This document shows, piece by piece, positions 1-64,000 of a stretch of DNA of 64,000 nucleotides; the first letter of the stretch is position 1; each line of letters opens with the position of its first letter. A program made the position numbers and the translations under genes. This DNA is from Candidatus Omnitrophota bacterium (GTDB lineage Bacteria; Omnitrophota; Gorgyraeia; Gygaellales; Profunditerraquicolaceae). Location of the stretch: positions 396,154 to 460,153 of the forward strand of contig JBAZTA010000002.1 of the NCBI GenBank assembly GCA_041662125.1, read 5' to 3'. A model generated the notes under the pieces. The model saw only the letters and a program-made list of their open reading frames with translations, did no database searches and was not told the origin of the DNA.

Positions 1-1
1 G

Positions 2-664
2 CTCAAGCATACCAAGCAATCAGGACAAAAGCATGAATCGGAATATAATCTTGATTTAGTCCGGTACGTAGGCGTTCACCCGCTGGGTAAAAGATTATAT
101 GTTCCTATAACTGCAGGTGCAGAGGAATGGGTAAATGAATTATTTGATCAGAAAGGGATAAAAGGAGGCTCAAACCTTATAGCGCTTCACCCATCTTCCA
201 GTTGTCCTTCGAAAATCTGGTTACCTGAGCGGTTTGCGAAAGTTGCCGATATGTTAATTGAGAAATATAGCGCTACAGTTTTGATAGTCGCAGGGGCGAA
301 AGATATTGCGATCGCTGAAGCTGTGATGAAAAGAATGCGTCATAAAGCTCTGAATTTGGCAGGGAAAACTTCTGTTGCCCAACTGGTGAGTGTATTGAAA
401 CGCTGCCGGCTTTTTATTTCCAATGATTCCGGCCCTGTGCATATTGCTTCCGCAGTTCAGACACCGGTTATAGTTATTTTTGGAAGGAACCAGTTGGGGT
501 TAAGCCCGAAGCGCTGGGGGCCGCTCGGGCCAAAAGACCAGGTTTTGCATAAAGAGGTTGGGTGTGTTGCCTGCCTTGCCCATAATTGTAAAAAAGGTTT
601 TGCGTGTTTAAAAGCTATTACTGTTGAAGAGGTCCTGGCTGCGGCACAGAGGGTTTTGTGTTAA
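2..664 (+). CDS. ADP-heptose:LPS heptosyltransferase (GT9 family), 5'-truncated by window edge
   Basis: Open frame from window start joins the track ORF 251..664. C-terminal GT9 motifs are present (SNDSGPVHIASAV, PVIVIFG). No upstream stop, so the gene begins before the window. Confidence 0.65.
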   Translation, partial: LKHTKQSGQKHESEYNLDLVRYVGVHPLGKRLYVPITAGAEEWVNELFDQKGIKGGSNLIALHPSSSCPSKIWLPERFAKVADMLIEKYSATVLIVAGAKDIAIAEAVMKRMRHKALNLAGKTSVAQLVSVLKRCRLFISNDSGPVHIASAVQTPVIVIFGRNQLGLSPKRWGPLGPKDQVLHKEVGCVACLAHNCKKGFACLKAITVEEVLAAAQRVLC

Positions 665-670
665 AATAAC

Positions 671-698
671 TTGACAACCTATACCCTTTAAGTATAAT
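671..698 (+). promoter_or_regulatory. Sigma70-like promoter upstream of ptsN-like gene
   Basis: TTGACA, 16-nt spacer, TATAAT. Both hexamers match consensus. Confidence 0.6.
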
Positions 699-775
699 AT
701 GGGCAACAACTTAAGAGGGTTTTTTGGGTTTTTCTCACGTTACGTATACACAGTATATAGGAGGAGGCGCTTCTG

Positions 776-1273
776 GTGGCTCGTAAAGAAAGAAACGAAT
801 TAAGCTTATCACGCATTCTTAAGGAAAAATACATTGAGCTTGATCTTAAAGAGGTCAATAAAAATAAATTATTGAGTGAATTAGTTGATTTGATCGCTCA
901 ATCTGGAAAGTTAAAAGATAAAAAAGTATTCTTAAAGGCGCTTTTGAAACGGGAAAAGTTGGGGTCAACCGGTATTGGGAATGGTGTGGCTATACCCCAT
1001 ACGAAGTCTTCGGAAGTAAAGGATTTTATCCTTGCTTTCGCGCGGCAGGACCAGGGGATTGATTTCGGCGCTTTAGACGGAGAGAAAACATTTTTATTTT
1101 TTGTATTGGCATCGCCGGAAGTTGATGTGGGAAATCACTTAAAGATCCTGGCGCAGATTTCACGGTTGGTGAAGGATAAGTTTACTGTCGAATACCTCAA
1201 GAAAGTAAAAACTAAGAAAGAAATCTTAAAAATTATATCAAATTTTGAATCGCAGAGCGTTTCCCTCGTTTAA
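776..1273 (+). CDS. ptsN: PTS EIIA type-2 (nitrogen-regulatory EIIA-Ntr-like)
   Basis: GIGNGVAIPH phosphorylation-site signature of PTS EIIA type 2. GTG start preceded by the GGAGGAGG RBS. Length 165 aa. Confidence 0.7.
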   Translation: MARKERNELSLSRILKEKYIELDLKEVNKNKLLSELVDLIAQSGKLKDKKVFLKALLKREKLGSTGIGNGVAIPHTKSSEVKDFILAFARQDQGIDFGALDGEKTFLFFVLASPEVDVGNHLKILAQISRLVKDKFTVEYLKKVKTKKEILKIISNFESQSVSLV

Positions 1274-1311
1274 ATAACCTTACCCGGTTGTAAATTTTCT
1301 GTAAGGATGGT

Positions 1312-2490
1312 ATGGAGAAATTAAAGAATATCCTCGTCGGTATTATTTTTATACTTGCTGCGCCGGTCATCGCAGGTGCTGGGGAACCATCGAAAAGTGT
1401 CCCTGAGCTCATTTTCTTTCATTCCCCGAGCTGCCACGCCTGTGTTAAAGCAAAGGCAGAATGTATGCCGGCAATTGAAGAAAAATTCAAAGGGCGGCTT
1501 ACTATTATTTACCGTGACATGGGCGATATTGAGACGTATAAACTTTTGGCAAGTCTTAAGAGCAGGTATAAGATAACCAAATCTCTGGGGTTGCCGATTG
1601 TTTATTGCAATGGTAATCTCCTGAGTGGAGAGAAAGAGGTCTGTTCGGGGATTACTGGGTTTATTGAGCGTTCTTTAAGCGCCTCGCCTGTTGTCGCAGT
1701 CAAATATTCGTTGCAGGACTTGGTCGCGTTCTTTCTTTCGTTTACTCCCTGGGCCGTCATAAGCGCGGGTTTGATCGATGGTATCAATCCGTGCGCATTT
1801 GCGGTGATTATTTTCTTTATTTCATATCTTTCGCTTCAGGGGTACAGGAAAAGAGAATTGTTGGTTATCGGCTTGGTTTTTATCGCTGCAGTGTATTTGG
1901 CGTATTTCTTGATCGGTTTGGGCCTTTTTGGATTTCTCTACCGTTTGAAAGGGTTCTGGCTGGTCACGAAGGTTATTAATTATGGTATCGGGCTCATGTG
2001 TATTCTCCTCGGAGGTTTAGCCTTTTTCGATTTCCTGAAATACAAAAGAACCCGCAGTGTTGAAGGGCTGGCTTTACAGCTGCCTGAACGTTTGAAAAAC
2101 AGGATACATGCTGTTATCGGCGCGCGTTACCGTAAGCAAAAAACGCAAGACACAGGGCCAAAAAAAATAAAAATCGCTCCTTTAGCTGTCAATACCTTTA
2201 TTACGGGATTCCTGGTGTCGATATTGGAAGCGGTTTGTACCGGGCAGGTGTATTTACCGACCATCACCTTTATTTTAAAGAACACGCAGCTGAAATTTGA
2301 GGCGTTGGTTTATTTGGTGTTGTATAATTTGATGTTTGTTGTTCCGTTAGGTATTATTTTCTTGATCGCCCTGTTAGGGGTTACCTCAGAGGAATTTACC
2401 CGATTCTTTAAGAAGAATTTTTTATTAGTTAAAATGGCGATGGTGGTTCTTTTCTTGAGCTTCGGGGTTTATTTGATCTGGAGGGCGTAA
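1312..2490 (+). CDS. DsbD/CcdA-like thiol-disulfide transporter with N-terminal thioredoxin-like domain
   Basis: N-terminal signal/TM segment, then a CxxC motif (SCHAC). Multi-TM core with the GINPCAF and AVCTGQ conserved-Cys motifs typical of CcdA/DsbD. Confidence 0.65.
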   Translation: MEKLKNILVGIIFILAAPVIAGAGEPSKSVPELIFFHSPSCHACVKAKAECMPAIEEKFKGRLTIIYRDMGDIETYKLLASLKSRYKITKSLGLPIVYCNGNLLSGEKEVCSGITGFIERSLSASPVVAVKYSLQDLVAFFLSFTPWAVISAGLIDGINPCAFAVIIFFISYLSLQGYRKRELLVIGLVFIAAVYLAYFLIGLGLFGFLYRLKGFWLVTKVINYGIGLMCILLGGLAFFDFLKYKRTRSVEGLALQLPERLKNRIHAVIGARYRKQKTQDTGPKKIKIAPLAVNTFITGFLVSILEAVCTGQVYLPTITFILKNTQLKFEALVYLVLYNLMFVVPLGIIFLIALLGVTSEEFTRFFKKNFLLVKMAMVVLFLSFGVYLIWRA

Positions 2491-2939
2491 TGAGTGCTCG
2501 GGGATCGGTATTGGCGGTTTTGTTTTTGTTGGTTCCTTTGTCCGGTTGTTTTTCTGAGCCTGCGGGAAAACTGGCTTCGCCTGCCCAAAAGCTTGGCATT
2601 GAAGAGCAGAATACTTGGGATTTTGGCCCGGTTGAATCAGGCAAGATTATGGAACATGATTTTACGATAAAAAATGAAACAAGTGCGCTCTTGCAGATAA
2701 AAGATGTTTCCACATCCTGCGGCTGTACGGTTTCACAAATAAGAAGAAATACCCTGCAGAGGGGTGAGTCTACATCGCTTAATGTGAAATTTAATTCAAA
2801 AGGATATCACGGCCCGGTCCGTCAGTTTGTCTATGTTGATACCAATGATACGCAAAATCCGGTTATGAGATTTGTGGTCAAAGCAGATGTTTTTGATACC
2901 CAGCCTAACATCGAGGCACCGGCTGATAGCCATAAGTAA
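2490..2939 (+). CDS. DUF1573-family lipoprotein
   Basis: Lipobox LSGC after the signal peptide. DUF1573 signature DFGxV...SCGCT. Confidence 0.6.
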   Translation: MSARGSVLAVLFLLVPLSGCFSEPAGKLASPAQKLGIEEQNTWDFGPVESGKIMEHDFTIKNETSALLQIKDVSTSCGCTVSQIRRNTLQRGESTSLNVKFNSKGYHGPVRQFVYVDTNDTQNPVMRFVVKADVFDTQPNIEAPADSHK

Positions 2940-2953
2940 CGGTAAGTTTTTGT

Positions 2954-3030
2954 CCACCCCGCGCTAATTGCACCCAGCCTAATTGGTGTGGCTGGGTACG
3001 CCGCTTTCTGTGGCGGAATTGCGCCGGCAC
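2954..3030 (+). repeat. Conserved intergenic element family A, copy 1 (upstream of htpX)
   Basis: About 75 nt, >85% identical to the copies at 16732-16806 and 22479-22551. Core CCCGCGCTAATTGCACCCAGCCTAATTGGTGTGGCTGGGTACGCCGC...GGCGGnATTGCGC. Two hairpins (ACCCAGCC/GGCTGGGT and CGCCGC/GYGGCG). Followed by a non-conserved hairpin plus a T-run. Confidence 0.7.
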
Positions 3031-3034
3031 CTTG

Positions 3035-3071
3035 CCTTAAATGATAGGCAAGTACGTCGCCTCTGCGACGT
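3035..3071 (+). terminator. Hairpin plus T-run downstream of repeat A copy 1 (terminator or attenuator-like)
   Basis: ACGTCGC CTCT GCGACGT followed by GTTTTG. Preceded by a second hairpin CTTGCC/GGCAAG. Located between the DUF1573 gene and htpX. Confidence 0.4.
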
Positions 3072-3103
3072 GTTTTGAATTCTACAAAAGAAAGGAAGTT
3101 GCT

Positions 3104-4063
3104 ATGTGGTTTCTACAATTGAGAATGAGTTTATTAGTAGTCGCGCTTTTCGCGATCATTTACGCGGTGATCGTAATGATCGGCACGTATATGGGTGTTG
3201 CAAACTTTTATTTCTACTTGGTGATATCCCTGGGGTTAATGTTCATTCAGTACATGATCGGGCCTAAGATCATTGAATGGACGATGCATGTCCGCTATAT
3301 TAAACGCCAGGATAATCCGCGTTTATTCCAAATGGTAGAAAGCTTAAGTACCCAGGCCCGGATCCCGATGCCCAAGGTTGGCATTGCCCAAATAAGTATC
3401 CCCAATGCCTTTGCGTTCGGCAGGTCAATAAAAGACGGCAGGGTCTGCGTTACCGAAGGCATTATGCAGTTGTTGAATGATGATGAATTAAAGGCGGTCC
3501 TAGGCCATGAGTTGAGCCATGTAAAGAACAGGGATGTCTTGACGATTACGCTTCTTTCGGTTATTCCGATGATTATGTACCGCATTGCCTGGAATTTTCT
3601 TTTTTACGGCCGCCGCAGGGATTCACGGGGCGGTAATACCGTTTTGATCGGGATCGTGGCAATGCTCTTTTATTTTATTACTAATTTGCTGGTATTATAT
3701 GCCTCACGCATCAGGGAATATTTCGCGGATCAGGGTTCGATCCTTTTAGGGAATAAGCCTGCGGTCATGGCTTCAAGCTTGTACAAACTGGTTTATGGCG
3801 CGGCTCGGACTGACAAGGAATCCTTGAAAGAAGTCGAGGGTTTAAAAGCTTTCTTTGTGAATGATCCATCCCGGGCTTTAGCTGAAATAAAAGAATTAAA
3901 ACAACTGGATTTGGATAAAAGCGGAACGATTGATGCCCATGAACTGGAACAGTTACGCAACAAACAGGTCAAATTAGGTTTTGGCGATAAAGTCCTGGAG
4001 CTTTTAAGTACTCATCCTAATATGCTTAAGCGTATTAAGCAGCTTTCCGAATTCAAGGCATAA
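3104..4063 (+). CDS. htpX: HtpX-like M48 zinc metalloprotease with C-terminal EF-hand-like motif
   Basis: HELSHV HExxH motif and several TM helices. ATG at 3104 has the AAAGGAAG RBS. The track start 3041 would overlap the upstream repeat element. C-terminal DLDKSGTIDAHE matches the EF-hand loop. Confidence 0.7.
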   Translation: MWFLQLRMSLLVVALFAIIYAVIVMIGTYMGVANFYFYLVISLGLMFIQYMIGPKIIEWTMHVRYIKRQDNPRLFQMVESLSTQARIPMPKVGIAQISIPNAFAFGRSIKDGRVCVTEGIMQLLNDDELKAVLGHELSHVKNRDVLTITLLSVIPMIMYRIAWNFLFYGRRRDSRGGNTVLIGIVAMLFYFITNLLVLYASRIREYFADQGSILLGNKPAVMASSLYKLVYGAARTDKESLKEVEGLKAFFVNDPSRALAEIKELKQLDLDKSGTIDAHELEQLRNKQVKLGFGDKVLELLSTHPNMLKRIKQLSEFKA

Positions 4064-4103
4064 GAGTTTTTTGCGGTAGACTGGAAAAGGGATTCTTGCG
4101 AAT

Positions 4104-4132
4104 TTGACAAGATCGCCGTTTAGTGGTATATT
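4104..4132 (+). promoter_or_regulatory. Sigma70-like promoter upstream of rex paralog 1
   Basis: TTGACA (4104-4109), 17-nt spacer, TATATT (4127-4132). Confidence 0.55.
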
Positions 4133-4140
4133 TTATAAAT

Positions 4141-4158
4141 TTGTGAAAAATGTAACAA
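4141..4158 (+). promoter_or_regulatory. Candidate Rex operator (autoregulatory), partial match
   Basis: TTGTGAAAAATGTAACAA vs consensus TTGTGAA-N4-TTCACAA: perfect left half, 2 mismatches in the right half. Lies between the -10 and the rex start. Confidence 0.4.
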
Positions 4159-4167
4159 GGTTACGCT

Positions 4168-4806
4168 ATGCATGATGCAAAGAAATATATCCCTCAGGAA
4201 ACGGCAAAACGATTAAGTTTATATCTGCGAAGCCTGCGCAGGCTTGGCCAAGAGAAGGTCAGGATAGCTTCTTCGCAGGATATCACCCGTTTTTTGAATA
4301 TCTCTCCTGTCCAACTGAGGAAGGATCTATCGTATTTCGGCGAATTTGGCCGCAGAGGCGTTGGGTATGATGTTGATCTCCTCAAGGGTGAGATCGAAAA
4401 GATATTAGGGACGGATGTGGTTTGGAAGATAGCGCTCGTGGGAATAGGCCGGCTGGGGAGTGCGCTCTTGGGGTACAAGGGGTTCAGAGAATTTAATTTA
4501 CAGATTGAAGTTGCCTTTGATAACGATCCTGTGAAAATCGGAAAGAGCAGAGAAGGCATTAAGATCGAGAATATCGCGCGGATAAAAGAAACCATCGCTC
4601 AAAAAGGAATAAAGATCGCAATGCTTTCGGTTTCCGCGGTATCTGCTCAAAAGGTGAGCGAAGAATTAGTAACATGCGGCATAAAATCAATATTGAATTT
4701 CTCTCCGGTCAACCTGGCTTTGCCTTCGGATATTTATGTCTCGAACGTTGATATGGCGTCGGAATTGGAGAGCCTTGTCTATAAATTAAAAAGAGGGTTT
4801 TCGTAA
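4168..4806 (+). CDS. rex: Redox-sensing transcriptional repressor Rex (paralog 1)
   Basis: N-terminal winged-helix region (SLYLRSL...DLSYFGEFG) and Rossmann motif LVGIGRLGSALLGY. Length 212 aa. Confidence 0.85.
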   Translation: MHDAKKYIPQETAKRLSLYLRSLRRLGQEKVRIASSQDITRFLNISPVQLRKDLSYFGEFGRRGVGYDVDLLKGEIEKILGTDVVWKIALVGIGRLGSALLGYKGFREFNLQIEVAFDNDPVKIGKSREGIKIENIARIKETIAQKGIKIAMLSVSAVSAQKVSEELVTCGIKSILNFSPVNLALPSDIYVSNVDMASELESLVYKLKRGFS

Positions 4807-4807
4807 T

Positions 4808-5608
4808 ATGCATGTGATCTTAGAAAAACTCAATCTTGGCCCGAAAATCTATAGTATCACGGTGGATGTGCCGTTTATCGCCAAGAAAGCACAAGCCGGG
4901 CAGTTCGTGATGGTTAAGCTTCACGAAAAGGGGGAGCGCGTTCCTTTGACTATTTCTGATTATGACCGTGATAAAGGAACGATTACGATTGTTTTTCAGG
5001 ATGTCGGAAAGACTTCGGGATTATTGGCGTCAATGAATACAGGAGACCGTATCACCGATATCCTGGGCCCCCAGGGTAATCCTACTGAAATTGCATTGTT
5101 TGGGACTGTGATAGTGGTAGGCGGAGGTATTGGTGTTGCGCCGGTTTATCCCTTGGCGCAAGCCTTGCGTGAAAAAGGCAACTACGTAATATCAGCGCTG
5201 GGTTACCGCAGTAAGGAGCATGTTTTCTGGGAGGATAAATTGCGTTCTGTCTCTGATGAAGTATATCTTGCTACCAACGATGGATCTTATGGGAAGAAAG
5301 GTTTTGTTACTGATGCCCTTAAGGAAATCTTAGACGCTGGTAAGCATATCGATAGAGTGTTCGCCATCGGCCCGACAATAATGATGAAGGGGATAGTTGA
5401 TGTTGCGAAAAGAAAAAATATCCCGGTCGTCGTCAGCTTGAATTCGTTAATGGTCTGCGGTATGGGGATGTGCGGTGCTTGCCGCGTTACGATAGCAGGT
5501 AAGGTGCGGTTTACCTGTATGGATGGCCCTGATTTTGACGGCGCAGGGGTTGATTTTGAAGAATTAATGCAACGCTTAGATACCTATAAACATGAAGAAT
5601 CCCATTGA
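4808..5608 (+). CDS. nfnA: NfnA-like FAD/[2Fe-2S] oxidoreductase subunit (PyrK/SudB-like)
   Basis: PyrK-like FAD/NAD fold. C-terminal CGMGMCGACR 2Fe-2S motif. Sits immediately upstream of a GltD-like partner. Confidence 0.65.
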   Translation: MHVILEKLNLGPKIYSITVDVPFIAKKAQAGQFVMVKLHEKGERVPLTISDYDRDKGTITIVFQDVGKTSGLLASMNTGDRITDILGPQGNPTEIALFGTVIVVGGGIGVAPVYPLAQALREKGNYVISALGYRSKEHVFWEDKLRSVSDEVYLATNDGSYGKKGFVTDALKEILDAGKHIDRVFAIGPTIMMKGIVDVAKRKNIPVVVSLNSLMVCGMGMCGACRVTIAGKVRFTCMDGPDFDGAGVDFEELMQRLDTYKHEESH

Positions 5609-7010
5609 GAAAAAAACAGTTCCCATGCGCCAGTTGGAGGCTTCACAGAGAATAAAGAATTTCCAGGAGGTTCCGCTGGGATATTCTCAAGAAGAAGCAA
5701 TACGGGAAGCTTCCCGGTGCCTGCAATGCGTGACCCGTCCCTGTGTCAAAGGCTGTCCGGTTACCATCGATATCCCTGGTTTTATCAAGGCGATCAAAGA
5801 TGAAGATTTGCAGAAAGCTATCGATATTCTTCATGAGTCTGATACGTTACCGGCGGTAACCGGGAGGGTTTGCCCGCAAGAAGGGCAGTGCCAATTGACG
5901 TGCGTGCTCGCTCAAGCGGGGGAACCGATATCGATCGGGAGATTAGAACGGTTTGTTGCTGACTGGGATTTGCATAATCGTAAAAACCTCGCCGGCGTTG
6001 AGGTAGCTCAGCAAGGCCTCAAGGTCAAAAAGGTAGCGGTGGTTGGTTCCGGCCCCGCGGGCCTGGCGGCTGCTGCTGATTTGGCGAAAAAGGGCTATTC
6101 TGTTACGGTGTATGAAGGGTTTCATAAATTCGGCGGTGTTCTGGTCTACGGTATCCCTGAATTCCGTCTTCCGAAAGATATCGTAGCTTCTGAGATCGAG
6201 TTTTTGAAGGGATTAGGAGTTATTTTTACGGCTAATGTTTTAATCGGCAGGGCTCTGACGATCCCGGATTTATTTGCGCAAGGCAATGAAGCGGTTTTTA
6301 TCGCTGCGGGAGCGGGGTTACCGAAGTTCATGGGTATCCCGGGTGAAAACTTAAACGGCGTATATTCCGCGAATGAATTCTTGACCAGAGTAAATTTAAT
6401 GAAAGCGTATCAATTCCCTGAATATGATACGCCGGTTAAAAAAGGTGAGCAGGTCGCGGTTATCGGCGGTGGTAATGTTGCCGTTGATGCTGCCAGGACT
6501 GCGCTTCGCCTGGGTGCAAAGACCGTGTATTTGATTTATCGCCGCTCTGAAAAAGAGATGCCTGCCCGGGAAGAAGAAATCCTGCGCGCCAAAGAAGAAG
6601 GCATATCCTTTTGTCTTTTGACGAACCCGGTTTCCTATATCGGAGACAGCCGCGGGTTTATCAAGGCGGCCCAATGCGTTAAGATGGAATTAGGCCAGCC
6701 TGATGTCTCCGGAAGGGCAAGCCCCTATGCGATCCTGGGGTCGGAATTTATCATAGCAGTTGATGAGGTTATTGTTGCCGTCGGGGCAACGCCAAATCCG
6801 ATTCTCGCGCGCACGACTCCCGGTTTAAAGATCAAGCGTGCTGGGCAGATCGAAGTAGATGGATCAGGCAGGACATCGATGCCGGGTGTGTTTGCCGGAG
6901 GCGATATTGTGACGGGATCGGCTACGGTGATCACGGCAATGGGCGCCGGCAGGATCGCCGCGGCTGCCATCGATGAATACCTGAAAGGGAAATTGTGGCC
7001 GAGCATATAA
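5592..7010 (+). CDS. nfnB: NfnB-like / glutamate synthase small-subunit (GltD) family oxidoreductase
   Basis: Two N-terminal Cys clusters (CLQCVTRPCVKGCP). FAD/NAD(P) Rossmann motif VAVVGSGPAGLAAA. Length 472 aa. Confidence 0.7.
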   Translation: MKNPIEKKTVPMRQLEASQRIKNFQEVPLGYSQEEAIREASRCLQCVTRPCVKGCPVTIDIPGFIKAIKDEDLQKAIDILHESDTLPAVTGRVCPQEGQCQLTCVLAQAGEPISIGRLERFVADWDLHNRKNLAGVEVAQQGLKVKKVAVVGSGPAGLAAAADLAKKGYSVTVYEGFHKFGGVLVYGIPEFRLPKDIVASEIEFLKGLGVIFTANVLIGRALTIPDLFAQGNEAVFIAAGAGLPKFMGIPGENLNGVYSANEFLTRVNLMKAYQFPEYDTPVKKGEQVAVIGGGNVAVDAARTALRLGAKTVYLIYRRSEKEMPAREEEILRAKEEGISFCLLTNPVSYIGDSRGFIKAAQCVKMELGQPDVSGRASPYAILGSEFIIAVDEVIVAVGATPNPILARTTPGLKIKRAGQIEVDGSGRTSMPGVFAGGDIVTGSATVITAMGAGRIAAAAIDEYLKGKLWPSI

Positions 7011-8365
7011 TTGACGAAAAATATATTGAGGATACGCTTAAGAAGACAAGATCTCCTTCGAGTGAAACCATTGCCGGTATCCTTAGAAAAGCAAAATTAA
7101 AAAAAGGGCTTACCCTTGAAGAGGCCGGGTATTTGCTGAATGGTAGTCCTGCTTGTATGCAAGATATTTTTCTTGCCGCAGGAAAGGTCAAAAAAGAAAT
7201 ATACGGCGAGAGGCTGGTGTTTTTCGCGCCTTTGTATATTTCTGATTATTGCGTCAATGATTGTGATTATTGTAATTTTCATGCCCGTAATAAAGCCTTG
7301 CAGCGTAGAAAGCTTACCCTTGAAGAAATAGAAGAGCAGGTTAAATTTTTGATCAATATGGGCCATAAGCGTGTTTTGGTCGAGTTCGGGGAAGATCCTG
7401 AGCATAATGATATTGATTATGTGGTAAAAGCCATAGAGATGATATATTCGGTAAAGACGGACAAAGGAAGTATCCGTCGGATCAATGTGAATATCGCGGC
7501 TACCACGTTTGAGAATTATCAAAAGCTTAAAGCCGCTTCTATCGGTACGTATCAGCTTTTTCAGGAGACTTATCATCGGGCTACCTATGAAAAAGTCCAC
7601 CGCGGGCCAAAAGCTGATTACCTGCGTCAGATCACCGCTTATGACCGGGCGCTCGAAGCCGGCCTTGATGATATCGGCCTGGGGGTGCTTTTTGGTTTGT
7701 ATGATTGGCGTTTTGAGGTTTTAGCGCTTATCGCTCATTCCCAGTATTTGGATAAGAACTATAAGGTGGGTCCGCATACCATCTCTGTTCCGCGTTTTCA
7801 GCCTGCGCCTACAGCGCAAATGTCTAAAACCTATCAGGTCAGTGACGAGGATTTTTTGCAACTCATAGCAGTTTTGCGGCTGGCGGTCCCCTATACCGGG
7901 ATGATCATTTCAACACGGGAAAGTGCCCCAATCAGGCGCGCCGCTTTTAAGATCGGGATTTCACAGGCTTCTGCAGCATCCTGCACTACGATCGGCGGTT
8001 ACGGAAAAGGCCATGATCAACCGCAGTTTAAGATCCAGGATGAACGCCCTCTGGAAGAGGTAGTTGAGGATATTGTTAAAGAAGGTTACCTCCCGAGTTT
8101 TTGCACGGCCTGTTACCGTCTGGGCCGCACGGGGGAACATTTTATGGACATCTCTAAGGCAGGGAATATCCATAAATTCTGCCGGCCTAACGGCATCCTT
8201 ACGTTTGCTGAGTACTTGGAAGACTTTGCCGATAAACAACTATATGAAAAGGGCAGGAAAGTCATTGAGTTTTATATAAATCAAATACATGATCAGGCGT
8301 TGCGTGAAAGAACGCGCGCCTGCCTTGATGAAATCAGTAAAGGAAAGAGAGACGTGTATTTCTAA
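6995..8365 (+). CDS. hydG: [FeFe]-hydrogenase maturase HydG (radical SAM tyrosine lyase)
   Basis: CVNDCDYC radical-SAM motif. C-terminal CTAC-x22-C motif typical of HydG rather than ThiH. GTG start. Confidence 0.8.
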   Translation: MAEHIIDEKYIEDTLKKTRSPSSETIAGILRKAKLKKGLTLEEAGYLLNGSPACMQDIFLAAGKVKKEIYGERLVFFAPLYISDYCVNDCDYCNFHARNKALQRRKLTLEEIEEQVKFLINMGHKRVLVEFGEDPEHNDIDYVVKAIEMIYSVKTDKGSIRRINVNIAATTFENYQKLKAASIGTYQLFQETYHRATYEKVHRGPKADYLRQITAYDRALEAGLDDIGLGVLFGLYDWRFEVLALIAHSQYLDKNYKVGPHTISVPRFQPAPTAQMSKTYQVSDEDFLQLIAVLRLAVPYTGMIISTRESAPIRRAAFKIGISQASAASCTTIGGYGKGHDQPQFKIQDERPLEEVVEDIVKEGYLPSFCTACYRLGRTGEHFMDISKAGNIHKFCRPNGILTFAEYLEDFADKQLYEKGRKVIEFYINQIHDQALRERTRACLDEISKGKRDVYF

Positions 8366-9543
8366 TGTGTTACGCGATCCCGGGGAAGGTCCTGGATGTT
8401 GATAAGAAGATCATAACGGTTGATTATTTCGGCGAACATAAAAAAGCCAGAAATGAGTTTTACGAATTAACGCCGGGGGATTATGTATATGCTCAAGGCG
8501 GGTTTGTTGTGCAGAAGATCTCTGAGAGCGAGGCGATAGAAATTCTTAAAACCTGGGAAGAATTGTTTTTTAAATTGCAGGAGATCGATTCAGAATTAGT
8601 GCGTAATCCCAAGGGGTTATACCAGGTTGCCAATAATATCCGTCACAAAAATCACGGTAATTCCTGCTGTATCCATGGCATCTTAGAGTTTTCCAATTAT
8701 TGCAGGTGTAATTGCCTGTATTGCGGTATTCGAAAGGATTCTCCTGGGGTAACCCGTTACCGGATGAGTGTCGATGAGGTTGTTGATGCTGCTCGAAAAG
8801 CGGTTCATGCGTTAAAATTTAAAGCGCTTGTTTTGCAGTCGGGTGAAGATCTTTGGTATGACGAAAAGAAGCTGGCCAGGATCGTTAAGGAAATGAGGGA
8901 AAAAGCTCCTTGTTTAATAATTTTAAGTATTGGAGAAAGGGATTTAGAAACCTATAGGAAATTATACGACGCAGGGGCCCGCGGGGCGTTAATACGCTTT
9001 GAGACCAGTAATTCCGCTCTTTACAAAAAAATCAGGCCTGAGCATCGTTTAGAAGACCGTCTTGATCTGATCAGAAAATTAAAAGAGATCGGTTATATTG
9101 TCATGACCGGATTTCTTATCGGCTTACCGGGACAGACAGAAGAAGATATCCTGAAAGATATTGACGTAACCGACTCCCTGGGCCCTGATATGTTTTCTTT
9201 TGGGCCGTTTATTCCTCATCCGGACACTCCCCTTGCGCAATACCCCTCGCCTACTACAGAGACGGTTTTAAATACTATTGCTCACGCTCGTATTAAGAGC
9301 CCTCAGGCTAATATACTTGTTAATACTTCTTTTGAGACCCTGGACCGGGAAAACGCGGTCAGGCTTGGGCTGATGGCGGGAGCAAATTCTGTTATGATCA
9401 ATGTGACTCCACAAAAATACCGTAAATTGTATGATATTTATCCAAATCGTGCCGGCATAGATTTAGAGATGCATGAGAGGATCGATGCTATTGTAAAAAC
9501 GCTGCATGCTATTGGCCGTGCGCCGACGGATCTGGGGGTCTAA
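8365..9543 (+). CDS. hydE: HydE-family radical SAM maturase with N-terminal HypC/HupF-like domain (fusion)
   Basis: Residues 1-70 (MCYAIPGKV...VDYFG...GDYVYAQGGFV...EAIEIL) match the HypC signature MC(L/I)A(I/V)P. The remainder matches HydE (ILEFSNYCRCNCLYCGIRKD...LQSGED...GFLIGLPGQT...GPFIPHPDTPLA). Confidence 0.75.
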   Translation: MCYAIPGKVLDVDKKIITVDYFGEHKKARNEFYELTPGDYVYAQGGFVVQKISESEAIEILKTWEELFFKLQEIDSELVRNPKGLYQVANNIRHKNHGNSCCIHGILEFSNYCRCNCLYCGIRKDSPGVTRYRMSVDEVVDAARKAVHALKFKALVLQSGEDLWYDEKKLARIVKEMREKAPCLIILSIGERDLETYRKLYDAGARGALIRFETSNSALYKKIRPEHRLEDRLDLIRKLKEIGYIVMTGFLIGLPGQTEEDILKDIDVTDSLGPDMFSFGPFIPHPDTPLAQYPSPTTETVLNTIAHARIKSPQANILVNTSFETLDRENAVRLGLMAGANSVMINVTPQKYRKLYDIYPNRAGIDLEMHERIDAIVKTLHAIGRAPTDLGV

Positions 9544-10460
9544 TGAAGCTTTTGGTTACGGGGGCGACAGGGTTTATTGGCAGGTATCTTGTTGAGGCCT
9601 TGGTCAGGGAAAATCATGAAGTGTCCGCCCTGGCGAGAGAAACCAGTAAGGTTGATTTTTTGAAGCAGCAGGGGATTGATTGTATTACAGGGGATGTCAG
9701 CGTTGAAAGAAGCCTGCGGCCTGTCTTAGGGCGTAAGTTTGATGCTATTTTTCATTGCGCCGGGTATGTTCTCAACGATGATTGGAAGAAGCTTCACCGG
9801 ATCAATGTCGTTGGTACGGAAAATGTCTGCGCCTTGGGCCTTAAGCTTGGTGTTGAACGGCTGGTATATTTGAGTTCGGTGGCTGTGGTCAGCGGAAATG
9901 ATGTGAGCCCCTTGAAAGAAGATCTCCCGTATAGTGCGACAAACCTGTATGGGCTTTCTAAATTAGACGCTGAAAGTAAAGTAGTAGAGTTCCGGAAAAG
10001 AGGCTTACGCGTTGCGATTGTTCGCCCGTGTATGGTTTATGGGAGAGGTGAACCGCATGCTTTGAGTAAGATCCTTTTTTGCCTGAAACACCGTCTCCTG
10101 CCGCTGGTTGAACAGGGGAAAGCAAAATGGCATCTGGGTTACGTGGAGAATATCGTTGATGTTTTGCTTCTGGCGCTTAAGAAAGAAACAGCCCTGGCGG
10201 GAAGTTTTTTCGCCGCTGATGAAGAAATACTGACCGTAAAAGAAATTTTAGCTATTTTAAGCTCGAATATCAAAGGCCCGCCTCCTTTTTGTATCCCTTC
10301 CTGGATGACGCCAGCTATTCTTAAAATACCGTATATAGGCAAGAAAGCAAACTTTTTTATCAAAGACCGGATCTATGATCTAAGCAGGTTAAAGTCTTTG
10401 GGTTTCAAGGCTAGGTTTAATGCCCGCGAAGCGTTAGCACGCAGTGTCTCTTCTCCTTAA
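9543..10460 (+). CDS. NAD-dependent epimerase/dehydratase (SDR family)
   Basis: N-terminal GATGFIGRYL Rossmann motif. Length 305 aa. Substrate unknown. Confidence 0.65.
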   Translation: MKLLVTGATGFIGRYLVEALVRENHEVSALARETSKVDFLKQQGIDCITGDVSVERSLRPVLGRKFDAIFHCAGYVLNDDWKKLHRINVVGTENVCALGLKLGVERLVYLSSVAVVSGNDVSPLKEDLPYSATNLYGLSKLDAESKVVEFRKRGLRVAIVRPCMVYGRGEPHALSKILFCLKHRLLPLVEQGKAKWHLGYVENIVDVLLLALKKETALAGSFFAADEEILTVKEILAILSSNIKGPPPFCIPSWMTPAILKIPYIGKKANFFIKDRIYDLSRLKSLGFKARFNAREALARSVSSP

Positions 10461-10502
10461 TTCTTCTTAGTTCTCACCTGGCAAAAGTGTTGCAGAATTA
10501 AA

Positions 10503-10530
10503 TTGATAAGAATGACAAAGTTGTTATAAT
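10503..10530 (+). promoter_or_regulatory. Sigma70-like promoter upstream of the 730-aa radical SAM gene
   Basis: TTGATA, 16-nt spacer, TATAAT. Confidence 0.5.
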
Positions 10531-10587
10531 GATAACGGAAATAATGAAGGTTAATTTCGATACGTATCGTTAGCGAGGGTCGAGATA

Positions 10588-12780
10588 ATGAAACAGGTCT
10601 CCAGGGTTTCGCCAAAAGTTGCGGTGTTATTATTTAATACTGATGCGAAAAATGGGGTGTTTTGGGGGAACCTGTCTTTGTCTTTCTTTGCTGGACAGCT
10701 AAAATCGTTAAAGATTGACTACACGTTATTTGTTTTATTAATGAAACCGGCAGATATAAAGCAAAACCAGGAAACCATTAATAAATCTCTTAATCTTCTG
10801 GTGCGGGGAAAGTTTGATACTATCATCATGCATTCTTCATGGCTGCCGTGGCTGCCTCAAACGCTGCGTCAGAGAACGGGGGCTAAAGTTTTCTGCCTGG
10901 ATTATTCAGACAAACAGGATATCCCTGATCAGTTAAATCTTATGGGCTTGCCTCCGGTTCAAACAGTCCTGGCAGCTTTGTTGAATACAAAATTTGAGAG
11001 CATCCAAGAGGTTATAAAAAAATTTAAACGCCTCACAACGTTTAATCCTCAATTTAATTATACTTTCGTAGGCTTACCCCCGGGCAGTCAAACGCTGCCA
11101 AAACAGGAAAAAGTAGACGTTTCTCTTCGAGTTCCTTGTCCGTTCCATCAGGATGTTCGGCTTAATCCTCGGTTTAAAGGGATATGTTTTGACGAAGGGA
11201 TCAGTACGCAAGGTTGTTCTTATTGCGTCGCGGCAAAAGCATCGTTGAATCGCCCTATGGCAGAGGATAAGAAAAGAAAACAAATGGTTGAGCAGGTACG
11301 CTACCTGCAAAACCATCTTCCTTCCTTGAAAGAGATCGCAGTCGTTTATCCGGAGTTATATTTACGGGTGTTGCCCTGGATCATGCGCAATAGTAAAAGG
11401 TTGGGGATTAAACCGATTACTTTTTCCGGCCAATTCAGAGCTGCGGTATTAGCGCGGCATGAGTCGGATATCCGCGTATTGCTTAAGACAGCCCTTAAGA
11501 CCGGCTTTCGGTTTGAAATGTGCGTGGTTGGCTTGGAAAGTTTTTGCAACCAAGATTTGATGTTGTTTAACCGAGGTTCGGTCCGTGAAGTTAGACAGGC
11601 GGTTAAGGTCATTGAAAGGCTTCGGGACAGCTTTGATCCCGGTTTTTTTATGCCCGCCACCGTAGGAAGTTTTATCCTTTTTCATCCTTGGCAAACGGTT
11701 GCCGGTTTAAGGGAGAATATCCGTTCATTTTTGTCTGAGGGTATCCATGGTTTGTTCCCGAAATTAAACTTTAATGATATCCGCATCAATAAAGATGTGG
11801 CATTGTATAAATTGGCAGAAGCGCAAAATTGCCTTTCATCTCAGGCAGGGCGTAATATTAATGATATCCCTCTGGGGGGGTATTTTACTGAACATCCGTG
11901 GGTATTTAAAGATAAAAAAACAAAACACATCCATGCGCTTTATACCAGTCTTGCGCCTAAGGTCACGGAAAGAATAGGATTGCTTGAGGCTTTATGCGAT
12001 TATGCCGAGAAATCAAGACTTAATAGCGAATCCTCTGACGGGAAAAAGATCGTGCCTCTTTTGGAAGGCTTGTATAGTTTGTTATTACGCTATTACTGGC
12101 AGAAGGATTCTGAGGGAGTGCCGGTTTATGTTGGTGATACCTGTAATTCTTCCTGCCAATACTGTGTTTATGAGCATGCGCGGTTTATAAAAGGCAAACC
12201 TTTGGCTATAAAAAACGCACATGCTGCTTTTCTGAAAAATAAGCAAGTAGTGACGATCGCGGGGCGTGAACCTACGCTCCTGCCGTGGCTTATTCCGTTT
12301 ATCCGCGGGTTGAAAAAGAAAAACCCCCGGCGTATCCAGCTTGTTACTAACGCCAGAAGGTGTGTGTATCCTCACTATGCCGGATCTTTGCTCCGCGCGG
12401 GTGTTTCAGATTTTTTAATTAAATTTTTCTCCTGGCAGCCGAAGGTGCATGATCAGCTTACCCGCTGCCCGGGTTCTTTCCGTCAGTCAGTTGCTGGTAT
12501 CGGGGAATTGAAACGGTCGGCCCAAAGTTTGGCTATCCCTGTTCAAATCGCTCTTTTAGTTGTGGTTTCAGATGCAGTCATTAATGAATTACATGAAACA
12601 ATCCTTTTCGCGCAAAGAATAGGCGCTGATGAAGTGCGGTTTGTTTATCCCATGAGCGCGGTTAATCTTGCTGGTTTGAAAGATTCAGCACGAAAATTAG
12701 AAGCTATTTTAAGCCAGCGAAGGGACCCTCGTTTGTGCGTGGGCACTGATCCCCGGTTTAGTTTCTCTATGACTGTTTAG
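10588..12780 (+). CDS. Uncharacterised two-domain protein with C-terminal radical SAM domain
   Basis: C-terminal CNSSCQYC (CX3CX2C) motif followed by a GGEP-like TIAGREPTL. The N-terminal ~440 aa are cysteine-containing with no canonical motif. Own promoter upstream. Confidence 0.55.
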   Translation: MKQVSRVSPKVAVLLFNTDAKNGVFWGNLSLSFFAGQLKSLKIDYTLFVLLMKPADIKQNQETINKSLNLLVRGKFDTIIMHSSWLPWLPQTLRQRTGAKVFCLDYSDKQDIPDQLNLMGLPPVQTVLAALLNTKFESIQEVIKKFKRLTTFNPQFNYTFVGLPPGSQTLPKQEKVDVSLRVPCPFHQDVRLNPRFKGICFDEGISTQGCSYCVAAKASLNRPMAEDKKRKQMVEQVRYLQNHLPSLKEIAVVYPELYLRVLPWIMRNSKRLGIKPITFSGQFRAAVLARHESDIRVLLKTALKTGFRFEMCVVGLESFCNQDLMLFNRGSVREVRQAVKVIERLRDSFDPGFFMPATVGSFILFHPWQTVAGLRENIRSFLSEGIHGLFPKLNFNDIRINKDVALYKLAEAQNCLSSQAGRNINDIPLGGYFTEHPWVFKDKKTKHIHALYTSLAPKVTERIGLLEALCDYAEKSRLNSESSDGKKIVPLLEGLYSLLLRYYWQKDSEGVPVYVGDTCNSSCQYCVYEHARFIKGKPLAIKNAHAAFLKNKQVVTIAGREPTLLPWLIPFIRGLKKKNPRRIQLVTNARRCVYPHYAGSLLRAGVSDFLIKFFSWQPKVHDQLTRCPGSFRQSVAGIGELKRSAQSLAIPVQIALLVVVSDAVINELHETILFAQRIGADEVRFVYPMSAVNLAGLKDSARKLEAILSQRRDPRLCVGTDPRFSFSMTV

Positions 12781-12926
12781 CCTTAGCCAAATTTCCCTCC
12801 CTGAAGAAGTAGAAGGCCTCTTGTTCTAAGGGCTTAATTTTTTCCGAACTGTTCAATCTTAATTACTCAATAGCTTTAATTATAGCTAATATTATGGTAT
12901 ACAACATCTTACGTCCTTGCTTGTTG

Positions 12927-12944
12927 TAGTGAAATAAATCACAA
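12927..12944 (+). promoter_or_regulatory. Candidate Rex operator upstream of rex paralog 2 / hydF / kinase operon
   Basis: TAGTGAAATAAATCACAA: one mismatch per half-site vs TTGTGAA-N4-TTCACAA. Immediately upstream of and overlapping the promoter -35 TTGACA (12950-12955); -10 is TATACT (12972-12977). Confidence 0.5.
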
Positions 12945-12949
12945 AAAAT

Positions 12950-12977
12950 TTGACACAACTCGAAAATATGTTATACT
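12950..12977 (+). promoter_or_regulatory. Sigma70-like promoter upstream of rex paralog 2
   Basis: TTGACA, 16-nt spacer, TATACT. Confidence 0.55.
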
Positions 12978-13007
12978 TAGCATAGTTATTGTGAAATAAG
13001 GAGCAAT

Positions 13008-13643
13008 ATGATTACCAATAAGAATTGTATTATCCGGTTATCGCGGTATAAAAATGCTTTATATCGTCTCAGAACTCTTGGGTTTATTAAAGTATTTTCT
13101 GATAATTTAGCTGATGCCATTGGTGTGATGCCTTCTCAGGTCCGGAAAGATTTCTCGATATTCGGTATTTCCGGAAATAAGCGGGGAGGCTATCAGGTTG
13201 ATGAGCTTATTGAGAAACTCAATAATATCTTAGGTAAGAATGAGATCCAAAAAGTTGTTATTGTTGGGGCAGGCAATATCGGCACCGCGCTCATGAAATA
13301 CAAAGGCTTTGAAAAAGAGGGAATAAAGCTCATGGCGGTCTTTGATATCGATTCTTTGAAATTCAATAAAACCGTAGATGTTCCGGTATTGCCATTGGAG
13401 CAGCTCCCTGATTTTATAAAAAAGAATAAGATCAGAATAGGGATCATTGCGGTTCCTGATATCGCCGCGCAGCAGATACTTGATAGTATGGTTTCTGCGG
13501 GTATTAAGGGGATCTTGAATTTTGCCCCTATACGGTTGCGCGGCCCGGCGGATTGCGTGATCAATAACGTGAACCTGGAGTTGGAGTTGGAAAATGTTAT
13601 TTATTTCGTTAACACGCAGGAGAAAGCAAAGGTTGAGGAATAG
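13008..13643 (+). CDS. rex: Redox-sensing transcriptional repressor Rex (paralog 2)
   Basis: Same architecture as paralog 1 (SRYKNALYRL...DFSIFG...VVIVGAGNIGTALMKY). Own promoter and candidate Rex box upstream. Confidence 0.75.
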   Translation: MITNKNCIIRLSRYKNALYRLRTLGFIKVFSDNLADAIGVMPSQVRKDFSIFGISGNKRGGYQVDELIEKLNNILGKNEIQKVVIVGAGNIGTALMKYKGFEKEGIKLMAVFDIDSLKFNKTVDVPVLPLEQLPDFIKKNKIRIGIIAVPDIAAQQILDSMVSAGIKGILNFAPIRLRGPADCVINNVNLELELENVIYFVNTQEKAKVEE

Positions 13644-13645
13644 GT

Positions 13646-14878
13646 ATGAAGACGACGCCTAAGTCATTGCGTTTGCAGATCGGTTTGTTTGGCCGGACCA
13701 ATGTGGGAAAATCAAGTTTTTTGAATCTCATCGCCGGCCAGGACGTTGCGATCACATCTGCTGTCCCCGGCACAACGACTGACGTCGTGGAAAAGGCCAT
13801 GGAACTTCTACCGCTTGGGCCGGTCGTGTTCTTAGATACCGCAGGGATCGACGATGCTTCTGTGTTGGGTGACCTGCGCGTTAAAAAGTCCCGGAAAATA
13901 TTTGACCGCGCTGATGTTATTGTCTTAATAGCTGAACCTGATGTGTGGGGCGAGTTTGAAGATAAGATCTGGGATGAGGCAGGGAAACGCTCGATCCCGG
14001 TAATTATCGTGGTCAATAAAGCTGATGTGTTGGCGCCTGCAGAAGAGTTTATAGAAGCGCTGCGAAAGAAGACTGATAGATTCTTTCTGTGTTCTAGTAT
14101 CGATTCCGCCCACCGGGATACCTATGTATTTGCTTTGAAAAAGAATCTTATTGAGGTTTGTCCTGCTGATTTCCTGAATCCGCCTCCTTTATTAAAAGAC
14201 CTCCTGCCTTCATGCGGACTGGCAATAATGATCATTCCTATTGATAAGGAAGCTCCGAAAGGAAGGCTTATTTTACCTCAGGCTCAAGCGATACGGGATG
14301 CCTTAGACGGCGATGCGGCGGCGTTGATAGTTAAGGAAAAAGAATACGCCCATACCTTGAGAAATTTGAAGAATCCGCCTGATATCGTTATGTGTGATTC
14401 CCAGGTTGTTGAGAAAATGGTTGCCGATACACCCGCAGGTATCAAATGCACCACGTTTTCGATTTTGTTCGCGCGGAATAAAGGCGATTTATTGGAAATG
14501 GTGAAAGCGATATCGGCCATTGATACGTTAAAGCCGGGTGATAAAATATTAATTGCCGAATCCTGCAGCCATCATGCTATTGAAGATGATATCGGCAGGG
14601 TCAAAATCCCCCGCTGGCTGGAAAAATATTTAGGATTTAAGGTGCATATCGATGTGTGTTCAGGCAGGGATTATCCGGATAATCTCAAGGAGTATAAGCT
14701 TATCGTGCATTGCGGCGGCTGTATGCTGACGCGCAGGGAGATGCTTTTTCGGATCAATAAAGCAAAAGCGGAGAATGTTCCGATAACCAATTACGGTATT
14801 TGTATCGCGTTTTTACAGGGAGTATTAGTTCGGGTGTTATCGCCGTTTCCGGCGTGTTTAGAGGTATTGCGAAAATGA
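13646..14878 (+). CDS. hydF: [FeFe]-hydrogenase maturation GTPase HydF
   Basis: GRTNVGKSSF P-loop and TTTD G2 motif. C-terminal CSHH...HCGGC FeS-binding motif characteristic of HydF. Confidence 0.8.
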   Translation: MKTTPKSLRLQIGLFGRTNVGKSSFLNLIAGQDVAITSAVPGTTTDVVEKAMELLPLGPVVFLDTAGIDDASVLGDLRVKKSRKIFDRADVIVLIAEPDVWGEFEDKIWDEAGKRSIPVIIVVNKADVLAPAEEFIEALRKKTDRFFLCSSIDSAHRDTYVFALKKNLIEVCPADFLNPPPLLKDLLPSCGLAIMIIPIDKEAPKGRLILPQAQAIRDALDGDAAALIVKEKEYAHTLRNLKNPPDIVMCDSQVVEKMVADTPAGIKCTTFSILFARNKGDLLEMVKAISAIDTLKPGDKILIAESCSHHAIEDDIGRVKIPRWLEKYLGFKVHIDVCSGRDYPDNLKEYKLIVHCGGCMLTRREMLFRINKAKAENVPITNYGICIAFLQGVLVRVLSPFPACLEVLRK

Positions 14879-16713
14879 AGACTGAAACCTTGCAAAAGAA
14901 GATATTGTTCTCGTTTTTTCTCGTCATTGGAGTGATGGGGCTGTCTATCGCTATCCTGCGCACGTATGTCATCAAGGTAGATATTATTGACCGGGCGCAG
15001 ACCCAGGTCAAAAATGACCTAAAAGCAGCGCGGGAGGTTTTTGATAATGAGCTCGAAATGATGCAAAAGATGTTTAGCCTCCTGCCTTCGAATGACCATG
15101 TCATCGAATTAAGGGAAAAATTGGGGTTGGATTATTTACGCGTGGCAACGCTTGAAAATAAAACGCGCGTTTTAAGCAAGATCGCGCAGCTTGCGTTTTC
15201 CGGTAAGAGCCTGGGGGCAAGCCGTATTATTGATAAAGACGAGCTTTTGGAGATGGGGGAGGAATTCTATAAACGCTCGGAAATTGAAATACGCTTTACG
15301 CAGAAAGCTAAATCTACGACAAAGAAGATCCTGGATAAAGCAATGGTTTTAGAATACGCTATGCCTCTGGTTACTGAGCAAGGGCAGGTCAAAAGCGTCA
15401 TATATGGGGGGAAGATCATTAATCGCGATTTCGCGTTGGTCGATAGAATACGCGACCTGGTTTTTGAGAATAAGATCTATGATGCCAAGCCGCTGGGAAC
15501 CGTGACAATATTTCTTGATGACGTCCGCATTACCACGAATGTTTTAGACAGCCAAGGCAACCGTGCCATCGGTACGCGGGTTTCCGAGAGAGTCTATGAT
15601 ACGGTGGTCAAGAACGCCTTGACCTGGGTTGACCGGGCCTTTGTTGTGACGGACTGGTACCTTACCGCCTATGAGCCGATACGGGATGTCCAGGGCGCTA
15701 TTATCGGCATACTGTATGTTGGCATCCTGGAAAAGCCCTTTAGCGATATTACCAGAAATGTGCTTTTTGTGCTGGTGGCGATTGTTTCATTTTCTTCTAT
15801 CCTTGCGGCGATTTTAGGGTATGTCCTTGCGGCAACTATCACCAAGCCTTTGACGCAGATGCTTGAAGCGACTTCCCGGATATCGGGAGGCCATCTTGAG
15901 CACCGGGTAGAAAACAGGGCTTCGGTAAAAGAATTGGATGAATTGGCGCGGTCTTTTAATGAGATGGCAGCAAAGCTGCATGAACGCGATATGAGCCTGC
16001 AGGTGTCTAATGATAAACTGGCAGAGCTTAATAAAAGTTACCTTGATTTGATCGGTTTCGTCGCTCATGAGTTAAAGAACATATTGTCTTCTACCATCTT
16101 GAACGCTTATACCGTCAAGGACGGGTTCCTGGGAATGATCAATTTTAAACAGCGTAAAGCTCTTGACTCGGTAGCGCGCAACCTCGATTATTTTGCCTCT
16201 ACCATAAAGAATTTCTTAAACTTAAGCAGAATCGAGAAACATGAGTTGAGCTTGAACAGGTTAGAGTTATCAATAAAAGATGATATTCTTAGCCTCTCAC
16301 TTGAATCGTTCTTGCGCGAGGCAAATGAAAAGAATATCCGGATCATCAATTCCATCCCGGAAGGATTAAAGATAAAAGGTGACAGTGACCTGTTGCAGAT
16401 CGTCTTCAATAATCTTATCGCCAATGCCGTCAAATACGGCAGGCCGGGCGGGCAAATCATCCTGAGCGCACGTGAGTTACCGCAGAGTATTGAAATAGAA
16501 GTCTATAATGATGCCCGGCCTATTCAAGCGGAAGATATCAATAAACTGTTCCAGAAATTCTCTCGTTTGAGTTACGCCGAAAACAAAAAAGAGCGCGGCA
16601 CCGGGTTAGGGCTTTTTATTACTAAAGAGATCATTGAAAAACACGGCGGCAGGATCTGGGTTGAGCCGCGTTTGGAGGGTAACGCGTTTATATTCGGATT
16701 GATGAAAATTTAA
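14875..16713 (+). CDS. Sensor histidine kinase (two TM helices, periplasmic sensor domain, HAMP, HisKA, HATPase)
   Basis: ATG at 14875 overlaps the hydF stop (ATGA). TM1 and TM2 flank a ~260-aa extracytoplasmic domain. H-box VAHELKN. G-box GTGLGLFI. Confidence 0.75.
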   Translation: MKTETLQKKILFSFFLVIGVMGLSIAILRTYVIKVDIIDRAQTQVKNDLKAAREVFDNELEMMQKMFSLLPSNDHVIELREKLGLDYLRVATLENKTRVLSKIAQLAFSGKSLGASRIIDKDELLEMGEEFYKRSEIEIRFTQKAKSTTKKILDKAMVLEYAMPLVTEQGQVKSVIYGGKIINRDFALVDRIRDLVFENKIYDAKPLGTVTIFLDDVRITTNVLDSQGNRAIGTRVSERVYDTVVKNALTWVDRAFVVTDWYLTAYEPIRDVQGAIIGILYVGILEKPFSDITRNVLFVLVAIVSFSSILAAILGYVLAATITKPLTQMLEATSRISGGHLEHRVENRASVKELDELARSFNEMAAKLHERDMSLQVSNDKLAELNKSYLDLIGFVAHELKNILSSTILNAYTVKDGFLGMINFKQRKALDSVARNLDYFASTIKNFLNLSRIEKHELSLNRLELSIKDDILSLSLESFLREANEKNIRIINSIPEGLKIKGDSDLLQIVFNNLIANAVKYGRPGGQIILSARELPQSIEIEVYNDARPIQAEDINKLFQKFSRLSYAENKKERGTGLGLFITKEIIEKHGGRIWVEPRLEGNAFIFGLMKI

Positions 16714-16731
16714 GCTGAAAACAGCTGGATT

Positions 16732-16806
16732 CCACCCCGCGCTCATTGCACCCCAGCCTAATTGGAGTGGCTGGGTACGCCGCCTTCTGCGGCGGTATTG
16801 CGCGGG
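16732..16806 (+). repeat. Conserved intergenic element family A, copy 2 (upstream of hndB)
   Basis: See copy 1. Followed by a GC hairpin (TGCGCC/GGCGCA) abutting the hndB RBS. Confidence 0.7.
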
Positions 16807-16837
16807 TATGCGCCTTTCTGGCGCAAGGAGAATAACT

Positions 16838-17197
16838 ATGTCTGCTACACCACTTGAGATAATTAAAAAGAAACGGGCGGAAGCGCTCAATAGAATTGTC
16901 GGGAAAGGATATTTGTCCACGAAGCGGGTTTATGTGGGCATGGCGACCTGTGAGATAGCAGCCGGTTCAAAAGAAGTTATGGATGTTTTTAATGCTGCGA
17001 TCAAGAACGGTTTGACGGATGTCTATTTGACACAAAAGGGGTGCGCCGGAAGATGTAATTTGGAGCCGACGGTTGAGGTGATCGAAGAAGGAAAGATCCC
17101 GGTTAAATACGGCAAGATAACACAGGAAAAAGCGCTTGAAATCATCGAGCGCCATCTTAAAAAAGGGGAAGTCATTAAAGAATGGCTGATTAAGTAA
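16838..17197 (+). CDS. HndB-like small thioredoxin-fold [2Fe-2S] ferredoxin subunit of NADH-linked [FeFe] hydrogenase
   Basis: ~120 aa with conserved Cys residues (ATCE, KGCAGRC). Sits directly upstream of the NuoF-like subunit. ATG at 16838 has the AAGGAG RBS. Confidence 0.55.
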   Translation: MSATPLEIIKKKRAEALNRIVGKGYLSTKRVYVGMATCEIAAGSKEVMDVFNAAIKNGLTDVYLTQKGCAGRCNLEPTVEVIEEGKIPVKYGKITQEKALEIIERHLKKGEVIKEWLIK

Positions 17198-17254
17198 CCC
17201 CTCGACCGAGCTCGGGGTGAATGAGGCATAAGCGCCAGAGGCATGCCTCATTCA
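17195..17254 (+). repeat. Two-hairpin element family C, copy 1 (between hndB and hndC)
   Basis: TAACCCCTCGACCGAGCTCGGGGTGAATGAGGCATAAGCGCCAGAGGCATGCCTCATTCA. 12-bp stem TGAATGAGGCAT/ATGCCTCATTCA with 13-nt loop. ~85% identical to 60982-61040. Confidence 0.65.
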
Positions 17255-17290
17255 AAGTCAAAAGGCAAAAGAGACGAAAGGTATAAGACA

Positions 17291-19078
17291 ATGAAACGCT
17301 ACACGATTACTTTATGCGACGGGCCCAGCTGTATGCACAAAAAATCAAAGGACCTGCAGGAAGCCATTGAGCGTGAGCTGGAAAAACACGGTATTTTAGA
17401 TAAGGTCAGCATCAATCTCTCCGGCTGCCTGGGGATGTGTCCCAAGGGACCGGTTATGATCATAAATCCGGGGTATACCATATACGGGAAAGTAAGTGTC
17501 GCCGACATTCCCCTGATCATTGAAGGGCATTTGCTGAAGAATAAACCGCTTGCTTCCCTGGTTATCGATGAAGACCATCTTTATAACCGTTTCTTTCGGG
17601 TATTCGGGGATATTAATTTTTTTGGTAAACAGATGAGGATCGCCTTGCGTAACTGCGGTATCATCGACCCTGAGAGTATTGATGATTATCTTTCTGTCAG
17701 AGGCTATGAAGCCCTGGCAAAAGTGTTGACTGACAGTAAACCTCTTGAAGTTATCGCGGAAGTCAAAAAATCAGGGCTGCGGGGCAGGGGCGGGGCTGGT
17801 TTCCCAACGGGACTTAAGTGGGATTTGACGGCGCGGGAAAAAAGCGATGAAAGATACGTCATCTGCAACGCTGATGAGGGGGACCCGGGAGCGTTCATGG
17901 ACCGCAGTATGATCGAGGGAGACCCGCATACTATTATCGAGGGGATGATCATCGGCGGTTACGCCATAGGTTCCGGCAAGGGTATTGTTTATATCAGGGC
18001 TGAATATCCGTTGGCGATCAAACGGTTGGAGAAGGCTATTGAGGTTGCCCGCCGGGAAGGGTTTTTAGGAGAGAATATTTTAGGTTCCGGTTTTTCGTTC
18101 GATATTGAAATACGCCTGGGCGCGGGCGCATTTGTCTGCGGTGAGGAAACAGCGCTCATACATTCAGTTGAAGGCCACCGTGGTATGCCCCGTCCGCGTC
18201 CGCCTTATCCGTCGGTCAGCGGCCTCTTTGGTAAACCTACCGTCATCAATAATGTGGAAACCTGGGCCAATATCCCGGTCATCATACTCGATGGAGCTTC
18301 CTGGTTTAGTTCAATAGGCACAGAAAAAAGTAAAGGCAGTAAAGTCTTTGCCCTCGCCGGTAAGATCAAGAATACCGGGCTTGTTGAGGTGCCGATGGGC
18401 ACGACGCTTCGCCAGATCATTTATGATATTGGCGGAGGTGTCCCGAATAATAAAAAATTCAAAGCCGTTCAGACCGGGGGCCCTTCAGGCGGATGTATCC
18501 CGGAGGAATACCTCGATACCAAGATCGATTATGAATCGCTCTTACAGGTAGGCTCTATCATGGGATCAGGCGGCATGATCGTTATCGATGAAGAATCATG
18601 CATGGTCAATATCGCCAAGTTTTTCCTTGAATTTACCCAGAATGAGTCCTGCGGGAAATGCACTCCCTGCAGGGAAGGCACTAAGCGCATGCTTGAGATC
18701 TTGACCCGTATTACCAAAGGCCACGGCGTTCCTGAAGATATCGAAAAATTGGAGCGATTAGGCACTATGATCAAGAAAGCGTCTCTGTGTGGTTTAGGGC
18801 AGTCAGCTCCGAATCCGGTCTTAAGCACGCTGCGCCATTTTCGCAAGGAATATGAGGACCATATCCATTCAAAACATTGTGTCGCCGGGGTTTGCCAGGC
18901 GATGTTAGTTTATGAGATCCTTGACACCTGTGTCGGCTGTACTGTTTGTAAGAAAAACTGCCCTGTTTCAGCGATTAGCGGCAGTCCTAAACTCAAGCAT
19001 GAGATCATTCAGGAGAAGTGTATTAAATGCGGATTATGTTTTAAAGTATGTAAATTTAACGCTGTTAAAAAAAGCTAA
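17291..19078 (+). CDS. NuoF-like flavoprotein subunit of [FeFe] hydrogenase (HndC/HydB)
   Basis: N-terminal thioredoxin-like 2Fe-2S domain. NuoF core (GLRGRGGAGFPTGLKW). SLBB domain. Two C-terminal 4Fe-4S motifs (CVGCTVCKKNCP, CIKCGLCFKVC). Confidence 0.8.
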   Translation: MKRYTITLCDGPSCMHKKSKDLQEAIERELEKHGILDKVSINLSGCLGMCPKGPVMIINPGYTIYGKVSVADIPLIIEGHLLKNKPLASLVIDEDHLYNRFFRVFGDINFFGKQMRIALRNCGIIDPESIDDYLSVRGYEALAKVLTDSKPLEVIAEVKKSGLRGRGGAGFPTGLKWDLTAREKSDERYVICNADEGDPGAFMDRSMIEGDPHTIIEGMIIGGYAIGSGKGIVYIRAEYPLAIKRLEKAIEVARREGFLGENILGSGFSFDIEIRLGAGAFVCGEETALIHSVEGHRGMPRPRPPYPSVSGLFGKPTVINNVETWANIPVIILDGASWFSSIGTEKSKGSKVFALAGKIKNTGLVEVPMGTTLRQIIYDIGGGVPNNKKFKAVQTGGPSGGCIPEEYLDTKIDYESLLQVGSIMGSGGMIVIDEESCMVNIAKFFLEFTQNESCGKCTPCREGTKRMLEILTRITKGHGVPEDIEKLERLGTMIKKASLCGLGQSAPNPVLSTLRHFRKEYEDHIHSKHCVAGVCQAMLVYEILDTCVGCTVCKKNCPVSAISGSPKLKHEIIQEKCIKCGLCFKVCKFNAVKKS

Positions 19079-19131
19079 CCCCTCTGTGTCTGCCAGGACG
19101 GGTGTTTGCCGAATGAAGGAGCCAAGAAATA

Positions 19132-20904
19132 ATGGAAAAGATAACCATTTATATTAACGCTAAACCCTATGCGGTTGAACCGGATCAAACGATCATGCAG
19201 GCGGCTGATAAGCTGGGGTTTAGAATCCCGCGGCTTTGTTATCATCCGCGGCTTTCTATTGAAGGAGCCTGCCGCGTTTGCATCGTGGAAGTTGAGGGGA
19301 TGCGTAATTACGTAGCCAGCTGTGCGTTTCCTGTCAGTGAGGGGATAAAGATCCATACTGATTCTCAGGAGATCCGTCGGGCGCGCAGGGATATCGTGGA
19401 GTTGATCCTGGATAACCATCCTGATGACTGCCATACCTGCGAGCGGGATAGTATTTGCGAACTCCAGCGCTTGGCGTATTCGATGGGGATCCGTAACCGG
19501 CATTTTAAAGGTGAGAAGAAACAGTATGAAAAAGATATTTCATCGGCTTCAGTTGTTCGCGACCCGAATAAATGTATTCTTTGCGGCAGGTGCGTTAGGA
19601 TTTGTTCTGAGGTGCAAAAGGCACATACTCTGGGGCAGGCTTACCGCGGGTTTAAGACCGTTGTCATGCCTGCATATGATATGCCTTTTAAAGAGAGTGT
19701 CTGTACTAACTGCGGGCAGTGTATTAACGTTTGCCCCACGGCGGCATTTGTCGAGAAAAACCATACCCAGGAAGTATTCTCGAAATTAGATGATAAGTCG
19801 ATCATTAAAGTCGCTCAAGTCGCTCCATCGGTGCGCGCGGCGATAGGCGAAGCTTTCGGGATCGAAGCGGGAAGGTCAATGGAACATGAATTAGTTGCCG
19901 CGCTTAAGCGCCTGGGGTTTGATTATGTTTTTGATACGCAGTTTTCAGCTGACTTGACGATCATGGAAGAGGCAAGTGAATTCCTGGAAAGAGTCCAGGG
20001 TAAGGGCAAGCTGCCGATGATCACTTCTTGTTCAAGCGCCTGGATGAAATGCCTGGAACAATTTTATCCTGATCTGATCGATAATGTTTCGACCTGTAAA
20101 TCTCCCATGTCAATGATGGGGGCTCTGATTAAGACGTACTTCGCGCAGAAAATCAAACAAGATCCAAAGAATATCCTGAATGTTGCGATCATGTGCTGTA
20201 CTGCCAAAAAATATGAAGCGGCGCGGCCGGAACTGATGGTTGACGGTATGCCGGGGACCGATATGGTGGTAACGACTAGAGAAATGGCCTGGATGATCAA
20301 GTCAGCCGGGATAGATCTCCTGCGTATCAAGGGCGAGAATTTTGATGAGCCTCTTGGGCTTTCTTCGGGTGCGGGCACTATTTTTGGCGCTACCGGCGGC
20401 GTCATGGAAGCCGCGATCAGGACTGCCTATGAATTGTATACGGGTGAAACGCTGCTTGATATTGAGATCAGCGATTTGCGCGGGTTAAAGGGGATTAAGG
20501 AAGGTAAAATCGTCTTAGACGGTAAGGAGATACGGGTTGCTGTTGCGCATGGCCTGGGGAATGCCTGTGACCTGCTTGACGTTGTCCGTCACGACCCCGA
20601 TAAATACCATTTTATCGAGATCATGGGGTGCCCCGGCGGATGTATCGGCGGAGGCGGCCAGCCGTATGCGGGTATTAATTCAATTCCTTTGGATGAAGAG
20701 TGCCTGAATAAAAGAGCTGAAGCGCTCTACAACATTGACCGGAATAAAACGATCCGCAGAAGCCATGAAAATCCTGATGTGCAGAGGATCTATAAAGAGT
20801 TTCTGGGCAGGCCGTTGAGCGCCCAGTCGCATAAACTTTTGCATACGCATTATAAAGCGAAAGAGCCTCAAGGCATAATCCCGAGAGAATTTACGGTTAA
20901 ATAA
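19132..20904 (+). CDS. hydA: [FeFe] hydrogenase catalytic subunit (HydA/HndD) with non-canonical H-cluster motifs
   Basis: NuoG-like N-terminal 2Fe-2S and 4Fe-4S domains. H-cluster L3 motif EIMGCPGGCIGGGGQP is canonical. L1 reads TSCSSAW (canonical TSCCPxW). L2 reads MCCTAKKYE (canonical MPCxxKxxE). Confidence 0.8.
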   Translation: MEKITIYINAKPYAVEPDQTIMQAADKLGFRIPRLCYHPRLSIEGACRVCIVEVEGMRNYVASCAFPVSEGIKIHTDSQEIRRARRDIVELILDNHPDDCHTCERDSICELQRLAYSMGIRNRHFKGEKKQYEKDISSASVVRDPNKCILCGRCVRICSEVQKAHTLGQAYRGFKTVVMPAYDMPFKESVCTNCGQCINVCPTAAFVEKNHTQEVFSKLDDKSIIKVAQVAPSVRAAIGEAFGIEAGRSMEHELVAALKRLGFDYVFDTQFSADLTIMEEASEFLERVQGKGKLPMITSCSSAWMKCLEQFYPDLIDNVSTCKSPMSMMGALIKTYFAQKIKQDPKNILNVAIMCCTAKKYEAARPELMVDGMPGTDMVVTTREMAWMIKSAGIDLLRIKGENFDEPLGLSSGAGTIFGATGGVMEAAIRTAYELYTGETLLDIEISDLRGLKGIKEGKIVLDGKEIRVAVAHGLGNACDLLDVVRHDPDKYHFIEIMGCPGGCIGGGGQPYAGINSIPLDEECLNKRAEALYNIDRNKTIRRSHENPDVQRIYKEFLGRPLSAQSHKLLHTHYKAKEPQGIIPREFTVK

Positions 20905-20917
20905 CGGAGGTAATGAT

Positions 20918-21418
20918 ATGTGTTCTGCCAATAACGGGAAACAGCTTGCATTAAGGGCATTTATGGATAACTGTAAAGAAAAAGCGCATCCTGAATCAAA
21001 CCTGATCTCCATATTGCACAAAGCGCAGGAATTGTATGGATATTTAAGTAAGGAAGTCATGGATGATGTGGCGACGCGGATGAATATTCCGACTGCCCAT
21101 ATTTGGGGAGTGGCGACATTTTACCATTATTTTAATCTTAAACCTAAAGGCAAGCATACGGTTTCCATTTGTTTGGGGACTGCTTGTTATGTAAAAGGCG
21201 CTGACCAGATTTTGGACGCGATCAGGGAGGAGTTAATGATCGATGTCGGCCAGACGAGTGAGGATGATTTATTTACCTTGCAGGAAGCCCGTTGTTTGGG
21301 GACCTGCGGGCTTGCCCCGGTGGTCATGATCGATGAAAAGATCTACGGTAACCTGACACCTAAGAAAACTATAGAGATATTGCAGGGATATAAAAAGGCC
21401 GCGGGAAAGTATGATTAA
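20918..21418 (+). CDS. NuoE-like [2Fe-2S] subunit of [FeFe] hydrogenase (HndA/HydC)
   Basis: CLGTACYVKG...CLGTCGLAP Cys pattern of the NuoE thioredoxin-like ferredoxin. GGAGG RBS. Confidence 0.75.
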   Translation: MCSANNGKQLALRAFMDNCKEKAHPESNLISILHKAQELYGYLSKEVMDDVATRMNIPTAHIWGVATFYHYFNLKPKGKHTVSICLGTACYVKGADQILDAIREELMIDVGQTSEDDLFTLQEARCLGTCGLAPVVMIDEKIYGNLTPKKTIEILQGYKKAAGKYD

Positions 21419-22472
21419 AACCGAAACAATATTACAGAGGATTTATAAAGCCGAAGACCCTCGCGCGGCGGATATCGAGTATTTATTATCGCGGGAATCT
21501 TCTGATGAGGTGGGGATGATCTTTCGTTTTGCCGACTCGGTTCGCCGTGCCCACGCAGGAGACGGGATCCTCGCGCGCGGGATTATTGAGTTTTCCAACT
21601 ATTGCGCGAATTCTTGCGCTTATTGCGGGCTTAACAGGAATAACAAAAGTTTAAAACGGTACCGGCTCAGCCATGATGAGATCTTCAAAAGTATTCTTAA
21701 GATGGTTTCCTTAGGGATAAAGACCGTGGTCTTGCAGTCAGGAGAAGATTTTAGTATGGAAGCACTCCTTTTAAAAGAAACTATTGAGGAGATAAAGGCG
21801 CGTTTTGATGTTGCTCTTACGCTTTCTGTTGGAGAAAGAAGTGCCCGCGATTACCGCCTCTGGCGTAAGGCAGGCGCGGACCGGTATTTGCTTAAGATCG
21901 AGACAACGAATCGAAGATTGTATGAATCGCTTCATGCGGGGATGAGTTTTCAGCAGAGGATAAACTGCCTCAAGGCGCTTCAGGATCTCGGCTATCAAAC
22001 CGGTTCAGGAGTAATCGTTGGTTTAAAGGGCCAGACACTCCGCATGCTCGCCGAGGATATCGTGTTTTTCAAGAAAAACAATTTTGATATGATCGGGATC
22101 GGCCCGTTTATTCCGCATCCGGCTACTAAACTCAAAAACCAGGCGCAGGCAGATGTGAGCCTGACGTTGAAAACACTGGCGCTTACCAGGATCGTTACTA
22201 AAAATGCGCATCTTCCCGCGACAACAGCGTTAGGCAGTATCGGGAAGAGGGATTTTAAGATCGACGGGCTTCGCGCGGGGGCAAACGTGATCATGCTTAA
22301 TTTTACTCCTCCAGAATACAGCAGATTATATGAAATATATCCCGGTAAAGGCAATCACGACGGATTGATCGCGTCATACGAATCGTATATGCGAGGCTTG
22401 AGCGAGGCTACGGGCAGGCCATTTGATTTCGCCCGGGGAGATTCTCTGGTGCAGGTGACCGACAACCGATAA
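21411..22472 (+). CDS. hydE: HydE-family radical SAM maturase (second paralog, no HypC-like extension)
   Basis: IIEFSNYCANSCAYCGLNRNNKSLKRYR matches the HydE radical-SAM region. LQSGED and GPFIPHPATKL motifs present. Closes the structural operon. Confidence 0.75.
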   Translation: MIKTETILQRIYKAEDPRAADIEYLLSRESSDEVGMIFRFADSVRRAHAGDGILARGIIEFSNYCANSCAYCGLNRNNKSLKRYRLSHDEIFKSILKMVSLGIKTVVLQSGEDFSMEALLLKETIEEIKARFDVALTLSVGERSARDYRLWRKAGADRYLLKIETTNRRLYESLHAGMSFQQRINCLKALQDLGYQTGSGVIVGLKGQTLRMLAEDIVFFKKNNFDMIGIGPFIPHPATKLKNQAQADVSLTLKTLALTRIVTKNAHLPATTALGSIGKRDFKIDGLRAGANVIMLNFTPPEYSRLYEIYPGKGNHDGLIASYESYMRGLSEATGRPFDFARGDSLVQVTDNR

Positions 22473-22478
22473 CCGTAA

Positions 22479-22551
22479 CACCCGGCGCTAATTGCACCCA
22501 TCCTCATTGGTGTGGCTGGGTACGCCGCTTGCTGCGGCGGTATTGCGCTGG
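22479..22551 (+). repeat. Conserved intergenic element family A, copy 3 (downstream of hydE2, upstream of the response regulator)
   Basis: See copy 1. Followed by a variable hairpin (CTCGCC/GGCGAG) and the response-regulator promoter. Confidence 0.7.
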
Positions 22552-22625
22552 TGAGCCGTTTTCTACTGCAGGAAGCAGACACTCGCCTTTCCAATTAAGG
22601 CGAGGTGTGCGGCACATTATTTCTA

Positions 22626-22653
22626 TTGAGTTAAAAAATAAGTTTGTTATAAT
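22626..22653 (+). promoter_or_regulatory. Sigma70-like promoter upstream of the response-regulator gene
   Basis: TTGAGT, 16-nt spacer, TATAAT, about 25 nt upstream of the AAAGGAGG RBS. Confidence 0.5.
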
Positions 22654-22678
22654 AAATACCAACAAAGGAGGAAATACG

Positions 22679-23065
22679 ATGTCCAAGAAAATACTTATTA
22701 TTGATGATGATGCTGATTTTGTAGAAGCGATTACTACCTTGCTGGATGCCAAAGGTTATGAGGTGACTTCTGCTCCTGACGGGGAAGAAGGGTTTAAGAA
22801 GGCAAAGTCAAGTGTCCCGAACCTGATCTTACTTGATGTCATGATGGCGACAAAGACGCAAGGCTTCGATATTGCGGTAAATCTCAAGAAAGAAGCAAAA
22901 ACAAAAGATGTGCCTGTGGTTATGATCACCGGTATTAAGCGTGACATGAACCTTCCTTTTGGTTTTGAGCCTGATGAAGACTGGCTGCCGGTTAAAGCTG
23001 TTTTAGAAAAACCGGTAAAGCCTGAGGTGTTGTTAAAGGCTGTTGAGGAACATATTAAAAAATAA
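22679..23065 (+). CDS. Single-domain response regulator (CheY-like receiver)
   Basis: ILIIDDD acidic pocket, phospho-acceptor D in LILLDVMM, and a conserved K. No output domain. ATG at 22679 with AAAGGAGG RBS. The track start 22529 lies inside the upstream repeat. Confidence 0.7.
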   Translation: MSKKILIIDDDADFVEAITTLLDAKGYEVTSAPDGEEGFKKAKSSVPNLILLDVMMATKTQGFDIAVNLKKEAKTKDVPVVMITGIKRDMNLPFGFEPDEDWLPVKAVLEKPVKPEVLLKAVEEHIKK

Positions 23066-23094
23066 AATAGTATTAGTATAGGGTATAAGATCAG

Positions 23095-23131
23095 AGGGCA
23101 GTGTTATTAATTCCATAACACTGCCCTTTTT
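23095..23131 (+). terminator. Rho-independent terminator after the response-regulator gene
   Basis: Perfect 13-bp stem AGGGCAGTGTTAT/ATAACACTGCCCT, 7-nt loop, then TTTTT. Confidence 0.8.
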
Positions 23132-23150
23132 GCCGGTGATCGGTTATCGT

Positions 23151-23239
23151 AAGACCGGGTCTTGGACGGTTGATTAACTTACCCCCCGGCCTTAAAGGAT
23201 ATGCCGGGGGTGCGGCTTTCTGCCGCAAGACCCGGTCTT
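23151..23239. repeat. REP-like palindromic element cluster (upstream of the PIF1-like helicase)
   Basis: Perfect 13-bp palindromes AAGACCGGGTCTT (23151-23163) and AAGACCCGGTCTT (23227-23239). Between them lies the GC hairpin CCCCGGC/GCCGGGG. The motif CGGGGGTGCGGCTTTCTGCCGCAAGACC is shared with 29785-29815. Confidence 0.7.
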
Positions 23240-23266
23240 GAAATGGAATAAAACCCGAGTGAGCTC

Positions 23267-24835
23267 ATGAAGCCAAAAACTATAGAGATCAACGAGCAAT
23301 TCAAGAAAGCCTTGGATGTAATAGAAAATACCTCAAAGAACGTTTTTGTTACCGGAAAAGCAGGAACCGGTAAATCAACGCTCTTGGAGTATTTTCGTTC
23401 CAAAACTAAAAAGAAAATCGCGGTATTGGCTCCTACCGGTGTAGCCGCCTTGAATGTGCGTGGAGAAACCATCCATTCTTTCTTTAGGTTTAAGCCAAAT
23501 ATCACGCTTGAGAAAATAAAAAAGATTAAAGGAAAGCGCGCGCGGATATTCAAGGAAATAGAGGCGATTGTCATTGATGAAATATCCATGGTGCGCGCTG
23601 ATCTGCTGGACTGTATAGAGAGATTCTTGCGTTTAAATGGAAAGAATTCAGGTATGCTTTTTGGCGGCATTCAGATGATCTTTATCGGGGACCTCTATCA
23701 ATTGCCTCCGGTAGTTACCTTACGGGAAAAGCATATATTCAGCCAGTATTATCAAAGCCCGTATTTTTTCTCTGCGCGTTTATTTGAAGAACTTGAAATG
23801 GAATTTATCGAGCTCGAGAAGATTTACCGTCAGAAGGATGAGGATTTCATAGGTTTGCTTAATGCTATCCGTAACAACAGTATTACGGATGAAATGCTGG
23901 AGATGCTCAATACGCGCGCTCAGCCATGTATGGATGATCGCCGTGAAGCGTTTACCTTGCACTTAACCACGACCAATCAAATGGCTGCCCGGATTAATAA
24001 CTACCACTTACAGCAGCTTAGGTCAAAAATATTCACCTATCAGGCAGAAATGTCTGGTGATTTCCAAGAACATACCTGTCCTGCTGATGCTCAATTACAG
24101 GTTGCGGTCGGGGCTCAGGTGATGTTATTGAATAATGATTCTGAGGATAGGTGGGTCAATGGTTCCATCGCGGAAGTTAAGGAAATAAAGCATGATAAGA
24201 AAAATGATACCGATGTGATTTATGTCCGGATGCAGGATGGTTCTCTGGAAGAAGTCTTGCCGCATAGCTGGGAATTATTCCATTATCGTTTTAACGAAGA
24301 CACCTTTTCCATAGAAACAGAATCAGCCGGCTCATTCACGCAATATCCGCTTAAGTTGGCGTGGGCAATTACTATTCATAAGAGCCAGGGTAAGACTTTT
24401 GAGAGGGTAGTTATCGATATGGGAAACGGCGCGTTTGCCAATGGTCAAACCTATGTTGCCTTAAGCAGGTGCACTTCTTTGGACGGCATTATACTTAAAC
24501 GTTCGATCAGAAAATCAGATATCCGCATGGATTGGAATATCGCGGAATTCCTGACGAAATACCAGTATGCGTTGTCCCAACGAGACTTGCCGCTTGAGGA
24601 CAAAGTGGATTTGATCGAACAGGCGATTAAGAACGATTGTCACCTTGCCATTGTATATCTTAAAGCCAGTGATGAGAAAACGCGCAGGGTAATTAAGCCT
24701 CTTGGTGTTGGCAAGAAAGAGTATCGGGGAGAAACCTTTATCGGCGTAGATGCGTATTGCCTCAAGCGTGGGGAAGAACGGGTTTTTCGGGTGGACTGGA
24801 TGCTGGAGATAAAGCTAGCCGATGTTCCCCACTAA
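23267..24835 (+). CDS. PIF1/RecD-like superfamily 1 helicase with uncharacterised C-terminal extension
   Basis: Walker A VFVTGKAGTGKST. PIF1-type motifs (IDEISMV, ITIHKSQGKTFERVVI). ~120-aa C-terminal region of unknown function. Confidence 0.7.
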   Translation: MKPKTIEINEQFKKALDVIENTSKNVFVTGKAGTGKSTLLEYFRSKTKKKIAVLAPTGVAALNVRGETIHSFFRFKPNITLEKIKKIKGKRARIFKEIEAIVIDEISMVRADLLDCIERFLRLNGKNSGMLFGGIQMIFIGDLYQLPPVVTLREKHIFSQYYQSPYFFSARLFEELEMEFIELEKIYRQKDEDFIGLLNAIRNNSITDEMLEMLNTRAQPCMDDRREAFTLHLTTTNQMAARINNYHLQQLRSKIFTYQAEMSGDFQEHTCPADAQLQVAVGAQVMLLNNDSEDRWVNGSIAEVKEIKHDKKNDTDVIYVRMQDGSLEEVLPHSWELFHYRFNEDTFSIETESAGSFTQYPLKLAWAITIHKSQGKTFERVVIDMGNGAFANGQTYVALSRCTSLDGIILKRSIRKSDIRMDWNIAEFLTKYQYALSQRDLPLEDKVDLIEQAIKNDCHLAIVYLKASDEKTRRVIKPLGVGKKEYRGETFIGVDAYCLKRGEERVFRVDWMLEIKLADVPH

Positions 24836-24883
24836 GACCGGGACTTGGCAAGTTGTTTTAAAATGTTGATAAGTCCCGGTCTT
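24834..24883. repeat. REP-like inverted repeat (immediately downstream of the PIF1-like helicase stop codon)
   Basis: AAGACCGGGACTT ... AAGTCCCGGTCTT, a 13-bp inverted pair around a 24-nt AT-rich spacer. Near-identical unit at 29809-29858. Confidence 0.7.
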
Positions 24884-24911
24884 AAAACAACAGGCTGCGG
24901 CACAAATTTTC

Positions 24912-24939
24912 TTGACAAGAAGTAGGGGAGTGATAAAAT
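24912..24939 (+). promoter_or_regulatory. Sigma70-like promoter upstream of the hypA-like / [NiFe] hydrogenase operon
   Basis: TTGACA (24912-24917), 16-nt spacer, TAAAAT (24934-24939). Confidence 0.55.
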
Positions 24940-24958
24940 CAATAAAATCTCAATAAGA

Positions 24959-24976
24959 TTGTGATAAATTTCACAA
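24959..24976 (+). promoter_or_regulatory. Near-consensus Rex operator upstream of the [NiFe] hydrogenase operon
   Basis: TTGTGATAAATTTCACAA: perfect right half-site TTCACAA and a single mismatch in the left half-site (TTGTGAT) vs TTGTGAA-N4-TTCACAA. About 20 nt downstream of the -10. Confidence 0.6.
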
Positions 24977-24987
24977 TCAGCTGTTGT

Positions 24988-25230
24988 ATGCATGAAACAC
25001 ACCTCATAGCTAATATCTTGAAATACCTGGAAGAAGAAGAAAAGTCCCAATCCAGGAAAATTGCCAGGATATATATTTCCTTGTCGGAATTTGGCGGTTT
25101 GACCGAAGAGCATTTCCGGCATCATTACGACGAAGCGGTCGCGGGAAGCCGGTGGGAAAAGGTTTTTGTTGAAATCAAGAAGATCCCCTATGGCCCGGAG
25201 TTAGAAATTACAAAATTAGATTTTGCTTAA
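24988..25230 (+). CDS. hypA: HypA-like nickel metallochaperone N-terminal domain only (zinc-finger region absent)
   Basis: Starts MHETHL, matching the HypA MHE nickel-binding N-terminus and alpha/beta domain pattern. Ends after ~81 aa with no CxxC...CxxC zinc finger. Confidence 0.45.
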   Translation: MHETHLIANILKYLEEEEKSQSRKIARIYISLSEFGGLTEEHFRHHYDEAVAGSRWEKVFVEIKKIPYGPELEITKLDFA

Positions 25231-25246
25231 ACTTTAAGGAGGAACC

Positions 25247-26275
25247 GTGAAATATGCTGTCATAAAAAAAGATGACCTGAATAAGTGGGTTACGCATTTA
25301 ATGAAAAAAGCTCGGGTTTACGCGCCGAAGAAAAAAGAGAGCAGTTTTGTCTTTCGTCCTGTCAAGGATGTCGCTGATATCTGCCTGAAATATATTCCGA
25401 CCATCCTTCCTCCTAAAAAATACTATTTTCCTCAAAAAGAAAAACTATTAAAATTCAGCGTTAAACCTTTTAAAACATCCAAGGCGATAAAAGAATTTGA
25501 GGAGTTTATCCTTTTTGGCGTGCATACCTGCGATGTTGCCGGTATCCAGTGCATGGATGTGGTATTCCGTCAAGAGCCTGAAGACCCTAATTATCTCAAC
25601 CGTAAAGATAAGATGTCCATTATTGGCATTGAATGCCTGGAATATTGCGATAAGTTTGCTAATTGTACGGTCATGGGCAACCATGTCCCGCGCGGCGGGT
25701 ATGATTTAATGATGATTGATATAGGCTCGCAGTTTGTGCTGCATATTAATTCTGAAAAAGGCGAGCAGTTGATCAAAGGCCTGGCGTATATAAAAGAAGC
25801 CGGCCCGAAAGATATGGATGCTTTAGCAAATGCTCGAGAGGCAAAGAAAAAAATCTTCAAACAGGAATTTAATACTTCATTGCCGAAAGTCTATGAAGCT
25901 TTCGATAAGTCTTTTGCATCCAAAGTCTGGGAAGATCTCGGTAAGCGCTGTGTCGGCTGCGGTAATTGTACGGCGGTTTGCCCCACCTGTTATTGTTTTG
26001 ATGTTATGGATGATATGGCGCTCTCATTACAAGATGGCGTGCGTTACCGGATATGGAATTCCTGCCAGATGGATGATTTCGCTAAAGTTGCAGGGGGAGA
26101 GGATTTCAGGAAAGGCCGCGACGGGCGGCAGCGCCATCGCTATTACCGAAAATTTAAGTATCCGGTTGATAAATTTAACCGCTACTTTTGCACCGGCTGC
26201 GGCCGTTGTACGAGGGCGTGTATGGCAGAGATCAATTTGGTAGATACCGTTAATTCCCTGGTTGGGACGATTTAA
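25247..26275 (+). CDS. [NiFe] hydrogenase group 3b-like beta subunit (4Fe-4S ferredoxin-type)
   Basis: CVGCGNCTAVCPTCYC and CTGCGRCTRACM 4Fe-4S motifs. First gene of the beta-gamma-delta-alpha order seen in sulfhydrogenase-type operons. GTG start after a GGAGG RBS. Confidence 0.7.
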   Translation: MKYAVIKKDDLNKWVTHLMKKARVYAPKKKESSFVFRPVKDVADICLKYIPTILPPKKYYFPQKEKLLKFSVKPFKTSKAIKEFEEFILFGVHTCDVAGIQCMDVVFRQEPEDPNYLNRKDKMSIIGIECLEYCDKFANCTVMGNHVPRGGYDLMMIDIGSQFVLHINSEKGEQLIKGLAYIKEAGPKDMDALANAREAKKKIFKQEFNTSLPKVYEAFDKSFASKVWEDLGKRCVGCGNCTAVCPTCYCFDVMDDMALSLQDGVRYRIWNSCQMDDFAKVAGGEDFRKGRDGRQRHRYYRKFKYPVDKFNRYFCTGCGRCTRACMAEINLVDTVNSLVGTI

Positions 26276-26311
26276 TAAGCGCGCGCGAGAGTAAATAAAG
26301 GAGAAACAATC

Positions 26312-27178
26312 ATGATTGACCGAGAGATACTTTTAGAGCATATGAAGACCTCTCCCTATAAGCCGATGAAGGGGAAGATCCTTGAGGCTCGGATGCTTAC
26401 CGAAAAGGAGAAGTTTTTCAGGATCGAGTTGGAAGGAAAGACTAACCTCGCTCACGAGCCGGGGCAGTTTGTCATGGTTTCGATATTCGGCTATGGAGAA
26501 GCCCCGATCTCCATATGTTCTTCGCCGACCGACAAAGGTTATTTTGATCTGACCGTCAGAAACGTCGGGACATTGACCAATGCTTTGCATCGCTTAGGCG
26601 CGGGTGATATCGTCGGTATCCGCGGCCCCTTCGGGATTGGTTTTCCTATCGGGAACATGTTCGGGTTTGACCTGGTTATCGTTGCAGGCGGTTTAGGTAT
26701 TGTGCCGCTGCGGTCATTGATACGCTATATTATGCATAACCGCAATGATTTCGGAGAAGTCCAGATCCTGCTTGGCTGCAGGACCCCGAAAGAGCTTTTA
26801 TTTAAAGAAGAAACCCATGATTGGCAGCGCAGGGCGGAAATTAAATTTAATTGCACGGTGGATAAAGCCGATCCTGAATGGACGGGTAATGTCGGTTTGA
26901 TCACTACCCTTATCCCGGGTGTTGATATTAATCCGACCCGTACCTATGGAGTTGTTGTCGGCCCGCCTATCATGTATAAATTTGTCATTACCAAACTTAT
27001 TGAGAAAAATATCCCTGATCATCAGATCATTGTTTCTCTTGAACGCAGGATGAAATGCGGGCTTGGTAAATGCGGCCATTGCCAGATCGAAGGTATGTAT
27101 GTCTGCCAGTCCGGCCCTGTATTCAATTATAGCCAGTTAAAAAATTTTAAAGGAGAATGCCATGAAAAAGCAATCTAA
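26312..27178 (+). CDS. [NiFe] hydrogenase gamma subunit (FAD/NAD(P)-binding, 2Fe-2S)
   Basis: PyrK-like oxidoreductase fold with C-terminal CGLGKCGHCQ motif. Confidence 0.7.
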   Translation: MIDREILLEHMKTSPYKPMKGKILEARMLTEKEKFFRIELEGKTNLAHEPGQFVMVSIFGYGEAPISICSSPTDKGYFDLTVRNVGTLTNALHRLGAGDIVGIRGPFGIGFPIGNMFGFDLVIVAGGLGIVPLRSLIRYIMHNRNDFGEVQILLGCRTPKELLFKEETHDWQRRAEIKFNCTVDKADPEWTGNVGLITTLIPGVDINPTRTYGVVVGPPIMYKFVITKLIEKNIPDHQIIVSLERRMKCGLGKCGHCQIEGMYVCQSGPVFNYSQLKNFKGECHEKAI

Positions 27179-27926
27179 GCCAAAAGTGGCTTTTTTCGAT
27201 TTTTCCGATTGTGAAGGCTGCCAATTGCAGTTTGCCAATATGGGGGAGACGCTTTTAGCGATCACCGACTTGGTGGATATCGTGAATTTCCGTGAGATCA
27301 TGTCGGAAAACGGACAGGATTATGATATTGCTTTTATTGAAGGCAGTATCACTACCGACCATGATGTCGTGCGTATTAAAGCTATCAGGGAAAAAGCAAA
27401 AGTCATTATTTCATTGGGGGCCTGCGCTACTATCGGCGGCGTCAATGGGATCAAAAACCGCGCGCCGCTTGATGTTGCCAAACAGCGGGTCTATGGAGAT
27501 AAGGCTCATCTGATCAATACTATTAAGACTATGCCGGTGCACGCAGTGGTTAAAGTGGATTATTTTATTAATGGCTGTCCGGTGTATATCCCTGAAGTTG
27601 TCGCGGTGCTTAAATGCCTGCTTATGGGCAAGCCGTATGTGGTGCCCAATTATTCTGTTTGTACTGAATGTAAAAGCAATGAAAATGTCTGCCGGTATGA
27701 GAAAGACCAGGAATGTATGGGGCCGGTTACCAGGGCAGGATGTAACTCATGGTGTGTTAATAACGGGAACAGGTGTTATGGATGCAGAGGGTTAGTGGAT
27801 AATCCCGCCTCAAACGGCCAGAAAGATATTTTAGTGAAATACGGTTTAAAACTCGATGATGTTTTACGGCATTTTACCTTATATAACGATTCAATGGGAG
27901 AGAAATATGACAAAGAATTCAAATAA
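27162..27926 (+). CDS. [NiFe] hydrogenase small (delta) subunit
   Basis: FDFSDCEGCQLQ proximal-cluster motif of the NuoB/hydrogenase small-subunit family. Additional Cys clusters for medial and distal FeS. Confidence 0.75.
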   Translation: MKKQSKPKVAFFDFSDCEGCQLQFANMGETLLAITDLVDIVNFREIMSENGQDYDIAFIEGSITTDHDVVRIKAIREKAKVIISLGACATIGGVNGIKNRAPLDVAKQRVYGDKAHLINTIKTMPVHAVVKVDYFINGCPVYIPEVVAVLKCLLMGKPYVVPNYSVCTECKSNENVCRYEKDQECMGPVTRAGCNSWCVNNGNRCYGCRGLVDNPASNGQKDILVKYGLKLDDVLRHFTLYNDSMGEKYDKEFK

Positions 27927-29259
27927 GACGATTTCTAAAGATGTCAAAGTTGATGTGCAATACCTAACACGGGTGGAAGGCCATGGAAGTATCGTGGTTG
28001 ATGTCAAAGACGGTACCATGACTAAATGCGAGTTCCAGGTTATTGAATCGCCCCGGTTTTTTGAATCGATGCTGGTGGGCCGCTCGATCTGGGAAGCGCA
28101 GCATATTACCAGCCGTATCTGCGGGATCTGCGCCTGCGGCCATACACTGGCCAGCCTCAAGGCAGCTGAAGCAGCTTTACAGGTGACTCCTTCGGAAGAA
28201 ACCGTTATGCTGCGTAAACTGCTTTTGCATACTGAGCAGCTTGACAGCCATATTTTACATATCTATGTTCTTATTGCTCCGGATTTATTGGGGGTAAAGA
28301 GTATTGTTCCTCTTATTAAAACACATCGTCCGGTCATTGAGATGGCGCTGCGCATGAAACGCATGAGTGATTATGCCGGAGAGGTGCTCGCGGGCCGCCA
28401 TATCCACCCAATTAGTTATGTCGTTGGTGGTTTGACGCAGATGCCTTCACGTGAAGGTTTGGAGAAACTCTATGAGATGATGCTGGAGAGCCGTAAAGAC
28501 GGCCTTGAAACGGTTAAGATCATTAAAACACTGAAGTTCCCAGAGTTCCAGCGTCCGACGCAGTATTTGTCGCTTTCCAGTAATGAAGAATACGCGATGT
28601 ATGACGGAGATCTGGTGGTTAATAACGGACAGAGGACCAAGGTTGCAGATTATAAGAATTTGTTGACCGAAACCGTTAATGATTACTCTAAGGCCAAGAT
28701 CGCTACCATTAATAGTAAATCTTACGCGGTGGGCGCATTAGCGCGGTTCAATAATAATTACAATCTGCTCAATAAACCGGCTAAAGCGGTTGCTCAAGAG
28801 CTCGGCTTAAAGGCGCCGGTTCATAATCCGTATTTGAATACTGCCGCTCAGTTGGTAGAGTGGGTGCATTGCCTGGAAGAATCGATTGCGATCTTAAAGA
28901 AGATCTTGAAAGACGGCTTAGATGAAAAGAAAGTGGTTGTAAACTCCTGGCCGAAGAGAAGCGAAGTTGCTGCTAAGAAATATACTCCCAATACCGGTGC
29001 CGGTGCTGTGGAAGTGCCGCGAGGGACGTTATTCCATGAGTATACTATTGATGATACCGGCCATATTACGCATGCGAATTGTGTCATTCCGACTAATCAG
29101 AATATCGGCAATCTTGAAGATGATATGAGAAAGATCGTCCCGGAAATGGTGGGCCGCTTATCTCAGGATGATATAACGCTTAAATTAGAGATGCTCGCGC
29201 GGGCATATGATCCGTGTATATCGTGCGCGACCCATCTTTTAGATGTAAAATTTGTCTAA
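27907..29259 (+). CDS. [NiFe] hydrogenase large (alpha) subunit
   Basis: N-terminal RICGICACGH (L1 CxxC) and C-terminal DPCISCATH (L2 CxxC) Ni-Fe ligating motifs. ATG at 27907 with RBS. Confidence 0.8.
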   Translation: MTKNSNKTISKDVKVDVQYLTRVEGHGSIVVDVKDGTMTKCEFQVIESPRFFESMLVGRSIWEAQHITSRICGICACGHTLASLKAAEAALQVTPSEETVMLRKLLLHTEQLDSHILHIYVLIAPDLLGVKSIVPLIKTHRPVIEMALRMKRMSDYAGEVLAGRHIHPISYVVGGLTQMPSREGLEKLYEMMLESRKDGLETVKIIKTLKFPEFQRPTQYLSLSSNEEYAMYDGDLVVNNGQRTKVADYKNLLTETVNDYSKAKIATINSKSYAVGALARFNNNYNLLNKPAKAVAQELGLKAPVHNPYLNTAAQLVEWVHCLEESIAILKKILKDGLDEKKVVVNSWPKRSEVAAKKYTPNTGAGAVEVPRGTLFHEYTIDDTGHITHANCVIPTNQNIGNLEDDMRKIVPEMVGRLSQDDITLKLEMLARAYDPCISCATHLLDVKFV

Positions 29260-29722
29260 AAAAAGAGCTGTTATAGGTTTAGGGAATACGTTGAGGAGAG
29301 ACGATGGGATCGGTATTCTGGTTCTTGAATCTCTCTTCGCTGTTTATAAGCGCCAGAATATCGATTACCTGGATTTTGGGACCGCCAGTTTCGATCTTCT
29401 CTTTAAGTTTCAGGAGTATTCGCAAGTCCTTTTGATCGATGCCATTGATGCCGGCCTTGCGCCGGGGGAGCTGGCTATTTTTGACTTGAGCCAAATGCGC
29501 GCCGATGAACTACCTATGGTTATTTCTTCGCATGAGCTTAACCTGAAAAGTATTTTTGAACTCGCCAGGAAATTTGAGGTTAAAGCAAAGATCTATGTCG
29601 CCGGCATTCAGGTCCAGGATGTGGCTCATGGGGAAGGTTTGAGCCTTAAGCTTGCAGATAGAAAAGAAGCGATCGTAAGCGAGATCAGCGAGTTTATCGA
29701 TAAAAAGTTTGTGAATGCATAG
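29252..29722 (+). CDS. Hydrogenase maturation endopeptidase (HycI/HoxW family)
   Basis: GLGNTLRRDDGIG signature of the hydrogenase C-terminal processing protease. Length 156 aa. Confidence 0.7.
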   Translation: MSKKRAVIGLGNTLRRDDGIGILVLESLFAVYKRQNIDYLDFGTASFDLLFKFQEYSQVLLIDAIDAGLAPGELAIFDLSQMRADELPMVISSHELNLKSIFELARKFEVKAKIYVAGIQVQDVAHGEGLSLKLADRKEAIVSEISEFIDKKFVNA

Positions 29723-29729
29723 TTTATTT

Positions 29730-29858
29730 AAGACCCGGTCTTATCTGTAACTGAGGTTGACAACTCAAGACCGGGTCTTGTTTAGTCGGGGGTACGGTTT
29801 TCTGCCGTAAGACCGGGACTTGAGATGTTGTGTTTTATTATGGATAAGTCCCGGTCTT
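29730..29858. repeat. REP-like palindromic element cluster (between hycI and gcvT)
   Basis: Four units: AAGACCCGGTCTT (29730-29742), AAGACCGGGTCTT (29767-29779), AAGACCGGGACTT (29809-29821), AAGTCCCGGTCTT (29846-29858). Also contains the CGGGGGTACGGTTTTCTGCCGTAAGACC motif. Confidence 0.7.
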
Positions 29859-30004
29859 GACTAATTAAGTTTTTTTTACTATAATAAGTATAAGTAGTTT
29901 TCTTTCTTACAATCCCGTTTAAAAAAGCAGTATTTAGTTCTTATCCGAGAAGCCGGCTATGGCTTATGGGGTAACCTCCTATGTATCTGCCTTTTCCTTG
30001 AGAT

Positions 30005-31099
30005 ATGGATCTTAAACAAACTCCGTTAACAGAAGAACATAAGAAATTAGGCGCTCAGATGGGGCCGTTTGGCGGATGGCTGATGCCTATTCAATACAGC
30101 GGAATCCTTACCGAACACGCTTGGACCCGCCAGCAGGTTTCATTATTTGATATCTGCCATATGGGTGAGTTTTTGATCTATGGAGACCCGCAGAAAAGCG
30201 GGTTAAACAGGATCGTTTCAGCTAATCTTGAGGTAATGAGTGTGGGCAGCTGCCGCTATACTTCCATGTTAAATGAGGCTGGTGGGATTATCGACGATTT
30301 GATCGTTTACCGGCTCAAACCTGATCAATGGATGTTTGTGGTCAATGCCTCCCGTATTGATATTGACGCGGCTCATATTAAACGTTATTTGTCCAAAGAC
30401 GCCAAATTTGAAGATTTATCCGCGCGGCTTGGTAAGCTTGACCTGCAAGGGCCTCGGGCGTATGATGTTTTGCGCCAGCTCTTGGGACCAGGGATTTCCG
30501 CGTTAACGTATTACACCTTTGATCATTTTGTGTTGTTGGGTGAGAATAATGTTGTCAGCCGTACCGGTTATACCGGCGAATTAGGCTATGAATTATATCT
30601 CAGCAATGAAAAGATCACCGACCTCTGGAAGCTGCTCTTAAAAGACAATCTGGTCAAGCCCGCGGGATTAGGCGCGCGGGATACTTTGCGGTTGGAAATG
30701 GGCTACACCCTTTACGGCCAGGATATAGATGAAAATATCACTCCGCTTGAAGCCGGTATGGAGAAATTTATCGATTTGAAAAAAGATTTTATCGGGCGTG
30801 ATGCCCTTATCGCCAAACAGAAAAGCGGCGATGCGCGAAAGCTTGTTTATTTTGCTGCTGAATCACGCCGCGCCCCGCGCCATAATTATAAGATTTACTC
30901 AGGGACTAAAGAAATCGGGGTAGTGACCAGCGGTTCTTTTTCGCCCAGCCTTTCTTATGGTATTGGTATGGGGTATGTTACCGGGGGCTATGATTTGGTT
31001 GGCACCAAGATCAGTGTCAGAGACAATACTGATAAATCTGAGATCTTGGCGTCAATAATCAATAAACCGTTTTACCGCCGGAGTTCTTTAAAAAAATAG
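30005..31099 (+). CDS. gcvT: Glycine cleavage system T protein (aminomethyltransferase)
   Basis: GcvT family similarity across the full length. First gene of the gcv cluster. Confidence 0.8.
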   Translation: MDLKQTPLTEEHKKLGAQMGPFGGWLMPIQYSGILTEHAWTRQQVSLFDICHMGEFLIYGDPQKSGLNRIVSANLEVMSVGSCRYTSMLNEAGGIIDDLIVYRLKPDQWMFVVNASRIDIDAAHIKRYLSKDAKFEDLSARLGKLDLQGPRAYDVLRQLLGPGISALTYYTFDHFVLLGENNVVSRTGYTGELGYELYLSNEKITDLWKLLLKDNLVKPAGLGARDTLRLEMGYTLYGQDIDENITPLEAGMEKFIDLKKDFIGRDALIAKQKSGDARKLVYFAAESRRAPRHNYKIYSGTKEIGVVTSGSFSPSLSYGIGMGYVTGGYDLVGTKISVRDNTDKSEILASIINKPFYRRSSLKK

Positions 31100-31113
31100 A
31101 AGGGGGAGGAGCG

Positions 31114-31500
31114 ATGAATATTCCTGAAGGGCTCATGTATACCAAAGAGCATGAATGGGCAAAGATTGATGGGGCGCAGGCGACTGTGGGTATTACCGAC
31201 TACGCGCAGCATTCCCTGGGAGATATTACGTTTGTAGAACTTCCTAAGGTTGGGCAGAGTGTCACTCAAACTAAATTTTTAGCGACCGTGGAATCAGTGA
31301 AAGCTGCGTCTGATGTCTACGCGCCGCTTTCAGGTAATGTCATAAAGGTCAATGAGTCACTCAAGAGCTCTCCTGAGACGATTAATCAATCTCCGTATGA
31401 GAATGGATGGTTGGCGCTCATTGGAATTAAAGACCTGAAAGAAAGGGGCAGCCTTATGTCTGCTGCCGCGTATAAAACGTATGTAGAAGGATTGTCATAA
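31114..31500 (+). CDS. gcvH: Glycine cleavage system H protein
   Basis: Lipoyl-lysine motif ESVKAASDVY. Length 128 aa. Confidence 0.85.
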   Translation: MNIPEGLMYTKEHEWAKIDGAQATVGITDYAQHSLGDITFVELPKVGQSVTQTKFLATVESVKAASDVYAPLSGNVIKVNESLKSSPETINQSPYENGWLALIGIKDLKERGSLMSAAAYKTYVEGLS

Positions 31501-32837
31501 TGAACTATATTCCGCACACAGAAAAAGAAATCAAGGAAATGCTTAGGGTTATCGGTGTTTCCGGTATTGAGGATCTTTTTAAGGATATTGCTCCTGATCT
31601 GCGGGCCAAGTCATTTCGTCTGCCCGACGGGAAATCAGAGTTTGAGGTCCTGGAATATTTGCGGGGACTCGGGAGGCAGAATAAACAGGGGCTGATCAGT
31701 TTCTTAGGGGCGGGATTTTACGATCATTATATCCCGGCGGTCGTAGATGCGCTTTCCAGCCGTTCTGAGTTTTACACCGCGTATACGCCCTATCAGCCGG
31801 AATGTTCTCAAGGGTGGCTGCAGGCAATATATGAATATCAGACGGCTATTTGCGAGTTGACGGGGCTGGATGTGTCTAACGCGTCGTTATACGACGGCGG
31901 GACCGCGTTGTATGAAGCGGCAATGATGGCAGTGCGCTCGACCGGCAGGAAGAAAATATTGGTAGATTGCGGACTTAATTATATATACCGTACCATGCTC
32001 TATACGTATACGTCGAATTTGAACATTGAATTTGTGGAGATTCCTGTTGTGCACGGACAGAGCTGCAGGAATAGTGTTAAACAGTACCTTGATGAGGCGA
32101 CCGCGGCGGTCGTCATTCAGAACCCGAATTTTTTTGGCGTGATCGATGATCATTCCGATATTATAGAAAAAGCACACCAGATGGGGGCGCTGGTTATCGC
32201 CAGCGTCTATCCAGTCTCTTTAGGGATATTGAAGTCTCCCGGTGAAATGGGCGTTGATATCGCTACCGGAGAAGGCCAGAGTTTAGGGTTGCCGCTTTCT
32301 TTCGGCGGGCCGTACCTGGGTTTTATTGCCGCGCGCACGCAGCTTATGCGCCAGATGCCCGGCAGGATCGTCGGGGCAAGTGTCGACCAGGACGGAAAGC
32401 GTGGTTTTGTTTTGACACTCCAGGCGCGCGAGCAGCATATCAGAAGGGAAAAAGCTACTTCGAATATATGTTCTAATGAAGCTCTCTGCGCTTTACGGGC
32501 GCTTATTTTCCTGTGCAGCGTGGGACGCAATGGATTAAAAGAGCTGGCTGAACTTAATTTTCAAAAGTGCGAGTTTGCCAAGGATTGTTTGAGTAAGATC
32601 CCCGGTGTGGAAGTCAAACGCAGTTCTCCTACCTTTAACGAGTTTACGGTTAAACTTCCGCAGAGCGCGCAAAAGGTTTTTGCCGCGATGCTCAAAAAAG
32701 GTTTTATCAGCGGTTTTCCCCTCGGACAATTTTATAAAGGTATGGATGATTATCTTTTGGTGACGGTAACGGAAAAAAAGACGAAAGCAGAGATCACGGC
32801 GTTTGCAACATCTCTCAAGGAGATACTATGCAGTTGA
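31500..32837 (+). CDS. gcvPA: Glycine dehydrogenase (decarboxylating) subunit 1
   Basis: N-terminal half of the split P-protein. Length 445 aa. Confidence 0.8.
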   Translation: MNYIPHTEKEIKEMLRVIGVSGIEDLFKDIAPDLRAKSFRLPDGKSEFEVLEYLRGLGRQNKQGLISFLGAGFYDHYIPAVVDALSSRSEFYTAYTPYQPECSQGWLQAIYEYQTAICELTGLDVSNASLYDGGTALYEAAMMAVRSTGRKKILVDCGLNYIYRTMLYTYTSNLNIEFVEIPVVHGQSCRNSVKQYLDEATAAVVIQNPNFFGVIDDHSDIIEKAHQMGALVIASVYPVSLGILKSPGEMGVDIATGEGQSLGLPLSFGGPYLGFIAARTQLMRQMPGRIVGASVDQDGKRGFVLTLQAREQHIRREKATSNICSNEALCALRALIFLCSVGRNGLKELAELNFQKCEFAKDCLSKIPGVEVKRSSPTFNEFTVKLPQSAQKVFAAMLKKGFISGFPLGQFYKGMDDYLLVTVTEKKTKAEITAFATSLKEILCS

Positions 32838-34282
32838 TCTATGAGAAAACAGTCCCGGGAAGGACAGGAGTTAAACTTCCGCAGAACGATCTTCCTTCCA
32901 AAAAGAAATTTCCTGAAAAATATCGCAGGTCAACACTTGCGCATTTGCCTGAGGTTTCTGAGTTGGATGTTGTCAGGCATTTTACCAATTTGTCGCGCTT
33001 GAATTATTCCGTTGACGGTAATTTTTATCCGCTTGGTTCCTGCACGATGAAATATAACCCGAAATTCACCGAGAATGCGGCTGCGTTAGAAGGTTTTGTT
33101 GGCTTGCATCCGATGCTCTGCCGCGTGCCGAAAGCAGAGGCGTTGGTGCAGGGGGGATTGGTTGTGGTTGCAGAAATGGAAAGGCTTTTAGCCGAGATCA
33201 CGGGTATGGCTGCTTTTACGACACAGCCGCTGGCAGGGGCCCATGGTGAGTTAACTGGAGTCATGGTGATCGCCGCCTATCATAAACATATGGGGAACGC
33301 TCGAAAATATATCCTTGTTCCTGATTCTTCCCACGGGACTAATCCTGCGAGTGCCGCGATCGCCGGTTACACGGTGGTGGTTATTCCGACTGATAAAGAC
33401 GGGTTCATGGACTTAAGCGAATATAAAAATAAATTAAACCAGGATGTTGCCGCGGTGATGCTGACCTGTCCTGACACCTTAGGCATTTTTAATCCCCGGA
33501 TAAAAGAGATCGCCGATCTGGCCCATCAGGCGGGAGCGCTTATGTATTATGACGGGGCAAACCTGAATGCCATGATGGGCAAGGCCAGGCCTGGAGATTT
33601 GGGGTTTGATGTGGTGCATCTGAATTTGCATAAGACATTCGCCACCCCCCATGGCGGCGGCGGGCCGGGGGCCGGGCCGGTGGGAGTAAGTAAACGTTTA
33701 ATTGACTTTCTGCCAACACCCCGGGTGGTCAAGAATAAATCGGGGAGTTACTCGCTTGATTTTGACAGCCAAAGATCTATCGGGCATATCGCGCCGTTCT
33801 TCGGTAATTTCGGGGTTATCTTAAAAGCCTACGCGTATATCCTGTCTTTAGGAAAACAGGGTTTGATCGATGCCAGTGAAATTGCCGTCTTGAATGCCAA
33901 CTATTGCCGCGTGCGGCTTAAAGAGTATTATGAACCGGCATTTGACCGGATATGTATGCATGAGTGCGTTTTTTCTGCTTGCCGTCAGGTAGCCTGCGGG
34001 GTGCACGCCCTTGATATCGCCAAGTTCCTTATTGATAAAGGGTATCACCCTCCGACTATTTATTTTCCCTTGATAGTCAAGGAAGCGTTAATGATCGAGC
34101 CGACGGAAACAGAGTCGAAAGAGACGCTTGACCGTTTTATCGATACGATGATCGAGATCGCTCTCTTAGCCAAGAATGATCCCGACACGGTGCGTCGTTC
34201 GCCGGTAACCATGCCGATCAAACGTCTTGATGAAACAAAAGCTGCACGTGAACCTGACCTGCGGTGGAAACCCGGCATTTAA
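32828..34282 (+). CDS. gcvPB: Glycine dehydrogenase (decarboxylating) subunit 2 (PLP-binding)
   Basis: C-terminal half of the P-protein with PLP-lysine region (NLHKTF). Length 484 aa. Confidence 0.8.
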   Translation: MQLIYEKTVPGRTGVKLPQNDLPSKKKFPEKYRRSTLAHLPEVSELDVVRHFTNLSRLNYSVDGNFYPLGSCTMKYNPKFTENAAALEGFVGLHPMLCRVPKAEALVQGGLVVVAEMERLLAEITGMAAFTTQPLAGAHGELTGVMVIAAYHKHMGNARKYILVPDSSHGTNPASAAIAGYTVVVIPTDKDGFMDLSEYKNKLNQDVAAVMLTCPDTLGIFNPRIKEIADLAHQAGALMYYDGANLNAMMGKARPGDLGFDVVHLNLHKTFATPHGGGGPGAGPVGVSKRLIDFLPTPRVVKNKSGSYSLDFDSQRSIGHIAPFFGNFGVILKAYAYILSLGKQGLIDASEIAVLNANYCRVRLKEYYEPAFDRICMHECVFSACRQVACGVHALDIAKFLIDKGYHPPTIYFPLIVKEALMIEPTETESKETLDRFIDTMIEIALLAKNDPDTVRRSPVTMPIKRLDETKAAREPDLRWKPGI

Positions 34283-34331
34283 TCCTTTCGTGAATAATTA
34301 TTGAAGATATACTTTTAAGTTTATTGCTACC

Positions 34332-35210
34332 ATGAAGCAACCCTGGCGGTTCATACAAAGCGGTCACGCGGATGCCTATACCAATATGGCTTTTGATGAA
34401 GCTTTGTTTCAGCAATTTTCTGCCGGGGGTAGCCTGCCAACGCTACGGATCTATGGGTGGCGTCCGGCGGCATTTTCCGTCGGGTACGCGCAGGATGTGG
34501 GGGGAGTTTTACGGGTAAAAGATTGCCAGGAAAATAATATTCCTATTGTCAGAAGGATGACCGGCGGAGGAGCTGTTTTTCACCGGGATGAACTTACCTA
34601 TAGCCTGGTCTGTTTAAAAAAAGATATAGGCATAACCGGACCGGTTGTTTCTTCTTTTCGCACGCTATCCGCTTTTATTTTGAAGGCGTACCGCAAATCC
34701 GGGCTTCCTGCGGAATTTGCTTTTGCGCGCGCGCCGGAATCTTTTAAAAAGTTTAACGGTAACACTCCTTTTTGTTTCGCGGGGAAAGAAAAATACGATA
34801 TTCTTGTTGGAGGCAGGAAGATCGGCGGGAACGCGCAGAAGCGCAGCGGCGAGGTTATTTTTCAGCATGGCAGTATCCCTCTTACGTCAAGTATTGCGAT
34901 GGCAGTCAGATTCCTGCGCGATAAGCCGCAGGGGCTAGTACCTGAAATATGCTCTCTTGAAGAGACCTTGCCTGAACGTATATCCTTTGACGCGCTGGCG
35001 CTTACTTTGAAAGAATCTTTTCAGGAAACGTTCTGTGTTTACTTGAGAGAGTCCGGTTTTTCATCTGAAGAACAGGAATCGGCTCTGAGATTACGCCGGG
35101 AAAAATATTCTCTTGATGCCTGGAATATCGAGAGGGATTTTTGCCTCACGAGGGATACTCATGCATATGACGATAAAGCCGCATGCCAGAAAGCCGCGTT
35201 GGCTGAATAA
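34332..35210 (+). CDS. Lipoate-protein ligase / octanoyltransferase (BPL_LplA_LipB catalytic domain)
   Basis: LplA/LipM-like catalytic domain (RRMTGGGAVFH). Adjacent to gcvH and lipA. Confidence 0.7.
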   Translation: MKQPWRFIQSGHADAYTNMAFDEALFQQFSAGGSLPTLRIYGWRPAAFSVGYAQDVGGVLRVKDCQENNIPIVRRMTGGGAVFHRDELTYSLVCLKKDIGITGPVVSSFRTLSAFILKAYRKSGLPAEFAFARAPESFKKFNGNTPFCFAGKEKYDILVGGRKIGGNAQKRSGEVIFQHGSIPLTSSIAMAVRFLRDKPQGLVPEICSLEETLPERISFDALALTLKESFQETFCVYLRESGFSSEEQESALRLRREKYSLDAWNIERDFCLTRDTHAYDDKAACQKAALAE

Positions 35211-36030
35211 GAAAATCAATTTAGGTGATTGCCAAAAGGTGAAAACCTTACTTAACGGTTTGAGGGTAAATACGGTTTGCCGGGAAGCAAGCTGCCCGAA
35301 TATCGGTGAGTGTTTTGCGAAAAATCAGGCTACTTTTTTGATATTGGGGGCGGTGTGCACGCGCAGCTGCACTTTTTGCGGCGTCAGAAAAGCTGAACCT
35401 TTGCCTGTTGATCCGGATGAGCCTTTTCGTGTCGCGGAAGCGGCCCGCAAACTTGGCCTTAAACATGTCGTGATCACCAGTGTCACCCGTGATGATTTAG
35501 ATGATGGGGGAGCTCATTATTTCGCAGAGACTATTTCTGCAATACGCGCCGGCAACGGCACAGTGACCATTGAGGCCCTTATCCCTGATTTCCAGCTTAA
35601 TACAAGAGCTCTTGTAACAGTCGTTGAAGCTGCCCCCGATATTATCGGGCATAATATTGAATGTGTCCCTCGGCTTTACCAGGCAATACGTTTAGGTTCA
35701 GACTATGCCCGTTCTTTAGCGGTGTTGCGAACGATCAAAGAGATCGATAGAAATATCTATACAAAATCAGGTATTATGTTAGGATTAGGAGAAGCGAGGC
35801 CGGAAGTCGGGCGTGTTTTTAGAGACCTGGTGAAAACAGGTTGTGATTTTATAAGTATTGGGCAGTATTTATCTCCCAGCGTTTCTCATGCGCCAGTCAA
35901 AGAATATATTTGCCCTGAAGATTTCGAGTATTACCGTCAGCAGGCAAAAGCCGCCGGGTTTCGCCATGTGGTAAGCGGGCCGTATGTCCGCAGCTCGTAT
36001 TTGGCGGGTGAGTATTTAGACAAGAAATAA
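35161..36030 (+). CDS. lipA: Lipoyl synthase (radical SAM)
   Basis: CREASCPNIGEC auxiliary-cluster motif and CTRSCTFC radical-SAM motif. ATG at 35161 preferred over the overlapping track start. Confidence 0.85.
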   Translation: MHMTIKPHARKPRWLNKKINLGDCQKVKTLLNGLRVNTVCREASCPNIGECFAKNQATFLILGAVCTRSCTFCGVRKAEPLPVDPDEPFRVAEAARKLGLKHVVITSVTRDDLDDGGAHYFAETISAIRAGNGTVTIEALIPDFQLNTRALVTVVEAAPDIIGHNIECVPRLYQAIRLGSDYARSLAVLRTIKEIDRNIYTKSGIMLGLGEARPEVGRVFRDLVKTGCDFISIGQYLSPSVSHAPVKEYICPEDFEYYRQQAKAAGFRHVVSGPYVRSSYLAGEYLDKK

Positions 36031-36045
36031 AAGAGTGGAGTGGAA

Positions 36046-37011
36046 ATGAAAGTAATTGTTACGGGTGGGGCGGGGTTTATCGGAAGTTGCCTGGTATGGA
36101 AGCTTAACGCCGAAGGCATAACCGATATTATTGTCGTCGACGAAAAAGGCAGGGAAAAGGCCGGAAACTTAAAAGGAAAGAAAATCTCCTCTTTTATGGA
36201 AAAGAACGCCTTTTTAGCGTCTTTGGGGAAGCTTGACTTACCGGGGCGCGGGAATATCGTTGTGCATATGGGGGCAGCGACTTCGACTACTGAATTAGAT
36301 GCTTCGTATTTAATTGAAAATAATTATTTGTATACTAAGACGCTGGCGATGTGGGCTTTGAAGAAAAAGACGCCTTTTCTTTACGCATCTTCCGCTTCTA
36401 CGTATGGCGACGGAGAGCTGGGGTATAGTGATGCCGATAGGGTCACTCCTAAACTTAAGCCGCTGAATATGTACGGTTATTCAAAACACGCCTTTGATCT
36501 GTGGCTGCTTAATAACAGGCTCACTGATAAAGTTACCGGTTTTAAATTTTTTAATGTCTTTGGCCCTAACGAATACCATAAAGGCGCGATGAAAAGCGTT
36601 ATCGCTAAAACATTCGATACAATAGCCGCCGGTGAAACGATGCAATTGTTTAAATCATATAAAAAAGAATATGCCGACGGAGAACAACAGCGCGATTTTA
36701 TCTATGTCAAAGATGCTGTTGAGATCGTTTACTTTTTTTTAGAGCATTTGGATAAAAAAGGGATTTTTAACGTGGGGACCGGAAAAGCCAGAAGTTGGAA
36801 TGATGTGGCGCATGCATTGTTTTCCTCCCTGCAGCAGCGGCCGCGTATCGAATATATCCCGATGCCTGAAGAGCTTAAGGCGCGGTATCAATATTTTACT
36901 CAGGCAAATTTAACTAAACTGCGTAAGGCAGGCTGTCACCATAGATGTTTAAGCCTGGAAGAGGCGGTCCGGGATTATGCCGGTTATTTAAAAGATCGTG
37001 CGTATCTGTAA
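36046..37011 (+). CDS. hldD: ADP-L-glycero-D-manno-heptose 6-epimerase
   Basis: MKVIVTGGAGFIGS and overall HldD/RfaD similarity. RBS GGAG 5 nt upstream of ATG 36046. The alternative GTG at 36040 is in frame. Confidence 0.75.
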   Translation: MKVIVTGGAGFIGSCLVWKLNAEGITDIIVVDEKGREKAGNLKGKKISSFMEKNAFLASLGKLDLPGRGNIVVHMGAATSTTELDASYLIENNYLYTKTLAMWALKKKTPFLYASSASTYGDGELGYSDADRVTPKLKPLNMYGYSKHAFDLWLLNNRLTDKVTGFKFFNVFGPNEYHKGAMKSVIAKTFDTIAAGETMQLFKSYKKEYADGEQQRDFIYVKDAVEIVYFFLEHLDKKGIFNVGTGKARSWNDVAHALFSSLQQRPRIEYIPMPEELKARYQYFTQANLTKLRKAGCHHRCLSLEEAVRDYAGYLKDRAYL

Positions 37012-37029
37012 AAAAGAAGAGGGAGCGCT

Positions 37030-37764
37030 ATGGCACAAGTAAAATTGAACATCAAACTTCTCGATATGACCCAAAATCCGGTCGCGCTTATTTATGCGGC
37101 CTGCCGGCAGTGTTATTCCAGTAAATTCGCCGGAGATATTTTTGCGGACTCAACGCAAGATTCCCAGAAGCAGGAAGAGTTTATCCGTAAAGTCGCGGCT
37201 TCAGGGCATGAAAGCCCTTTGGAACATGTGAAATTCTCCTTTGCTATTGAAGGTGTTTCGCGGGCGTTGACCCATCAGCTGGTGCGCCACAGGATAGCGT
37301 CGTATTCCCAGCAGAGCCAGCGCTATGTTAAGGCAAGCTCTTTTAATTATATTATTCCTCCGACGATAGAAGAGGATAAGTCCCTGTGCGCTAAATTCAT
37401 TAAGATCATGGATGATATCCAGAAGCATTATGACGAGATGCTGGAAGCCTTTAAGGTAAAAGGCAAGGCCGGAGAAGCCGCAAATCAGGATGTGCGGTTC
37501 TTGTTGCCTCAGGCAGTAGAGACTAAGATCGTGGTAACGATGAATTGCCGGGAACTGATACATTTCTTTCAACAGCGCTGCTGTACGAGGGCTCAGTGGG
37601 AGATACGCTGTCTGGCTTCGAAAATGCTGGAGATCTGTAAGATAAATCTGCCTTCGGTTTTCTCTGAGGTAGGCGCGAAATGCGTAAATTTAAGCTATTG
37701 CCCTGAATCTAAACAATTTAGCTGCGGCAAATATCCGGTCAAAGATGATGTGATCAAAGGGTAG
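37030..37764 (+). CDS. thyX: Flavin-dependent thymidylate synthase
   Basis: ThyX RHRxxSxxxxSxR motif (RHRIASYSQQSQR). Confidence 0.85.
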   Translation: MAQVKLNIKLLDMTQNPVALIYAACRQCYSSKFAGDIFADSTQDSQKQEEFIRKVAASGHESPLEHVKFSFAIEGVSRALTHQLVRHRIASYSQQSQRYVKASSFNYIIPPTIEEDKSLCAKFIKIMDDIQKHYDEMLEAFKVKGKAGEAANQDVRFLLPQAVETKIVVTMNCRELIHFFQQRCCTRAQWEIRCLASKMLEICKINLPSVFSEVGAKCVNLSYCPESKQFSCGKYPVKDDVIKG

Positions 37765-37775
37765 GAAGGCGTGCG

Positions 37776-38180
37776 ATGAAAATTCTGGTAGCGGTAGTCT
37801 GTGAGCATTCCTGGGTTGAAGACGGTTGCTTATCTGTTTGCAGGGCATTTGATACTGTGTTTGCGGTTAGTTTTCCCTATAGTATCCCCCGTTTAAGCGT
37901 GGCGCTACGGGTGCTCTTACGAAGGACAGAAACAGGTGAGCACCGGATCAATGTTTCCCTCTCAGATGCCGACGGAAAAAAACTGATGAATACGGATTTT
38001 AGCGTTACCATGCAGCTTGCGGCAGAGTCTGTTTCAGAATCTTCATTTTCATTCGCGCTCAATGGCCAAAATGTCGTTTTTACCAAAGCCGGAGATTACG
38101 TGGTTGATATCGTTATTGACGGGAAAGTTGAAGCAAGTATTCCCCTTTATGTAAAAGAAAAACAGCCGCCTGTAGCATAG
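37776..38180 (+). CDS. Hypothetical protein (134 aa)
   Basis: AGGAAGG RBS and ATG start. No recognisable motifs. Confidence 0.4.
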   Translation: MKILVAVVCEHSWVEDGCLSVCRAFDTVFAVSFPYSIPRLSVALRVLLRRTETGEHRINVSLSDADGKKLMNTDFSVTMQLAAESVSESSFSFALNGQNVVFTKAGDYVVDIVIDGKVEASIPLYVKEKQPPVA

Positions 38181-38324
38181 TTTTAGCAAAAACTTCCCTC
38201 TCTCAAGTATCCTTTTCCCTGAATTCTCCCAATCTCTTAGAATAAACAATGATCTCCCGCGTAAAATGGTTTTAACTGATTGCGGCTGGATGATTTATGT
38301 GCGGTAAATTTAGTTCTATTGCGG

Positions 38325-38353
38325 TTGACAGGGGCGAGTTTCTGCTATATAAT
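38325..38353 (+). promoter_or_regulatory. Strong sigma70-like promoter upstream of lysS
   Basis: TTGACA, 17-nt spacer, TATAAT (perfect consensus hexamers and spacing). Confidence 0.65.
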
Positions 38354-38400
38354 TATAGCTCAATGCAGGGGAATTAAATTATTAAAATTGGAAGGCAAAG

Positions 38401-39861
38401 ATGGAATTAAATGAGATTATTGAACAACGTAAGTTAAAATTAGAAGCGCTGAAAGCTAAGTCTATAAATGTTTATCCAAGCAAGGTTGCCGCCAGCACTG
38501 ATATCGCGGATGTTTTAAACACTTTTCAGGAAACAAAAAAGGCTTCGGTATGCGGCCGCGTTTACGCCAAGCGCAGCCATGGTAAAGTGGTTTTTATGGA
38601 CTTGCGGGACAGGACCGGCAGGATCCAATTGTATATTAAATCTGATTTTATTGGACAGGAAAACTTCGCGTTATTGGATAATATTGATATCGCCGATTTC
38701 TTAAGCGTTACGGGAGAGCTGTTCAAGACTCATACGGGAGAGCCGACAATAAAAGTGGAAACATATGCCGTTATCTCAAAGGCGCTTCGGCCCCTGCCGG
38801 AGAAATGGCATGGTTTAAAAGACATTGACCTGCGTTACCGTCAGCGTTATTTGGACCTTATTGCCAATCAGGAAGTTAAGAAAGTATTCCTGGCGCGTTC
38901 AAAGATCATTAAAACTATCAGGGGGTTTCTTGACAGTAAAGATTTCCTGGAAGTTGAGACTCCGATGATGCATCCGATCGCCGGAGGCGCGGCCGGGAGG
39001 CCTTTTAAGACGCACCATAATGTGTATGATGCTGATTTGTTTTTAAGGATCGCGCCTGAATTATATTTGAAGAGGCTTTTAGTCGGCGGCCTGGAGCGGG
39101 TCTATGAAATGAACCGTAGTTTCCGTAACGAAGGCATATCAACGCGTCACAATCCTGAATTTACCATGCTTGAAGTTTATCAGGCATACGCCAATTATGA
39201 GGATATGATGCAGCTCTGTGAAGACCTGATCTGTGAGGTCGCTGGAAAGGTTTTGGGGGGCTTGACTTTTACGTATCAGGGCAAAACCATTGATTTGACG
39301 CCTCCCTGGCAGCGGCGTTCTTTTTCCGGTATGGTCAAGGAAAAATTTGATATTATCCCGGCTGATGAGCCGCTTGTTATGCTTAAGAAATTACAGGCAA
39401 AAGGTTTTGCCAAAGAAAAGAATAAGCTCAGCCGTTCCCAGGTCGCTAAAGTCATCGAAGAGATCCTGGGGGAAGATATGAATCAGAATCCGGCCTTTGT
39501 CACTGATTATTTCACGGTGCTCTGCCCGTTGGCAAAGGCCAGGGTTGATGAGCCGCTTGTGTCTGAGCGCTTTGAATTATATATCGGCGGCATGGAGGTC
39601 GGTAACGCGTATTCAGAACTCAATGACCCGGTTGAACAGAAACGGCGGTTCACCGAAGAAGTCCAGGATGGCGATGACGCGCAAAAATCAGTCGATGAAG
39701 ATTATTGTTTAACGCTGGAGCACGGGATGCCTCCTGCGGGCGGTTTAGGTATCGGTATTGACCGGTTAGTCATGCTTTTGACTGATTCCGCTTCAATACG
39801 CGATGTGATCCTTTTTCCGCTCCTGCGGCCGGAATCCAAAGACGTTTTAGTAGATGCTTAA
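38401..39861 (+). CDS. lysS: Lysyl-tRNA synthetase (class II)
   Basis: N-terminal OB fold and class II motifs (FRNEGIS). Length 486 aa. Strong sigma70-like promoter upstream. Confidence 0.9.
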   Translation: MELNEIIEQRKLKLEALKAKSINVYPSKVAASTDIADVLNTFQETKKASVCGRVYAKRSHGKVVFMDLRDRTGRIQLYIKSDFIGQENFALLDNIDIADFLSVTGELFKTHTGEPTIKVETYAVISKALRPLPEKWHGLKDIDLRYRQRYLDLIANQEVKKVFLARSKIIKTIRGFLDSKDFLEVETPMMHPIAGGAAGRPFKTHHNVYDADLFLRIAPELYLKRLLVGGLERVYEMNRSFRNEGISTRHNPEFTMLEVYQAYANYEDMMQLCEDLICEVAGKVLGGLTFTYQGKTIDLTPPWQRRSFSGMVKEKFDIIPADEPLVMLKKLQAKGFAKEKNKLSRSQVAKVIEEILGEDMNQNPAFVTDYFTVLCPLAKARVDEPLVSERFELYIGGMEVGNAYSELNDPVEQKRRFTEEVQDGDDAQKSVDEDYCLTLEHGMPPAGGLGIGIDRLVMLLTDSASIRDVILFPLLRPESKDVLVDA

Positions 39862-41047
39862 GAATGAACTTTTTATAAGTTGGCGGTATTTGTTTACCAA
39901 GAGAAAAGAAAAATTTATTTCTGCGATCGGCCTTATCTCTGTCTTAGGGGTTGCTATCGGAGTTATGGCTTTGATCGTGGTCATCGGCGTTATGACCGGT
40001 TTTGATAAGGACCTGCGTGATAAGATCATCGGTAATTATTCGCATATTACGATCAGCAGTTACCGGGGGTTGAATCTTTCTGAATACGCAGAGATGGAGA
40101 AAAAGGTCGCTGTTCATCCGCATGTTATTGCCGTAAGCCCGTATATCCAGGGCCAGGTTTTGACGAAAGAAGGCCAGCGTTTTTTCGCGGTTTCTCTGAA
40201 AGGGATCGACCCGAAAAAGGAAAGCAATGTTACTAAGCTTAAACAGTACATTAAAGAGGGGGATATCAATGCTTTAGGGGCGGATGCGGTGATCATTGGG
40301 AGAGAATTGGCGTCTTATTTGGGCCTGGGGTTGGGGGCTTCGCTGGAGACGTATTCACCGTCGGGCAAGAAGAAAGAGTTAAAAGTTTCCGGTATTTTTA
40401 CCTCCGGCATGTTTGATTATGATCTGAATTTGATCTTTACCAATATAAAGACTGCCCAGGAAGTCCTGGGGATGGACAATCAGCTCACGGCGCTTGCTCT
40501 GAAACTTGATAATCTGTATCTGGCGGATACGGTTAAGCAGGAACTGTCCAATATTTTAGGCTTTGATTATACCTATAAAACCTGGATGGAGGCAAACCAG
40601 AATTTCTTCGCTGCGCTCAATTTAGAAAAATTAGCCATGTTCATTATCCTGACGTTGATCATCCTGGTGGCGTCGTTTAATATTATCAGTACCCTGATTG
40701 TCATGGCGGTTGAGAAGACCAAAGATATCGGTATCTTAAAGACATTAGGGATGAATTCGGCAAGTATCAGGAAGATTTTTACCTTTATCGGTTTGACGAT
40801 CGGCACCTGCGGGACGGCGCTCGGCGTTGCCGGCGGCATGGTGCTCTGCGGACTGCTTAAGAAATACCAGTTTATTAAGCTTCCCAAAGATATTTATTAT
40901 ATGGATAAGCTGCCGGTTCAAATAGTCTTCTGGCCGGATGTTGCTTTGATCATTATCGCGGCCCTTCTGATCACGTTGGTGGCGTCGGTGTATCCTGCCG
41001 GCAAGGCTGCCCAGTTAAAACCGGTTGAGGCGCTGCGCTACGAATAG
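39854..41047 (+). CDS. lolE: Lipoprotein-releasing system permease (LolC/LolE, FtsX-like)
   Basis: MacB/FtsX-type four-TM permease with a large periplasmic loop. Followed by lolD. Confidence 0.75.
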   Translation: MLKNELFISWRYLFTKRKEKFISAIGLISVLGVAIGVMALIVVIGVMTGFDKDLRDKIIGNYSHITISSYRGLNLSEYAEMEKKVAVHPHVIAVSPYIQGQVLTKEGQRFFAVSLKGIDPKKESNVTKLKQYIKEGDINALGADAVIIGRELASYLGLGLGASLETYSPSGKKKELKVSGIFTSGMFDYDLNLIFTNIKTAQEVLGMDNQLTALALKLDNLYLADTVKQELSNILGFDYTYKTWMEANQNFFAALNLEKLAMFIILTLIILVASFNIISTLIVMAVEKTKDIGILKTLGMNSASIRKIFTFIGLTIGTCGTALGVAGGMVLCGLLKKYQFIKLPKDIYYMDKLPVQIVFWPDVALIIIAALLITLVASVYPAGKAAQLKPVEALRYE

Positions 41048-41057
41048 ATAGAGGGAC

Positions 41058-41732
41058 ATGCTTGAAGCCAGGAATATCCATAAAGCGTATCAAGACAGTA
41101 ATAAAAAAGTTTCGGTCTTAAAGGGCGTTGACCTGAAAATTGAACGGGGTAAATTTATTTCTATTGTCGGCCCTTCGGGCGCAGGAAAATCGACGCTTCT
41201 GCATATTTTAGGCGGCCTGGATAATCCGACGAGCGGGCATGTCCTTTTTGAAGGCAAAGATGTGTATTCATTAACTGATCTTTCGCTTTGCAGGTTCAGG
41301 AATCAAGCAATTGGTTTTGTATTTCAGTTTTATCATTTGCTTTCTGAATTTACCGTGCTGGAGAATGTCCTGATGCCGGTATGGATCGGTTCGGACTCTA
41401 GCCTCAACCGCCAGCAGCTCAACGAAGAGGCCCGGATACTGCTTCGGCATGTAGGGTTACGGGAACGCCTTGAGCATTTTCCCGGCGAACTTTCAGGCGG
41501 AGAGCAGCAGCGGGTCGCACTCGTGCGCGCGCTCATTGGTAAGCCGGCGGTGCTTTTGTGCGACGAACCGACGGGCAACCTCGATTCCAAGACCGGCAAT
41601 GAGATCGTGGCATTGATACAGAAGATGCATCGGGAAAACCAGATGACGGTGGTGCTGGTGACTCATAATATGGAATTGGCCGGTTTGGCGGAAAAGGTAT
41701 ACCATTTAAAAGATGGGATGTTGGCGAATTAA
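41058..41732 (+). CDS. lolD: Lipoprotein-releasing system ATP-binding protein
   Basis: Walker A GPSGAGKST, signature LSGGEQQR, Walker B LLCDEPT. Confidence 0.8.
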   Translation: MLEARNIHKAYQDSNKKVSVLKGVDLKIERGKFISIVGPSGAGKSTLLHILGGLDNPTSGHVLFEGKDVYSLTDLSLCRFRNQAIGFVFQFYHLLSEFTVLENVLMPVWIGSDSSLNRQQLNEEARILLRHVGLRERLEHFPGELSGGEQQRVALVRALIGKPAVLLCDEPTGNLDSKTGNEIVALIQKMHRENQMTVVLVTHNMELAGLAEKVYHLKDGMLAN

Positions 41733-41763
41733 CAGAAGTGGGCCTCTAATGACGGAGAGAAAA

Positions 41764-42633
41764 ATGAAAGTTAATATCAATGGGAAATTCTATGAAAAAG
41801 AAGATGCGAAGATCTCAGTGTTTGATCACGGGCTTTTATACGGGGATGGCGTTTTTGAAGGCATCCGCGCGTATAACCGCCTGGTTTTCAAGCTGCAGGA
41901 ACATATCGAACGGCTCTTTGAATCGGCGCATACGATCATGTTGAAAATGCCTTTGTCAAAAGAAGCATTGAAGAAAGAGGTAATCAGGACGTTAAAGGTT
42001 AATAAGCTTGATGATGCCTATATCCGTCTTGTGGTGACCAGGGGGGAGGGCGATCTTGGCCTTGACCCGCGCAAATGTATTGGCGCGGCAACGATTGTCA
42101 TCATCGCGGATAAGATCAAATTGTATCCGGAAAAGTTTTACCAGGAGGGCCTGGCAATTGTGACGGTCCCGACGGTCAGGAACCTTCCGGAGGCATTAAA
42201 TCCGCAGATAAAGTCATTGAATTATTTGAATAATATTTTAGCCAAGATCGAGGCGGTTAATGCCGGTTGTGATGAAGCGATCATGCTTGATTCTCTGGGG
42301 TTTGTGGCAGAGTGTACGGGCGATAATATTTTTATCGTCAAGCGTGGAGAATTGTATACGCCTCCCCAATGCATGGGGACACTGCGCGGCATTACCCGGG
42401 ATAGCGTGCTGGAGATCGCCAAGAAGGCTAAAATACCGGTGCATGAACATGTGATCACCCGGCATGAAGTCTATATTTCCGATGAGTGTTTCTTGACCGG
42501 CACTGCGGCGGAGATCATCCCCGTCGTCAAGGTGGACGGCAGGGTCATAGGTCAGGGGAAACCGGGGGCGCTTACCTTGAGCCTGACAAAGAAATTCCGG
42601 GATTTAACTAAGATCGCAGGGGACAGGTATTAA
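41764..42633 (+). CDS. Class IV (branched-chain / D-amino acid) aminotransferase
   Basis: GDGVFEGIRAY motif of fold-type IV PLP enzymes. ATG at 41764 preferred over 41713. Confidence 0.7.
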   Translation: MKVNINGKFYEKEDAKISVFDHGLLYGDGVFEGIRAYNRLVFKLQEHIERLFESAHTIMLKMPLSKEALKKEVIRTLKVNKLDDAYIRLVVTRGEGDLGLDPRKCIGAATIVIIADKIKLYPEKFYQEGLAIVTVPTVRNLPEALNPQIKSLNYLNNILAKIEAVNAGCDEAIMLDSLGFVAECTGDNIFIVKRGELYTPPQCMGTLRGITRDSVLEIAKKAKIPVHEHVITRHEVYISDECFLTGTAAEIIPVVKVDGRVIGQGKPGALTLSLTKKFRDLTKIAGDRY

Positions 42634-42667
42634 GGCTCTCTTAAGAAACTCGATTGTACGAAGGGAA

Positions 42668-43183
42668 ATGTCTATGGTATGCGATGTGTGCGGAAAAAAT
42701 CAAGCGACGGTGCATCTTACGGAAATTATTGACGAGCAGATGAATGAATTGCATCTGTGTGAAGAGTGCGCCCGTCAGAAAAGCGTTAAGATGGAACAGC
42801 AGTTTGGCCTGGCTGACCTCCTGGCAGGCTTGTCTGATTTCCAAAAGCCGTCTGAGGAAAAAGAGATCATTTCTTTGAAATGCCCGGAATGCGGTTTGAT
42901 GTATAAGGATTTTAAGAAATTAGGAAGAATGGGGTGCGGGGAGTGTTACAGCACGTTTCGCAAATATCTGGCTCCTTTGTTGAAGAAGATACATGGTTCA
43001 AATACGCATTTTGGAAAGTCGCCGATCAAGGTGCCGAAGGCGGCAAAAGAGAAGAATAATCTGCAGGATCTGCGTTTTATGCTTCAGAAAGCGATCCAGC
43101 GTGAAGCATATGAAGAAGCCGCGCAAATCCGCGATCAGATAAAGAAATTTCAGGAAAAACAAACAAAAGATACTTCTGAATAA
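42668..43183 (+). CDS. mcsA: McsA-like protein-arginine kinase activator (CxxC zinc fingers plus UVR domain)
   Basis: Repeated CxxC pairs (CDVCGK...CEEC; CPECG...CGEC). C-terminal UVR motif (EAYEEAAQIRDQI). Confidence 0.7.
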   Translation: MSMVCDVCGKNQATVHLTEIIDEQMNELHLCEECARQKSVKMEQQFGLADLLAGLSDFQKPSEEKEIISLKCPECGLMYKDFKKLGRMGCGECYSTFRKYLAPLLKKIHGSNTHFGKSPIKVPKAAKEKNNLQDLRFMLQKAIQREAYEEAAQIRDQIKKFQEKQTKDTSE

Positions 43184-43194
43184 GAGGAAACTCT

Positions 43195-44250
43195 ATGGAA
43201 TTAAATGATTTAATGAAAAATCCCAGTGAGTGGTTAAAGGGCAGCGGCCCTCATTCAGATATTGTCATCTCAAGCCGCATCAGGCTGGCCCGTAACCTTG
43301 ACAAGATCCCGTTTCCGAACTGGGCAAATAAGAAACAGGTAAAACAAGTCTTGGATACGGTAGTTGATGCTGTTGGTAAGGTTGCCTGCCTCAATAAGAC
43401 GAGTGTTTTAAAGATGGCTGATATCGGCAATACCGATAAACAATTCCTGGTTGAGCGGCACTTGATGTCTCTGGATCATGCTCAGAAAGATAATTCCCGC
43501 GCTATTGTCATAGATGAAGATGAAGTAATCTCTATTATGATCAACGAAGAAGATCATATTCGTATCCAGGTAATGCAGTCAGGTTTTAATCTTTATGAAT
43601 GCTGGAATATCATTAATCGTATTGATGACGGATTGTCGGGAGAATTGAAATTCGCTTTTTTACCTGATTGGGGGTATTTGACTGCTTGTCCTACGAATAT
43701 CGGCACGGGTATGCGCGGTTCAGTCATGCTGCATCTGCCGGCGCTGGTAATGACGCGGCAGGTTAACCACGTTTTGGCGGCAATCGCGAAACTCAGTTTT
43801 ACCACGCGCGGGTTATACGGTGAAGGCACCCAGGCAAGCGGGAATTTCTTCCAGATATCAAATCAGGTTTCTTTAGGCCAGAAAGAAGAAGAGATCATTG
43901 AGAATATTAACGGTTTGATCAGGCAGATCATTGAGCAGGAAAATCAGGCGCGTGAAGTATTGCTTTCTCAGAACAGGGCATTGGTGGAAGATAAGGTAAA
44001 CAGGAGTTTTGGGATCTTAAAGAGCGCCCATATTATTACCAGCCAGGAAACCATTGAGCTTCTTTCCATGGTCCGTTTGGGTTTTGATTTGGGCATGGTC
44101 AAAGATATCGACCGGCGCACGATCAACGAGCTTTTTATTATTATTCAGCCGGCGCATTTGCAAAGATTAGATGAAAAGAAGATCTCTTCACAGGAACGCG
44201 ACGTCAAGCGGGCGGAGCTGATCCGTAAAAGGCTTACGAATAGTCGATAG
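43195..44250 (+). CDS. mcsB: Protein arginine kinase (ATP:guanido phosphotransferase)
   Basis: CPTNIGTGMRGSV phosphagen-kinase active-site motif. Confidence 0.85.
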   Translation: MELNDLMKNPSEWLKGSGPHSDIVISSRIRLARNLDKIPFPNWANKKQVKQVLDTVVDAVGKVACLNKTSVLKMADIGNTDKQFLVERHLMSLDHAQKDNSRAIVIDEDEVISIMINEEDHIRIQVMQSGFNLYECWNIINRIDDGLSGELKFAFLPDWGYLTACPTNIGTGMRGSVMLHLPALVMTRQVNHVLAAIAKLSFTTRGLYGEGTQASGNFFQISNQVSLGQKEEEIIENINGLIRQIIEQENQAREVLLSQNRALVEDKVNRSFGILKSAHIITSQETIELLSMVRLGFDLGMVKDIDRRTINELFIIIQPAHLQRLDEKKISSQERDVKRAELIRKRLTNSR

Positions 44251-44336
44251 TTCGCCGTTGAGAGAATGTACCTTTGAGAATAATTACATCAGGTTAGAAA
44301 AAGTCTACGGAGAATTACAAAAGGGGGTATTTGAAA

Positions 44337-46763
44337 ATGTTTAATCGTTTTACTGAGCGGGCAAGAAAAGTCATTATTTTAGCCAAAGAAGAGGCGAAGC
44401 GTTTTAACCATGATTATATCGGGACCGAGCATATCCTTTTGGGTTTGATCCGTGAAGGAGAAGGGGTTGCTGCCAGTGTCTTAGAGAAGATGGGGGTATC
44501 GCTTGAAAATATCCGTTTAGAGATCGAGAAATTAGTGCAGCCTGGCCCGACGACGCAGATCATCGGCGACCTGCCGTTTACTCCTCGTTCAAAGAAAGCA
44601 TTGGAATTGGCCGCTGAAGAAGCGCATGCCTTGGGCCATAACTATATCGGGACCGAGCATATTTTACTGGGGTTGATCCGGGAAGAAGAGGGTGTAGCTT
44701 CTCAGGTATTGATCAATCTGAGTCTGGATTTAGAGACCGTGCGTAATAAGATCATGGAGGTTTTAGGTTCAGAGCTTCCTGGTTTTGGCCAGCCTGCCGC
44801 GAAAAAGAAGACCCCCGCGCTTGATGCTTTTGGCCGCGACCTGAATATTTTAGCAAAAGAAGCAAAGCTCGACCCTGTCATCGGCAGGGAGAAAGAGATC
44901 GAACGCGTGATACAGATCTTAAGCCGCCGCACGAAAAATAATCCGGTTTTATTAGGGGAGGCAGGCGTCGGAAAGACTGCGATCGTCGAAGGGCTTGCCC
45001 AGTCGATTGTTTCAGGCAATGTTCCGGAGGTTTTACGCCATAAACGGATCATTGTCCTTGATTTAGCGCTGATGGTCGCCGGGACGAAATACCGCGGGCA
45101 GTTTGAAGAGCGGATCAAAGCGGTCATGGAAGAGATCAAACGTTCACAGGACGTGATCATTTTTATTGATGAACTGCATACGTTGGTCGGCGCTGGTGCC
45201 GCGGAAGGGGCGATTGACGCTTCTAATATCTTGAAGCCGGCACTTTCTCGCGGGGAGATCCAGTGTATCGGCGCCACCACGATGGATGAGTACCGCAAAT
45301 ATATCGAAAAAGACGCTGCTCTTGAGCGCAGGTTCCAGACGATCATGGTCGATCCTCCGTCTATTGAACAGACTATTGAGATCTTAAAAGGTTTGCGCGA
45401 GCGTTATGCAGCGCATCACCGGGTCGTATATAAGGATGAAGCGCTGGTGGCGGCGGCCAAGTTTGCTGACCGCTATATTTCCGGAAGGTTTCTTCCTGAT
45501 AAAGCAATTGACTTGATCGATGAGACCGGTTCTCGCGCGCGCTTAAACGCGTTGATCCTGCCTCCGGAGATCAAAGAACTGGAAGCAAAAGTAGAGATCC
45601 TCAAGAAAGAAAAAGAGGAGCATATTAAAAACCAGGATTTTGAGAAAGCTGCCGCACTGCGCGACCAGGAACGCACGGCGCGCGAAGAGTTAGAGCGGCT
45701 CAACCGTGAATGGTCAGTGACCAGGGATAAGATCAATCCTGAAGTAGGCGAAGAAGATATCGCGCGTATTGTTTCTCAGTGGACCGGTATCCCGATCATC
45801 AGGCTTGAAGAAAAAGAAGGTGAAAAATTATTAAAGATCGAAGAGGGGTTACGCGAGCGCGTTATCGGGCAGGAAGAAGCTATCAGCGCGATCGCGCATG
45901 CGCTTCGGCGTTCACGGGCAGGGATCAAAGATCCCCGCCGGCCGATAGGTTCTTTTATATTCCTGGGGCCGACCGGTGTAGGTAAGACGCTTTTGTCGCG
46001 GGCTTTGGCTGAATTTATGTTTGGCGATGAGAATGCTATTTTACAGCTGGATATGTCCGAGTATATGGAAAAATTCAATGTTTCACGCCTGGTGGGAGCT
46101 CCTCCCGGATATGTCGGTTATGAAGAGGGCGGGCAATTGACCGAGCGTATCAGGCGCCGTCCTTACGCGGTCATCCTTCTCGATGAGATCGAGAAAGCTC
46201 ACCCCGATGTTTTTAATTTATTGCTGCAGGTGCTTGAAGACGGACGGTTGACCGATAGTTTCGGCAGAAAAGTTGATTTCAGGAATTCAATCGTGATCAT
46301 GACTTCGAATGTCGGCGCGGAAGTGATCCGCCGGACCGGTTCCATCGGGTTTAAGAGCACTAAGGAAGATGTCACGTATCAGGACATGAAGCATAAACTT
46401 CTTGATGAAGTCAAAAAGACTTTCAAACCTGAATTTTTAAACCGCGTTGACGACACGATTGTCTTTCGTCCGCTGGCCAAAGAGGATTTAGTCCAGATCG
46501 TCGATATCGAGATCAACCAGGTCGCTCTGCGGCTTAAAGACCAGAAGATCTCTCTTGAAGTCACCCGGGAAGCGAAAGATTTCCTGATTGAAAAAGGATT
46601 CGATCCGGTTTTTGGGGCGCGGCCTTTAAAGAGGACTATCCAGAGGTTCCTTGAAGATCCTTTGGCGTCGGAAATCATTGCCAAGAAATTAAAGGAAGGT
46701 TCGATGGTGCGGGTGGTTCGTAAGAATGAGGAATTAGTTTTGGAAGAGGCAGCTCAGGTATGA
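44337..46763 (+). CDS. clpC: ATP-dependent Clp protease ATP-binding subunit ClpC
   Basis: Two Clp_N repeats, two AAA+ modules ([16 protein letters not shown]), and UVR linker. ATG at 44337 gives the canonical MFNRFTERA start. The track start is an upstream TTG. Confidence 0.9.
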
Positions 46764-47545
46764 TGACTGAATTCTTAATTAGTATCGGGCAGAGGGTATT
46801 GGCTTTTTTGTATTTTGTGGGAGGGATAAGTAAATTAGCATCCCAGACGTTTTACTTTTTATTTATTCCCCCTTTTAAACGGCAGCGGATCCTTCTGGAA
46901 GCAAAAAAGGCCGGCCTTGACAGCCTGCTGATCGTTTCCGTTATTTCGTTATTTATCGGTGTCATTCTGGCTTTGCAGACTGCGTATCTTATGCAGCGGC
47001 TGGGTTCGGAAATATATATTGCCAGTATTGTAGCGCTTTCCCTTGTCCGTGAAATGGGCCCGGTAATTACGTCGCTGGTTGTCGCCGGAAGGGTCGGTTC
47101 GGCGATCGCGGCTGAGATCGGCTCAATGCAGGTGACTGAACAGATCGACGCGCTGGAGACTTTGGCGGCGAATCCTGTTCAGTATTTGGTTGTTCCCCGT
47201 TTCCTGGCGTTAAGTTTGATGCTGCCGCTTTTGACTTTATTCGCCGATATTATCGGGATCATCGGCGGGTGGCTTATTTGTGTTTTTAAATTAGGGATAT
47301 CATCGAGTATGTACCTGCAGGTGACCTTTGACGCGTTATTGTTTAAAGATTTGTTTACCGGCACCTTTAAAACGGTATTTTTCGGCATGATCATTGCTTT
47401 TGTCAGTTGTTACCAGGGGTTTAATGTGGAAGGCGGTGCAGAAGGAGTTGGCAGGGCGACTAAGCAGGCGGTGGTTATATCGTTTATTCTGATCATTGCC
47501 TGTGATTGTTTGTTTACCGCGCTGTTTTATTTTATATTCCCTTAA
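46760..47545 (+). CDS. mlaE: MlaE-type ABC permease (phospholipid transport)
   Basis: MlaE/Ttg2B family multi-TM permease. Precedes the mlaF and mlaD homologs. Confidence 0.75.
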   Translation: MMTEFLISIGQRVLAFLYFVGGISKLASQTFYFLFIPPFKRQRILLEAKKAGLDSLLIVSVISLFIGVILALQTAYLMQRLGSEIYIASIVALSLVREMGPVITSLVVAGRVGSAIAAEIGSMQVTEQIDALETLAANPVQYLVVPRFLALSLMLPLLTLFADIIGIIGGWLICVFKLGISSSMYLQVTFDALLFKDLFTGTFKTVFFGMIIAFVSCYQGFNVEGGAEGVGRATKQAVVISFILIIACDCLFTALFYFIFP

Positions 47546-47600
47546 ATTATTCTTGTTCTTGGAACGGGGATTACAAGTGGAGCATAACGTTAGGTGAAAT

Positions 47601-48383
47601 ATGGCTGATCAGGAAGATATATTAATAGATATACAGGAAGTTACTAAATCCTTTAATTCTCATAAGGTCCTTAATAAAGTAAGTGTTAAGGTCAAACGGG
47701 GCTCGACACTGGTAATTCTAGGGCGTTCAGGCTGCGGAAAGAGTGTTTTATTAAAGCATATCGTCGGGGTATTGCGGCCGGAAAGCGGCAAGATCTTTAT
47801 TGAAGGTAAAGATATCTTTTCTCTCCCCGATAAGGAGTTCAATAAGCTGCGTTTAAAGATGGGGATGGTGTTTCAAGGGGGGGCTCTTTTTGATTCTCTC
47901 TCTGTGGGAGAAAACGTCGCCTTTAGCTTGATAGAACATGATTCGCTTGACTCAAAACAGATATGGGAGCGGGCAGAGGAAGCCCTTTCTATGGTGGGGC
48001 TTTCCGGTATTGAAAGCCTGATGCCTTCTGAATTAAGCGGCGGGATGAAGAAGCGCGTAGCATTAGCGCGGGCGATCTGTATCAAGCCGGATGTTATCCT
48101 CTATGATGAGCCGACGACAGGCATGGATCCCATTACCGCTGATAGTATTAATGAGCTTATGCGGAACCTGCATGATAAACTAAAAGTTACCTCTCTTGTT
48201 GTCACTCACGATATGAAGAGCGCGTATCGTATCGCCGATCGGATCGCGATGTTGTATCAGGGCAAGATCATTTTTGAAGGAACACCGCTTGAGGTGCAGA
48301 ATACGACGCATCCGATCGTCTACCAATTTGTCAACGGGCTGGCCCAGGGGCCGATCACTGAAACGGCGGGTCATTTCAGGTAA
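47601..48383 (+). CDS. mlaF: MlaF-type ABC ATPase
   Basis: Walker A GRSGCGKS, signature LSGGMKKR, Walker B ILYDEPT. Confidence 0.8.
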   Translation: MADQEDILIDIQEVTKSFNSHKVLNKVSVKVKRGSTLVILGRSGCGKSVLLKHIVGVLRPESGKIFIEGKDIFSLPDKEFNKLRLKMGMVFQGGALFDSLSVGENVAFSLIEHDSLDSKQIWERAEEALSMVGLSGIESLMPSELSGGMKKRVALARAICIKPDVILYDEPTTGMDPITADSINELMRNLHDKLKVTSLVVTHDMKSAYRIADRIAMLYQGKIIFEGTPLEVQNTTHPIVYQFVNGLAQGPITETAGHFR

Positions 48384-48444
48384 GTGCTCTTGGCGTAAAG
48401 TGCTTTTTGTTATAATTTCTTTATTTCATACATGGAGGAGAAAG

Positions 48445-49098
48445 ATGGTTTTTGGTAAAACGAAACTGGAGCTAAAGGTCGGGTTATTCGTCTTTGCCGG
48501 TATGGTTATTTTGATCACGTTTATTTTGCTGATCGGTGATTTTAAAACCTGGGGGTCCGGCCATCGGGTCAAATTCATGTTTAACTTTGTCAATGGGATC
48601 AAGCTGGGCGCGCCGGTGCGCTTCGCGGGAGTTGATGTCGGAGAAGTCAAGGATATATCTTTTGTGTTCTCTCCTGAAGAACAGAGAATGAAAGTTGAGC
48701 TTGCCTGTTTACTTAAACAGCAGGCCAATATCCCTGTCGATTCAAAGGTCTGGATCAATACCCTGGGGCTTTTGGGGGAGAAGTATGTCGATATTGTTCC
48801 GGGAAAGGATTTCACGGAGTTTCTTGGTGAGACCCACGTGATCAAGGGCAATGATCCGCTTGCGATGCACGAGGTTGGAGAAGCGGCAATGTCTGTTGTC
48901 AATAATTTGAATGAGACGATCGCAAAGATCAAGAATAAAGAAGGTACTCTCGGTAAGCTTATATACGATGAAGCATTATACAAACAAATAGAAGCGATCG
49001 GCAGCGATCTACAGGCATTGCTTAAACAGACTGACGGTTTAGTGGAAGATATCCGGCGTAATCCCTGGAAATTGCTTTGGAAAGCAAAAACGAAATAG
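48445..49098 (+). CDS. mlaD: MlaD (MCE-domain) periplasmic substrate-binding component
   Basis: N-terminal TM anchor plus MCE domain. ATG at 48445 with GGAGGAG RBS, preferred over the overlapping track start 48274. Confidence 0.75.
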   Translation: MVFGKTKLELKVGLFVFAGMVILITFILLIGDFKTWGSGHRVKFMFNFVNGIKLGAPVRFAGVDVGEVKDISFVFSPEEQRMKVELACLLKQQANIPVDSKVWINTLGLLGEKYVDIVPGKDFTEFLGETHVIKGNDPLAMHEVGEAAMSVVNNLNETIAKIKNKEGTLGKLIYDEALYKQIEAIGSDLQALLKQTDGLVEDIRRNPWKLLWKAKTK

Positions 49099-50484
49099 AT
49101 GAAAGCAAAAACGATATTCAGTTGCCAGCATTGCGGTTACCAGTCCCCAAAATGGTTGGGGAAATGCCCTGATTGCAATAGCTGGAATTCTTTTGTCGAA
49201 GAAGATTACGCGGTGCCTTCAAAGGCAAAAGAACGCAGCGCCTTGTATAAAGATGCTCCGGTATTGCTCAAGGATATTGAAGTCAAAGAAGCAGGCCGTA
49301 TTAAGACAGGGATTAGCGAGTTAGACCGGGTTTTAGGTTCGGGTATTGTTGCAGGATCGGTGGTGCTTATCGGAGGAGATCCGGGTATCGGTAAATCGAC
49401 GATATCGCTGCAAATTTCTAATCAGCTGGTTAAAGCGGGGCATACGGTCCTGTATGTCAGCGGCGAGGAATCAGTCGCGCAGACGAAATTACGGGCGCAG
49501 CGTTTAGGTAAAGTTCATGACGGCAGCCTGTATATTGTCAATCAGACCGATATAGCATTAATCCTTGAATACATAAAGAAATTAAAGCCGGCATTGGTTA
49601 TTATTGATTCGATCCAGGTTGTTTTTGACCCTACGATCAGTTCTTCCCCCGGCAGCGTCAGCCAGGTGCGTGAATGCGCAGGGATATTAACACAGCTGGC
49701 AAAGACTTCAGGCACGACTATTTTTCTTATCGGCCATGTCACCAAAGAAGGTACGCTTGCCGGGCCGCGAGTCCTGGAGCATATTGTCGACACGGTCCTT
49801 TATTTTGAAGGCGAGCGGTTTTCCATTTATCGGATCTTGCGCGCGGTCAAAAACAGGTTTGGCTCCACCAATGAGATCGGCGTCTTTGAAATGAGTTCTA
49901 ACGGCCTTCAGGAAGTCAAGAATCCTTCCGAGATATTTTTGTCTGAGCGGCCGAAAGATGTCTCAGGGTCGGTGGTTGTCTCAGTCTTAGAAGGCTCGCG
50001 CCCGTTACTGGTGGAAATCCAGTCATTGGTCAGTAAGGCTGGTTTTGGGTATGCGCAGAGGCGTTCCCAGGGATTTGATTATAATCGTTTAAGCCTCCTG
50101 GTGGCGGTGCTTGAAAAAAGGATCGGTTTGGCTCTTGAGGCGGAAGATATTTTTGTCAATGTTGCCGGCGGCATTAAAGTGGAAGACCCGGCAGCTGACC
50201 TGGCGGTAGCGATGGCGATTCATTCAGCGTTTAGCGGCCGCACTATTTCTGCTGATATAGTGGTATTAGGAGAGGTAGGTTTGGCAGGGGAGGTCAGGAG
50301 TATTTCACAGGCCGGCTTGCGTATTAAAGAAGCGGAGAAACTGGGGTTTCGCTATTGCCTGTTACCGAAGAATAACTTTAAGAATCTTGATTATAAGAAA
50401 GAAACCATAGAGTTGATCCCCGTTGCCACATTATCAGAAGCCTTGGATGCGGCCGCGGGGATTGCTGTGCCGAAGAAGAAGTAA
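49099..50484 (+). CDS. radA: DNA repair protein RadA (Sms)
   Basis: N-terminal C4 zinc finger (CQHCGY...CPDC), RecA-like Walker A GDPGIGKST, KNRFG motif, Lon-like C-terminal domain. Confidence 0.9.
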   Translation: MKAKTIFSCQHCGYQSPKWLGKCPDCNSWNSFVEEDYAVPSKAKERSALYKDAPVLLKDIEVKEAGRIKTGISELDRVLGSGIVAGSVVLIGGDPGIGKSTISLQISNQLVKAGHTVLYVSGEESVAQTKLRAQRLGKVHDGSLYIVNQTDIALILEYIKKLKPALVIIDSIQVVFDPTISSSPGSVSQVRECAGILTQLAKTSGTTIFLIGHVTKEGTLAGPRVLEHIVDTVLYFEGERFSIYRILRAVKNRFGSTNEIGVFEMSSNGLQEVKNPSEIFLSERPKDVSGSVVVSVLEGSRPLLVEIQSLVSKAGFGYAQRRSQGFDYNRLSLLVAVLEKRIGLALEAEDIFVNVAGGIKVEDPAADLAVAMAIHSAFSGRTISADIVVLGEVGLAGEVRSISQAGLRIKEAEKLGFRYCLLPKNNFKNLDYKKETIELIPVATLSEALDAAAGIAVPKKK

Positions 50485-50508
50485 TCAACGTCTTTATAAG
50501 GGGGTCAT

Positions 50509-51486
50509 ATGAATCTACTTGCGTTACGGATTATGTTTGTTGTCGGCAGCATGATTGTTGGATATCAGACCATGGATCCCAAGCAGGCGGTCTTTGGTGT
50601 CCTTTGGGGTGCGGTCGCAAGTTTAGGGATCATCTTGTTGGAAATGGGAATGCGCCGTGTTTCCATGCGCGGCCTATCGAGCGCGGTATTCGGGCTTATT
50701 TTAGGGCTCATTATGGCAAAGCTGGTCAGTGATGCTTTTAAACTTGCTCCCATTACCGCGGAAAGTTTATCAATCATTAATGTGACGGCAACGCTTGTTT
50801 TCTGTTATCTGGGCATGGCGATCGCGCTGCGCGGGAAAGACGAGTTTAATATAATCATCCCCTATGTCCGGTTGCGCCGTCAGGACCAGATAGAAGAAGT
50901 GGTGTTGCTTGATACCAGCGTTATTATCGACGGAAGGATATTAGATATTCTCAAGACAAAGTTTATCGAAGGCAAGATAGTTATTCCGCGTTTTGTGTTA
51001 AAGGAATTGCAGCAGATCGCCGATTCTACTGACCCGATTAAACGCCAACGGGGGCGCAGGGGGTTAGAGATTTTACATGTGATCCAGAAAGAAGCGGCTT
51101 TAAGCCTAAGTTTTCATGAGGAAGAATTCCCGGAAGTTCTCGAAGTGGATTCTAAGCTGGTGAAATTGGCAAAATTACTGGAAGCGCGGATTTTGACCGT
51201 AGATTTTAATTTGAACCGTGTAGCGTCGCTGCAAGGTGTCAAGGTTTTGAATATTAATGAATTGTCCAATGCTTTAAAACAGGTGGTTTTTCCCGGCGAG
51301 CGCATGGAGATAAAATTAATTAAAGAAGGTAAAGAATATAATCAGGCAGTCGGTTACCTTGAAGACGGAACTATGGTCGTCGTCGAAGACGGCCGCAGGT
51401 CTATCGGCCAGGAGATCAAAGTCGTTGTGACATCGGTCTTACAGACGCCTGCAGGCAGGATAATCTTTACCAAGTTTGAACGCTGA
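50509..51486 (+). CDS. YacL-like membrane protein with PIN and TRAM domains
   Basis: N-terminal TM helices, PIN-domain acidic residues ([10 protein letters not shown]), C-terminal TRAM-like beta domain. Confidence 0.65.
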
Positions 51487-52190
51487 TGTTTGTTACAGCA
51501 ATTGTCCTTGCCGCAGGTAGCGGCTCACGGCTGGGATCCGGAGTCCCGAAACCGCTTGTTTTGATAAATTCAAAACCCATCTTTATTTATTCATTGGAAA
51601 CACTTTGCCAGCATCCGGCTATTGACAAAATTATAGTCGTAGCTTCTGATGCGTTTCGGCAGGAGCTTTGCGCGCGGATAAAACAGTATCGTATCCGCAA
51701 AGTTACGCAGGTCGTATCCGGCGGCAGGCGGCGGCAGGATTCGGTTTTAAACGGCCTGCGCGCGGTTGAGCAAAAAGATGGTTTGGTTTTGATCCATGAC
51801 AGCGCCCGCCCGTTTATCGATAGTAAAACGATCTCTGCGGTTATCAAAGAAGCAAGCCACAGCGGCGCGGCAATCGTGGCAGTAGCGGCGAAGGCGACAA
51901 TAAAAGAGGCAAGGGTTTCTCGCGGGAAAACGCGTGTTTTAAGGACATTGGACAGGAGCCGGCTCTGGGAGGCGCAGACGCCGCAGGTGTTTTCGAAAGA
52001 GCTGCTCGTTCAGGCATATAAGAAGTTCGCGCGCGCTTCGGTTACCGACGACTCGATGTTAGCCGAGAAGCTGGGAGCTGTGGTAAGCGTGGTGCCGGGA
52101 TTATATTCGAACATTAAGATCACGACTCCGGATGATGTTATTGTCGCGGAAGGTTTTGCGCGCCATCTCCGGAAAATGCGTAGTATATAA
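51486..52190 (+). CDS. ispD: 2-C-methyl-D-erythritol 4-phosphate cytidylyltransferase
   Basis: AIVLAAGSGSRLG nucleotide-binding motif. Adjacent to ispF. Confidence 0.85.
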   Translation: MFVTAIVLAAGSGSRLGSGVPKPLVLINSKPIFIYSLETLCQHPAIDKIIVVASDAFRQELCARIKQYRIRKVTQVVSGGRRRQDSVLNGLRAVEQKDGLVLIHDSARPFIDSKTISAVIKEASHSGAAIVAVAAKATIKEARVSRGKTRVLRTLDRSRLWEAQTPQVFSKELLVQAYKKFARASVTDDSMLAEKLGAVVSVVPGLYSNIKITTPDDVIVAEGFARHLRKMRSI

Positions 52191-52192
52191 CT

Positions 52193-52672
52193 ATGGTTAA
52201 GACAGGTATTGGATATGATATCCATCGTTTCATCAAGGGGCGCCGTTTATTTTTGGGAGGTGTTGAGATCCCCTCCCCTAAGGGATTGTTAGGCCATTCT
52301 GACGCGGATGTCCTTTTGCACGCGGTCTGTGACGCGTTATTGGGGGCGGCGAGTGCCGGTGATATCGGAGAACACTTCCCCGATACTGACCAGCGGTATA
52401 AGGATATTTCAAGCGTCGAACTGCTCAGGCGTGTAGCGGTAGTTATTAAATCAAAGAAGTACAGGATCAATAATATCGACGCGATAGTGATCATGGAAAA
52501 ACCGAAACGCTCAAACTATAAAAAAGAGATCCAGGAAAAGATCAGCAGTGTCTTGAAGATCAGCGCGGATAAGGTGAGTGTAAAAGCAAAGACGCATGAA
52601 GGCTTGGGCGTTATCGGAAAAGGTTTGGCGGTTGCCAGCTATTGCGTAGCGACAATCGTTAAGGGGGTTTAA
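52193..52672 (+). CDS. ispF: 2-C-methyl-D-erythritol 2,4-cyclodiphosphate synthase
   Basis: GIGYDIHRF and GHSDADVLLHA motifs. Confidence 0.9.
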   Translation: MVKTGIGYDIHRFIKGRRLFLGGVEIPSPKGLLGHSDADVLLHAVCDALLGAASAGDIGEHFPDTDQRYKDISSVELLRRVAVVIKSKKYRINNIDAIVIMEKPKRSNYKKEIQEKISSVLKISADKVSVKAKTHEGLGVIGKGLAVASYCVATIVKGV

Positions 52673-52675
52673 AAA

Positions 52676-53362
52676 ATGGAACTCGCATTAAATGTCGTAG
52701 TGATCCTTATGGGTTTGTTTGTTTTTAAGATCGTTGTTATTTTTACGCTCTTTGATGATGAAATTAAAGCCGCGCAAAAAAGGGACCCTGCTGCCAAAAG
52801 CCCCCTTGAAATAGTGTTATTGTATCAAGGGCTTCACGCGCTCATCAGCCATCGTATGGCGCAGTTCTTCTATAAAAAAAGATTTTATTTGCTCGCCCGC
52901 CTGATAAGCCAGGTGTCCCGGCATTTTACCGGTATCGAGATCCATCCGGGAGCGCAGATTGGCCGCAGGTTTTTTATTGACCATGGTTTTGGGGTGGTGA
53001 TCGGGGAGACAACTATTATCGGCGATGATGTGCTTTTGTATCAGGGAGTGACCCTGGGGGGTACCGGCCTTGAAAAAGGTAAGCGCCACCCGACTATCGG
53101 CAATAATGTGGTCATCGGGGCAGGTGCGAAGGTGCTGGGGAATATTAGTATCGGTGATAATTCCTATATTGGGGCAAACGCGGTTGTGATCAAAGATGTC
53201 CCGGTGAATTCAACGGTCGTCGGTATCCCGGGGAGGATCACCAAGCAGGATGGCAAGAAAATAGATATAAGCCTTGACCACGCCTTTGTCCTTGACCCGA
53301 TAAAGCAAAATATGGATGAATTGGAAAAACGCATAGAAAAATTAGAGCACGGCCAAAAATAA
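52676..53362 (+). CDS. cysE: Serine O-acetyltransferase (hexapeptide repeat)
   Basis: SAT N-terminal helical domain and left-handed beta-helix hexapeptide repeats ([19 protein letters not shown]). The hydrophobic N-terminus makes the true start uncertain. Confidence 0.75.
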
Positions 53363-53367
53363 AGACG

Positions 53368-54774
53368 ATGCCTATCCGGATTTATAATTCCCTCTCCCGA
53401 AAAAAAGAGGAGTTTGTTGCTCAGTCTGCCCCCCTGATCACGATGTATACCTGCGGAATAACGGTCTATGACCAATGCCATATCGGCCATGCCCGAAGCC
53501 TTTCTATTTTTGAAGTGATCAGGCGGTATCTGGAGTACCGGGGCTATACCGTGCGTTTTGTGCGCAATATTACCGATATCGACGACAAAATAATCAACCG
53601 GGCCAATGAGCTCCACCTGGATTGGGAGATGCTGGTTAAACAGTACATCGAAGCGTATTATAAAGACCTTGATGTCTTAGGGGTGCGTCGAGGAATAGAG
53701 GATTCCGGTGAGGAGCCGCGGGCGACAAGAAATATCCCTGAAATGATCAGTTTTATCAAAGATTTGCTGGATAAAGCTTACGCCTATGTGACAGAGAGCG
53801 GCGTGTATTTTAGCGTGCGTAAATTTAAGGAGTACGGTAAATTATCCGGCCAGAGCATTGATGAGATGTTGACCGGCGTGCGTAAAGAATCCGACGAGGC
53901 TAAGCTTGACCCGCTCGATTTTGCTTTATGGAAAAGGTCTAAGCCGGGAGAGCCGTTTTGGCAGAGCCCCTGGGGAGAGGGCAGGCCCGGCTGGCATATA
54001 GAGTGTTCTGTGATGAGCCAGAAATACCTGAATACCTCGACGCTTGATATTCACGCGGGGGGCAGGGATTTGATCTTTCCGCATCATGAGAACGAATTGG
54101 CGCAGAGTCAGGCTCAGAGCGGCAAATGTTTCGCGAAATACTGGATACACCACGGCCTCTTGACGATCAACGGCCAGAAGATGTCTAAATCCCTGGGGAA
54201 TTTTATTACCATTGATGATTTTATGCGGAAATTCCAGAATGCCGATCTGCTGAAATTATTGTTTTTAGCGGCGCACTATTCTCATCCGGTGGATTATACC
54301 GATGAAAAGATCCAGGAAACCAGGCAGGCATGGGGAAGGATCATGCATTTGATGGAAAGGCTCCAGAGAAAAGTAACACCGTCAGGCGCGCCTGCCGAGC
54401 TGCATGCCGAGATCAATACGGTCAAAGCTCGGTTTATAGAAGCTATGGATGATGATTTTAACACGCCCAAGGCGTTGGCAGCGCTTTTTGAATTAGTAAA
54501 TGTAACGAATAAGAAAATAGATGATATCAGTTTTATTACCGAAGCTTCTGTTACGTTAAAAGAATTGTTTGGTGTTTTGGGTATTTCGCTGAGCTCCACG
54601 AAAGAAGGGCCTTTAGCTGACGATCAGGCTATTAATACAAAGATCGCTGAAAGAAATAATGCCCGTAAACTTAAGGATTTTGCTTTAGCGGATAAGTTGC
54701 GCAAAGAGCTGGATGCTGCGGGTGTCATTATAGAAGATTCTAAAGAAGGCACGACCTGGCGCAGAAAATTGTAA
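53368..54774 (+). CDS. cysS: Cysteinyl-tRNA synthetase
   Basis: HIGHARS and KMSKS class I motifs. Length 468 aa. Confidence 0.9.
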   Translation: MPIRIYNSLSRKKEEFVAQSAPLITMYTCGITVYDQCHIGHARSLSIFEVIRRYLEYRGYTVRFVRNITDIDDKIINRANELHLDWEMLVKQYIEAYYKDLDVLGVRRGIEDSGEEPRATRNIPEMISFIKDLLDKAYAYVTESGVYFSVRKFKEYGKLSGQSIDEMLTGVRKESDEAKLDPLDFALWKRSKPGEPFWQSPWGEGRPGWHIECSVMSQKYLNTSTLDIHAGGRDLIFPHHENELAQSQAQSGKCFAKYWIHHGLLTINGQKMSKSLGNFITIDDFMRKFQNADLLKLLFLAAHYSHPVDYTDEKIQETRQAWGRIMHLMERLQRKVTPSGAPAELHAEINTVKARFIEAMDDDFNTPKALAALFELVNVTNKKIDDISFITEASVTLKELFGVLGISLSSTKEGPLADDQAINTKIAERNNARKLKDFALADKLRKELDAAGVIIEDSKEGTTWRRKL

Positions 54775-54791
54775 GATTGGCAAGTAATATT

Positions 54792-55035
54792 ATAAATAAA
54801 TCTGCCGGTTTTCAAGCGAATGTCGATTTTAGCCAAAGCAGCTTGAGTGTTTTCGGGCATCCCCGTGGAGCGAAGCGACAACACGGGGACGGCGATGCTG
54901 TTTGAGTCATATTTGCTAGAGCAAATAGGACGAGTTCAGCAGCCGCCGAAAACACGAAAGAACTTTGGCGGCACCTTAGTTTAGAATATTCTGGCAAAAT
55001 CGACCTTGAGCGAGAAAACCGGCAGATTTATTTAT
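54792..55035. repeat. 244-bp element bounded by perfect 22-bp terminal inverted repeats (MITE-like or long-hairpin ncRNA)
   Basis: 5' ATAAATAAATCTGCCGGTTTTC and 3' GAAAACCGGCAGATTTATTTAT are exact reverse complements. The interior is an extended imperfect inverted repeat (GTCGATTTTAGCCAAAG vs CTGGCAAAATCGAC; GTGTTTTCGG on both arms). Central hairpins CCCCGTG/CACGGGG and TATTTGC/GCAAATA. Confidence 0.6.
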
Positions 55036-55096
55036 AGTAGCGCTAAATTAAAATTCACGTGTGACATTTCGCAGCAAGAATATCTGTAGGGAGACT

Positions 55097-55708
55097 ATGA
55101 AAAGCAAATTTATCACATTTGAAGGGTCCGAGGGGTGCGGCAAAAGCACGCAGTCAAAACTTTTGGCTGGGTTTTTAAAACGTAAAGGCTATGATGTCGT
55201 TTATATCCGAGAACCCGGGGGCACTAAGATAAGCGAGAAGATACGTCAGATCTTGTTGGACGCCAAGAACGATGCTATGGCTTCTTCGAGTGAAATGCTT
55301 TTATATATGGCGGCACGCGCGCAGATCATAGCTGAGGTGATCAAACCCGCGCTCCTGCAAGGGAAAATTGTTATCGGTGACCGCTTTCTCGATTCGACTC
55401 TGGCATACCAGGGTTTTGGTTTGGGTATGGATATTGATTTTATTAAAACAGTAGGAAATTTCGTTACCGCAGGCATTAAACCCGATTTGACGATATTCCT
55501 TGATCTGCCGGTTCATAAGGGGCTCAAGCACCGCGAACTCACCAAAGACCGTATTGAGCAAAGGTCTTTTAACTATCATCTGCGGGTCAGAAATGGGTAT
55601 TTAAAACTTGCCAGTCAAGAGCCGCAGAGGATCAAGATCGTAAAATTAGAAAAAGAGATATCACTGACACAGGAAAAAATAAGGGCTTTAGTTTCCGCGC
55701 TTATTTGA
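55097..55708 (+). CDS. tmk: Thymidylate kinase
   Basis: P-loop EGSEGCGKST. ATG at 55097 with GGGAG RBS, preferred over the track start 55061. Confidence 0.85.
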   Translation: MKSKFITFEGSEGCGKSTQSKLLAGFLKRKGYDVVYIREPGGTKISEKIRQILLDAKNDAMASSSEMLLYMAARAQIIAEVIKPALLQGKIVIGDRFLDSTLAYQGFGLGMDIDFIKTVGNFVTAGIKPDLTIFLDLPVHKGLKHRELTKDRIEQRSFNYHLRVRNGYLKLASQEPQRIKIVKLEKEISLTQEKIRALVSALI

Positions 55709-56742
55709 TGAAACCCATGGCATTTGGCGATATATACGGACAGGACACAATAATAGAGCGGATAAAACAATATTTACGCGCCGGCACTATTACCGGGACC
55801 TATCTTTTCACCGGCCCGCAAGGCGTCGGTAAAGCTTCGGTCGCTCAGGCTATGGCTGCGGCGCTCAATTGTTTGACCGATAGTTTTGATGCCTGTGGAG
55901 AATGTTCATCCTGTAAGAAAATAAGTAAAGGGGTGCATCCTGATGTCCATATGATCAATGATCTGAATGCCGAGGCTCTCCCTGAAGAAGATGAGGCAAC
56001 GGTTGAATATAAGAGCCGCAAGCTTGAAGCGCCAGGTGAGGAGATCAAGATCGAGACTATCCGGCAGCTGCAGAAAGAAATAAATTTGCGGCCGTATGAA
56101 GGAAGAAAAAAAGTTTTTATTATCCAGGAAGCGCATACCATGACTCAGGATGCCTCTCACGCCTTCTTAAAAACGTTAGAGGAGCCTCCTGCCAACAGCG
56201 TCATTATCCTGGTGAGTGCAAAGCCGGCGCTCTTGTTAAATACGATCATTTCCCGGTGTAAAGTTTTTAAGTTTGCTTCTTTGAAGCGCGATGCCCTGGA
56301 AAATATTTTGCGGAAGTTCTCGCACCTTGATGAAGAACGTATCCATTATTTGTCTTTTTTCTGCGAAGGAAGGATCGGCCAGGCGCTGCGGTTAAAAGAT
56401 AAAGATGTTTTGGCAGAGAAGAACAAGGTGATCGATGAGTTTATCTTTTCGGGAAACGCTGAGATCGCGGATATGCAGAAAATAGGGCGGGAAGGATTGC
56501 GCCAGCATTTAAATATCCTGGCTGGCTGGTTCCGTGATGTTTATTTGGTCAAGTCTGGCCTGCCGCAGCAGGAACTGATCAATCGGGACCGCGCCGATGA
56601 GCTGTATCAATTTGCCAGGAATTATTGTTTTGCCGAACTTGATGAAATATTCATGGTTATCACAGATTCGTTGCGGTATTGTGAACAAAACCTGAACATG
56701 CGGCTGATCGCCTCGAATGTGCAGGTTCAATTAAAGCATTAA
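55705..56742 (+). CDS. holB: DNA polymerase III delta-prime subunit
   Basis: AAA+ clamp-loader fold (GPQGVGK) with CxxC zinc module. Conserved tmk-holB-ricT synteny. Confidence 0.75.
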   Translation: MMKPMAFGDIYGQDTIIERIKQYLRAGTITGTYLFTGPQGVGKASVAQAMAAALNCLTDSFDACGECSSCKKISKGVHPDVHMINDLNAEALPEEDEATVEYKSRKLEAPGEEIKIETIRQLQKEINLRPYEGRKKVFIIQEAHTMTQDASHAFLKTLEEPPANSVIILVSAKPALLLNTIISRCKVFKFASLKRDALENILRKFSHLDEERIHYLSFFCEGRIGQALRLKDKDVLAEKNKVIDEFIFSGNAEIADMQKIGREGLRQHLNILAGWFRDVYLVKSGLPQQELINRDRADELYQFARNYCFAELDEIFMVITDSLRYCEQNLNMRLIASNVQVQLKH

Positions 56743-56764
56743 TTGCGGAGTAGGTTTAACCTAA

Positions 56765-57619
56765 ATGAGTATGGAAAAATTAATGTTGGTGCGTTTGAGG
56801 GATTCGGGCCAGAGTTTTTTGTATAACGCCTTTGATTTGAACGTCAAAGAAGGCGATTATGTCATTGTAGAGCATGACCGGGGGCTTGATTACGGACAGG
56901 TATCTTCAGTTAAAGTGCAGGTAGACGCGAAGTCTAAACAGGCGCCGAAAAAGATCCTGCGGCTTGCTAAAGAAAGCGATTTGCGGCAGATCGATGAAAA
57001 CAGGGCGAAATCACGGGAAGCCTATGCTACCTGCGCGCGTAAGATCGAGGAACATAAACTTGATATGAAACTGGTGCATTCGGAATATTCATTTGACCGC
57101 ACGAAGATCGTTTTTTATTTTACCGCCGGAGGAAGGGTCGATTTTCGGGATCTGGTTAAAGACCTTGCGAAGATCTTTAAGGCGAGGATCGAGTTGCGCC
57201 AGATCGGCGTACGGGATGAGGCCCGGCTTTTTGGGGGATTCGGGCCCTGCGGAAGGGAATTATGCTGCGCTCGCTTCCTGAAAGATTTTGAGCCGGTGAC
57301 TATCAAGATGGCAAAAGAAGAAGGCCTGCCGCTTAATCCGCCAAAGATCTCGGGTATCTGCGGAAGGCTGATGTGCTGTTTGTATTTTGAATATGAAACG
57401 TATAAGAATCTGGCAAAAGGGCTGCCTCGTGAAGGAGAGCGGCTGCATTTGCCTACGGGTAAAGGAAAAGTTATTAACGTCAATGTTTTTAAGCGCACGG
57501 CGACTGTTGAGCTTGAAGATGGTTCGCATGTTGTGATGGATTATAAAGATAAGCAGCATAAGGAAAACAAGGATAGTAAAGATCATAAGGACAGCAAGGA
57601 AGAGCCTAAAGAAAAATGA
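56765..57619 (+). CDS. ricT: PSP1-domain protein (RicT/YaaT-like)
   Basis: PSP1 C-terminal domain with Cys motifs (CGRELCCARF, CGRLMCCLYFEY). Lys/Asp-rich C-terminal tail. Confidence 0.75.
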   Translation: MSMEKLMLVRLRDSGQSFLYNAFDLNVKEGDYVIVEHDRGLDYGQVSSVKVQVDAKSKQAPKKILRLAKESDLRQIDENRAKSREAYATCARKIEEHKLDMKLVHSEYSFDRTKIVFYFTAGGRVDFRDLVKDLAKIFKARIELRQIGVRDEARLFGGFGPCGRELCCARFLKDFEPVTIKMAKEEGLPLNPPKISGICGRLMCCLYFEYETYKNLAKGLPREGERLHLPTGKGKVINVNVFKRTATVELEDGSHVVMDYKDKQHKENKDSKDHKDSKEEPKEK

Positions 57620-59133
57620 AGAAGAAATTCTACATTACAACGCCGCTCTATTATGTTAATGCTTCTCCGCATATCGGCCATTCATATACAAATATCGCTT
57701 GTGACGTAATAGCGCGGTATATGCGCCAGGTGATCGGTAAAGACAAAGTGTGGTTTTTGACCGGTACTGATGAGCATGGACAAAAGATCCAGAAAGCCGC
57801 GCAGGCAGAAGGGTTGGCTCCGATCGCTTTTGTTGATAAAACCGTTTTACAGTTTAAAGCGCTCTGGGAAAAGCTCAACATATCATTTGATGATTTTATC
57901 CGTACGACTGAAAGCCGGCATGGGCAATTTGTGCAGGCCGCTTTAAGGATCCTCTATGCAAAGGGCGAGATCTATAAAGATACCTATGAAGGTTTATATT
58001 GTACGCCCTGTGAGAATTTCTGGCTTCAGCAGCAGGCGCCTGATAACCTTTGCCCTGATTGTAAAAGGCCTTTGGAGCGGATACTCGAGGAGAATTATTT
58101 CTTTAATTTAAGCAAACATCAGCCCTGGCTTATGGAATATATCAGAAAGAACCCCGGTTTTATAAAACCGGAAAGCCGCAGGAATGAAGTGATGAGTTTC
58201 CTGGAGCTTAATACCCTTGCTCCGTTATGTATCTCCCGCCCGAAAGAGCGCCTGGAGTGGGGGATCCCGCTGCCGTTTAGCAGTGATCATGTTACCTATG
58301 TTTGGTTTGACGCGCTCCTGAATTACACGAGCGCGGTAGGAAGTTTTGATAAAAATGATGCCTATGTTTCAGAGTGGTGGCCGGCAGACCTCCAGTTGAT
58401 CGGAAAAGATATTTTGCGCCACCACGCCATATACTGGCCGATCATGCTGCATGCGTTAGGGATAGAGCTTCCTCAAACAGTATTTGCGCATGGATGGTGG
58501 ATGATCAATGAAGATAAAATGTCAAAATCAAAAGGGAATGCGGTTAATCCGCTTGATATGGTCAATACCTTCGGTATAGATGTATACCGCTATTTCCTGA
58601 TGCGCGATGTGCCCTTTGGGCTCGACGGGAATTTCTCGGAAGACGCCATCATTAAACGCTTCAACAGCGATCTTGCCAATGACCTGGGTAATCTGGTGTA
58701 TCGGACACTTACCATGGTTGAGAAATATTTCTCAGGGAATGTTCCTGTTGCTGATAGTTCGTTAAAGGAGGGCTTTGCCGAATCAATCAGGGAAAAAATG
58801 CTGCACTTAGGCGAAGGTATCTCAGGTGCTATCGGTGTTGAGAGTAATTATAATTTCAGCCAGGCGTTGGAACGTATCTGGGAAGTCATAAATTTGGCTA
58901 ATAAATATGTTGAAGAAACAAAGCCCTGGAACCTGGCAAAGGAGAATAAAGAAAAAGAATTAAAAGCTTTTATCCGCCTTTTAGTCGATGTTATCAGGGT
59001 GGTAAGCGATGCTCTTCTGCCGTTCATGCCGGCTACTGCCGCCGCAATACAAGCGCAGGTTGGCACAGACCGTATTGCCAAGGGTAATCCTTTGTTCCCG
59101 CGTATAGACACAAAACTGCCTAAGAAAAATTGA
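57616..59133 (+). CDS. metG: Methionyl-tRNA synthetase (short form)
   Basis: HIGHSYT and KMSKS motifs. CxxC zinc knuckle (CTPC...CPDC). Confidence 0.9.
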   Translation: MKKKFYITTPLYYVNASPHIGHSYTNIACDVIARYMRQVIGKDKVWFLTGTDEHGQKIQKAAQAEGLAPIAFVDKTVLQFKALWEKLNISFDDFIRTTESRHGQFVQAALRILYAKGEIYKDTYEGLYCTPCENFWLQQQAPDNLCPDCKRPLERILEENYFFNLSKHQPWLMEYIRKNPGFIKPESRRNEVMSFLELNTLAPLCISRPKERLEWGIPLPFSSDHVTYVWFDALLNYTSAVGSFDKNDAYVSEWWPADLQLIGKDILRHHAIYWPIMLHALGIELPQTVFAHGWWMINEDKMSKSKGNAVNPLDMVNTFGIDVYRYFLMRDVPFGLDGNFSEDAIIKRFNSDLANDLGNLVYRTLTMVEKYFSGNVPVADSSLKEGFAESIREKMLHLGEGISGAIGVESNYNFSQALERIWEVINLANKYVEETKPWNLAKENKEKELKAFIRLLVDVIRVVSDALLPFMPATAAAIQAQVGTDRIAKGNPLFPRIDTKLPKKN

Positions 59134-59136
59134 TGT

Positions 59137-59934
59137 ATGGCTATTGATCCTAAACCCGTATTAATTGACACGCACTGCCACATTGATTATCCTGAATTTG
59201 ATCAAGACCGTGATAGGATCTTGCGGGCCTTACCTGACTGCGGCCTTGAATATATGATCAATGTGGGTTCTACGCTTGCGGGGTCACAGAATTCGGTAGC
59301 GTTGGCAAAACAATATGAGCGGGTTTTTGCGGTAGTAGGCGTGCATCCTCATGACGCAGAATCGTTTGACAACGTTTCGCTGGGTATTTTAAGTAAACTT
59401 GCCAATGAAGAAAAAGTTGTGGCGATCGGCGAAACAGGCTTGGATTATTTCAAGAATTATTCTCCTATGGAAAAGCAGCAAGAAGTTTTTCTTATGATGC
59501 TTGAGTTGGCAAAAGAGAAGAAGCTTCCTGTTGTGATCCATTGCCGGCAGGCAGAATCCGATTGTATCCGTATCGTGAAGGAAAAAATGCCATTACGCGC
59601 GGTGGTGCATTGTTTTTCAGGGGATGAGCATTTTCTGAAAGAATGCCTTGACCTGGGATTCTACGTTTCTTTCACCGCTAATATTACGTATAAGAAAGCC
59701 CAGAATTTGCGTGATGTTTTAAAAGTTGTCCCGCTACAGCGCCTGATGCTTGAGACTGATGCTCCGTATTTGTCTCCTGAAGGTTTACGCGGCAAGCGCA
59801 ACGAGCCGATAAATGTCCGTTATGTCGCAGAAGCTGTTGCCAGTATTAAGGGGTTGAGCATTGAAGAAATAGCGCGCCTTACTACGTTCAACGCCAAGAC
59901 ATTCTTTAACCTGGAAGTGAAAAAGTTTTCTTAA
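59137..59934 (+). CDS. tatD: TatD-family metal-dependent DNase/hydrolase
   Basis: IDTHCH N-terminal metal-binding motif. Length 265 aa. Confidence 0.85.
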   Translation: MAIDPKPVLIDTHCHIDYPEFDQDRDRILRALPDCGLEYMINVGSTLAGSQNSVALAKQYERVFAVVGVHPHDAESFDNVSLGILSKLANEEKVVAIGETGLDYFKNYSPMEKQQEVFLMMLELAKEKKLPVVIHCRQAESDCIRIVKEKMPLRAVVHCFSGDEHFLKECLDLGFYVSFTANITYKKAQNLRDVLKVVPLQRLMLETDAPYLSPEGLRGKRNEPINVRYVAEAVASIKGLSIEEIARLTTFNAKTFFNLEVKKFS

Positions 59935-59948
59935 ACCCTCTAAAAAAT

Positions 59949-61010
59949 ATGGAAATAAAAACTCTTGAATGGAAGCATAACGCGGTTGTGATCATTGATC
60001 AGACGTTGCTGCCGGGGAAATTAAAATACCTCCACATAAAAGATGTTTTGGCGCTGTGGCAGGCGATCAAGGAGTTAAAGGTGCGCGGAGCACCGGCATT
60101 AGGCGCTGCCGCGGCCTTCGGGGTATATCTTGGCGTTAAGGATTCGCAAACCACTGATTCCCGTGATTTCTTGAGACTCGTGAAAAAAGTTTCTGAGTAT
60201 TTAGGGTCAAGCCGGCCGACCGCGATCAATTTGTTCTGGGGGCTTAATCGTATGCGCCGCGCGGCGCAGTCCTGCATTGATCAGTCCGTGGTTTTTATTA
60301 AAGAGCGATTGTTTCAGGAGGCCTGCGCTATTATTGAAGAAGATAGGGTTGCCTGTCGTAATATCGGAAAATTCGGCGCAACGCTTATCAGGGATAATGA
60401 TACGCTCTTGACGGTATGCAACGCCGGAATTTTAGCTACGATTGATTATGGGACGGCATTAGGGGTCATGTACCGGGCAAAAGATGAGGGTCGGCGTTTT
60501 AAGGTGTATGCGTGTGAGACGCGTCCGCTTTTACAGGGCGCCCGGCTGACGAGTTGGGAATTAAAGAAAAAAAGGATCGATGTTACCTTGATCTGTGATA
60601 ATATGGCGGCGTCTTTAATGCAGCAGGGCAAGATCTCAAAAGTCATTGCCGGCGCAGACAGGATCGCCGTTAATGGGGATGCTGCCAATAAGATCGGGAC
60701 GTATAGCCTGGCGGTTCTTTGCCACTATCATAAGGTTCCTTTTTATATTGCTGCCCCACTGTCGAGCTTCGATATCAAGATCAAAAGCGGCAGGCAGATC
60801 CCTGTTGAAGAACGTTCGGGCTTAGAAATTACTGAGCTGTTTTTTAAGCGGCCGATAGCAGCGTCTGGCGTGAAAGTATATAATCCTGCTTTTGATGTAA
60901 CGCCTCATGAGCTCATTACCGCCATTATTACGGATGCGGGGATCATCAGGGCGCCGTATGCTTTGAAGATACGGGAAAAGTTAACCCCTCGACAGGCTCG
61001 GGGTGAATAA
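59949..61010 (+). CDS. mtnA: Methylthioribose-1-phosphate isomerase (eIF-2B family)
   Basis: MtnA/eIF2B alpha/beta/delta family similarity throughout. The last nine codons plus the stop codon are encoded by a repeat element copy. Confidence 0.8.
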   Translation: MEIKTLEWKHNAVVIIDQTLLPGKLKYLHIKDVLALWQAIKELKVRGAPALGAAAAFGVYLGVKDSQTTDSRDFLRLVKKVSEYLGSSRPTAINLFWGLNRMRRAAQSCIDQSVVFIKERLFQEACAIIEEDRVACRNIGKFGATLIRDNDTLLTVCNAGILATIDYGTALGVMYRAKDEGRRFKVYACETRPLLQGARLTSWELKKKRIDVTLICDNMAASLMQQGKISKVIAGADRIAVNGDAANKIGTYSLAVLCHYHKVPFYIAAPLSSFDIKIKSGRQIPVEERSGLEITELFFKRPIAASGVKVYNPAFDVTPHELITAIITDAGIIRAPYALKIREKLTPRQARGE

Positions 61011-61040
61011 GCCATAAACGCCAGAGGCATGGCTTATTCA
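60982..61040 (+). repeat. Two-hairpin element family C, copy 2 (overlapping the mtnA 3' end)
   Basis: Same element. Stem reads TGAATAAGCCAT/ATGGCTTATTCA. Both differences from copy 1 are compensatory, so pairing is preserved. The loop AAACGCCAGAGGC is conserved. Confidence 0.65.
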
Positions 61041-61048
61041 ATTTTAGA

Positions 61049-61098
61049 AAGACCGGGTCTTAAAGAGGTGTTCTTTATTATAAATAAGACCCGGTCTT
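61049..61098. repeat. REP-like palindromic element pair (between mtnA and thiL)
   Basis: AAGACCGGGTCTT (61049-61061) and AAGACCCGGTCTT (61086-61098) around an AT-rich spacer. Directly follows the family C element. Confidence 0.7.
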
Positions 61099-61125
61099 AA
61101 AAGATAAGAATAAGGCGAAGGCAAA

Positions 61126-62022
61126 ATGTTGATCGAACAATTGGGTGAGTTTGGGTTAATTGAGCGTATCAAAAAGACGATCAGAACAGATCCTTCAGTC
61201 ATTAAAGGTATCGGCGATGATTGCGCGGTCATTGATCATAATGTTAGGGAATACCTCTTATTGACCGCGGATATGCTGGTCGAAAAAGTTGATTTTACCC
61301 TTCGGGATAAACCGTATTGGATAGGCCATAAAGCTTTGGCTGTTTCTCTGAGTGATATTGCTGCCTGTGGCGGTTTGCCCCGGTATGCTCTGGTATCGCT
61401 TGGCGTGCCGGTTAAAACGCGGGTTAGGTTTATTGATGAAATGTATAGGGGGATGCGTGATTTAGCTAAGCGTTTCGGGGTTACTATCGTTGGTGGTGAC
61501 TTAAGCCGCGCGCCTGCAATAACCATCGATGTTTCCCTGGCTGGTTTTGTTGAAAAAAACAAGCTCGTGCTTCGTAGTGGGGCAGCGCTCGGGGATCAAA
61601 TATTGGTCAGCGGAAAGCTGGGTGGCGCATTGAAAAGCGGGCGGCATTTGAAGTTTATCCCCCGGGTTAAGGAAGCCCGTTTCCTGGTAGAGAATTTTAA
61701 AGTTAGTTCCATGATCGATATTTCAGACGGTTTGTTGCAGGATCTATCCCATATACTCAAAGCGAGTAATACAGGTGCTTTAATTTACGAGCGGTTATTA
61801 CCGCGTAATAATGATGCTGGCACTCTTGCCGCAGCGTTATCGGCGGGTGAAGATTTCGAATTGTTATTTACTATGCCTCCGCGGCAAGCCAAACGCTTGG
61901 CAGAGCAAAAACGTGATTTTCGGGTTATTGGTGAAATTGTACACAAAAAAAACGGTTTCCAGTTAGTGGATAGGCAGGGAGTGGCTCACCGCGCGTCTCC
62001 TGCGGGCTTTCGTCATTTCTAA
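61126..62022 (+). CDS. thiL: Thiamine-monophosphate kinase
   Basis: AIR-synthase-related fold with GIGDDCAV motif. Confidence 0.8.
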   Translation: MLIEQLGEFGLIERIKKTIRTDPSVIKGIGDDCAVIDHNVREYLLLTADMLVEKVDFTLRDKPYWIGHKALAVSLSDIAACGGLPRYALVSLGVPVKTRVRFIDEMYRGMRDLAKRFGVTIVGGDLSRAPAITIDVSLAGFVEKNKLVLRSGAALGDQILVSGKLGGALKSGRHLKFIPRVKEARFLVENFKVSSMIDISDGLLQDLSHILKASNTGALIYERLLPRNNDAGTLAAALSAGEDFELLFTMPPRQAKRLAEQKRDFRVIGEIVHKKNGFQLVDRQGVAHRASPAGFRHF

Positions 62023-62034
62023 AAAGATACGTAT

Positions 62035-62508
62035 ATGGATATTACATGCGGGTCTGTCGCAGATACATTACGGGTTGGCAGGGTGATAGCGCAGTATCTT
62101 AAAGCAGGCGATATTATTTGTTTGTATGGGGGCCTGGGTGCAGGTAAAACGGTTTTGTCAAAAGGGATCGCCTCAGGATTAGGGATTCAAAAAGAAGAGG
62201 TGATCAGCCCTACTTTTGTGCTCATTCGTCAGTATCACGCAAGCCTGACGCTAAACCATTTTGACCTCTATCGCTTGAATGAACCGCGGGAAATAGCGGT
62301 ATTGGGGTATGAGGAATATTTGTACTCAGATGGGGTTTCGGTTATTGAATGGGCGGAGCGTTTGGGATCTTTGACTCCGCGGGAATTTTTAAAAGTTGAA
62401 TTACGCATCTCTGGCGCGCAGGAAGGGCGTTTGATAAAGCTGACTGCGTTAGGGAAACGGTATGAAGAGTTATTGACGCGCGTAAATCGGAAATTGAAGA
62501 GTTCTTAA
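62035..62508 (+). CDS. tsaE: tRNA threonylcarbamoyladenosine biosynthesis protein TsaE
   Basis: P-loop GGLGAGKT. Length 157 aa. Adjacent to tsaB. Confidence 0.8.
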   Translation: MDITCGSVADTLRVGRVIAQYLKAGDIICLYGGLGAGKTVLSKGIASGLGIQKEEVISPTFVLIRQYHASLTLNHFDLYRLNEPREIAVLGYEEYLYSDGVSVIEWAERLGSLTPREFLKVELRISGAQEGRLIKLTALGKRYEELLTRVNRKLKSS

Positions 62509-62525
62509 CGGTTTTAGGGGGACAT

Positions 62526-63293
62526 ATGAAAATACTGGCGCTTGATACATCGACTAAATTCTTGTCTTTGGGTATTACTGACGGCAAGAAGATATATGAA
62601 TGCTGCCTTGAGACAGGAGTAAAATTGTCTTCGCTGCTTATGCCGACGATAAAAAGGACACTCTTAAGCTTGCGTATGCGGCCTGGTGATATTGATTATT
62701 TTGCCTGCGGATTAGGCCCGGGGTCTTTTACCGGTATTCGAGTCGGAATGAGTGCTGTTAAGGGGCTGGCGTGGGCTTTAAAGAAACCGGTTGTCGGTAT
62801 CCCCACACTTGATGCTCTTGCCAGGAATATGTATCCGGTTAAGAAAAGTATCTTTGAGCCCGGCGATACTTGTCAGGGAGTAAGGCCGCAGGATGTTATT
62901 ATTGCGCCGGTCATTGACGCTAAACGAAAGTTGCTCTATAGTAGTGTGTATAAAATGAGAGGCAGCAAGCTAACGCGTGTATCTGCCTATTTCCTGGTAA
63001 CTCCGCAAGAATTGTCCGGGAAGATCGAGTCATTTTGCGGCAGTAAAAAAGAAAACACTACGTTACTTCTGGCAGGGGACGGAGCTGATCTGTATCGTCA
63101 GGCAATAGCGCATTGCCGGTTGAGGATCGTGGTATTAGATAAAGATCGCTGGTATCCGCAGCCGCGTCATATGATCGCTCTTGCTCAAGAAAAAATCGCC
63201 TCGGGAAAAGAATCTACTGTCTATGCGTTAAAACCTTTATATCTTTATCCTAAAGAGTGTCAAATTAGATGCACAAAAGCGACAGATAAGTAA
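62526..63293 (+). CDS. tsaB: tRNA threonylcarbamoyladenosine biosynthesis protein TsaB (YeaZ)
   Basis: MKILALDTST ASKHA-fold N-terminus typical of inactive Kae1/YeaZ. Confidence 0.8.
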   Translation: MKILALDTSTKFLSLGITDGKKIYECCLETGVKLSSLLMPTIKRTLLSLRMRPGDIDYFACGLGPGSFTGIRVGMSAVKGLAWALKKPVVGIPTLDALARNMYPVKKSIFEPGDTCQGVRPQDVIIAPVIDAKRKLLYSSVYKMRGSKLTRVSAYFLVTPQELSGKIESFCGSKKENTTLLLAGDGADLYRQAIAHCRLRIVVLDKDRWYPQPRHMIALAQEKIASGKESTVYALKPLYLYPKECQIRCTKATDK

Positions 63294-63480
63294 AATAGGG
63301 TAAGTTTAAGTAAGTTTGAGTAAGTATTCTTAGATAAATATATAATATTCTAGGTAAGAGTAAGTAAGATTGAGTAAGTAGTAGTAAGTAAGTCTAGGTA
63401 ACTCTGAGTAAATTAGAGTAATACATTATTGGTAATTTCAGTAATAGTAAGTAATAGTAAGTAAGTCTAGGTAATACTAT
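63294..63480. repeat. GTAAGT-rich simple-sequence repeat array (tsaB-alr intergenic)
   Basis: About 185 bp composed largely of GTAAGT / AGTAAGT units with short variable spacers (some 20 copies). Recurring CTAGGTAA sub-motif. No ORF. Confidence 0.6.
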
Positions 63481-63494
63481 ATTTGGAGAGTTAA

Positions 63495-64000
63495 ATGGTG
63501 AAACTTAGGGATGTTGGATATAGGCCGACGTGGGCAGAGATTAATTTGAGGAATGTGGCCTATAATTACCGCCAAATTAAGAAAATTGTTGGAGCTGATG
63601 TAAAGATCATGGCGTGTGTTAAAGCTGACGCATATGGCCATGGGATTATTCCTGTTGCCCAAACATTGGTATCTTGCGGAGTGAATTATTTGAGTGTTGC
63701 TTCGATAGATGAAGCGATAAAGCTGCGGCAGGCAAAGATTTTCGCGCCTATTTTAGTGTTAGGTATGGTACTTAAGAAGGATATTGAACCGCTTTTTCGC
63801 TATAACATTAGCCAAACAGTTTGTTCTGATGAGTTGGCAATCGCTTTAAACACGATGGCTAAAAGAAAAGGAAAATTGCTGAATATCCATATTAAGGTAG
63901 ATACCGGTATGGGAAGGATCGGTGTTTTACATCACGAAGCGTTTACTTTTATTAAAAGGCTTGAGAAACTCAAGAATCTCCATATCGAGGGGGTCGCGAC
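63495..64000 (+). CDS. alr: Alanine racemase, 3'-truncated by window edge
   Basis: N-terminal PLP-binding region VKADAYGHG with the catalytic lysine. The ORF continues past the window end. Confidence 0.8.
   Translation, partial: MVKLRDVGYRPTWAEINLRNVAYNYRQIKKIVGADVKIMACVKADAYGHGIIPVAQTLVSCGVNYLSVASIDEAIKLRQAKIFAPILVLGMVLKKDIEPLFRYNISQTVCSDELAIALNTMAKRKGKLLNIHIKVDTGMGRIGVLHHEAFTFIKRLEKLKNLHIEGVA

Follow-up and report, generated by a model that had tools for sequence, protein, structure and literature searches.

An [FeFe]-hydrogenase of the HydABC type with serine at the fourth cubane-ligand position and an additional cysteine beside the L2 ligand

The open reading frame at 19132..20904 (+ strand) of the window, i.e. 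the whole stretch of 64,000 nucleotides that was analysed, encodes HydA, the catalytic subunit of a group A [FeFe]-hydrogenase of the NuoE/NuoF-coupled HydABC type (group A3), in a genome with Omnitrophota as its nearest relatives. Judging from residue alignments, its L1 motif has lost the cysteine that serves as fourth ligand to the [4Fe-4S]H cubane, and a serine stands instead, at the residue equivalent to A. woodii HydA1 Ser301. Whereas this exchange at position 301 is known from the A. woodii enzyme, the combination of changes at positions 302 and 355 that accompanies it here is new, in that we did not find it in the literature searched. From sequence comparisons, we infer that the replacement of Pro302 by Ser or Ala and that of Pro355 by Cys belong, with K306, G499, S233 and A303, to one co-adapted alternative cubane pocket, and that evolution went back and forth several times between it and the canonical pocket. 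The protein itself appears to be a fully matured, catalytically active hydrogenase coupling H2 with NAD(H) and probably also with ferredoxin, and neither a sensor nor a dead paralogue. We assign a probability of about 0.78 to this identification of the protein as an active enzyme, a figure that excludes the role of Cys355.

HydA is a 590-residue protein of M3-type architecture, with a 2Fe-2S domain, a NuoG-type 4Fe-4S domain, two Fer4 domains, the H-domain and a small-subunit-like C-terminus (Pfam matches Fer2_4, NADH-G_4Fe-4S_3, two Fer4, Fe_hyd_lg_C PF02906 at 1.7e-89 and Fe_hyd_SSU PF02256 at 2.4e-25). It scores above the cut-offs of the NCBIfam model NF040763 (830 bits vs 765) and of the group A model TIGR02512 (500.1 bits vs 405.95), and below that of the group B model TIGR04105 (160.8 bits vs 450). 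The presence of the H-domain and of the small-subunit-like C-terminus, together with the passing of the curated group A models, places HydA in group A and bears out the original prediction of an [FeFe]-hydrogenase catalytic subunit. In the PDB, it is matched best by T. kivui HydA (8a6t_A, E 3.2e-179) and A. woodii HydA1 (7q4v_A, E 2e-162), and a Foldseek search with the AF2 model (pLDDT 79.5) places 8a6t_A, 7q4w_A and CpI at the top. T. kivui HydA (PDB codes: 8A6T and 8BEW), which belongs to the same type of complex, is the best match in both sequence and fold (47% identity according to Foldseek), but its motifs are fully canonical (TSCCPSW and MPC). CpI from Clostridium pasteurianum, the prototype of group A (M3), has the same F-domain plus H-domain layout, is 37–38% identical to HydA and shares with it all the proton-pathway and 2Fe-contact residues, including Ser232 (S233 in HydA); it differs in being monomeric and ferredoxin-dependent, and in having canonical L1 and L2 motifs. 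Note that NCBIfam names the HydA class NADH-dependent ('A6'), a label that we found in the literature (as 'group A6') solely as an annotation, and that the best structural relatives are electron-bifurcating enzymes.

The L1 motif reads TSCSSAW (residues 298–304, 20023..20043, + strand, act tct tgt tca agc gcc tgg), the L2 motif MCCTAKKYE (residues 354–362, 20191..20217, + strand, starting with atg tgc tgt) and the L3 motif EIMGCPGGCIGGGGQP (residues 496–511, 20617..20664, + strand), the last being canonical (consensus ExMxCxxGCxxGGGQP), with both cysteines kept; for L1 and L2, coordinates and residues are exactly those given in the original prediction. Residue equivalences were taken from HMMER alignments of HydA to CpI, T. 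kivui HydA and A. woodii HydA1. The stretch from PM..TSC to the tryptophan of L1 is gap-free in these three alignments, and therefore C300 (20029–20031) corresponds to CpI C299, which means that the proton-relay cysteine is retained. The next residue, S301 (20032–20034), occupies the [4Fe-4S]H ligand position (CpI C300) and aligns with Ser301 of 7q4v_A, and S302 (20035–20037) stands where CpI has P301. Which of the two L1 cysteines is replaced, a point that the original prediction referred to such an alignment, can thus be said: it is the ligand cysteine, with the relay cysteine kept and no indel. The TSCCPxW consensus of L1 is consequently broken at the ligand cysteine and at the proline, both of which are serine in HydA; it is not strictly defining for group A, because A. 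woodii HydA1, an accepted member, has the same ligand change. In L2 (consensus MPCxxKxxE), Met354, the ligand cysteine, Lys359 and the glutamate are present and the sole replacement is that of a proline: C355 (20194–20196) is an extra cysteine in place of CpI P354, a change that requires two nucleotide substitutions, and makes a tandem Cys-Cys with the canonical ligand C356 (20197–20199, CpI C355). The L3 cysteines C500 (20629–20631) and C504 (20641–20643) are the counterparts of CpI C499 and C503, and the proton pathway of CpI (E279, E282, R286 and S319) is kept in full as E280, E283, R287 and S320.

The closest characterised precedent is A. woodii HydA1 (TSCSPGW), a fast bidirectional, electron-bifurcating enzyme of the HydABC(D) complex (PDB codes: 7Q4V, 7Q4W and 8A5E), in which Ser301 was modelled as a cubane ligand, with FTIR and activity unchanged (PMC10021017). 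It has the same domain architecture and NuoE/NuoF partners as the HydA studied here, and the same Cys-Ser pair at C300 and S301, but both flanking prolines are kept (TSCSPGW and MPC), there is no second L2 cysteine, and alanine is found where our protein has S233 and G499. Whether the variant motif is typical of a characterised subgroup, a question raised with the original prediction, thus has a divided answer: Ser301 is found in A. woodii HydA1, and the Pro to Ser change in L1 and the Pro to Cys change in L2 are absent there. The literature searched gave no description of Pro to Ser/Ala at 302 or of Pro to Cys at 355, nothing relevant on a TSCSS motif in hydrogenases and nothing useful on the geometry around G302S/S357T and P354/P301; a TSCSP motif was found only in a paper on Melainabacteria (PMC3787301), and a serine ligand of the H-cluster only in the HydABC paper (PMC10021017).

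The surroundings of hydA are those of a complete hydrogenase locus, all the genes of which are on the + strand. The operon consists of rex, a sensor kinase gene and a HydD-HydB-HydA-HydC series, i.e. an extra thioredoxin-like small subunit beside a HydABC-type set. In order along the strand, the locus comprises (i) rex (13008..13643), for a redox-sensing (NADH/NAD+) transcriptional repressor (NF003996, 247.6 bits, cut-off 138); (ii) hydF (13646..14878), for the H-cluster maturation GTPase (TIGR03918, 522 bits, cut-off 326); (iii) a sensor histidine kinase gene (14800..16713; Cache, HAMP, HisKA and HATPase domains, from Pfam and synteny), located between hydF and the structural genes; (iv) an ORF for a small thioredoxin-like, ferredoxin-fold subunit similar to HydD/HndB (16808..17197), which contains three cysteines only and whose true start may be downstream of 16808; (v) hydB (17243..19078), for a NuoF-like flavoprotein identified by Pfam; (vi) hydA; (vii) hydC (20918..21418), for a NuoE-like [2Fe-2S] subunit (PF01257, 4.8e-52). 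Downstream lie hydE (21411..22472), for a radical-SAM H-cluster maturase (TIGR03956, 308 bits, cut-off 255), and a gene for a response-regulator receiver protein (22529..23065; PF00072 and synteny). With hydG (6995..8365), for the other radical-SAM maturase (TIGR03955, 537 bits, cut-off 312), all three maturases HydE, HydF and HydG are encoded within the window, each above its cut-off.

The thioredoxin-like ORF, hydB, hydA and hydC stand in a row, which agrees with the four-gene operon with NuoE/NuoF-like partners that had been predicted. The small ORF has no Pfam match; its PDB matches are the N-terminal domains of NfnB/HoxF and the Aquifex [2Fe-2S] ferredoxin, and it is kept directly upstream of hydB in related loci. 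HydB matches A. woodii HydB (7q4v_B, its best PDB match) over its full length (residues 17–610, E 2.9e-249). Among the NuoE/HoxE-family models, NF005722 is the only one for which HydC reaches the curated cut-off (145.2 bits, cut-off 141), the top-scoring one, HoxE NF005747, remaining below its own (183.7 bits, cut-off 224). HydA is therefore adjoined by the partners that characterise the HydABC type, namely a NuoF-like subunit with an FMN/NAD site, a thioredoxin-like 2Fe-2S domain at its N-terminus and a 2x[4Fe-4S] domain at its C-terminus, and a NuoE-like subunit. HndABCD of Solidesulfovibrio fructosivorans and HydABCD of Caldanaerobacter (Thermoanaerobacter) tengcongensis likewise combine a hydrogenase with NuoF-like, NuoE-like and small thioredoxin-like subunits; the gene order found here (small subunit, HydB, HydA, HydC) differs from theirs. 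The commonest architecture in related loci is Rex-HK-Trx-HydB-HydA-HydC-RR, and this synteny, with HydE/F in some cases, is common to the loci with an MCC-type L2 motif and to the sister loci with a canonical MPC motif (L059, L063, L065 and L066), which speaks for one and the same enzyme in both.

The variant is widespread and strongly conserved. TSCS[S/A]AW together with MCC is found in 120/120 of the nearest database homologues (77–95% identity), MCC in 75/80 of the best genome loci and in 343 of 433 aligned relatives, 340 of these 343 having TSCS[S/A]; chance, sequencing error and a decaying gene are ruled out as explanations by these numbers. The hosts of the MCC type belong to Omnitrophota, Planctomycetota (including Phycisphaerae), Endomicrobiia, Margulisiibacteriota, Armatimonadota and other groups. 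Most sequences in the relative set derive from MAGs; at least one named species, Anaerobaca lacustris, carries the MCC type, as does Anaerohalosphaeraceae bacterium U12dextr, whose record has no MAG label. Across the 343 MCC sequences, C300, C356, C500, C504, E280, E283, R287, M354, K359 and S233 are invariant, position 320 is Ser or Thr, and the 2Fe-site contact residues are canonical and invariant. Position 355 is cysteine in all 343, never Ser, Ala, Thr or Val, position 301 is serine in 341, and position 302 is Ser in 293, Ala in 47 and Pro in 3. The Ser301 codons are all TCN, so that serine codon-family switching is uninformative on selection.

Sorted by the states of L1 and L2, the 433 relatives comprise 293 CSS/CC, 47 CSA/CC, 68 CCP/PC, 20 CSP/PC, 2 CCP/CC, 1 CSP/CC and 1 CSI/PC, so that the A. 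woodii-type serine variant (CSP/PC) is seen in 20 relatives vs 340 for CS[SA]/CC; no CS[SA]/PC and no CC[SA] combination was found among them. A perfect coupling between positions 302 and 355, which the first ~480 sequences had suggested, had to be abandoned: P0385 and P0386 have MCC together with a fully canonical L1 (TSCCPTW), P0414 has TSCSPGW with MCC, and P0133, outside the clade, has TSCSIGW with MPC. What holds is a weaker rule, according to which Ser or Ala at 302 is never seen without C355 within the clade. In Pro302/Pro355 backgrounds, Cys and Ser alternate freely at 301.

The phylogeny suggests that the two builds have replaced one another more than once. The trees are bootstrapped neighbour-joining trees with a simple distance correction, in which many internal nodes are weak. 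They contain a superclade with 99% bootstrap that is mostly MCC and has canonical MPC lineages nested inside it, among which a clade of 25 sequences (99% bootstrap) and the P0396/P0399 lineage, which lies inside a 100% clade and is sister to MCC sequences at 85%. In five nested MPC lineages, positions 302 and 355 switched in 5/5, positions 306 and 499 in 4/5, and positions 233 and 303 in 3/5; G499, a residue of L3, is thus among those that switch together with C355. The co-switching residues are grouped at the beginning of the L1 helix and next to L2 and L3. Import of a tract from an outgroup was considered as the origin of the nested canonical lineages and is not supported, as sliding-window identities to outgroup and MCC sequences showed no rise toward the outgroups over residues 284–363; the only effect seen over this region was a faster divergence from the MCC sequences.

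As to the role of Cys355, our single best guess, which we hold tentatively and at somewhat less than even odds, is a ligand swap. Cys355 would supply the missing fourth thiolate, Cys355 and Cys356 would ligate the [4Fe-4S]H subcluster in tandem, as in cluster N2, and Ser301 would be kept but demoted to a hydrogen-bond donor. The fourth cubane ligand would then have moved from L1 to L2 in a large multi-phylum HydABC clade, with repeated toggling between the two builds via rare intermediates carrying both options (TSCCP/MCC and TSCSP/MCC). Three features of the sequence sets support tandem ligation: (i) the cysteine is invariant, and proline occupies this site in all the sequences sampled outside the superclade; (ii) inside the superclade, Ser or Ala at 302 always goes with Cys355; (iii) Ser301 reverts to Cys only when Pro302 returns as well. 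Cluster N2 of complex I (Nqo6/NuoB) has two consecutive cysteine ligands on a strand-to-helix loop of an alpha/beta fold, and the AF2 secondary structure puts both L1 and L2 at a strand-to-helix junction, a match that we count in favour of a ligand role. Note that N2 is not homologous to the H-domain and serves as a functional analogy for the tandem cysteines only. Several observations speak against a ligand role for Cys355. The near-invariance of Ser301 is what would be expected of a ligand that persists. Cys355 is not obligatorily the fourth ligand, because MCC coexists with TSCCPTW (P0385/P0386) and with TSCSPGW (P0414). Finally, the L2 backbone is arguably unchanged, since M354, C356 and K359, which flank position 355, are invariant, and the side chain at 355 could point away from the cluster.

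These same observations favour a second reading, which we rank nearly equal to the tandem-cysteine one and regard as a serious though still doubtful candidate: Ser301 would remain an oxygen ligand of [4Fe-4S]H as in A. woodii HydA1, and Cys355 would belong, with S/A302, A303, K306 and G499, to a second-shell set that retunes the cubane through packing and hydrogen bonding. It has a direct precedent in the serine that bears the same number in A. woodii HydA1 (PMC10021017), it accommodates the conservation of Ser301, the complete canonical L1 beside Cys355 in P0385/P0386 and the apparently unchanged L2 backbone, and the co-switching residues cluster at the start of the L1 helix and near L2 and L3, as packing partners would. 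Pure packing leaves unexplained, however, why only Cys is found at 355 in 343/343 sequences while its partner 302 tolerates either Ser or Ala, and why position 301 shows no toggle from Ser to Cys in the Ser/Ala302 background while it toggles freely elsewhere. If Cys355 is merely a second-shell residue, the variant extends the known A. woodii-type variation only modestly; if the ligand swap is true, it represents an H-cluster coordination isomer that occurs naturally and had not been described before.

It is unlikely that Cys355 instead lies beside the proton-relay Cys300, at the end of the neighbouring strand, and acts with it, whether as a second thiol of the proton relay or as a protective switch (a reversible thiol/disulfide or an iron cap) in the presence of oxidants. 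In the AF2 model, one strand ends just before C300 and another just before C355, in successive beta-loop-alpha units. The extra cysteine of the group B TSCCCP enzymes is a precedent for an invariant non-canonical cysteine near the H-cluster, and the relay-cysteine capping mechanism of CbA5H is another precedent. Adjacency and register of the two strands are assumptions, though; no sequence link connects 355 with 300, and the co-switching sites surround the cubane, not the relay.

The original prediction had taken the Cys to Ser change as an alteration of proton transfer and had likened the protein to sensory or non-canonical hydrogenases. L1 is visibly short of one of two adjacent cysteines, the sensory HydS-type enzymes have altered proton pathways, and HydS (groups C and D) and the group B TSCCCP enzymes are natural variants in the L1 region too. 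Yet a loss or alteration of the relay, with the protein being sensory-like or a non-canonical enzyme of low activity, is very improbable: the cysteine that is retained is the relay one in a gap-free alignment, E280, E283, R287 and S320 make up a full proton pathway, no PAS or other sensory domain was found in HydA by Pfam search, the group A models were passed and the group B model failed, and A. woodii HydA1, with the same serine, is fast and bidirectional (PMC10021017). We give equally little credence to a HylA-like electron-transfer subunit without a functional H-cluster, even if some NuoE/NuoF-type complexes include hydrogenase-like subunits devoid of H-cluster cysteines (e.g. in ACD20 Melainabacteria, where TSCSPGW is accompanied by the loss of an L3 cysteine; PMC3787301), or to a sequencing or assembly artefact, given that L3 is intact, that C356, C500, C504 and the 2Fe contacts are invariant in 343 sequences, that the genes for HydE, HydF and HydG lie next to the operon and that the motif recurs in hundreds of independent assemblies. 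It is on account of this residue conservation and of the maturase context that we consider the MCC-type HydA to be active, and in our reading the operon encodes a HydABC-type hydrogenase that is probably active and whose cubane ligand shell has been remodelled.

A missing cysteine in TSCCP need not touch the proton relay, so that a whole clade would be overlooked by motif-based screens in which such sequences are discarded as non-functional. The redox and proton-coupled behaviour of the H-cluster is set by its [4Fe-4S]H subcluster, the ligands of which have, to our knowledge, been changed mainly through mutagenesis until now. The MCC clade, as its sequences suggest, offers a natural and strongly selected alternative shell, with serine at the L1 ligand position, both flanking prolines lost and a new invariant cysteine by the L2 ligand; it is carried by anaerobes that have received little study, in hundreds of genomes. 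Close orthologues that have the canonical shell in an equivalent operon provide ready matched pairs for relating cubane ligation to catalytic bias, potential and stability. Such orthologues are found in Planctomycetota (Sedimentisphaerales and related; L065, L066, P0271–P0283, L059 and L063): they are 72–75% identical to the HydA studied here, are nested within the MCC superclade and share the Rex-HK-Trx-HydB-HydA-...-HydC synteny, with MPC in L2 and TSCCPGW or, in L059 and L063, TSCSPGW in L1. They have N in place of K306, and G499 is replaced by A in the TSCCP members only. Their loci also differ by an extra gene between hydA and hydC.

The hydA gene of the window (19132–20904, forward strand) encodes a 590-residue protein whose three H-cluster motifs lie exactly where the original prediction had placed them: L1, TSCSSAW (nucleotides 20023–20043, residues 298–304); L2, MCCTAKKYE (20191–20217, residues 354–362); and L3, EIMGCPGGCIGGGGQP (20617–20664, residues 496–511). 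The protein has the full M3-type layout according to Pfam (Fer2_4, NADH-G_4Fe-4S_3, two Fer4, Fe_hyd_lg_C at 1.7e-89, and Fe_hyd_SSU) and passes the NCBIfam models TIGR02512 (group A; 500 bits against a curated cut-off of 406) and NF040763 ('NADH-dependent [FeFe] hydrogenase, group A6'; 830 against 765), the group B model being far out of reach (161 against 450). The closest folds to its AF2 model (pLDDT 79.5) are the HydA subunits of Thermoanaerobacter kivui and Acetobacterium woodii and the Clostridium pasteurianum enzyme CpI. Both variant motifs are located at strand-to-helix junctions in this model, L1 running from strand 296–299 through C300 and S301 into helix 302–311, and L2 from strand 348–354 through C355, C356 and T357 into helix 358–363.

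Residue correspondences were counted along the printed HMMER alignments of HydA to solved structures, which are gap-free between the conserved 'PM.TSC' and 'W'. C300 corresponds to the proton-relay cysteine C299 of CpI, S301 to the [4Fe-4S]H ligand C300, S302 to P301 (the residue after the L1 ligand), C355 to P354 (the residue before the L2 ligand), and C356, C500 and C504 to the [4Fe-4S]H ligands C355, C499 and C503, the last of which, in L3, we take to be the residue bridging to the di-iron site. Since the other proton-pathway residues of CpI, E279, E282, R286 and S319, are also kept (E280, E283, R287 and S320), the proton relay is untouched and it is a cluster ligand that has been lost; the reading of the L1 Cys-to-Ser change as an altered proton-transfer pathway, as in sensory or non-canonical [FeFe] hydrogenases, is thereby refuted. 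Nor is the Cys-to-Ser change at the L1 ligand position new: at these very residue numbers the characterised A. woodii HydA1 has TSCSPGW, and in the HydABC cryo-EM study its Ser301 stands in for the Cys299 ligand of cluster A1 in T. kivui (PMC10021017). (The same study names the L2 cysteine, Cys354 in T. kivui, as the bridge to the di-iron site, a statement not relied upon here.) TSCSPGW was also noticed earlier in Melainabacteria (PMC3787301), and TSCSPxW with MPC occurs in roughly twenty of 150 representatives of 50%-identity clusters. To that extent the variant L1 is known from a characterised enzyme; the Pro-to-Ser change after the L1 ligand position and the Pro-to-Cys change before the L2 ligand, however, are absent from the A. 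woodii enzyme.

The combination of TSCS[S/A]AW with MCC is present in all of the 120 nearest homologues (77–95% identity, mostly Omnitrophota MAGs), and MCC in 75 of the 80 best-matching genome loci, drawn from Omnitrophota, Phycisphaerae, Sedimentisphaerales, Anaerohalosphaeraceae, Endomicrobiia, Margulisiibacteriota and Vulcanimicrobiota. Searching from P0122, the deepest MCC representative, adds HydA–HydC fusions of Armatimonadota and Margulisiibacteriota, as well as sequences from Auribacterota, Firmicutes and Anaerobaca lacustris. Scoring positions 300–302/355–356 across 433 aligned sequences gave CSS/CC in 293, CSA/CC in 47, CCP/PC in 68, CSP/PC in 20, CCP/CC in two, and CSP/CC and CSI/PC in one each; no state could be assigned to the remaining sequence, P0401, whose motif regions are garbled. 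Neither Ser/Ala302 without Cys355 nor Cys301 without Pro302 ever occurs inside the clade in this alignment. The 343 MCC sequences show no variation at C300, C355, C356, C500, C504, E280, E283, R287, M354, K359 and S233. The combined L1/L2 variant was not found in the searchable literature, and a coupled Pro-to-Ser/Ala and Pro-to-Cys change, strictly conserved in a large multi-phylum clade and repeatedly switching with the canonical shell, appears to be undescribed.

What, then, is the fourth ligand of the cubane? In the reading we favor, at a probability of about 0.40, Cys355 and Cys356 would ligate the cubane in tandem, with Ser301 acting as a hydrogen-bond donor. Several observations argue for it: Cys355 is absolutely invariant, while its partner position 302 accepts Ser or Ala; Ser/Ala302 is contingent on Cys355; the Cys/Ser toggling at position 301, frequent elsewhere, is gone once Pro302 is lost; and a total of four thiolates would be restored. 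Consecutive cysteine ligands in an equivalent loop have a precedent in cluster N2 of complex I. Alternatively, Ser301 may itself be the fourth ligand, as in A. woodii, a reading nearly as probable: besides this direct structural precedent at the same residue, position 301 is invariant (Ser in 341 of the 343 MCC sequences), residues M354, C356 and K359 flanking Cys355 are unchanged, and TSCCP/MCC sequences exist, in which the cubane cannot require Cys355 for its ligation. Other roles of Cys355, e.g. an interaction with the relay cysteine, take up the rest of the probability.

The history of the two shells was followed on neighbour-joining (not maximum-likelihood) trees with 100–200 bootstraps, from whose distances the three motifs were excluded; many internal nodes have low support, and most of the data derive from MAGs. 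An overwhelmingly MCC superclade is recovered with 99–100% support. Nested in it are a 97–99% clade of ~25 Planctomycetota sequences that are TSCSPGW/MPC or fully canonical (TSCCPGW/MPC), the MPC singletons L068 and P0398, and the mixed forms P0385/P0386 and P0414; the TSCSPGW/MPC pair P0396/P0399 lies within a 100% clade of Margulisiibacteriota fusions, sister (85%) to MCC sequences. Given that their neighbours are MCC, the most parsimonious history has MCC arising once and reverting to MPC at least twice with good support, and probably four times; otherwise, many parallel gains would be needed. Relative to near-invariant MCC residues, positions 302 and 355 changed in all five MPC lineages, K306 (to N/S) and G499 (to A/S) in four, and S233 (to A) and A303 (to G) in three. 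Three of these positions (302, 303 and 306) occupy the initial turns of the L1 helix; 355 belongs to L2, 499 adjoins an L3 ligand and 233 is part of the APS motif. Pro-to-Cys takes two nucleotide changes and the Ser302 codons are mostly AGY, so that the switches are multi-step and presumably selected. Import of an outgroup tract around L1–L2 was looked for with sliding windows and not found. Another lineage-specific change beside the H-cluster affects the L2 aromatic at position 361 (KK[Y/F/W]E), which is C, S, G, D or N in the canonical-motif Planctomycetota sister clade (e.g. MPCTAKKCE).

Upstream of hydA lie HydB (17243–19078), with the full domain set and a match to A. woodii HydB across residues 17–610 at E 2.9e-249, and a small thioredoxin-like ORF (16808–17197) matching NfnB/HoxF N-terminal domains and the Aquifex [2Fe-2S] ferredoxin. 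Thioredoxin-like [2Fe-2S] ferredoxins have four cysteines; this ORF, as listed, has only three (C48, C79 and C83) and no Pfam match, and the subunit may lack a cluster or use a non-Cys ligand. NuoE-like HydC (20918–21418) and HydE are encoded downstream of hydA, HydF at 13646–14878 and HydG at 6995–8365. A Rex repressor (13008–13643), a membrane Cache/HAMP sensor histidine kinase (14800–16713) and a receiver protein (22529–23065) flank the operon, a bracketing kept in >20 related loci; the true start of the kinase is probably further downstream than the listed TTG at 14800, since the ORF as listed shares about 80 nt with the end of hydF. The commonest arrangement among related loci is Rex-HK-Trx-HydB-HydA-HydC-RR, and sister loci with canonical motifs share it, so that both motif states belong to one enzyme and not to functionally diverged paralogues. 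The proton pathway and 2Fe-site contacts of the window's HydA are intact, three canonical cysteine ligands are kept, and maturases and NuoE/NuoF partners are present; from these features we infer an active, Rex-regulated, NAD(H)-linked hydrogenase, probably with a ferredoxin link too.

Several Planctomycetota loci (L055, L059, L063, L065 and L066) have about 1.5 kb between hydA and hydC, which in L055 and L066 encodes a weakly HydE-like protein (24% identity), possibly HydG. Locus L058 carries, on the contig of its MCC-type operon, a second HydC-HydB-HydA set (7862–10694, cut by the locus end; about 37–46% identical) whose HydA is TSCSPGW/MPC; thus, both ligand-shell types can coexist as paralogues in one genome. 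Natural HydA–HydC fusions (P0122 and P0362–P0399; about 750–785 residues, C-terminal PF01257), found in Armatimonadota and Margulisiibacteriota, carry all motif states. The 4122-residue database protein P0121 contains six detected 444-residue H-domain units (TSCCASW/MPCTVKKTE; mutually 99–100% identical), against seven stretches matched by the search, and probably reflects an error in assembly or gene modelling, or else a tandem array of very recent origin.

The window also has another hydrogenase locus (24961–29722), unrelated to the first, which resembles group 3 (sulfhydrogenase-like) [NiFe]-hydrogenases in layout, with a HypA-like ORF (24961–25230), a Fer4_22 protein (25247–26275), a FAD/NAD-binding DHODB-type Fe-S protein (26312–27178), a NuoB-like small subunit (27162–27926), the [NiFe] large subunit (27856–29259) and a HycI-type protease (29252–29722). 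The two hydrogenase loci are separated by a PIF1-like helicase that carries a WYL domain at its C-terminus (23267–24835). Directly upstream of hydG, and overlapping it, a GltD/NfnB-like NADPH-dependent oxidoreductase (5592–7010; TIGR01316, 577 bits) is preceded by a 266-residue ORF (4808–5608), with which it could form an NfnAB-type transhydrogenase. A 730-residue protein (10588–12780) carries a radical-SAM domain towards its C-terminus (PF04055, residues 514–644) and has no NCBIfam match at E ≤ 1e-20, and the glycine-cleavage genes GcvT, GcvPA and GcvPB occupy 30005–34282.

Follow-up and report, generated by a model that had tools for sequence, protein, structure and literature searches.

The spacer between cysS and tmk holds a long palindrome

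What kind of element lies between cysS and tmk in this Candidatus Omnitrophota genome, and is it a piece of mobile DNA or the gene of an RNA? A first-pass annotation had described a 244-bp element with perfect 22-bp inverted arms in this spacer and had read it as either a MITE (miniature inverted-repeat transposable element) or a 6S-like noncoding RNA. Analysis of the 64-kb window (i.e., the whole stretch of DNA under study, positions 1 to 64,000) bore out the description. The arms ATAAATAAATCTGCCGGTTTTC (54792-54813) and GAAAACCGGCAGATTTATTTAT (55014-55035) are exact complements over 22 nt, and their pairing reaches 26 nt when one mismatch is allowed. Folding of the + strand as RNA gave -120 kcal/mol, compared with -67 ± 4.4 kcal/mol for shuffled sequences (z = -12); the - strand folded at -111 kcal/mol, and DNA parameters yielded -74.3 and -70.7 kcal/mol for the + and - strands, respectively. 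The 22-mer of the arms occurs only at these two sites in the window (100 shuffles produced 0 matches), and the arm pair is the longest inverted repeat that the window contains. The sequence of the element is identical in an independent assembly (Logan SRR18595301).

The interior of the element is an imperfect palindrome with two central hairpins, as had also been described, and in the predicted fold these hairpins form a three-way junction. From the outside inwards, a long closing stem is followed by a series of short helices and then by the junction at the center. The claim that the element has no open reading frame stood in part: no frame is conserved across the family to which the element belongs (see below), but short mechanical ORFs of 42-86 aa do overlap the 244 bp.

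The element lies within a co-directional run of genes (ispD, ispF, an acetyltransferase gene, cysS, tmk, holB, a PSP1-domain gene and metG). The Tmk protein of the window is 100% identical to a protein encoded on a 543-kb contig of a Candidatus Omnitrophota MAG, and an exact look-up of the window CysS returned no record. All real genes in the part of the window examined are on the + strand, and GC skew is strong and uniform, being positive in every 2-kb bin from 1 to 64000 (0.09-0.25). Two small palindromes elsewhere in the window (24833-24884 and 61033-61114) share the core TAAGACCGGGNCTTA and may represent another short repeat or terminator type.

Table 1 Coordinates of the element, its helices and the features around it. 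Positions are those of the window unless a locus is named.
Feature	Position	Strand	Pairing partner or remark
cysS, upstream gene	53368-54774	+	Pfam; F1 core begins 20 nt past the stop codon
Closing stem, 5' arm, 26 nt	54788-54813	+	Covaries across the family; perfect 22 nt is 54792-54813
F1 core in the window, 238 nt	54795-55032	+	Limits of conservation and pairing in the 73-copy alignment (AATGAAYCTG...CAGRTTCATT)
Tandem G.A/A.G, motif A	54818-54819	+	Paired with 55008-55009; (near-)invariant in 73 copies
Second helix, 5' side, GTCGATTTT	54822-54830	+	Pairs with 54996-55004 (AAAATCGAC)
5' strands of two helices, GCCAAAG and GTGTTTTCGG	54832-54856	+	Pair with 54963-54969 and 54946-54955, respectively
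Tandem G.A between those two helices	54845-54846		Opposite 54956-54957
Three-way junction, hairpin A, TCCCCGTG...CACGGGGA	54860-54889	+	Stem covaries; tip length varies among copies
Junction arm B	54890-54945	+	CGGC/GCCG, then TGCTG/CAGCA, tandem G.A and terminal hairpin
Arm B tandem G.A	54904-54905		Opposite 54932-54933
Arm B terminal hairpin	54906-54931		Conserved TAGAG loop
Block of highest conservation, GTTCAGCAGCCGCCGAAAA	54934-54952	+	Pattern that retrieved the family
Variable side hairpin, 3' strand	54970-54995	+	Missing or different in many copies
Closing stem, 3' arm	55014-55039	+	Pairs with 54788-54813
ATTAAAA, single copy of a 7-bp direct repeat	55047-55053	+	Brackets F2 in L004 and L005; no F2 in the window
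tmk, downstream gene	55097-55708	+	Pfam
F2 copies	L004:2265-2470, L005:2264-2470, L003:2782-2968, L175:11835-11979		
F2, further loci	L107, L061, L077, L079, L141, L144, L148, L109, L065, L075, L133, L113		

The element belongs to a family of intergenic repeats in Omnitrophota

A single metagenome scan with the 19-nt invariant core pattern GTTCNGCAGCCGCCGAAAA returned at least 120 loci, and a profile built from the first three copies identified at least 84 full-length homologues among them. Homologues of this family, which we named F1, were detected with nhmmer profiles rather than a covariance model, and the invariance of the core block is built in by the search pattern. Copies are ~215-285 nt long and typically ~235 nt. 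In the window, the profile matched full length at 54789-55039 and revealed no second copy in the 64 kb. Four contigs carry two copies each (loci L064, L169 and L059, and Ga0315283_10000080), and such second copies in the fetched loci place the density of F1 very roughly at one copy per 60-170 kb. Some of the pairs within a contig are 72-74% identical.

Every copy found is intergenic, in either orientation. Many begin or finish within ~10 nt of a stop codon, some overlap the stop, and the ends of F1 (TAAATGAA...) provide stop codons in two of the three frames. Of 73 copies, 49 have the F1 sense strand on the C-rich strand, antisense to the genes, and the other 24 have it on the G-rich strand; the flanks of copies elsewhere have a GC skew equal in magnitude to that of the window. 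The 133 nearest genes fall into 163 Pfam families with housekeeping functions throughout the top of the list, where CysS, amidohydrolase, DHH/DHHA1, RodA, MalQ, RuvB and QueH are commonest.

Flanking proteins belong to Omnitrophota at the few loci whose taxonomy was examined. The neighbor of one highly divergent copy shares 96% identity with a protein from an Omnitrophota MAG, and its named homologues are all from Omnitrophota. Plasmid, phage and viral collections contained nothing similar to F1, and the core pattern had 0 matches in viral contigs. The 18-mer TTTTAGCCAAAGCAGCTT had 28 matches in viral contigs, which we rejected as all lie in unrelated coding sequence (the reverse strand encodes KAALAK).

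Rfam 15 yielded no match at E ≤ 10 for the element and none for 15 other F1 copies, and at gathering thresholds no family was found in the whole window; the spacer of L003 was likewise blank. The sole real Rfam match was an unrelated tRNA gene at L101:306-379, ~175 nt from the F1 copy at L101:554-772. A literature search covering noncoding RNAs, RNA motifs, MITEs and palindromic repeats of Omnitrophota found no description of F1. F1 is a previously uncatalogued family of folded intergenic repeats in Omnitrophota genomes.

F1 stems covary and one strand carries conserved non-Watson-Crick motifs

We aligned 73 distinct F1 copies with MAFFT on the basis of sequence and counted a consensus of 54 pairs. 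Pairing was retained in 94.7% of cells versus 81.2% in shuffled alignments, and 41 of the 54 consensus pairs had changed on both sides. Two-sided changes were found in 12/12 pairs of the closing stem (helix 1) and in 7/7 pairs of the stem of hairpin A (helix 8). The covariation score was 0.365; shuffles gave 0.128 (0 of 500 were as high) and slid controls 0.05-0.08. The arms of F1 vary and covary, and the core is more conserved than the arms.

The strand that matches the + strand of the window folded better in 73/73 copies, which are homologous and do not amount to 73 independent trials (mean of -118.4 vs. -104.2 kcal/mol), and it holds 203 G-U pairs vs. 134 on its complement. This strand asymmetry arises largely because of four sites, all nearly invariant, at which 5'-GA-3' faces 5'-GA-3'; on the complement, TC is placed opposite TC. 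At motif A (alignment columns 41-42 with 379-380), for example, the counts are G73/A73 and A69/G68. In the window copy, three of these four tandem G.A motifs are intact. The fourth lies in the second helix, where most copies have GGAG and form a tandem G.A with CGAC; the window copy has GTCG, which pairs with CGAC in Watson-Crick fashion. Because the G.A motifs are kept while the stems around them covary, we infer that selection acts on the single-stranded form of one strand. RNA is preferred over single-stranded DNA as the selected form because the asymmetry is larger with RNA energies.

Many copies contain a stop-free antisense frame of at least 70 codons (e.g., 54812-54997 in the window), and the peptides are similar (...FSAAAEL.AFALANAPQTASPS...). 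We nevertheless rejected a small protein encoded by F1: its register is not maintained across copies, the lengths of indels are not divisible by three, and in an anchored frame 48 of 70 copies have internal stops. The stop-free frame is probably a by-product of base composition. As for expression signals, we found no sigma-70-like -10 motif at a fixed distance upstream of F1, no U-tract after the closing stem across F1 copies and no convincing promoter inside the element.

F1 is present, absent or inverted at the same site in relatives

Across 17 Omnitrophota loci, the cysS-tmk arrangement ranges from overlapping genes to a spacer of 521 nt. Three of these loci encode a Tmk that is 86-87% identical to that of the window, and they differ in what lies between the genes. 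L002 has a 90-nt spacer without F1. L004 has an empty site, in which GATTGGCAA directly adjoins CGCTAAATT with no duplicated bases, followed by a copy of a second hairpin repeat, F2. L005 carries F1 at the exact site of the window, again followed by F2; its flanks are collinear with those of the window, whereas the interior of F1 is inverted (identity is 92% for the reverse complement and 62% when the same strands are compared). A more distant locus, L006 (Tmk 70% identical), has a diverged F1 copy in the window orientation whose stems are visibly compensated.

When the window is compared with L005, identity at four-fold degenerate sites amounts to 71% for cysS and 54% for tmk, against 92% for the F1 interior; F1 is far more conserved than the synonymous sites of its flanking genes. 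This difference points either to strong purifying selection in both orientations or to recent acquisition by each of the two lineages, from similar sources and at the same spot. Other orthologous sites (after malQ, amidohydrolase, rodA and other genes, as well as after cysS) likewise hold F1 in both orientations or another hairpin family. Downstream of cysS, distant genomes have two sense and four antisense copies of F1, and the site after malQ is occupied by F1 in L066 (5857-6106) and L174 (2955-3198) and by F2 in L175. Gene-end spacers may need or attract some structured repeat, whichever the family. F1 copies are more like other copies of the same lineage than like those that occupy the equivalent site in different lineages, which suggests turnover or gene conversion.

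F2 is unrelated to F1, ~190 nt long and dispersed in Omnitrophota, with 12 further loci (Table 1). Its outer stem in L004 is a perfect 19 bp, and in L003 one of its strands folds better. Where F2 adjoins F1 (L005, L061, L065, L075, L077, L079, L109 and L144), the arrangement is head-to-head, and 2-112 nt separate the two 5' ends. The lack of F2 at ATTAAAA in the window looks like a deletion or insertion bounded by microhomology. Besides F2, we noted a motif GCGGGTGRC...CAGGACCCGC.

A shorter, nested hairpin motif, GCGGGTGRCTTGG...CCAAGACAGGACCCGC(TAA), begins directly at stop codons and, in other Omnitrophota (L009-L017, L024 and L025; self-nested in L017), fills the spacer between cysS and tmk. 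It also flanks many F1 copies (e.g., in L071, L103, L123, L147 and L076), often 15-35 nt from the F1 5' end and on the opposite strand, and a half-site is present at position 47265 of the window.

Mobile repeat, RNA gene or other

Part of the MITE claim was upheld: the family has many dispersed copies at unrelated loci, its presence varies between close relatives, and its inverted arms (22-30 bp), length below 500 bp and AT-rich ends and flanks are those of such elements. In the classical sense, a MITE is an internally deleted insertion sequence whose terminal repeats are recognized in trans by a DDE transposase that duplicates the target, and here the claim was weakened. When all boundary offsets were tried for the 73 copies (k = 2-6), direct repeats were no commoner between the two flanks of one copy than between flanks of different copies, although old copies can lose target duplications (PMC10969869). 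The commonest families of the 133 neighbor genes include no transposase, integrase or reverse transcriptase, and no F1 copy is split by an insert or gene. In addition, the arms are variable and covary whereas the core is the most conserved part, and strand-specific non-Watson-Crick motifs would be meaningless for a double-stranded transposase substrate. We therefore consider a classical MITE unlikely; so weakened, this reading would still predict a counterpart Omnitrophota insertion sequence with ends matching AATGAAYCTGGCGG. In broad usage, the term covers elements under 500 bp with terminal repeats of 4-30 bp and direct repeats that erode as copies grow old, and it takes in ERIC (PMC10969869); only in this loose sense does F1 fit the label. 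The inverted interior of L005 relative to the window, within collinear flanks, and the occurrence of both orientations at several orthologous sites, would also be expected of an inverton, in which the arms are recombination sites and flipping of the interior alters expression of tmk or cysS. However, no recombinase gene lies within about 3 kb, the interior offers no convincing promoter and is instead a near-palindromic fold conserved at scores of unrelated loci, and the difference in orientation is between species rather than shown within a population, so we regard an inverton as very improbable. The 6S-like RNA proposed in the first-pass annotation fared worst. The element resembles 6S RNA and other known long-hairpin RNAs (SRP RNA etc.) in its length and mostly double-stranded shape, but no Rfam model for 6S, SRP or other long-hairpin RNAs matched this copy or the 15 others. 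F1 has small internal loops and a three-way junction at its center in place of a large, open-promoter-like bubble, it occurs in many copies per genome or contig (at least 84 at unrelated loci, where 6S RNA would be expected to have one or two genes per genome), and the closest relatives lack it at the cysS-tmk site. We give this reading almost no credence; within the reach of sequence and structure models, it is refuted.

The explanation that we favor, at about an even chance of being right, is that F1 is a noncoding, non-autonomous, dispersed structured intergenic repeat of the ERIC/Correia/REPIN kind. Such a repeat would be kept and spread through the single-stranded form of one strand (RNA, or possibly single-stranded DNA), which folds into a conserved rod with a closing stem of 25-30 bp, a three-way junction and helices interrupted by tandem G.A motifs at four sites. 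New or replacement copies would enter preferred gene-end spacers by recombination or by means of a trans-acting enzyme encoded elsewhere, and F1, which has no gene of its own, is acquired and lost, becomes inverted and occurs in combination with other hairpin repeats. Upon operon read-through (cysS-tmk here), the long duplex of at least 26 bp could serve as a determinant of processing or stability as an RNase III-type substrate, in the manner of Correia elements. Against this explanation, mobility is deduced from distribution and presence/absence, with no enzyme or target duplication found; the recurrence of orthologous spacers in distant lineages would equally fit ancient vertical inheritance of a functional gene; and conservation, non-Watson-Crick motifs and strand asymmetry are expected of a functional RNA but needless for a selfish repeat or simple hairpin. 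Moreover, roughly two thirds of copies are antisense to their neighbors, which argues against a role that needs co-transcription, and the copy number seems modest, below that of typical REP or Correia families. The main alternative, possible though doubtful, is that F1 is a multi-copy family of noncoding RNA genes whose sense strand is a stable RNA of ~200-240 nt that works in trans, e.g., as a scaffold to which proteins bind via its G.A motifs. This RNA would be made from its own promoter or cut out of longer transcripts at the closing stem, with the copies as paralogous genes homogenized by gene conversion rather than mobile DNA. Strong covariation, the greater stability of the same strand in every copy together with its excess of G-U pairs, the four tandem G.A motifs and conserved loops, the conservation of the interior across the inversion relative to four-fold sites, and the recurrence of orthologous sites in distant Omnitrophota all favor RNA genes. 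So does an orientation independent of the neighbors, like that of tRNA genes, and copies on the same contig can be old paralogs. However, the genes would lack a promoter-like motif at a fixed distance and a U-tract after the stem, and copies that abut or overlap stop codons, or lie 2-30 nt head-to-head from another repeat, leave little room for signals. The element is also dispensable at cysS-tmk in the closest relatives, and an unrelated hairpin family can replace it at the same sites. Together, the conservation data fit RNA genes as well as or better than a dispersed repeat, while packing, dispensability, replacement and the lack of signals fit RNA genes less well. In a more novel reading, F1 might be a new, Omnitrophota-specific, multi-copy class of RNA, a ~235-nt rod that combines a three-way junction with four tandem, kink-turn-like G.A motifs, is under strong purifying selection and travels with head-to-head F2; it would be a component of a trans-acting ribonucleoprotein or an RNA-based mobile element excised at its closing stem. 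We put this forward tentatively.

F1 in a compact genome and among known repeats

Bacteria of the Omnitrophota are uncultured, for the most part ultra-small, and have compact genomes (PMC10066038). That such genomes keep scores of ~235-nt repeats, conserved above the silent sites of their essential neighbors, is unexpected for junk DNA. F1 is absent from Rfam 15, and we found no paper that describes it; the 73-copy alignment with its covariation is a ready basis for a new RNA or repeat model, and the family can serve as a marker for Omnitrophota contigs. Mobilization of ERIC-like repeats is still unexplained, and a single orthologous site with filled, empty and inverted alleles provides a clean case for studying how such repeats spread and why they stay conserved. 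If the sense strand is indeed a discrete RNA, F1 would constitute a new class of bacterial noncoding RNA.

Among known systems, 6S RNA shares with F1 a mostly double-stranded shape and a length of ~200 nt, whereas F1 matches no 6S model, has no central bubble, is multi-copy and is dispensable at cysS-tmk. Correia repeat-enclosed elements of Neisseria duplicate a TA target, and F1 has no target duplication. Like F1, they have an inverted repeat of ~26 bp around a conserved core and are present or absent between close genomes; unlike F1, they are ~100-150 bp, very abundant, contain IHF sites and create promoters at their ends, none of which we found for F1. The transcribed Correia hairpin is a substrate of RNase III (PMC2649163, PMC10969869). 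ERIC/IRU sequences of Enterobacteriaceae and Vibrionaceae, whose hairpins in transcripts affect mRNA fate and which have no known transposase, are also conserved across genera in tens of copies upward, with numbers that vary by lineage, much as in F1 (PMC10969869). Both are imperfect palindromes in intergenic or gene-3' positions and in either orientation; however, ERIC is a simple hairpin of 127 bp from another phylum and of unrelated sequence, while F1 measures ~235 nt, contains a three-way junction as well as four tandem G.A motifs, and has no detectable target duplication. QMITE2 of Coxiella burnetii has terminal repeats of 23-29 bp, a core of 113-145 bp, a mostly 3' untranslated location and a transcript that folds at about -113 kcal/mol (PMC10969869). 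It thus resembles F1 in the length of the terminal repeats, location and fold energy, but it is accompanied by direct repeats of 7-9 bp, which F1 lacks, whereas F1 shows phylum-wide covariation. REPINs and BIMEs are doublets of REP sequences, miniature mobile DNA mobilized by RAYT transposases (PMC3116915, PMC3733652). A REP unit measures 20-40 nt, bears a GTAG or CGTC tag and has an associated RAYT gene, whereas F1 is six times larger, its ends are AATG...CATT, and no RAYT or Y1 transposase is present among the neighbor genes of the sampled loci. Like F1, REPINs and BIMEs form hairpins, are strand-specific and leave no target duplication, and their mosaics of alternating orientation resemble the head-to-head arrangement of F1 and F2 in at least 8 loci.
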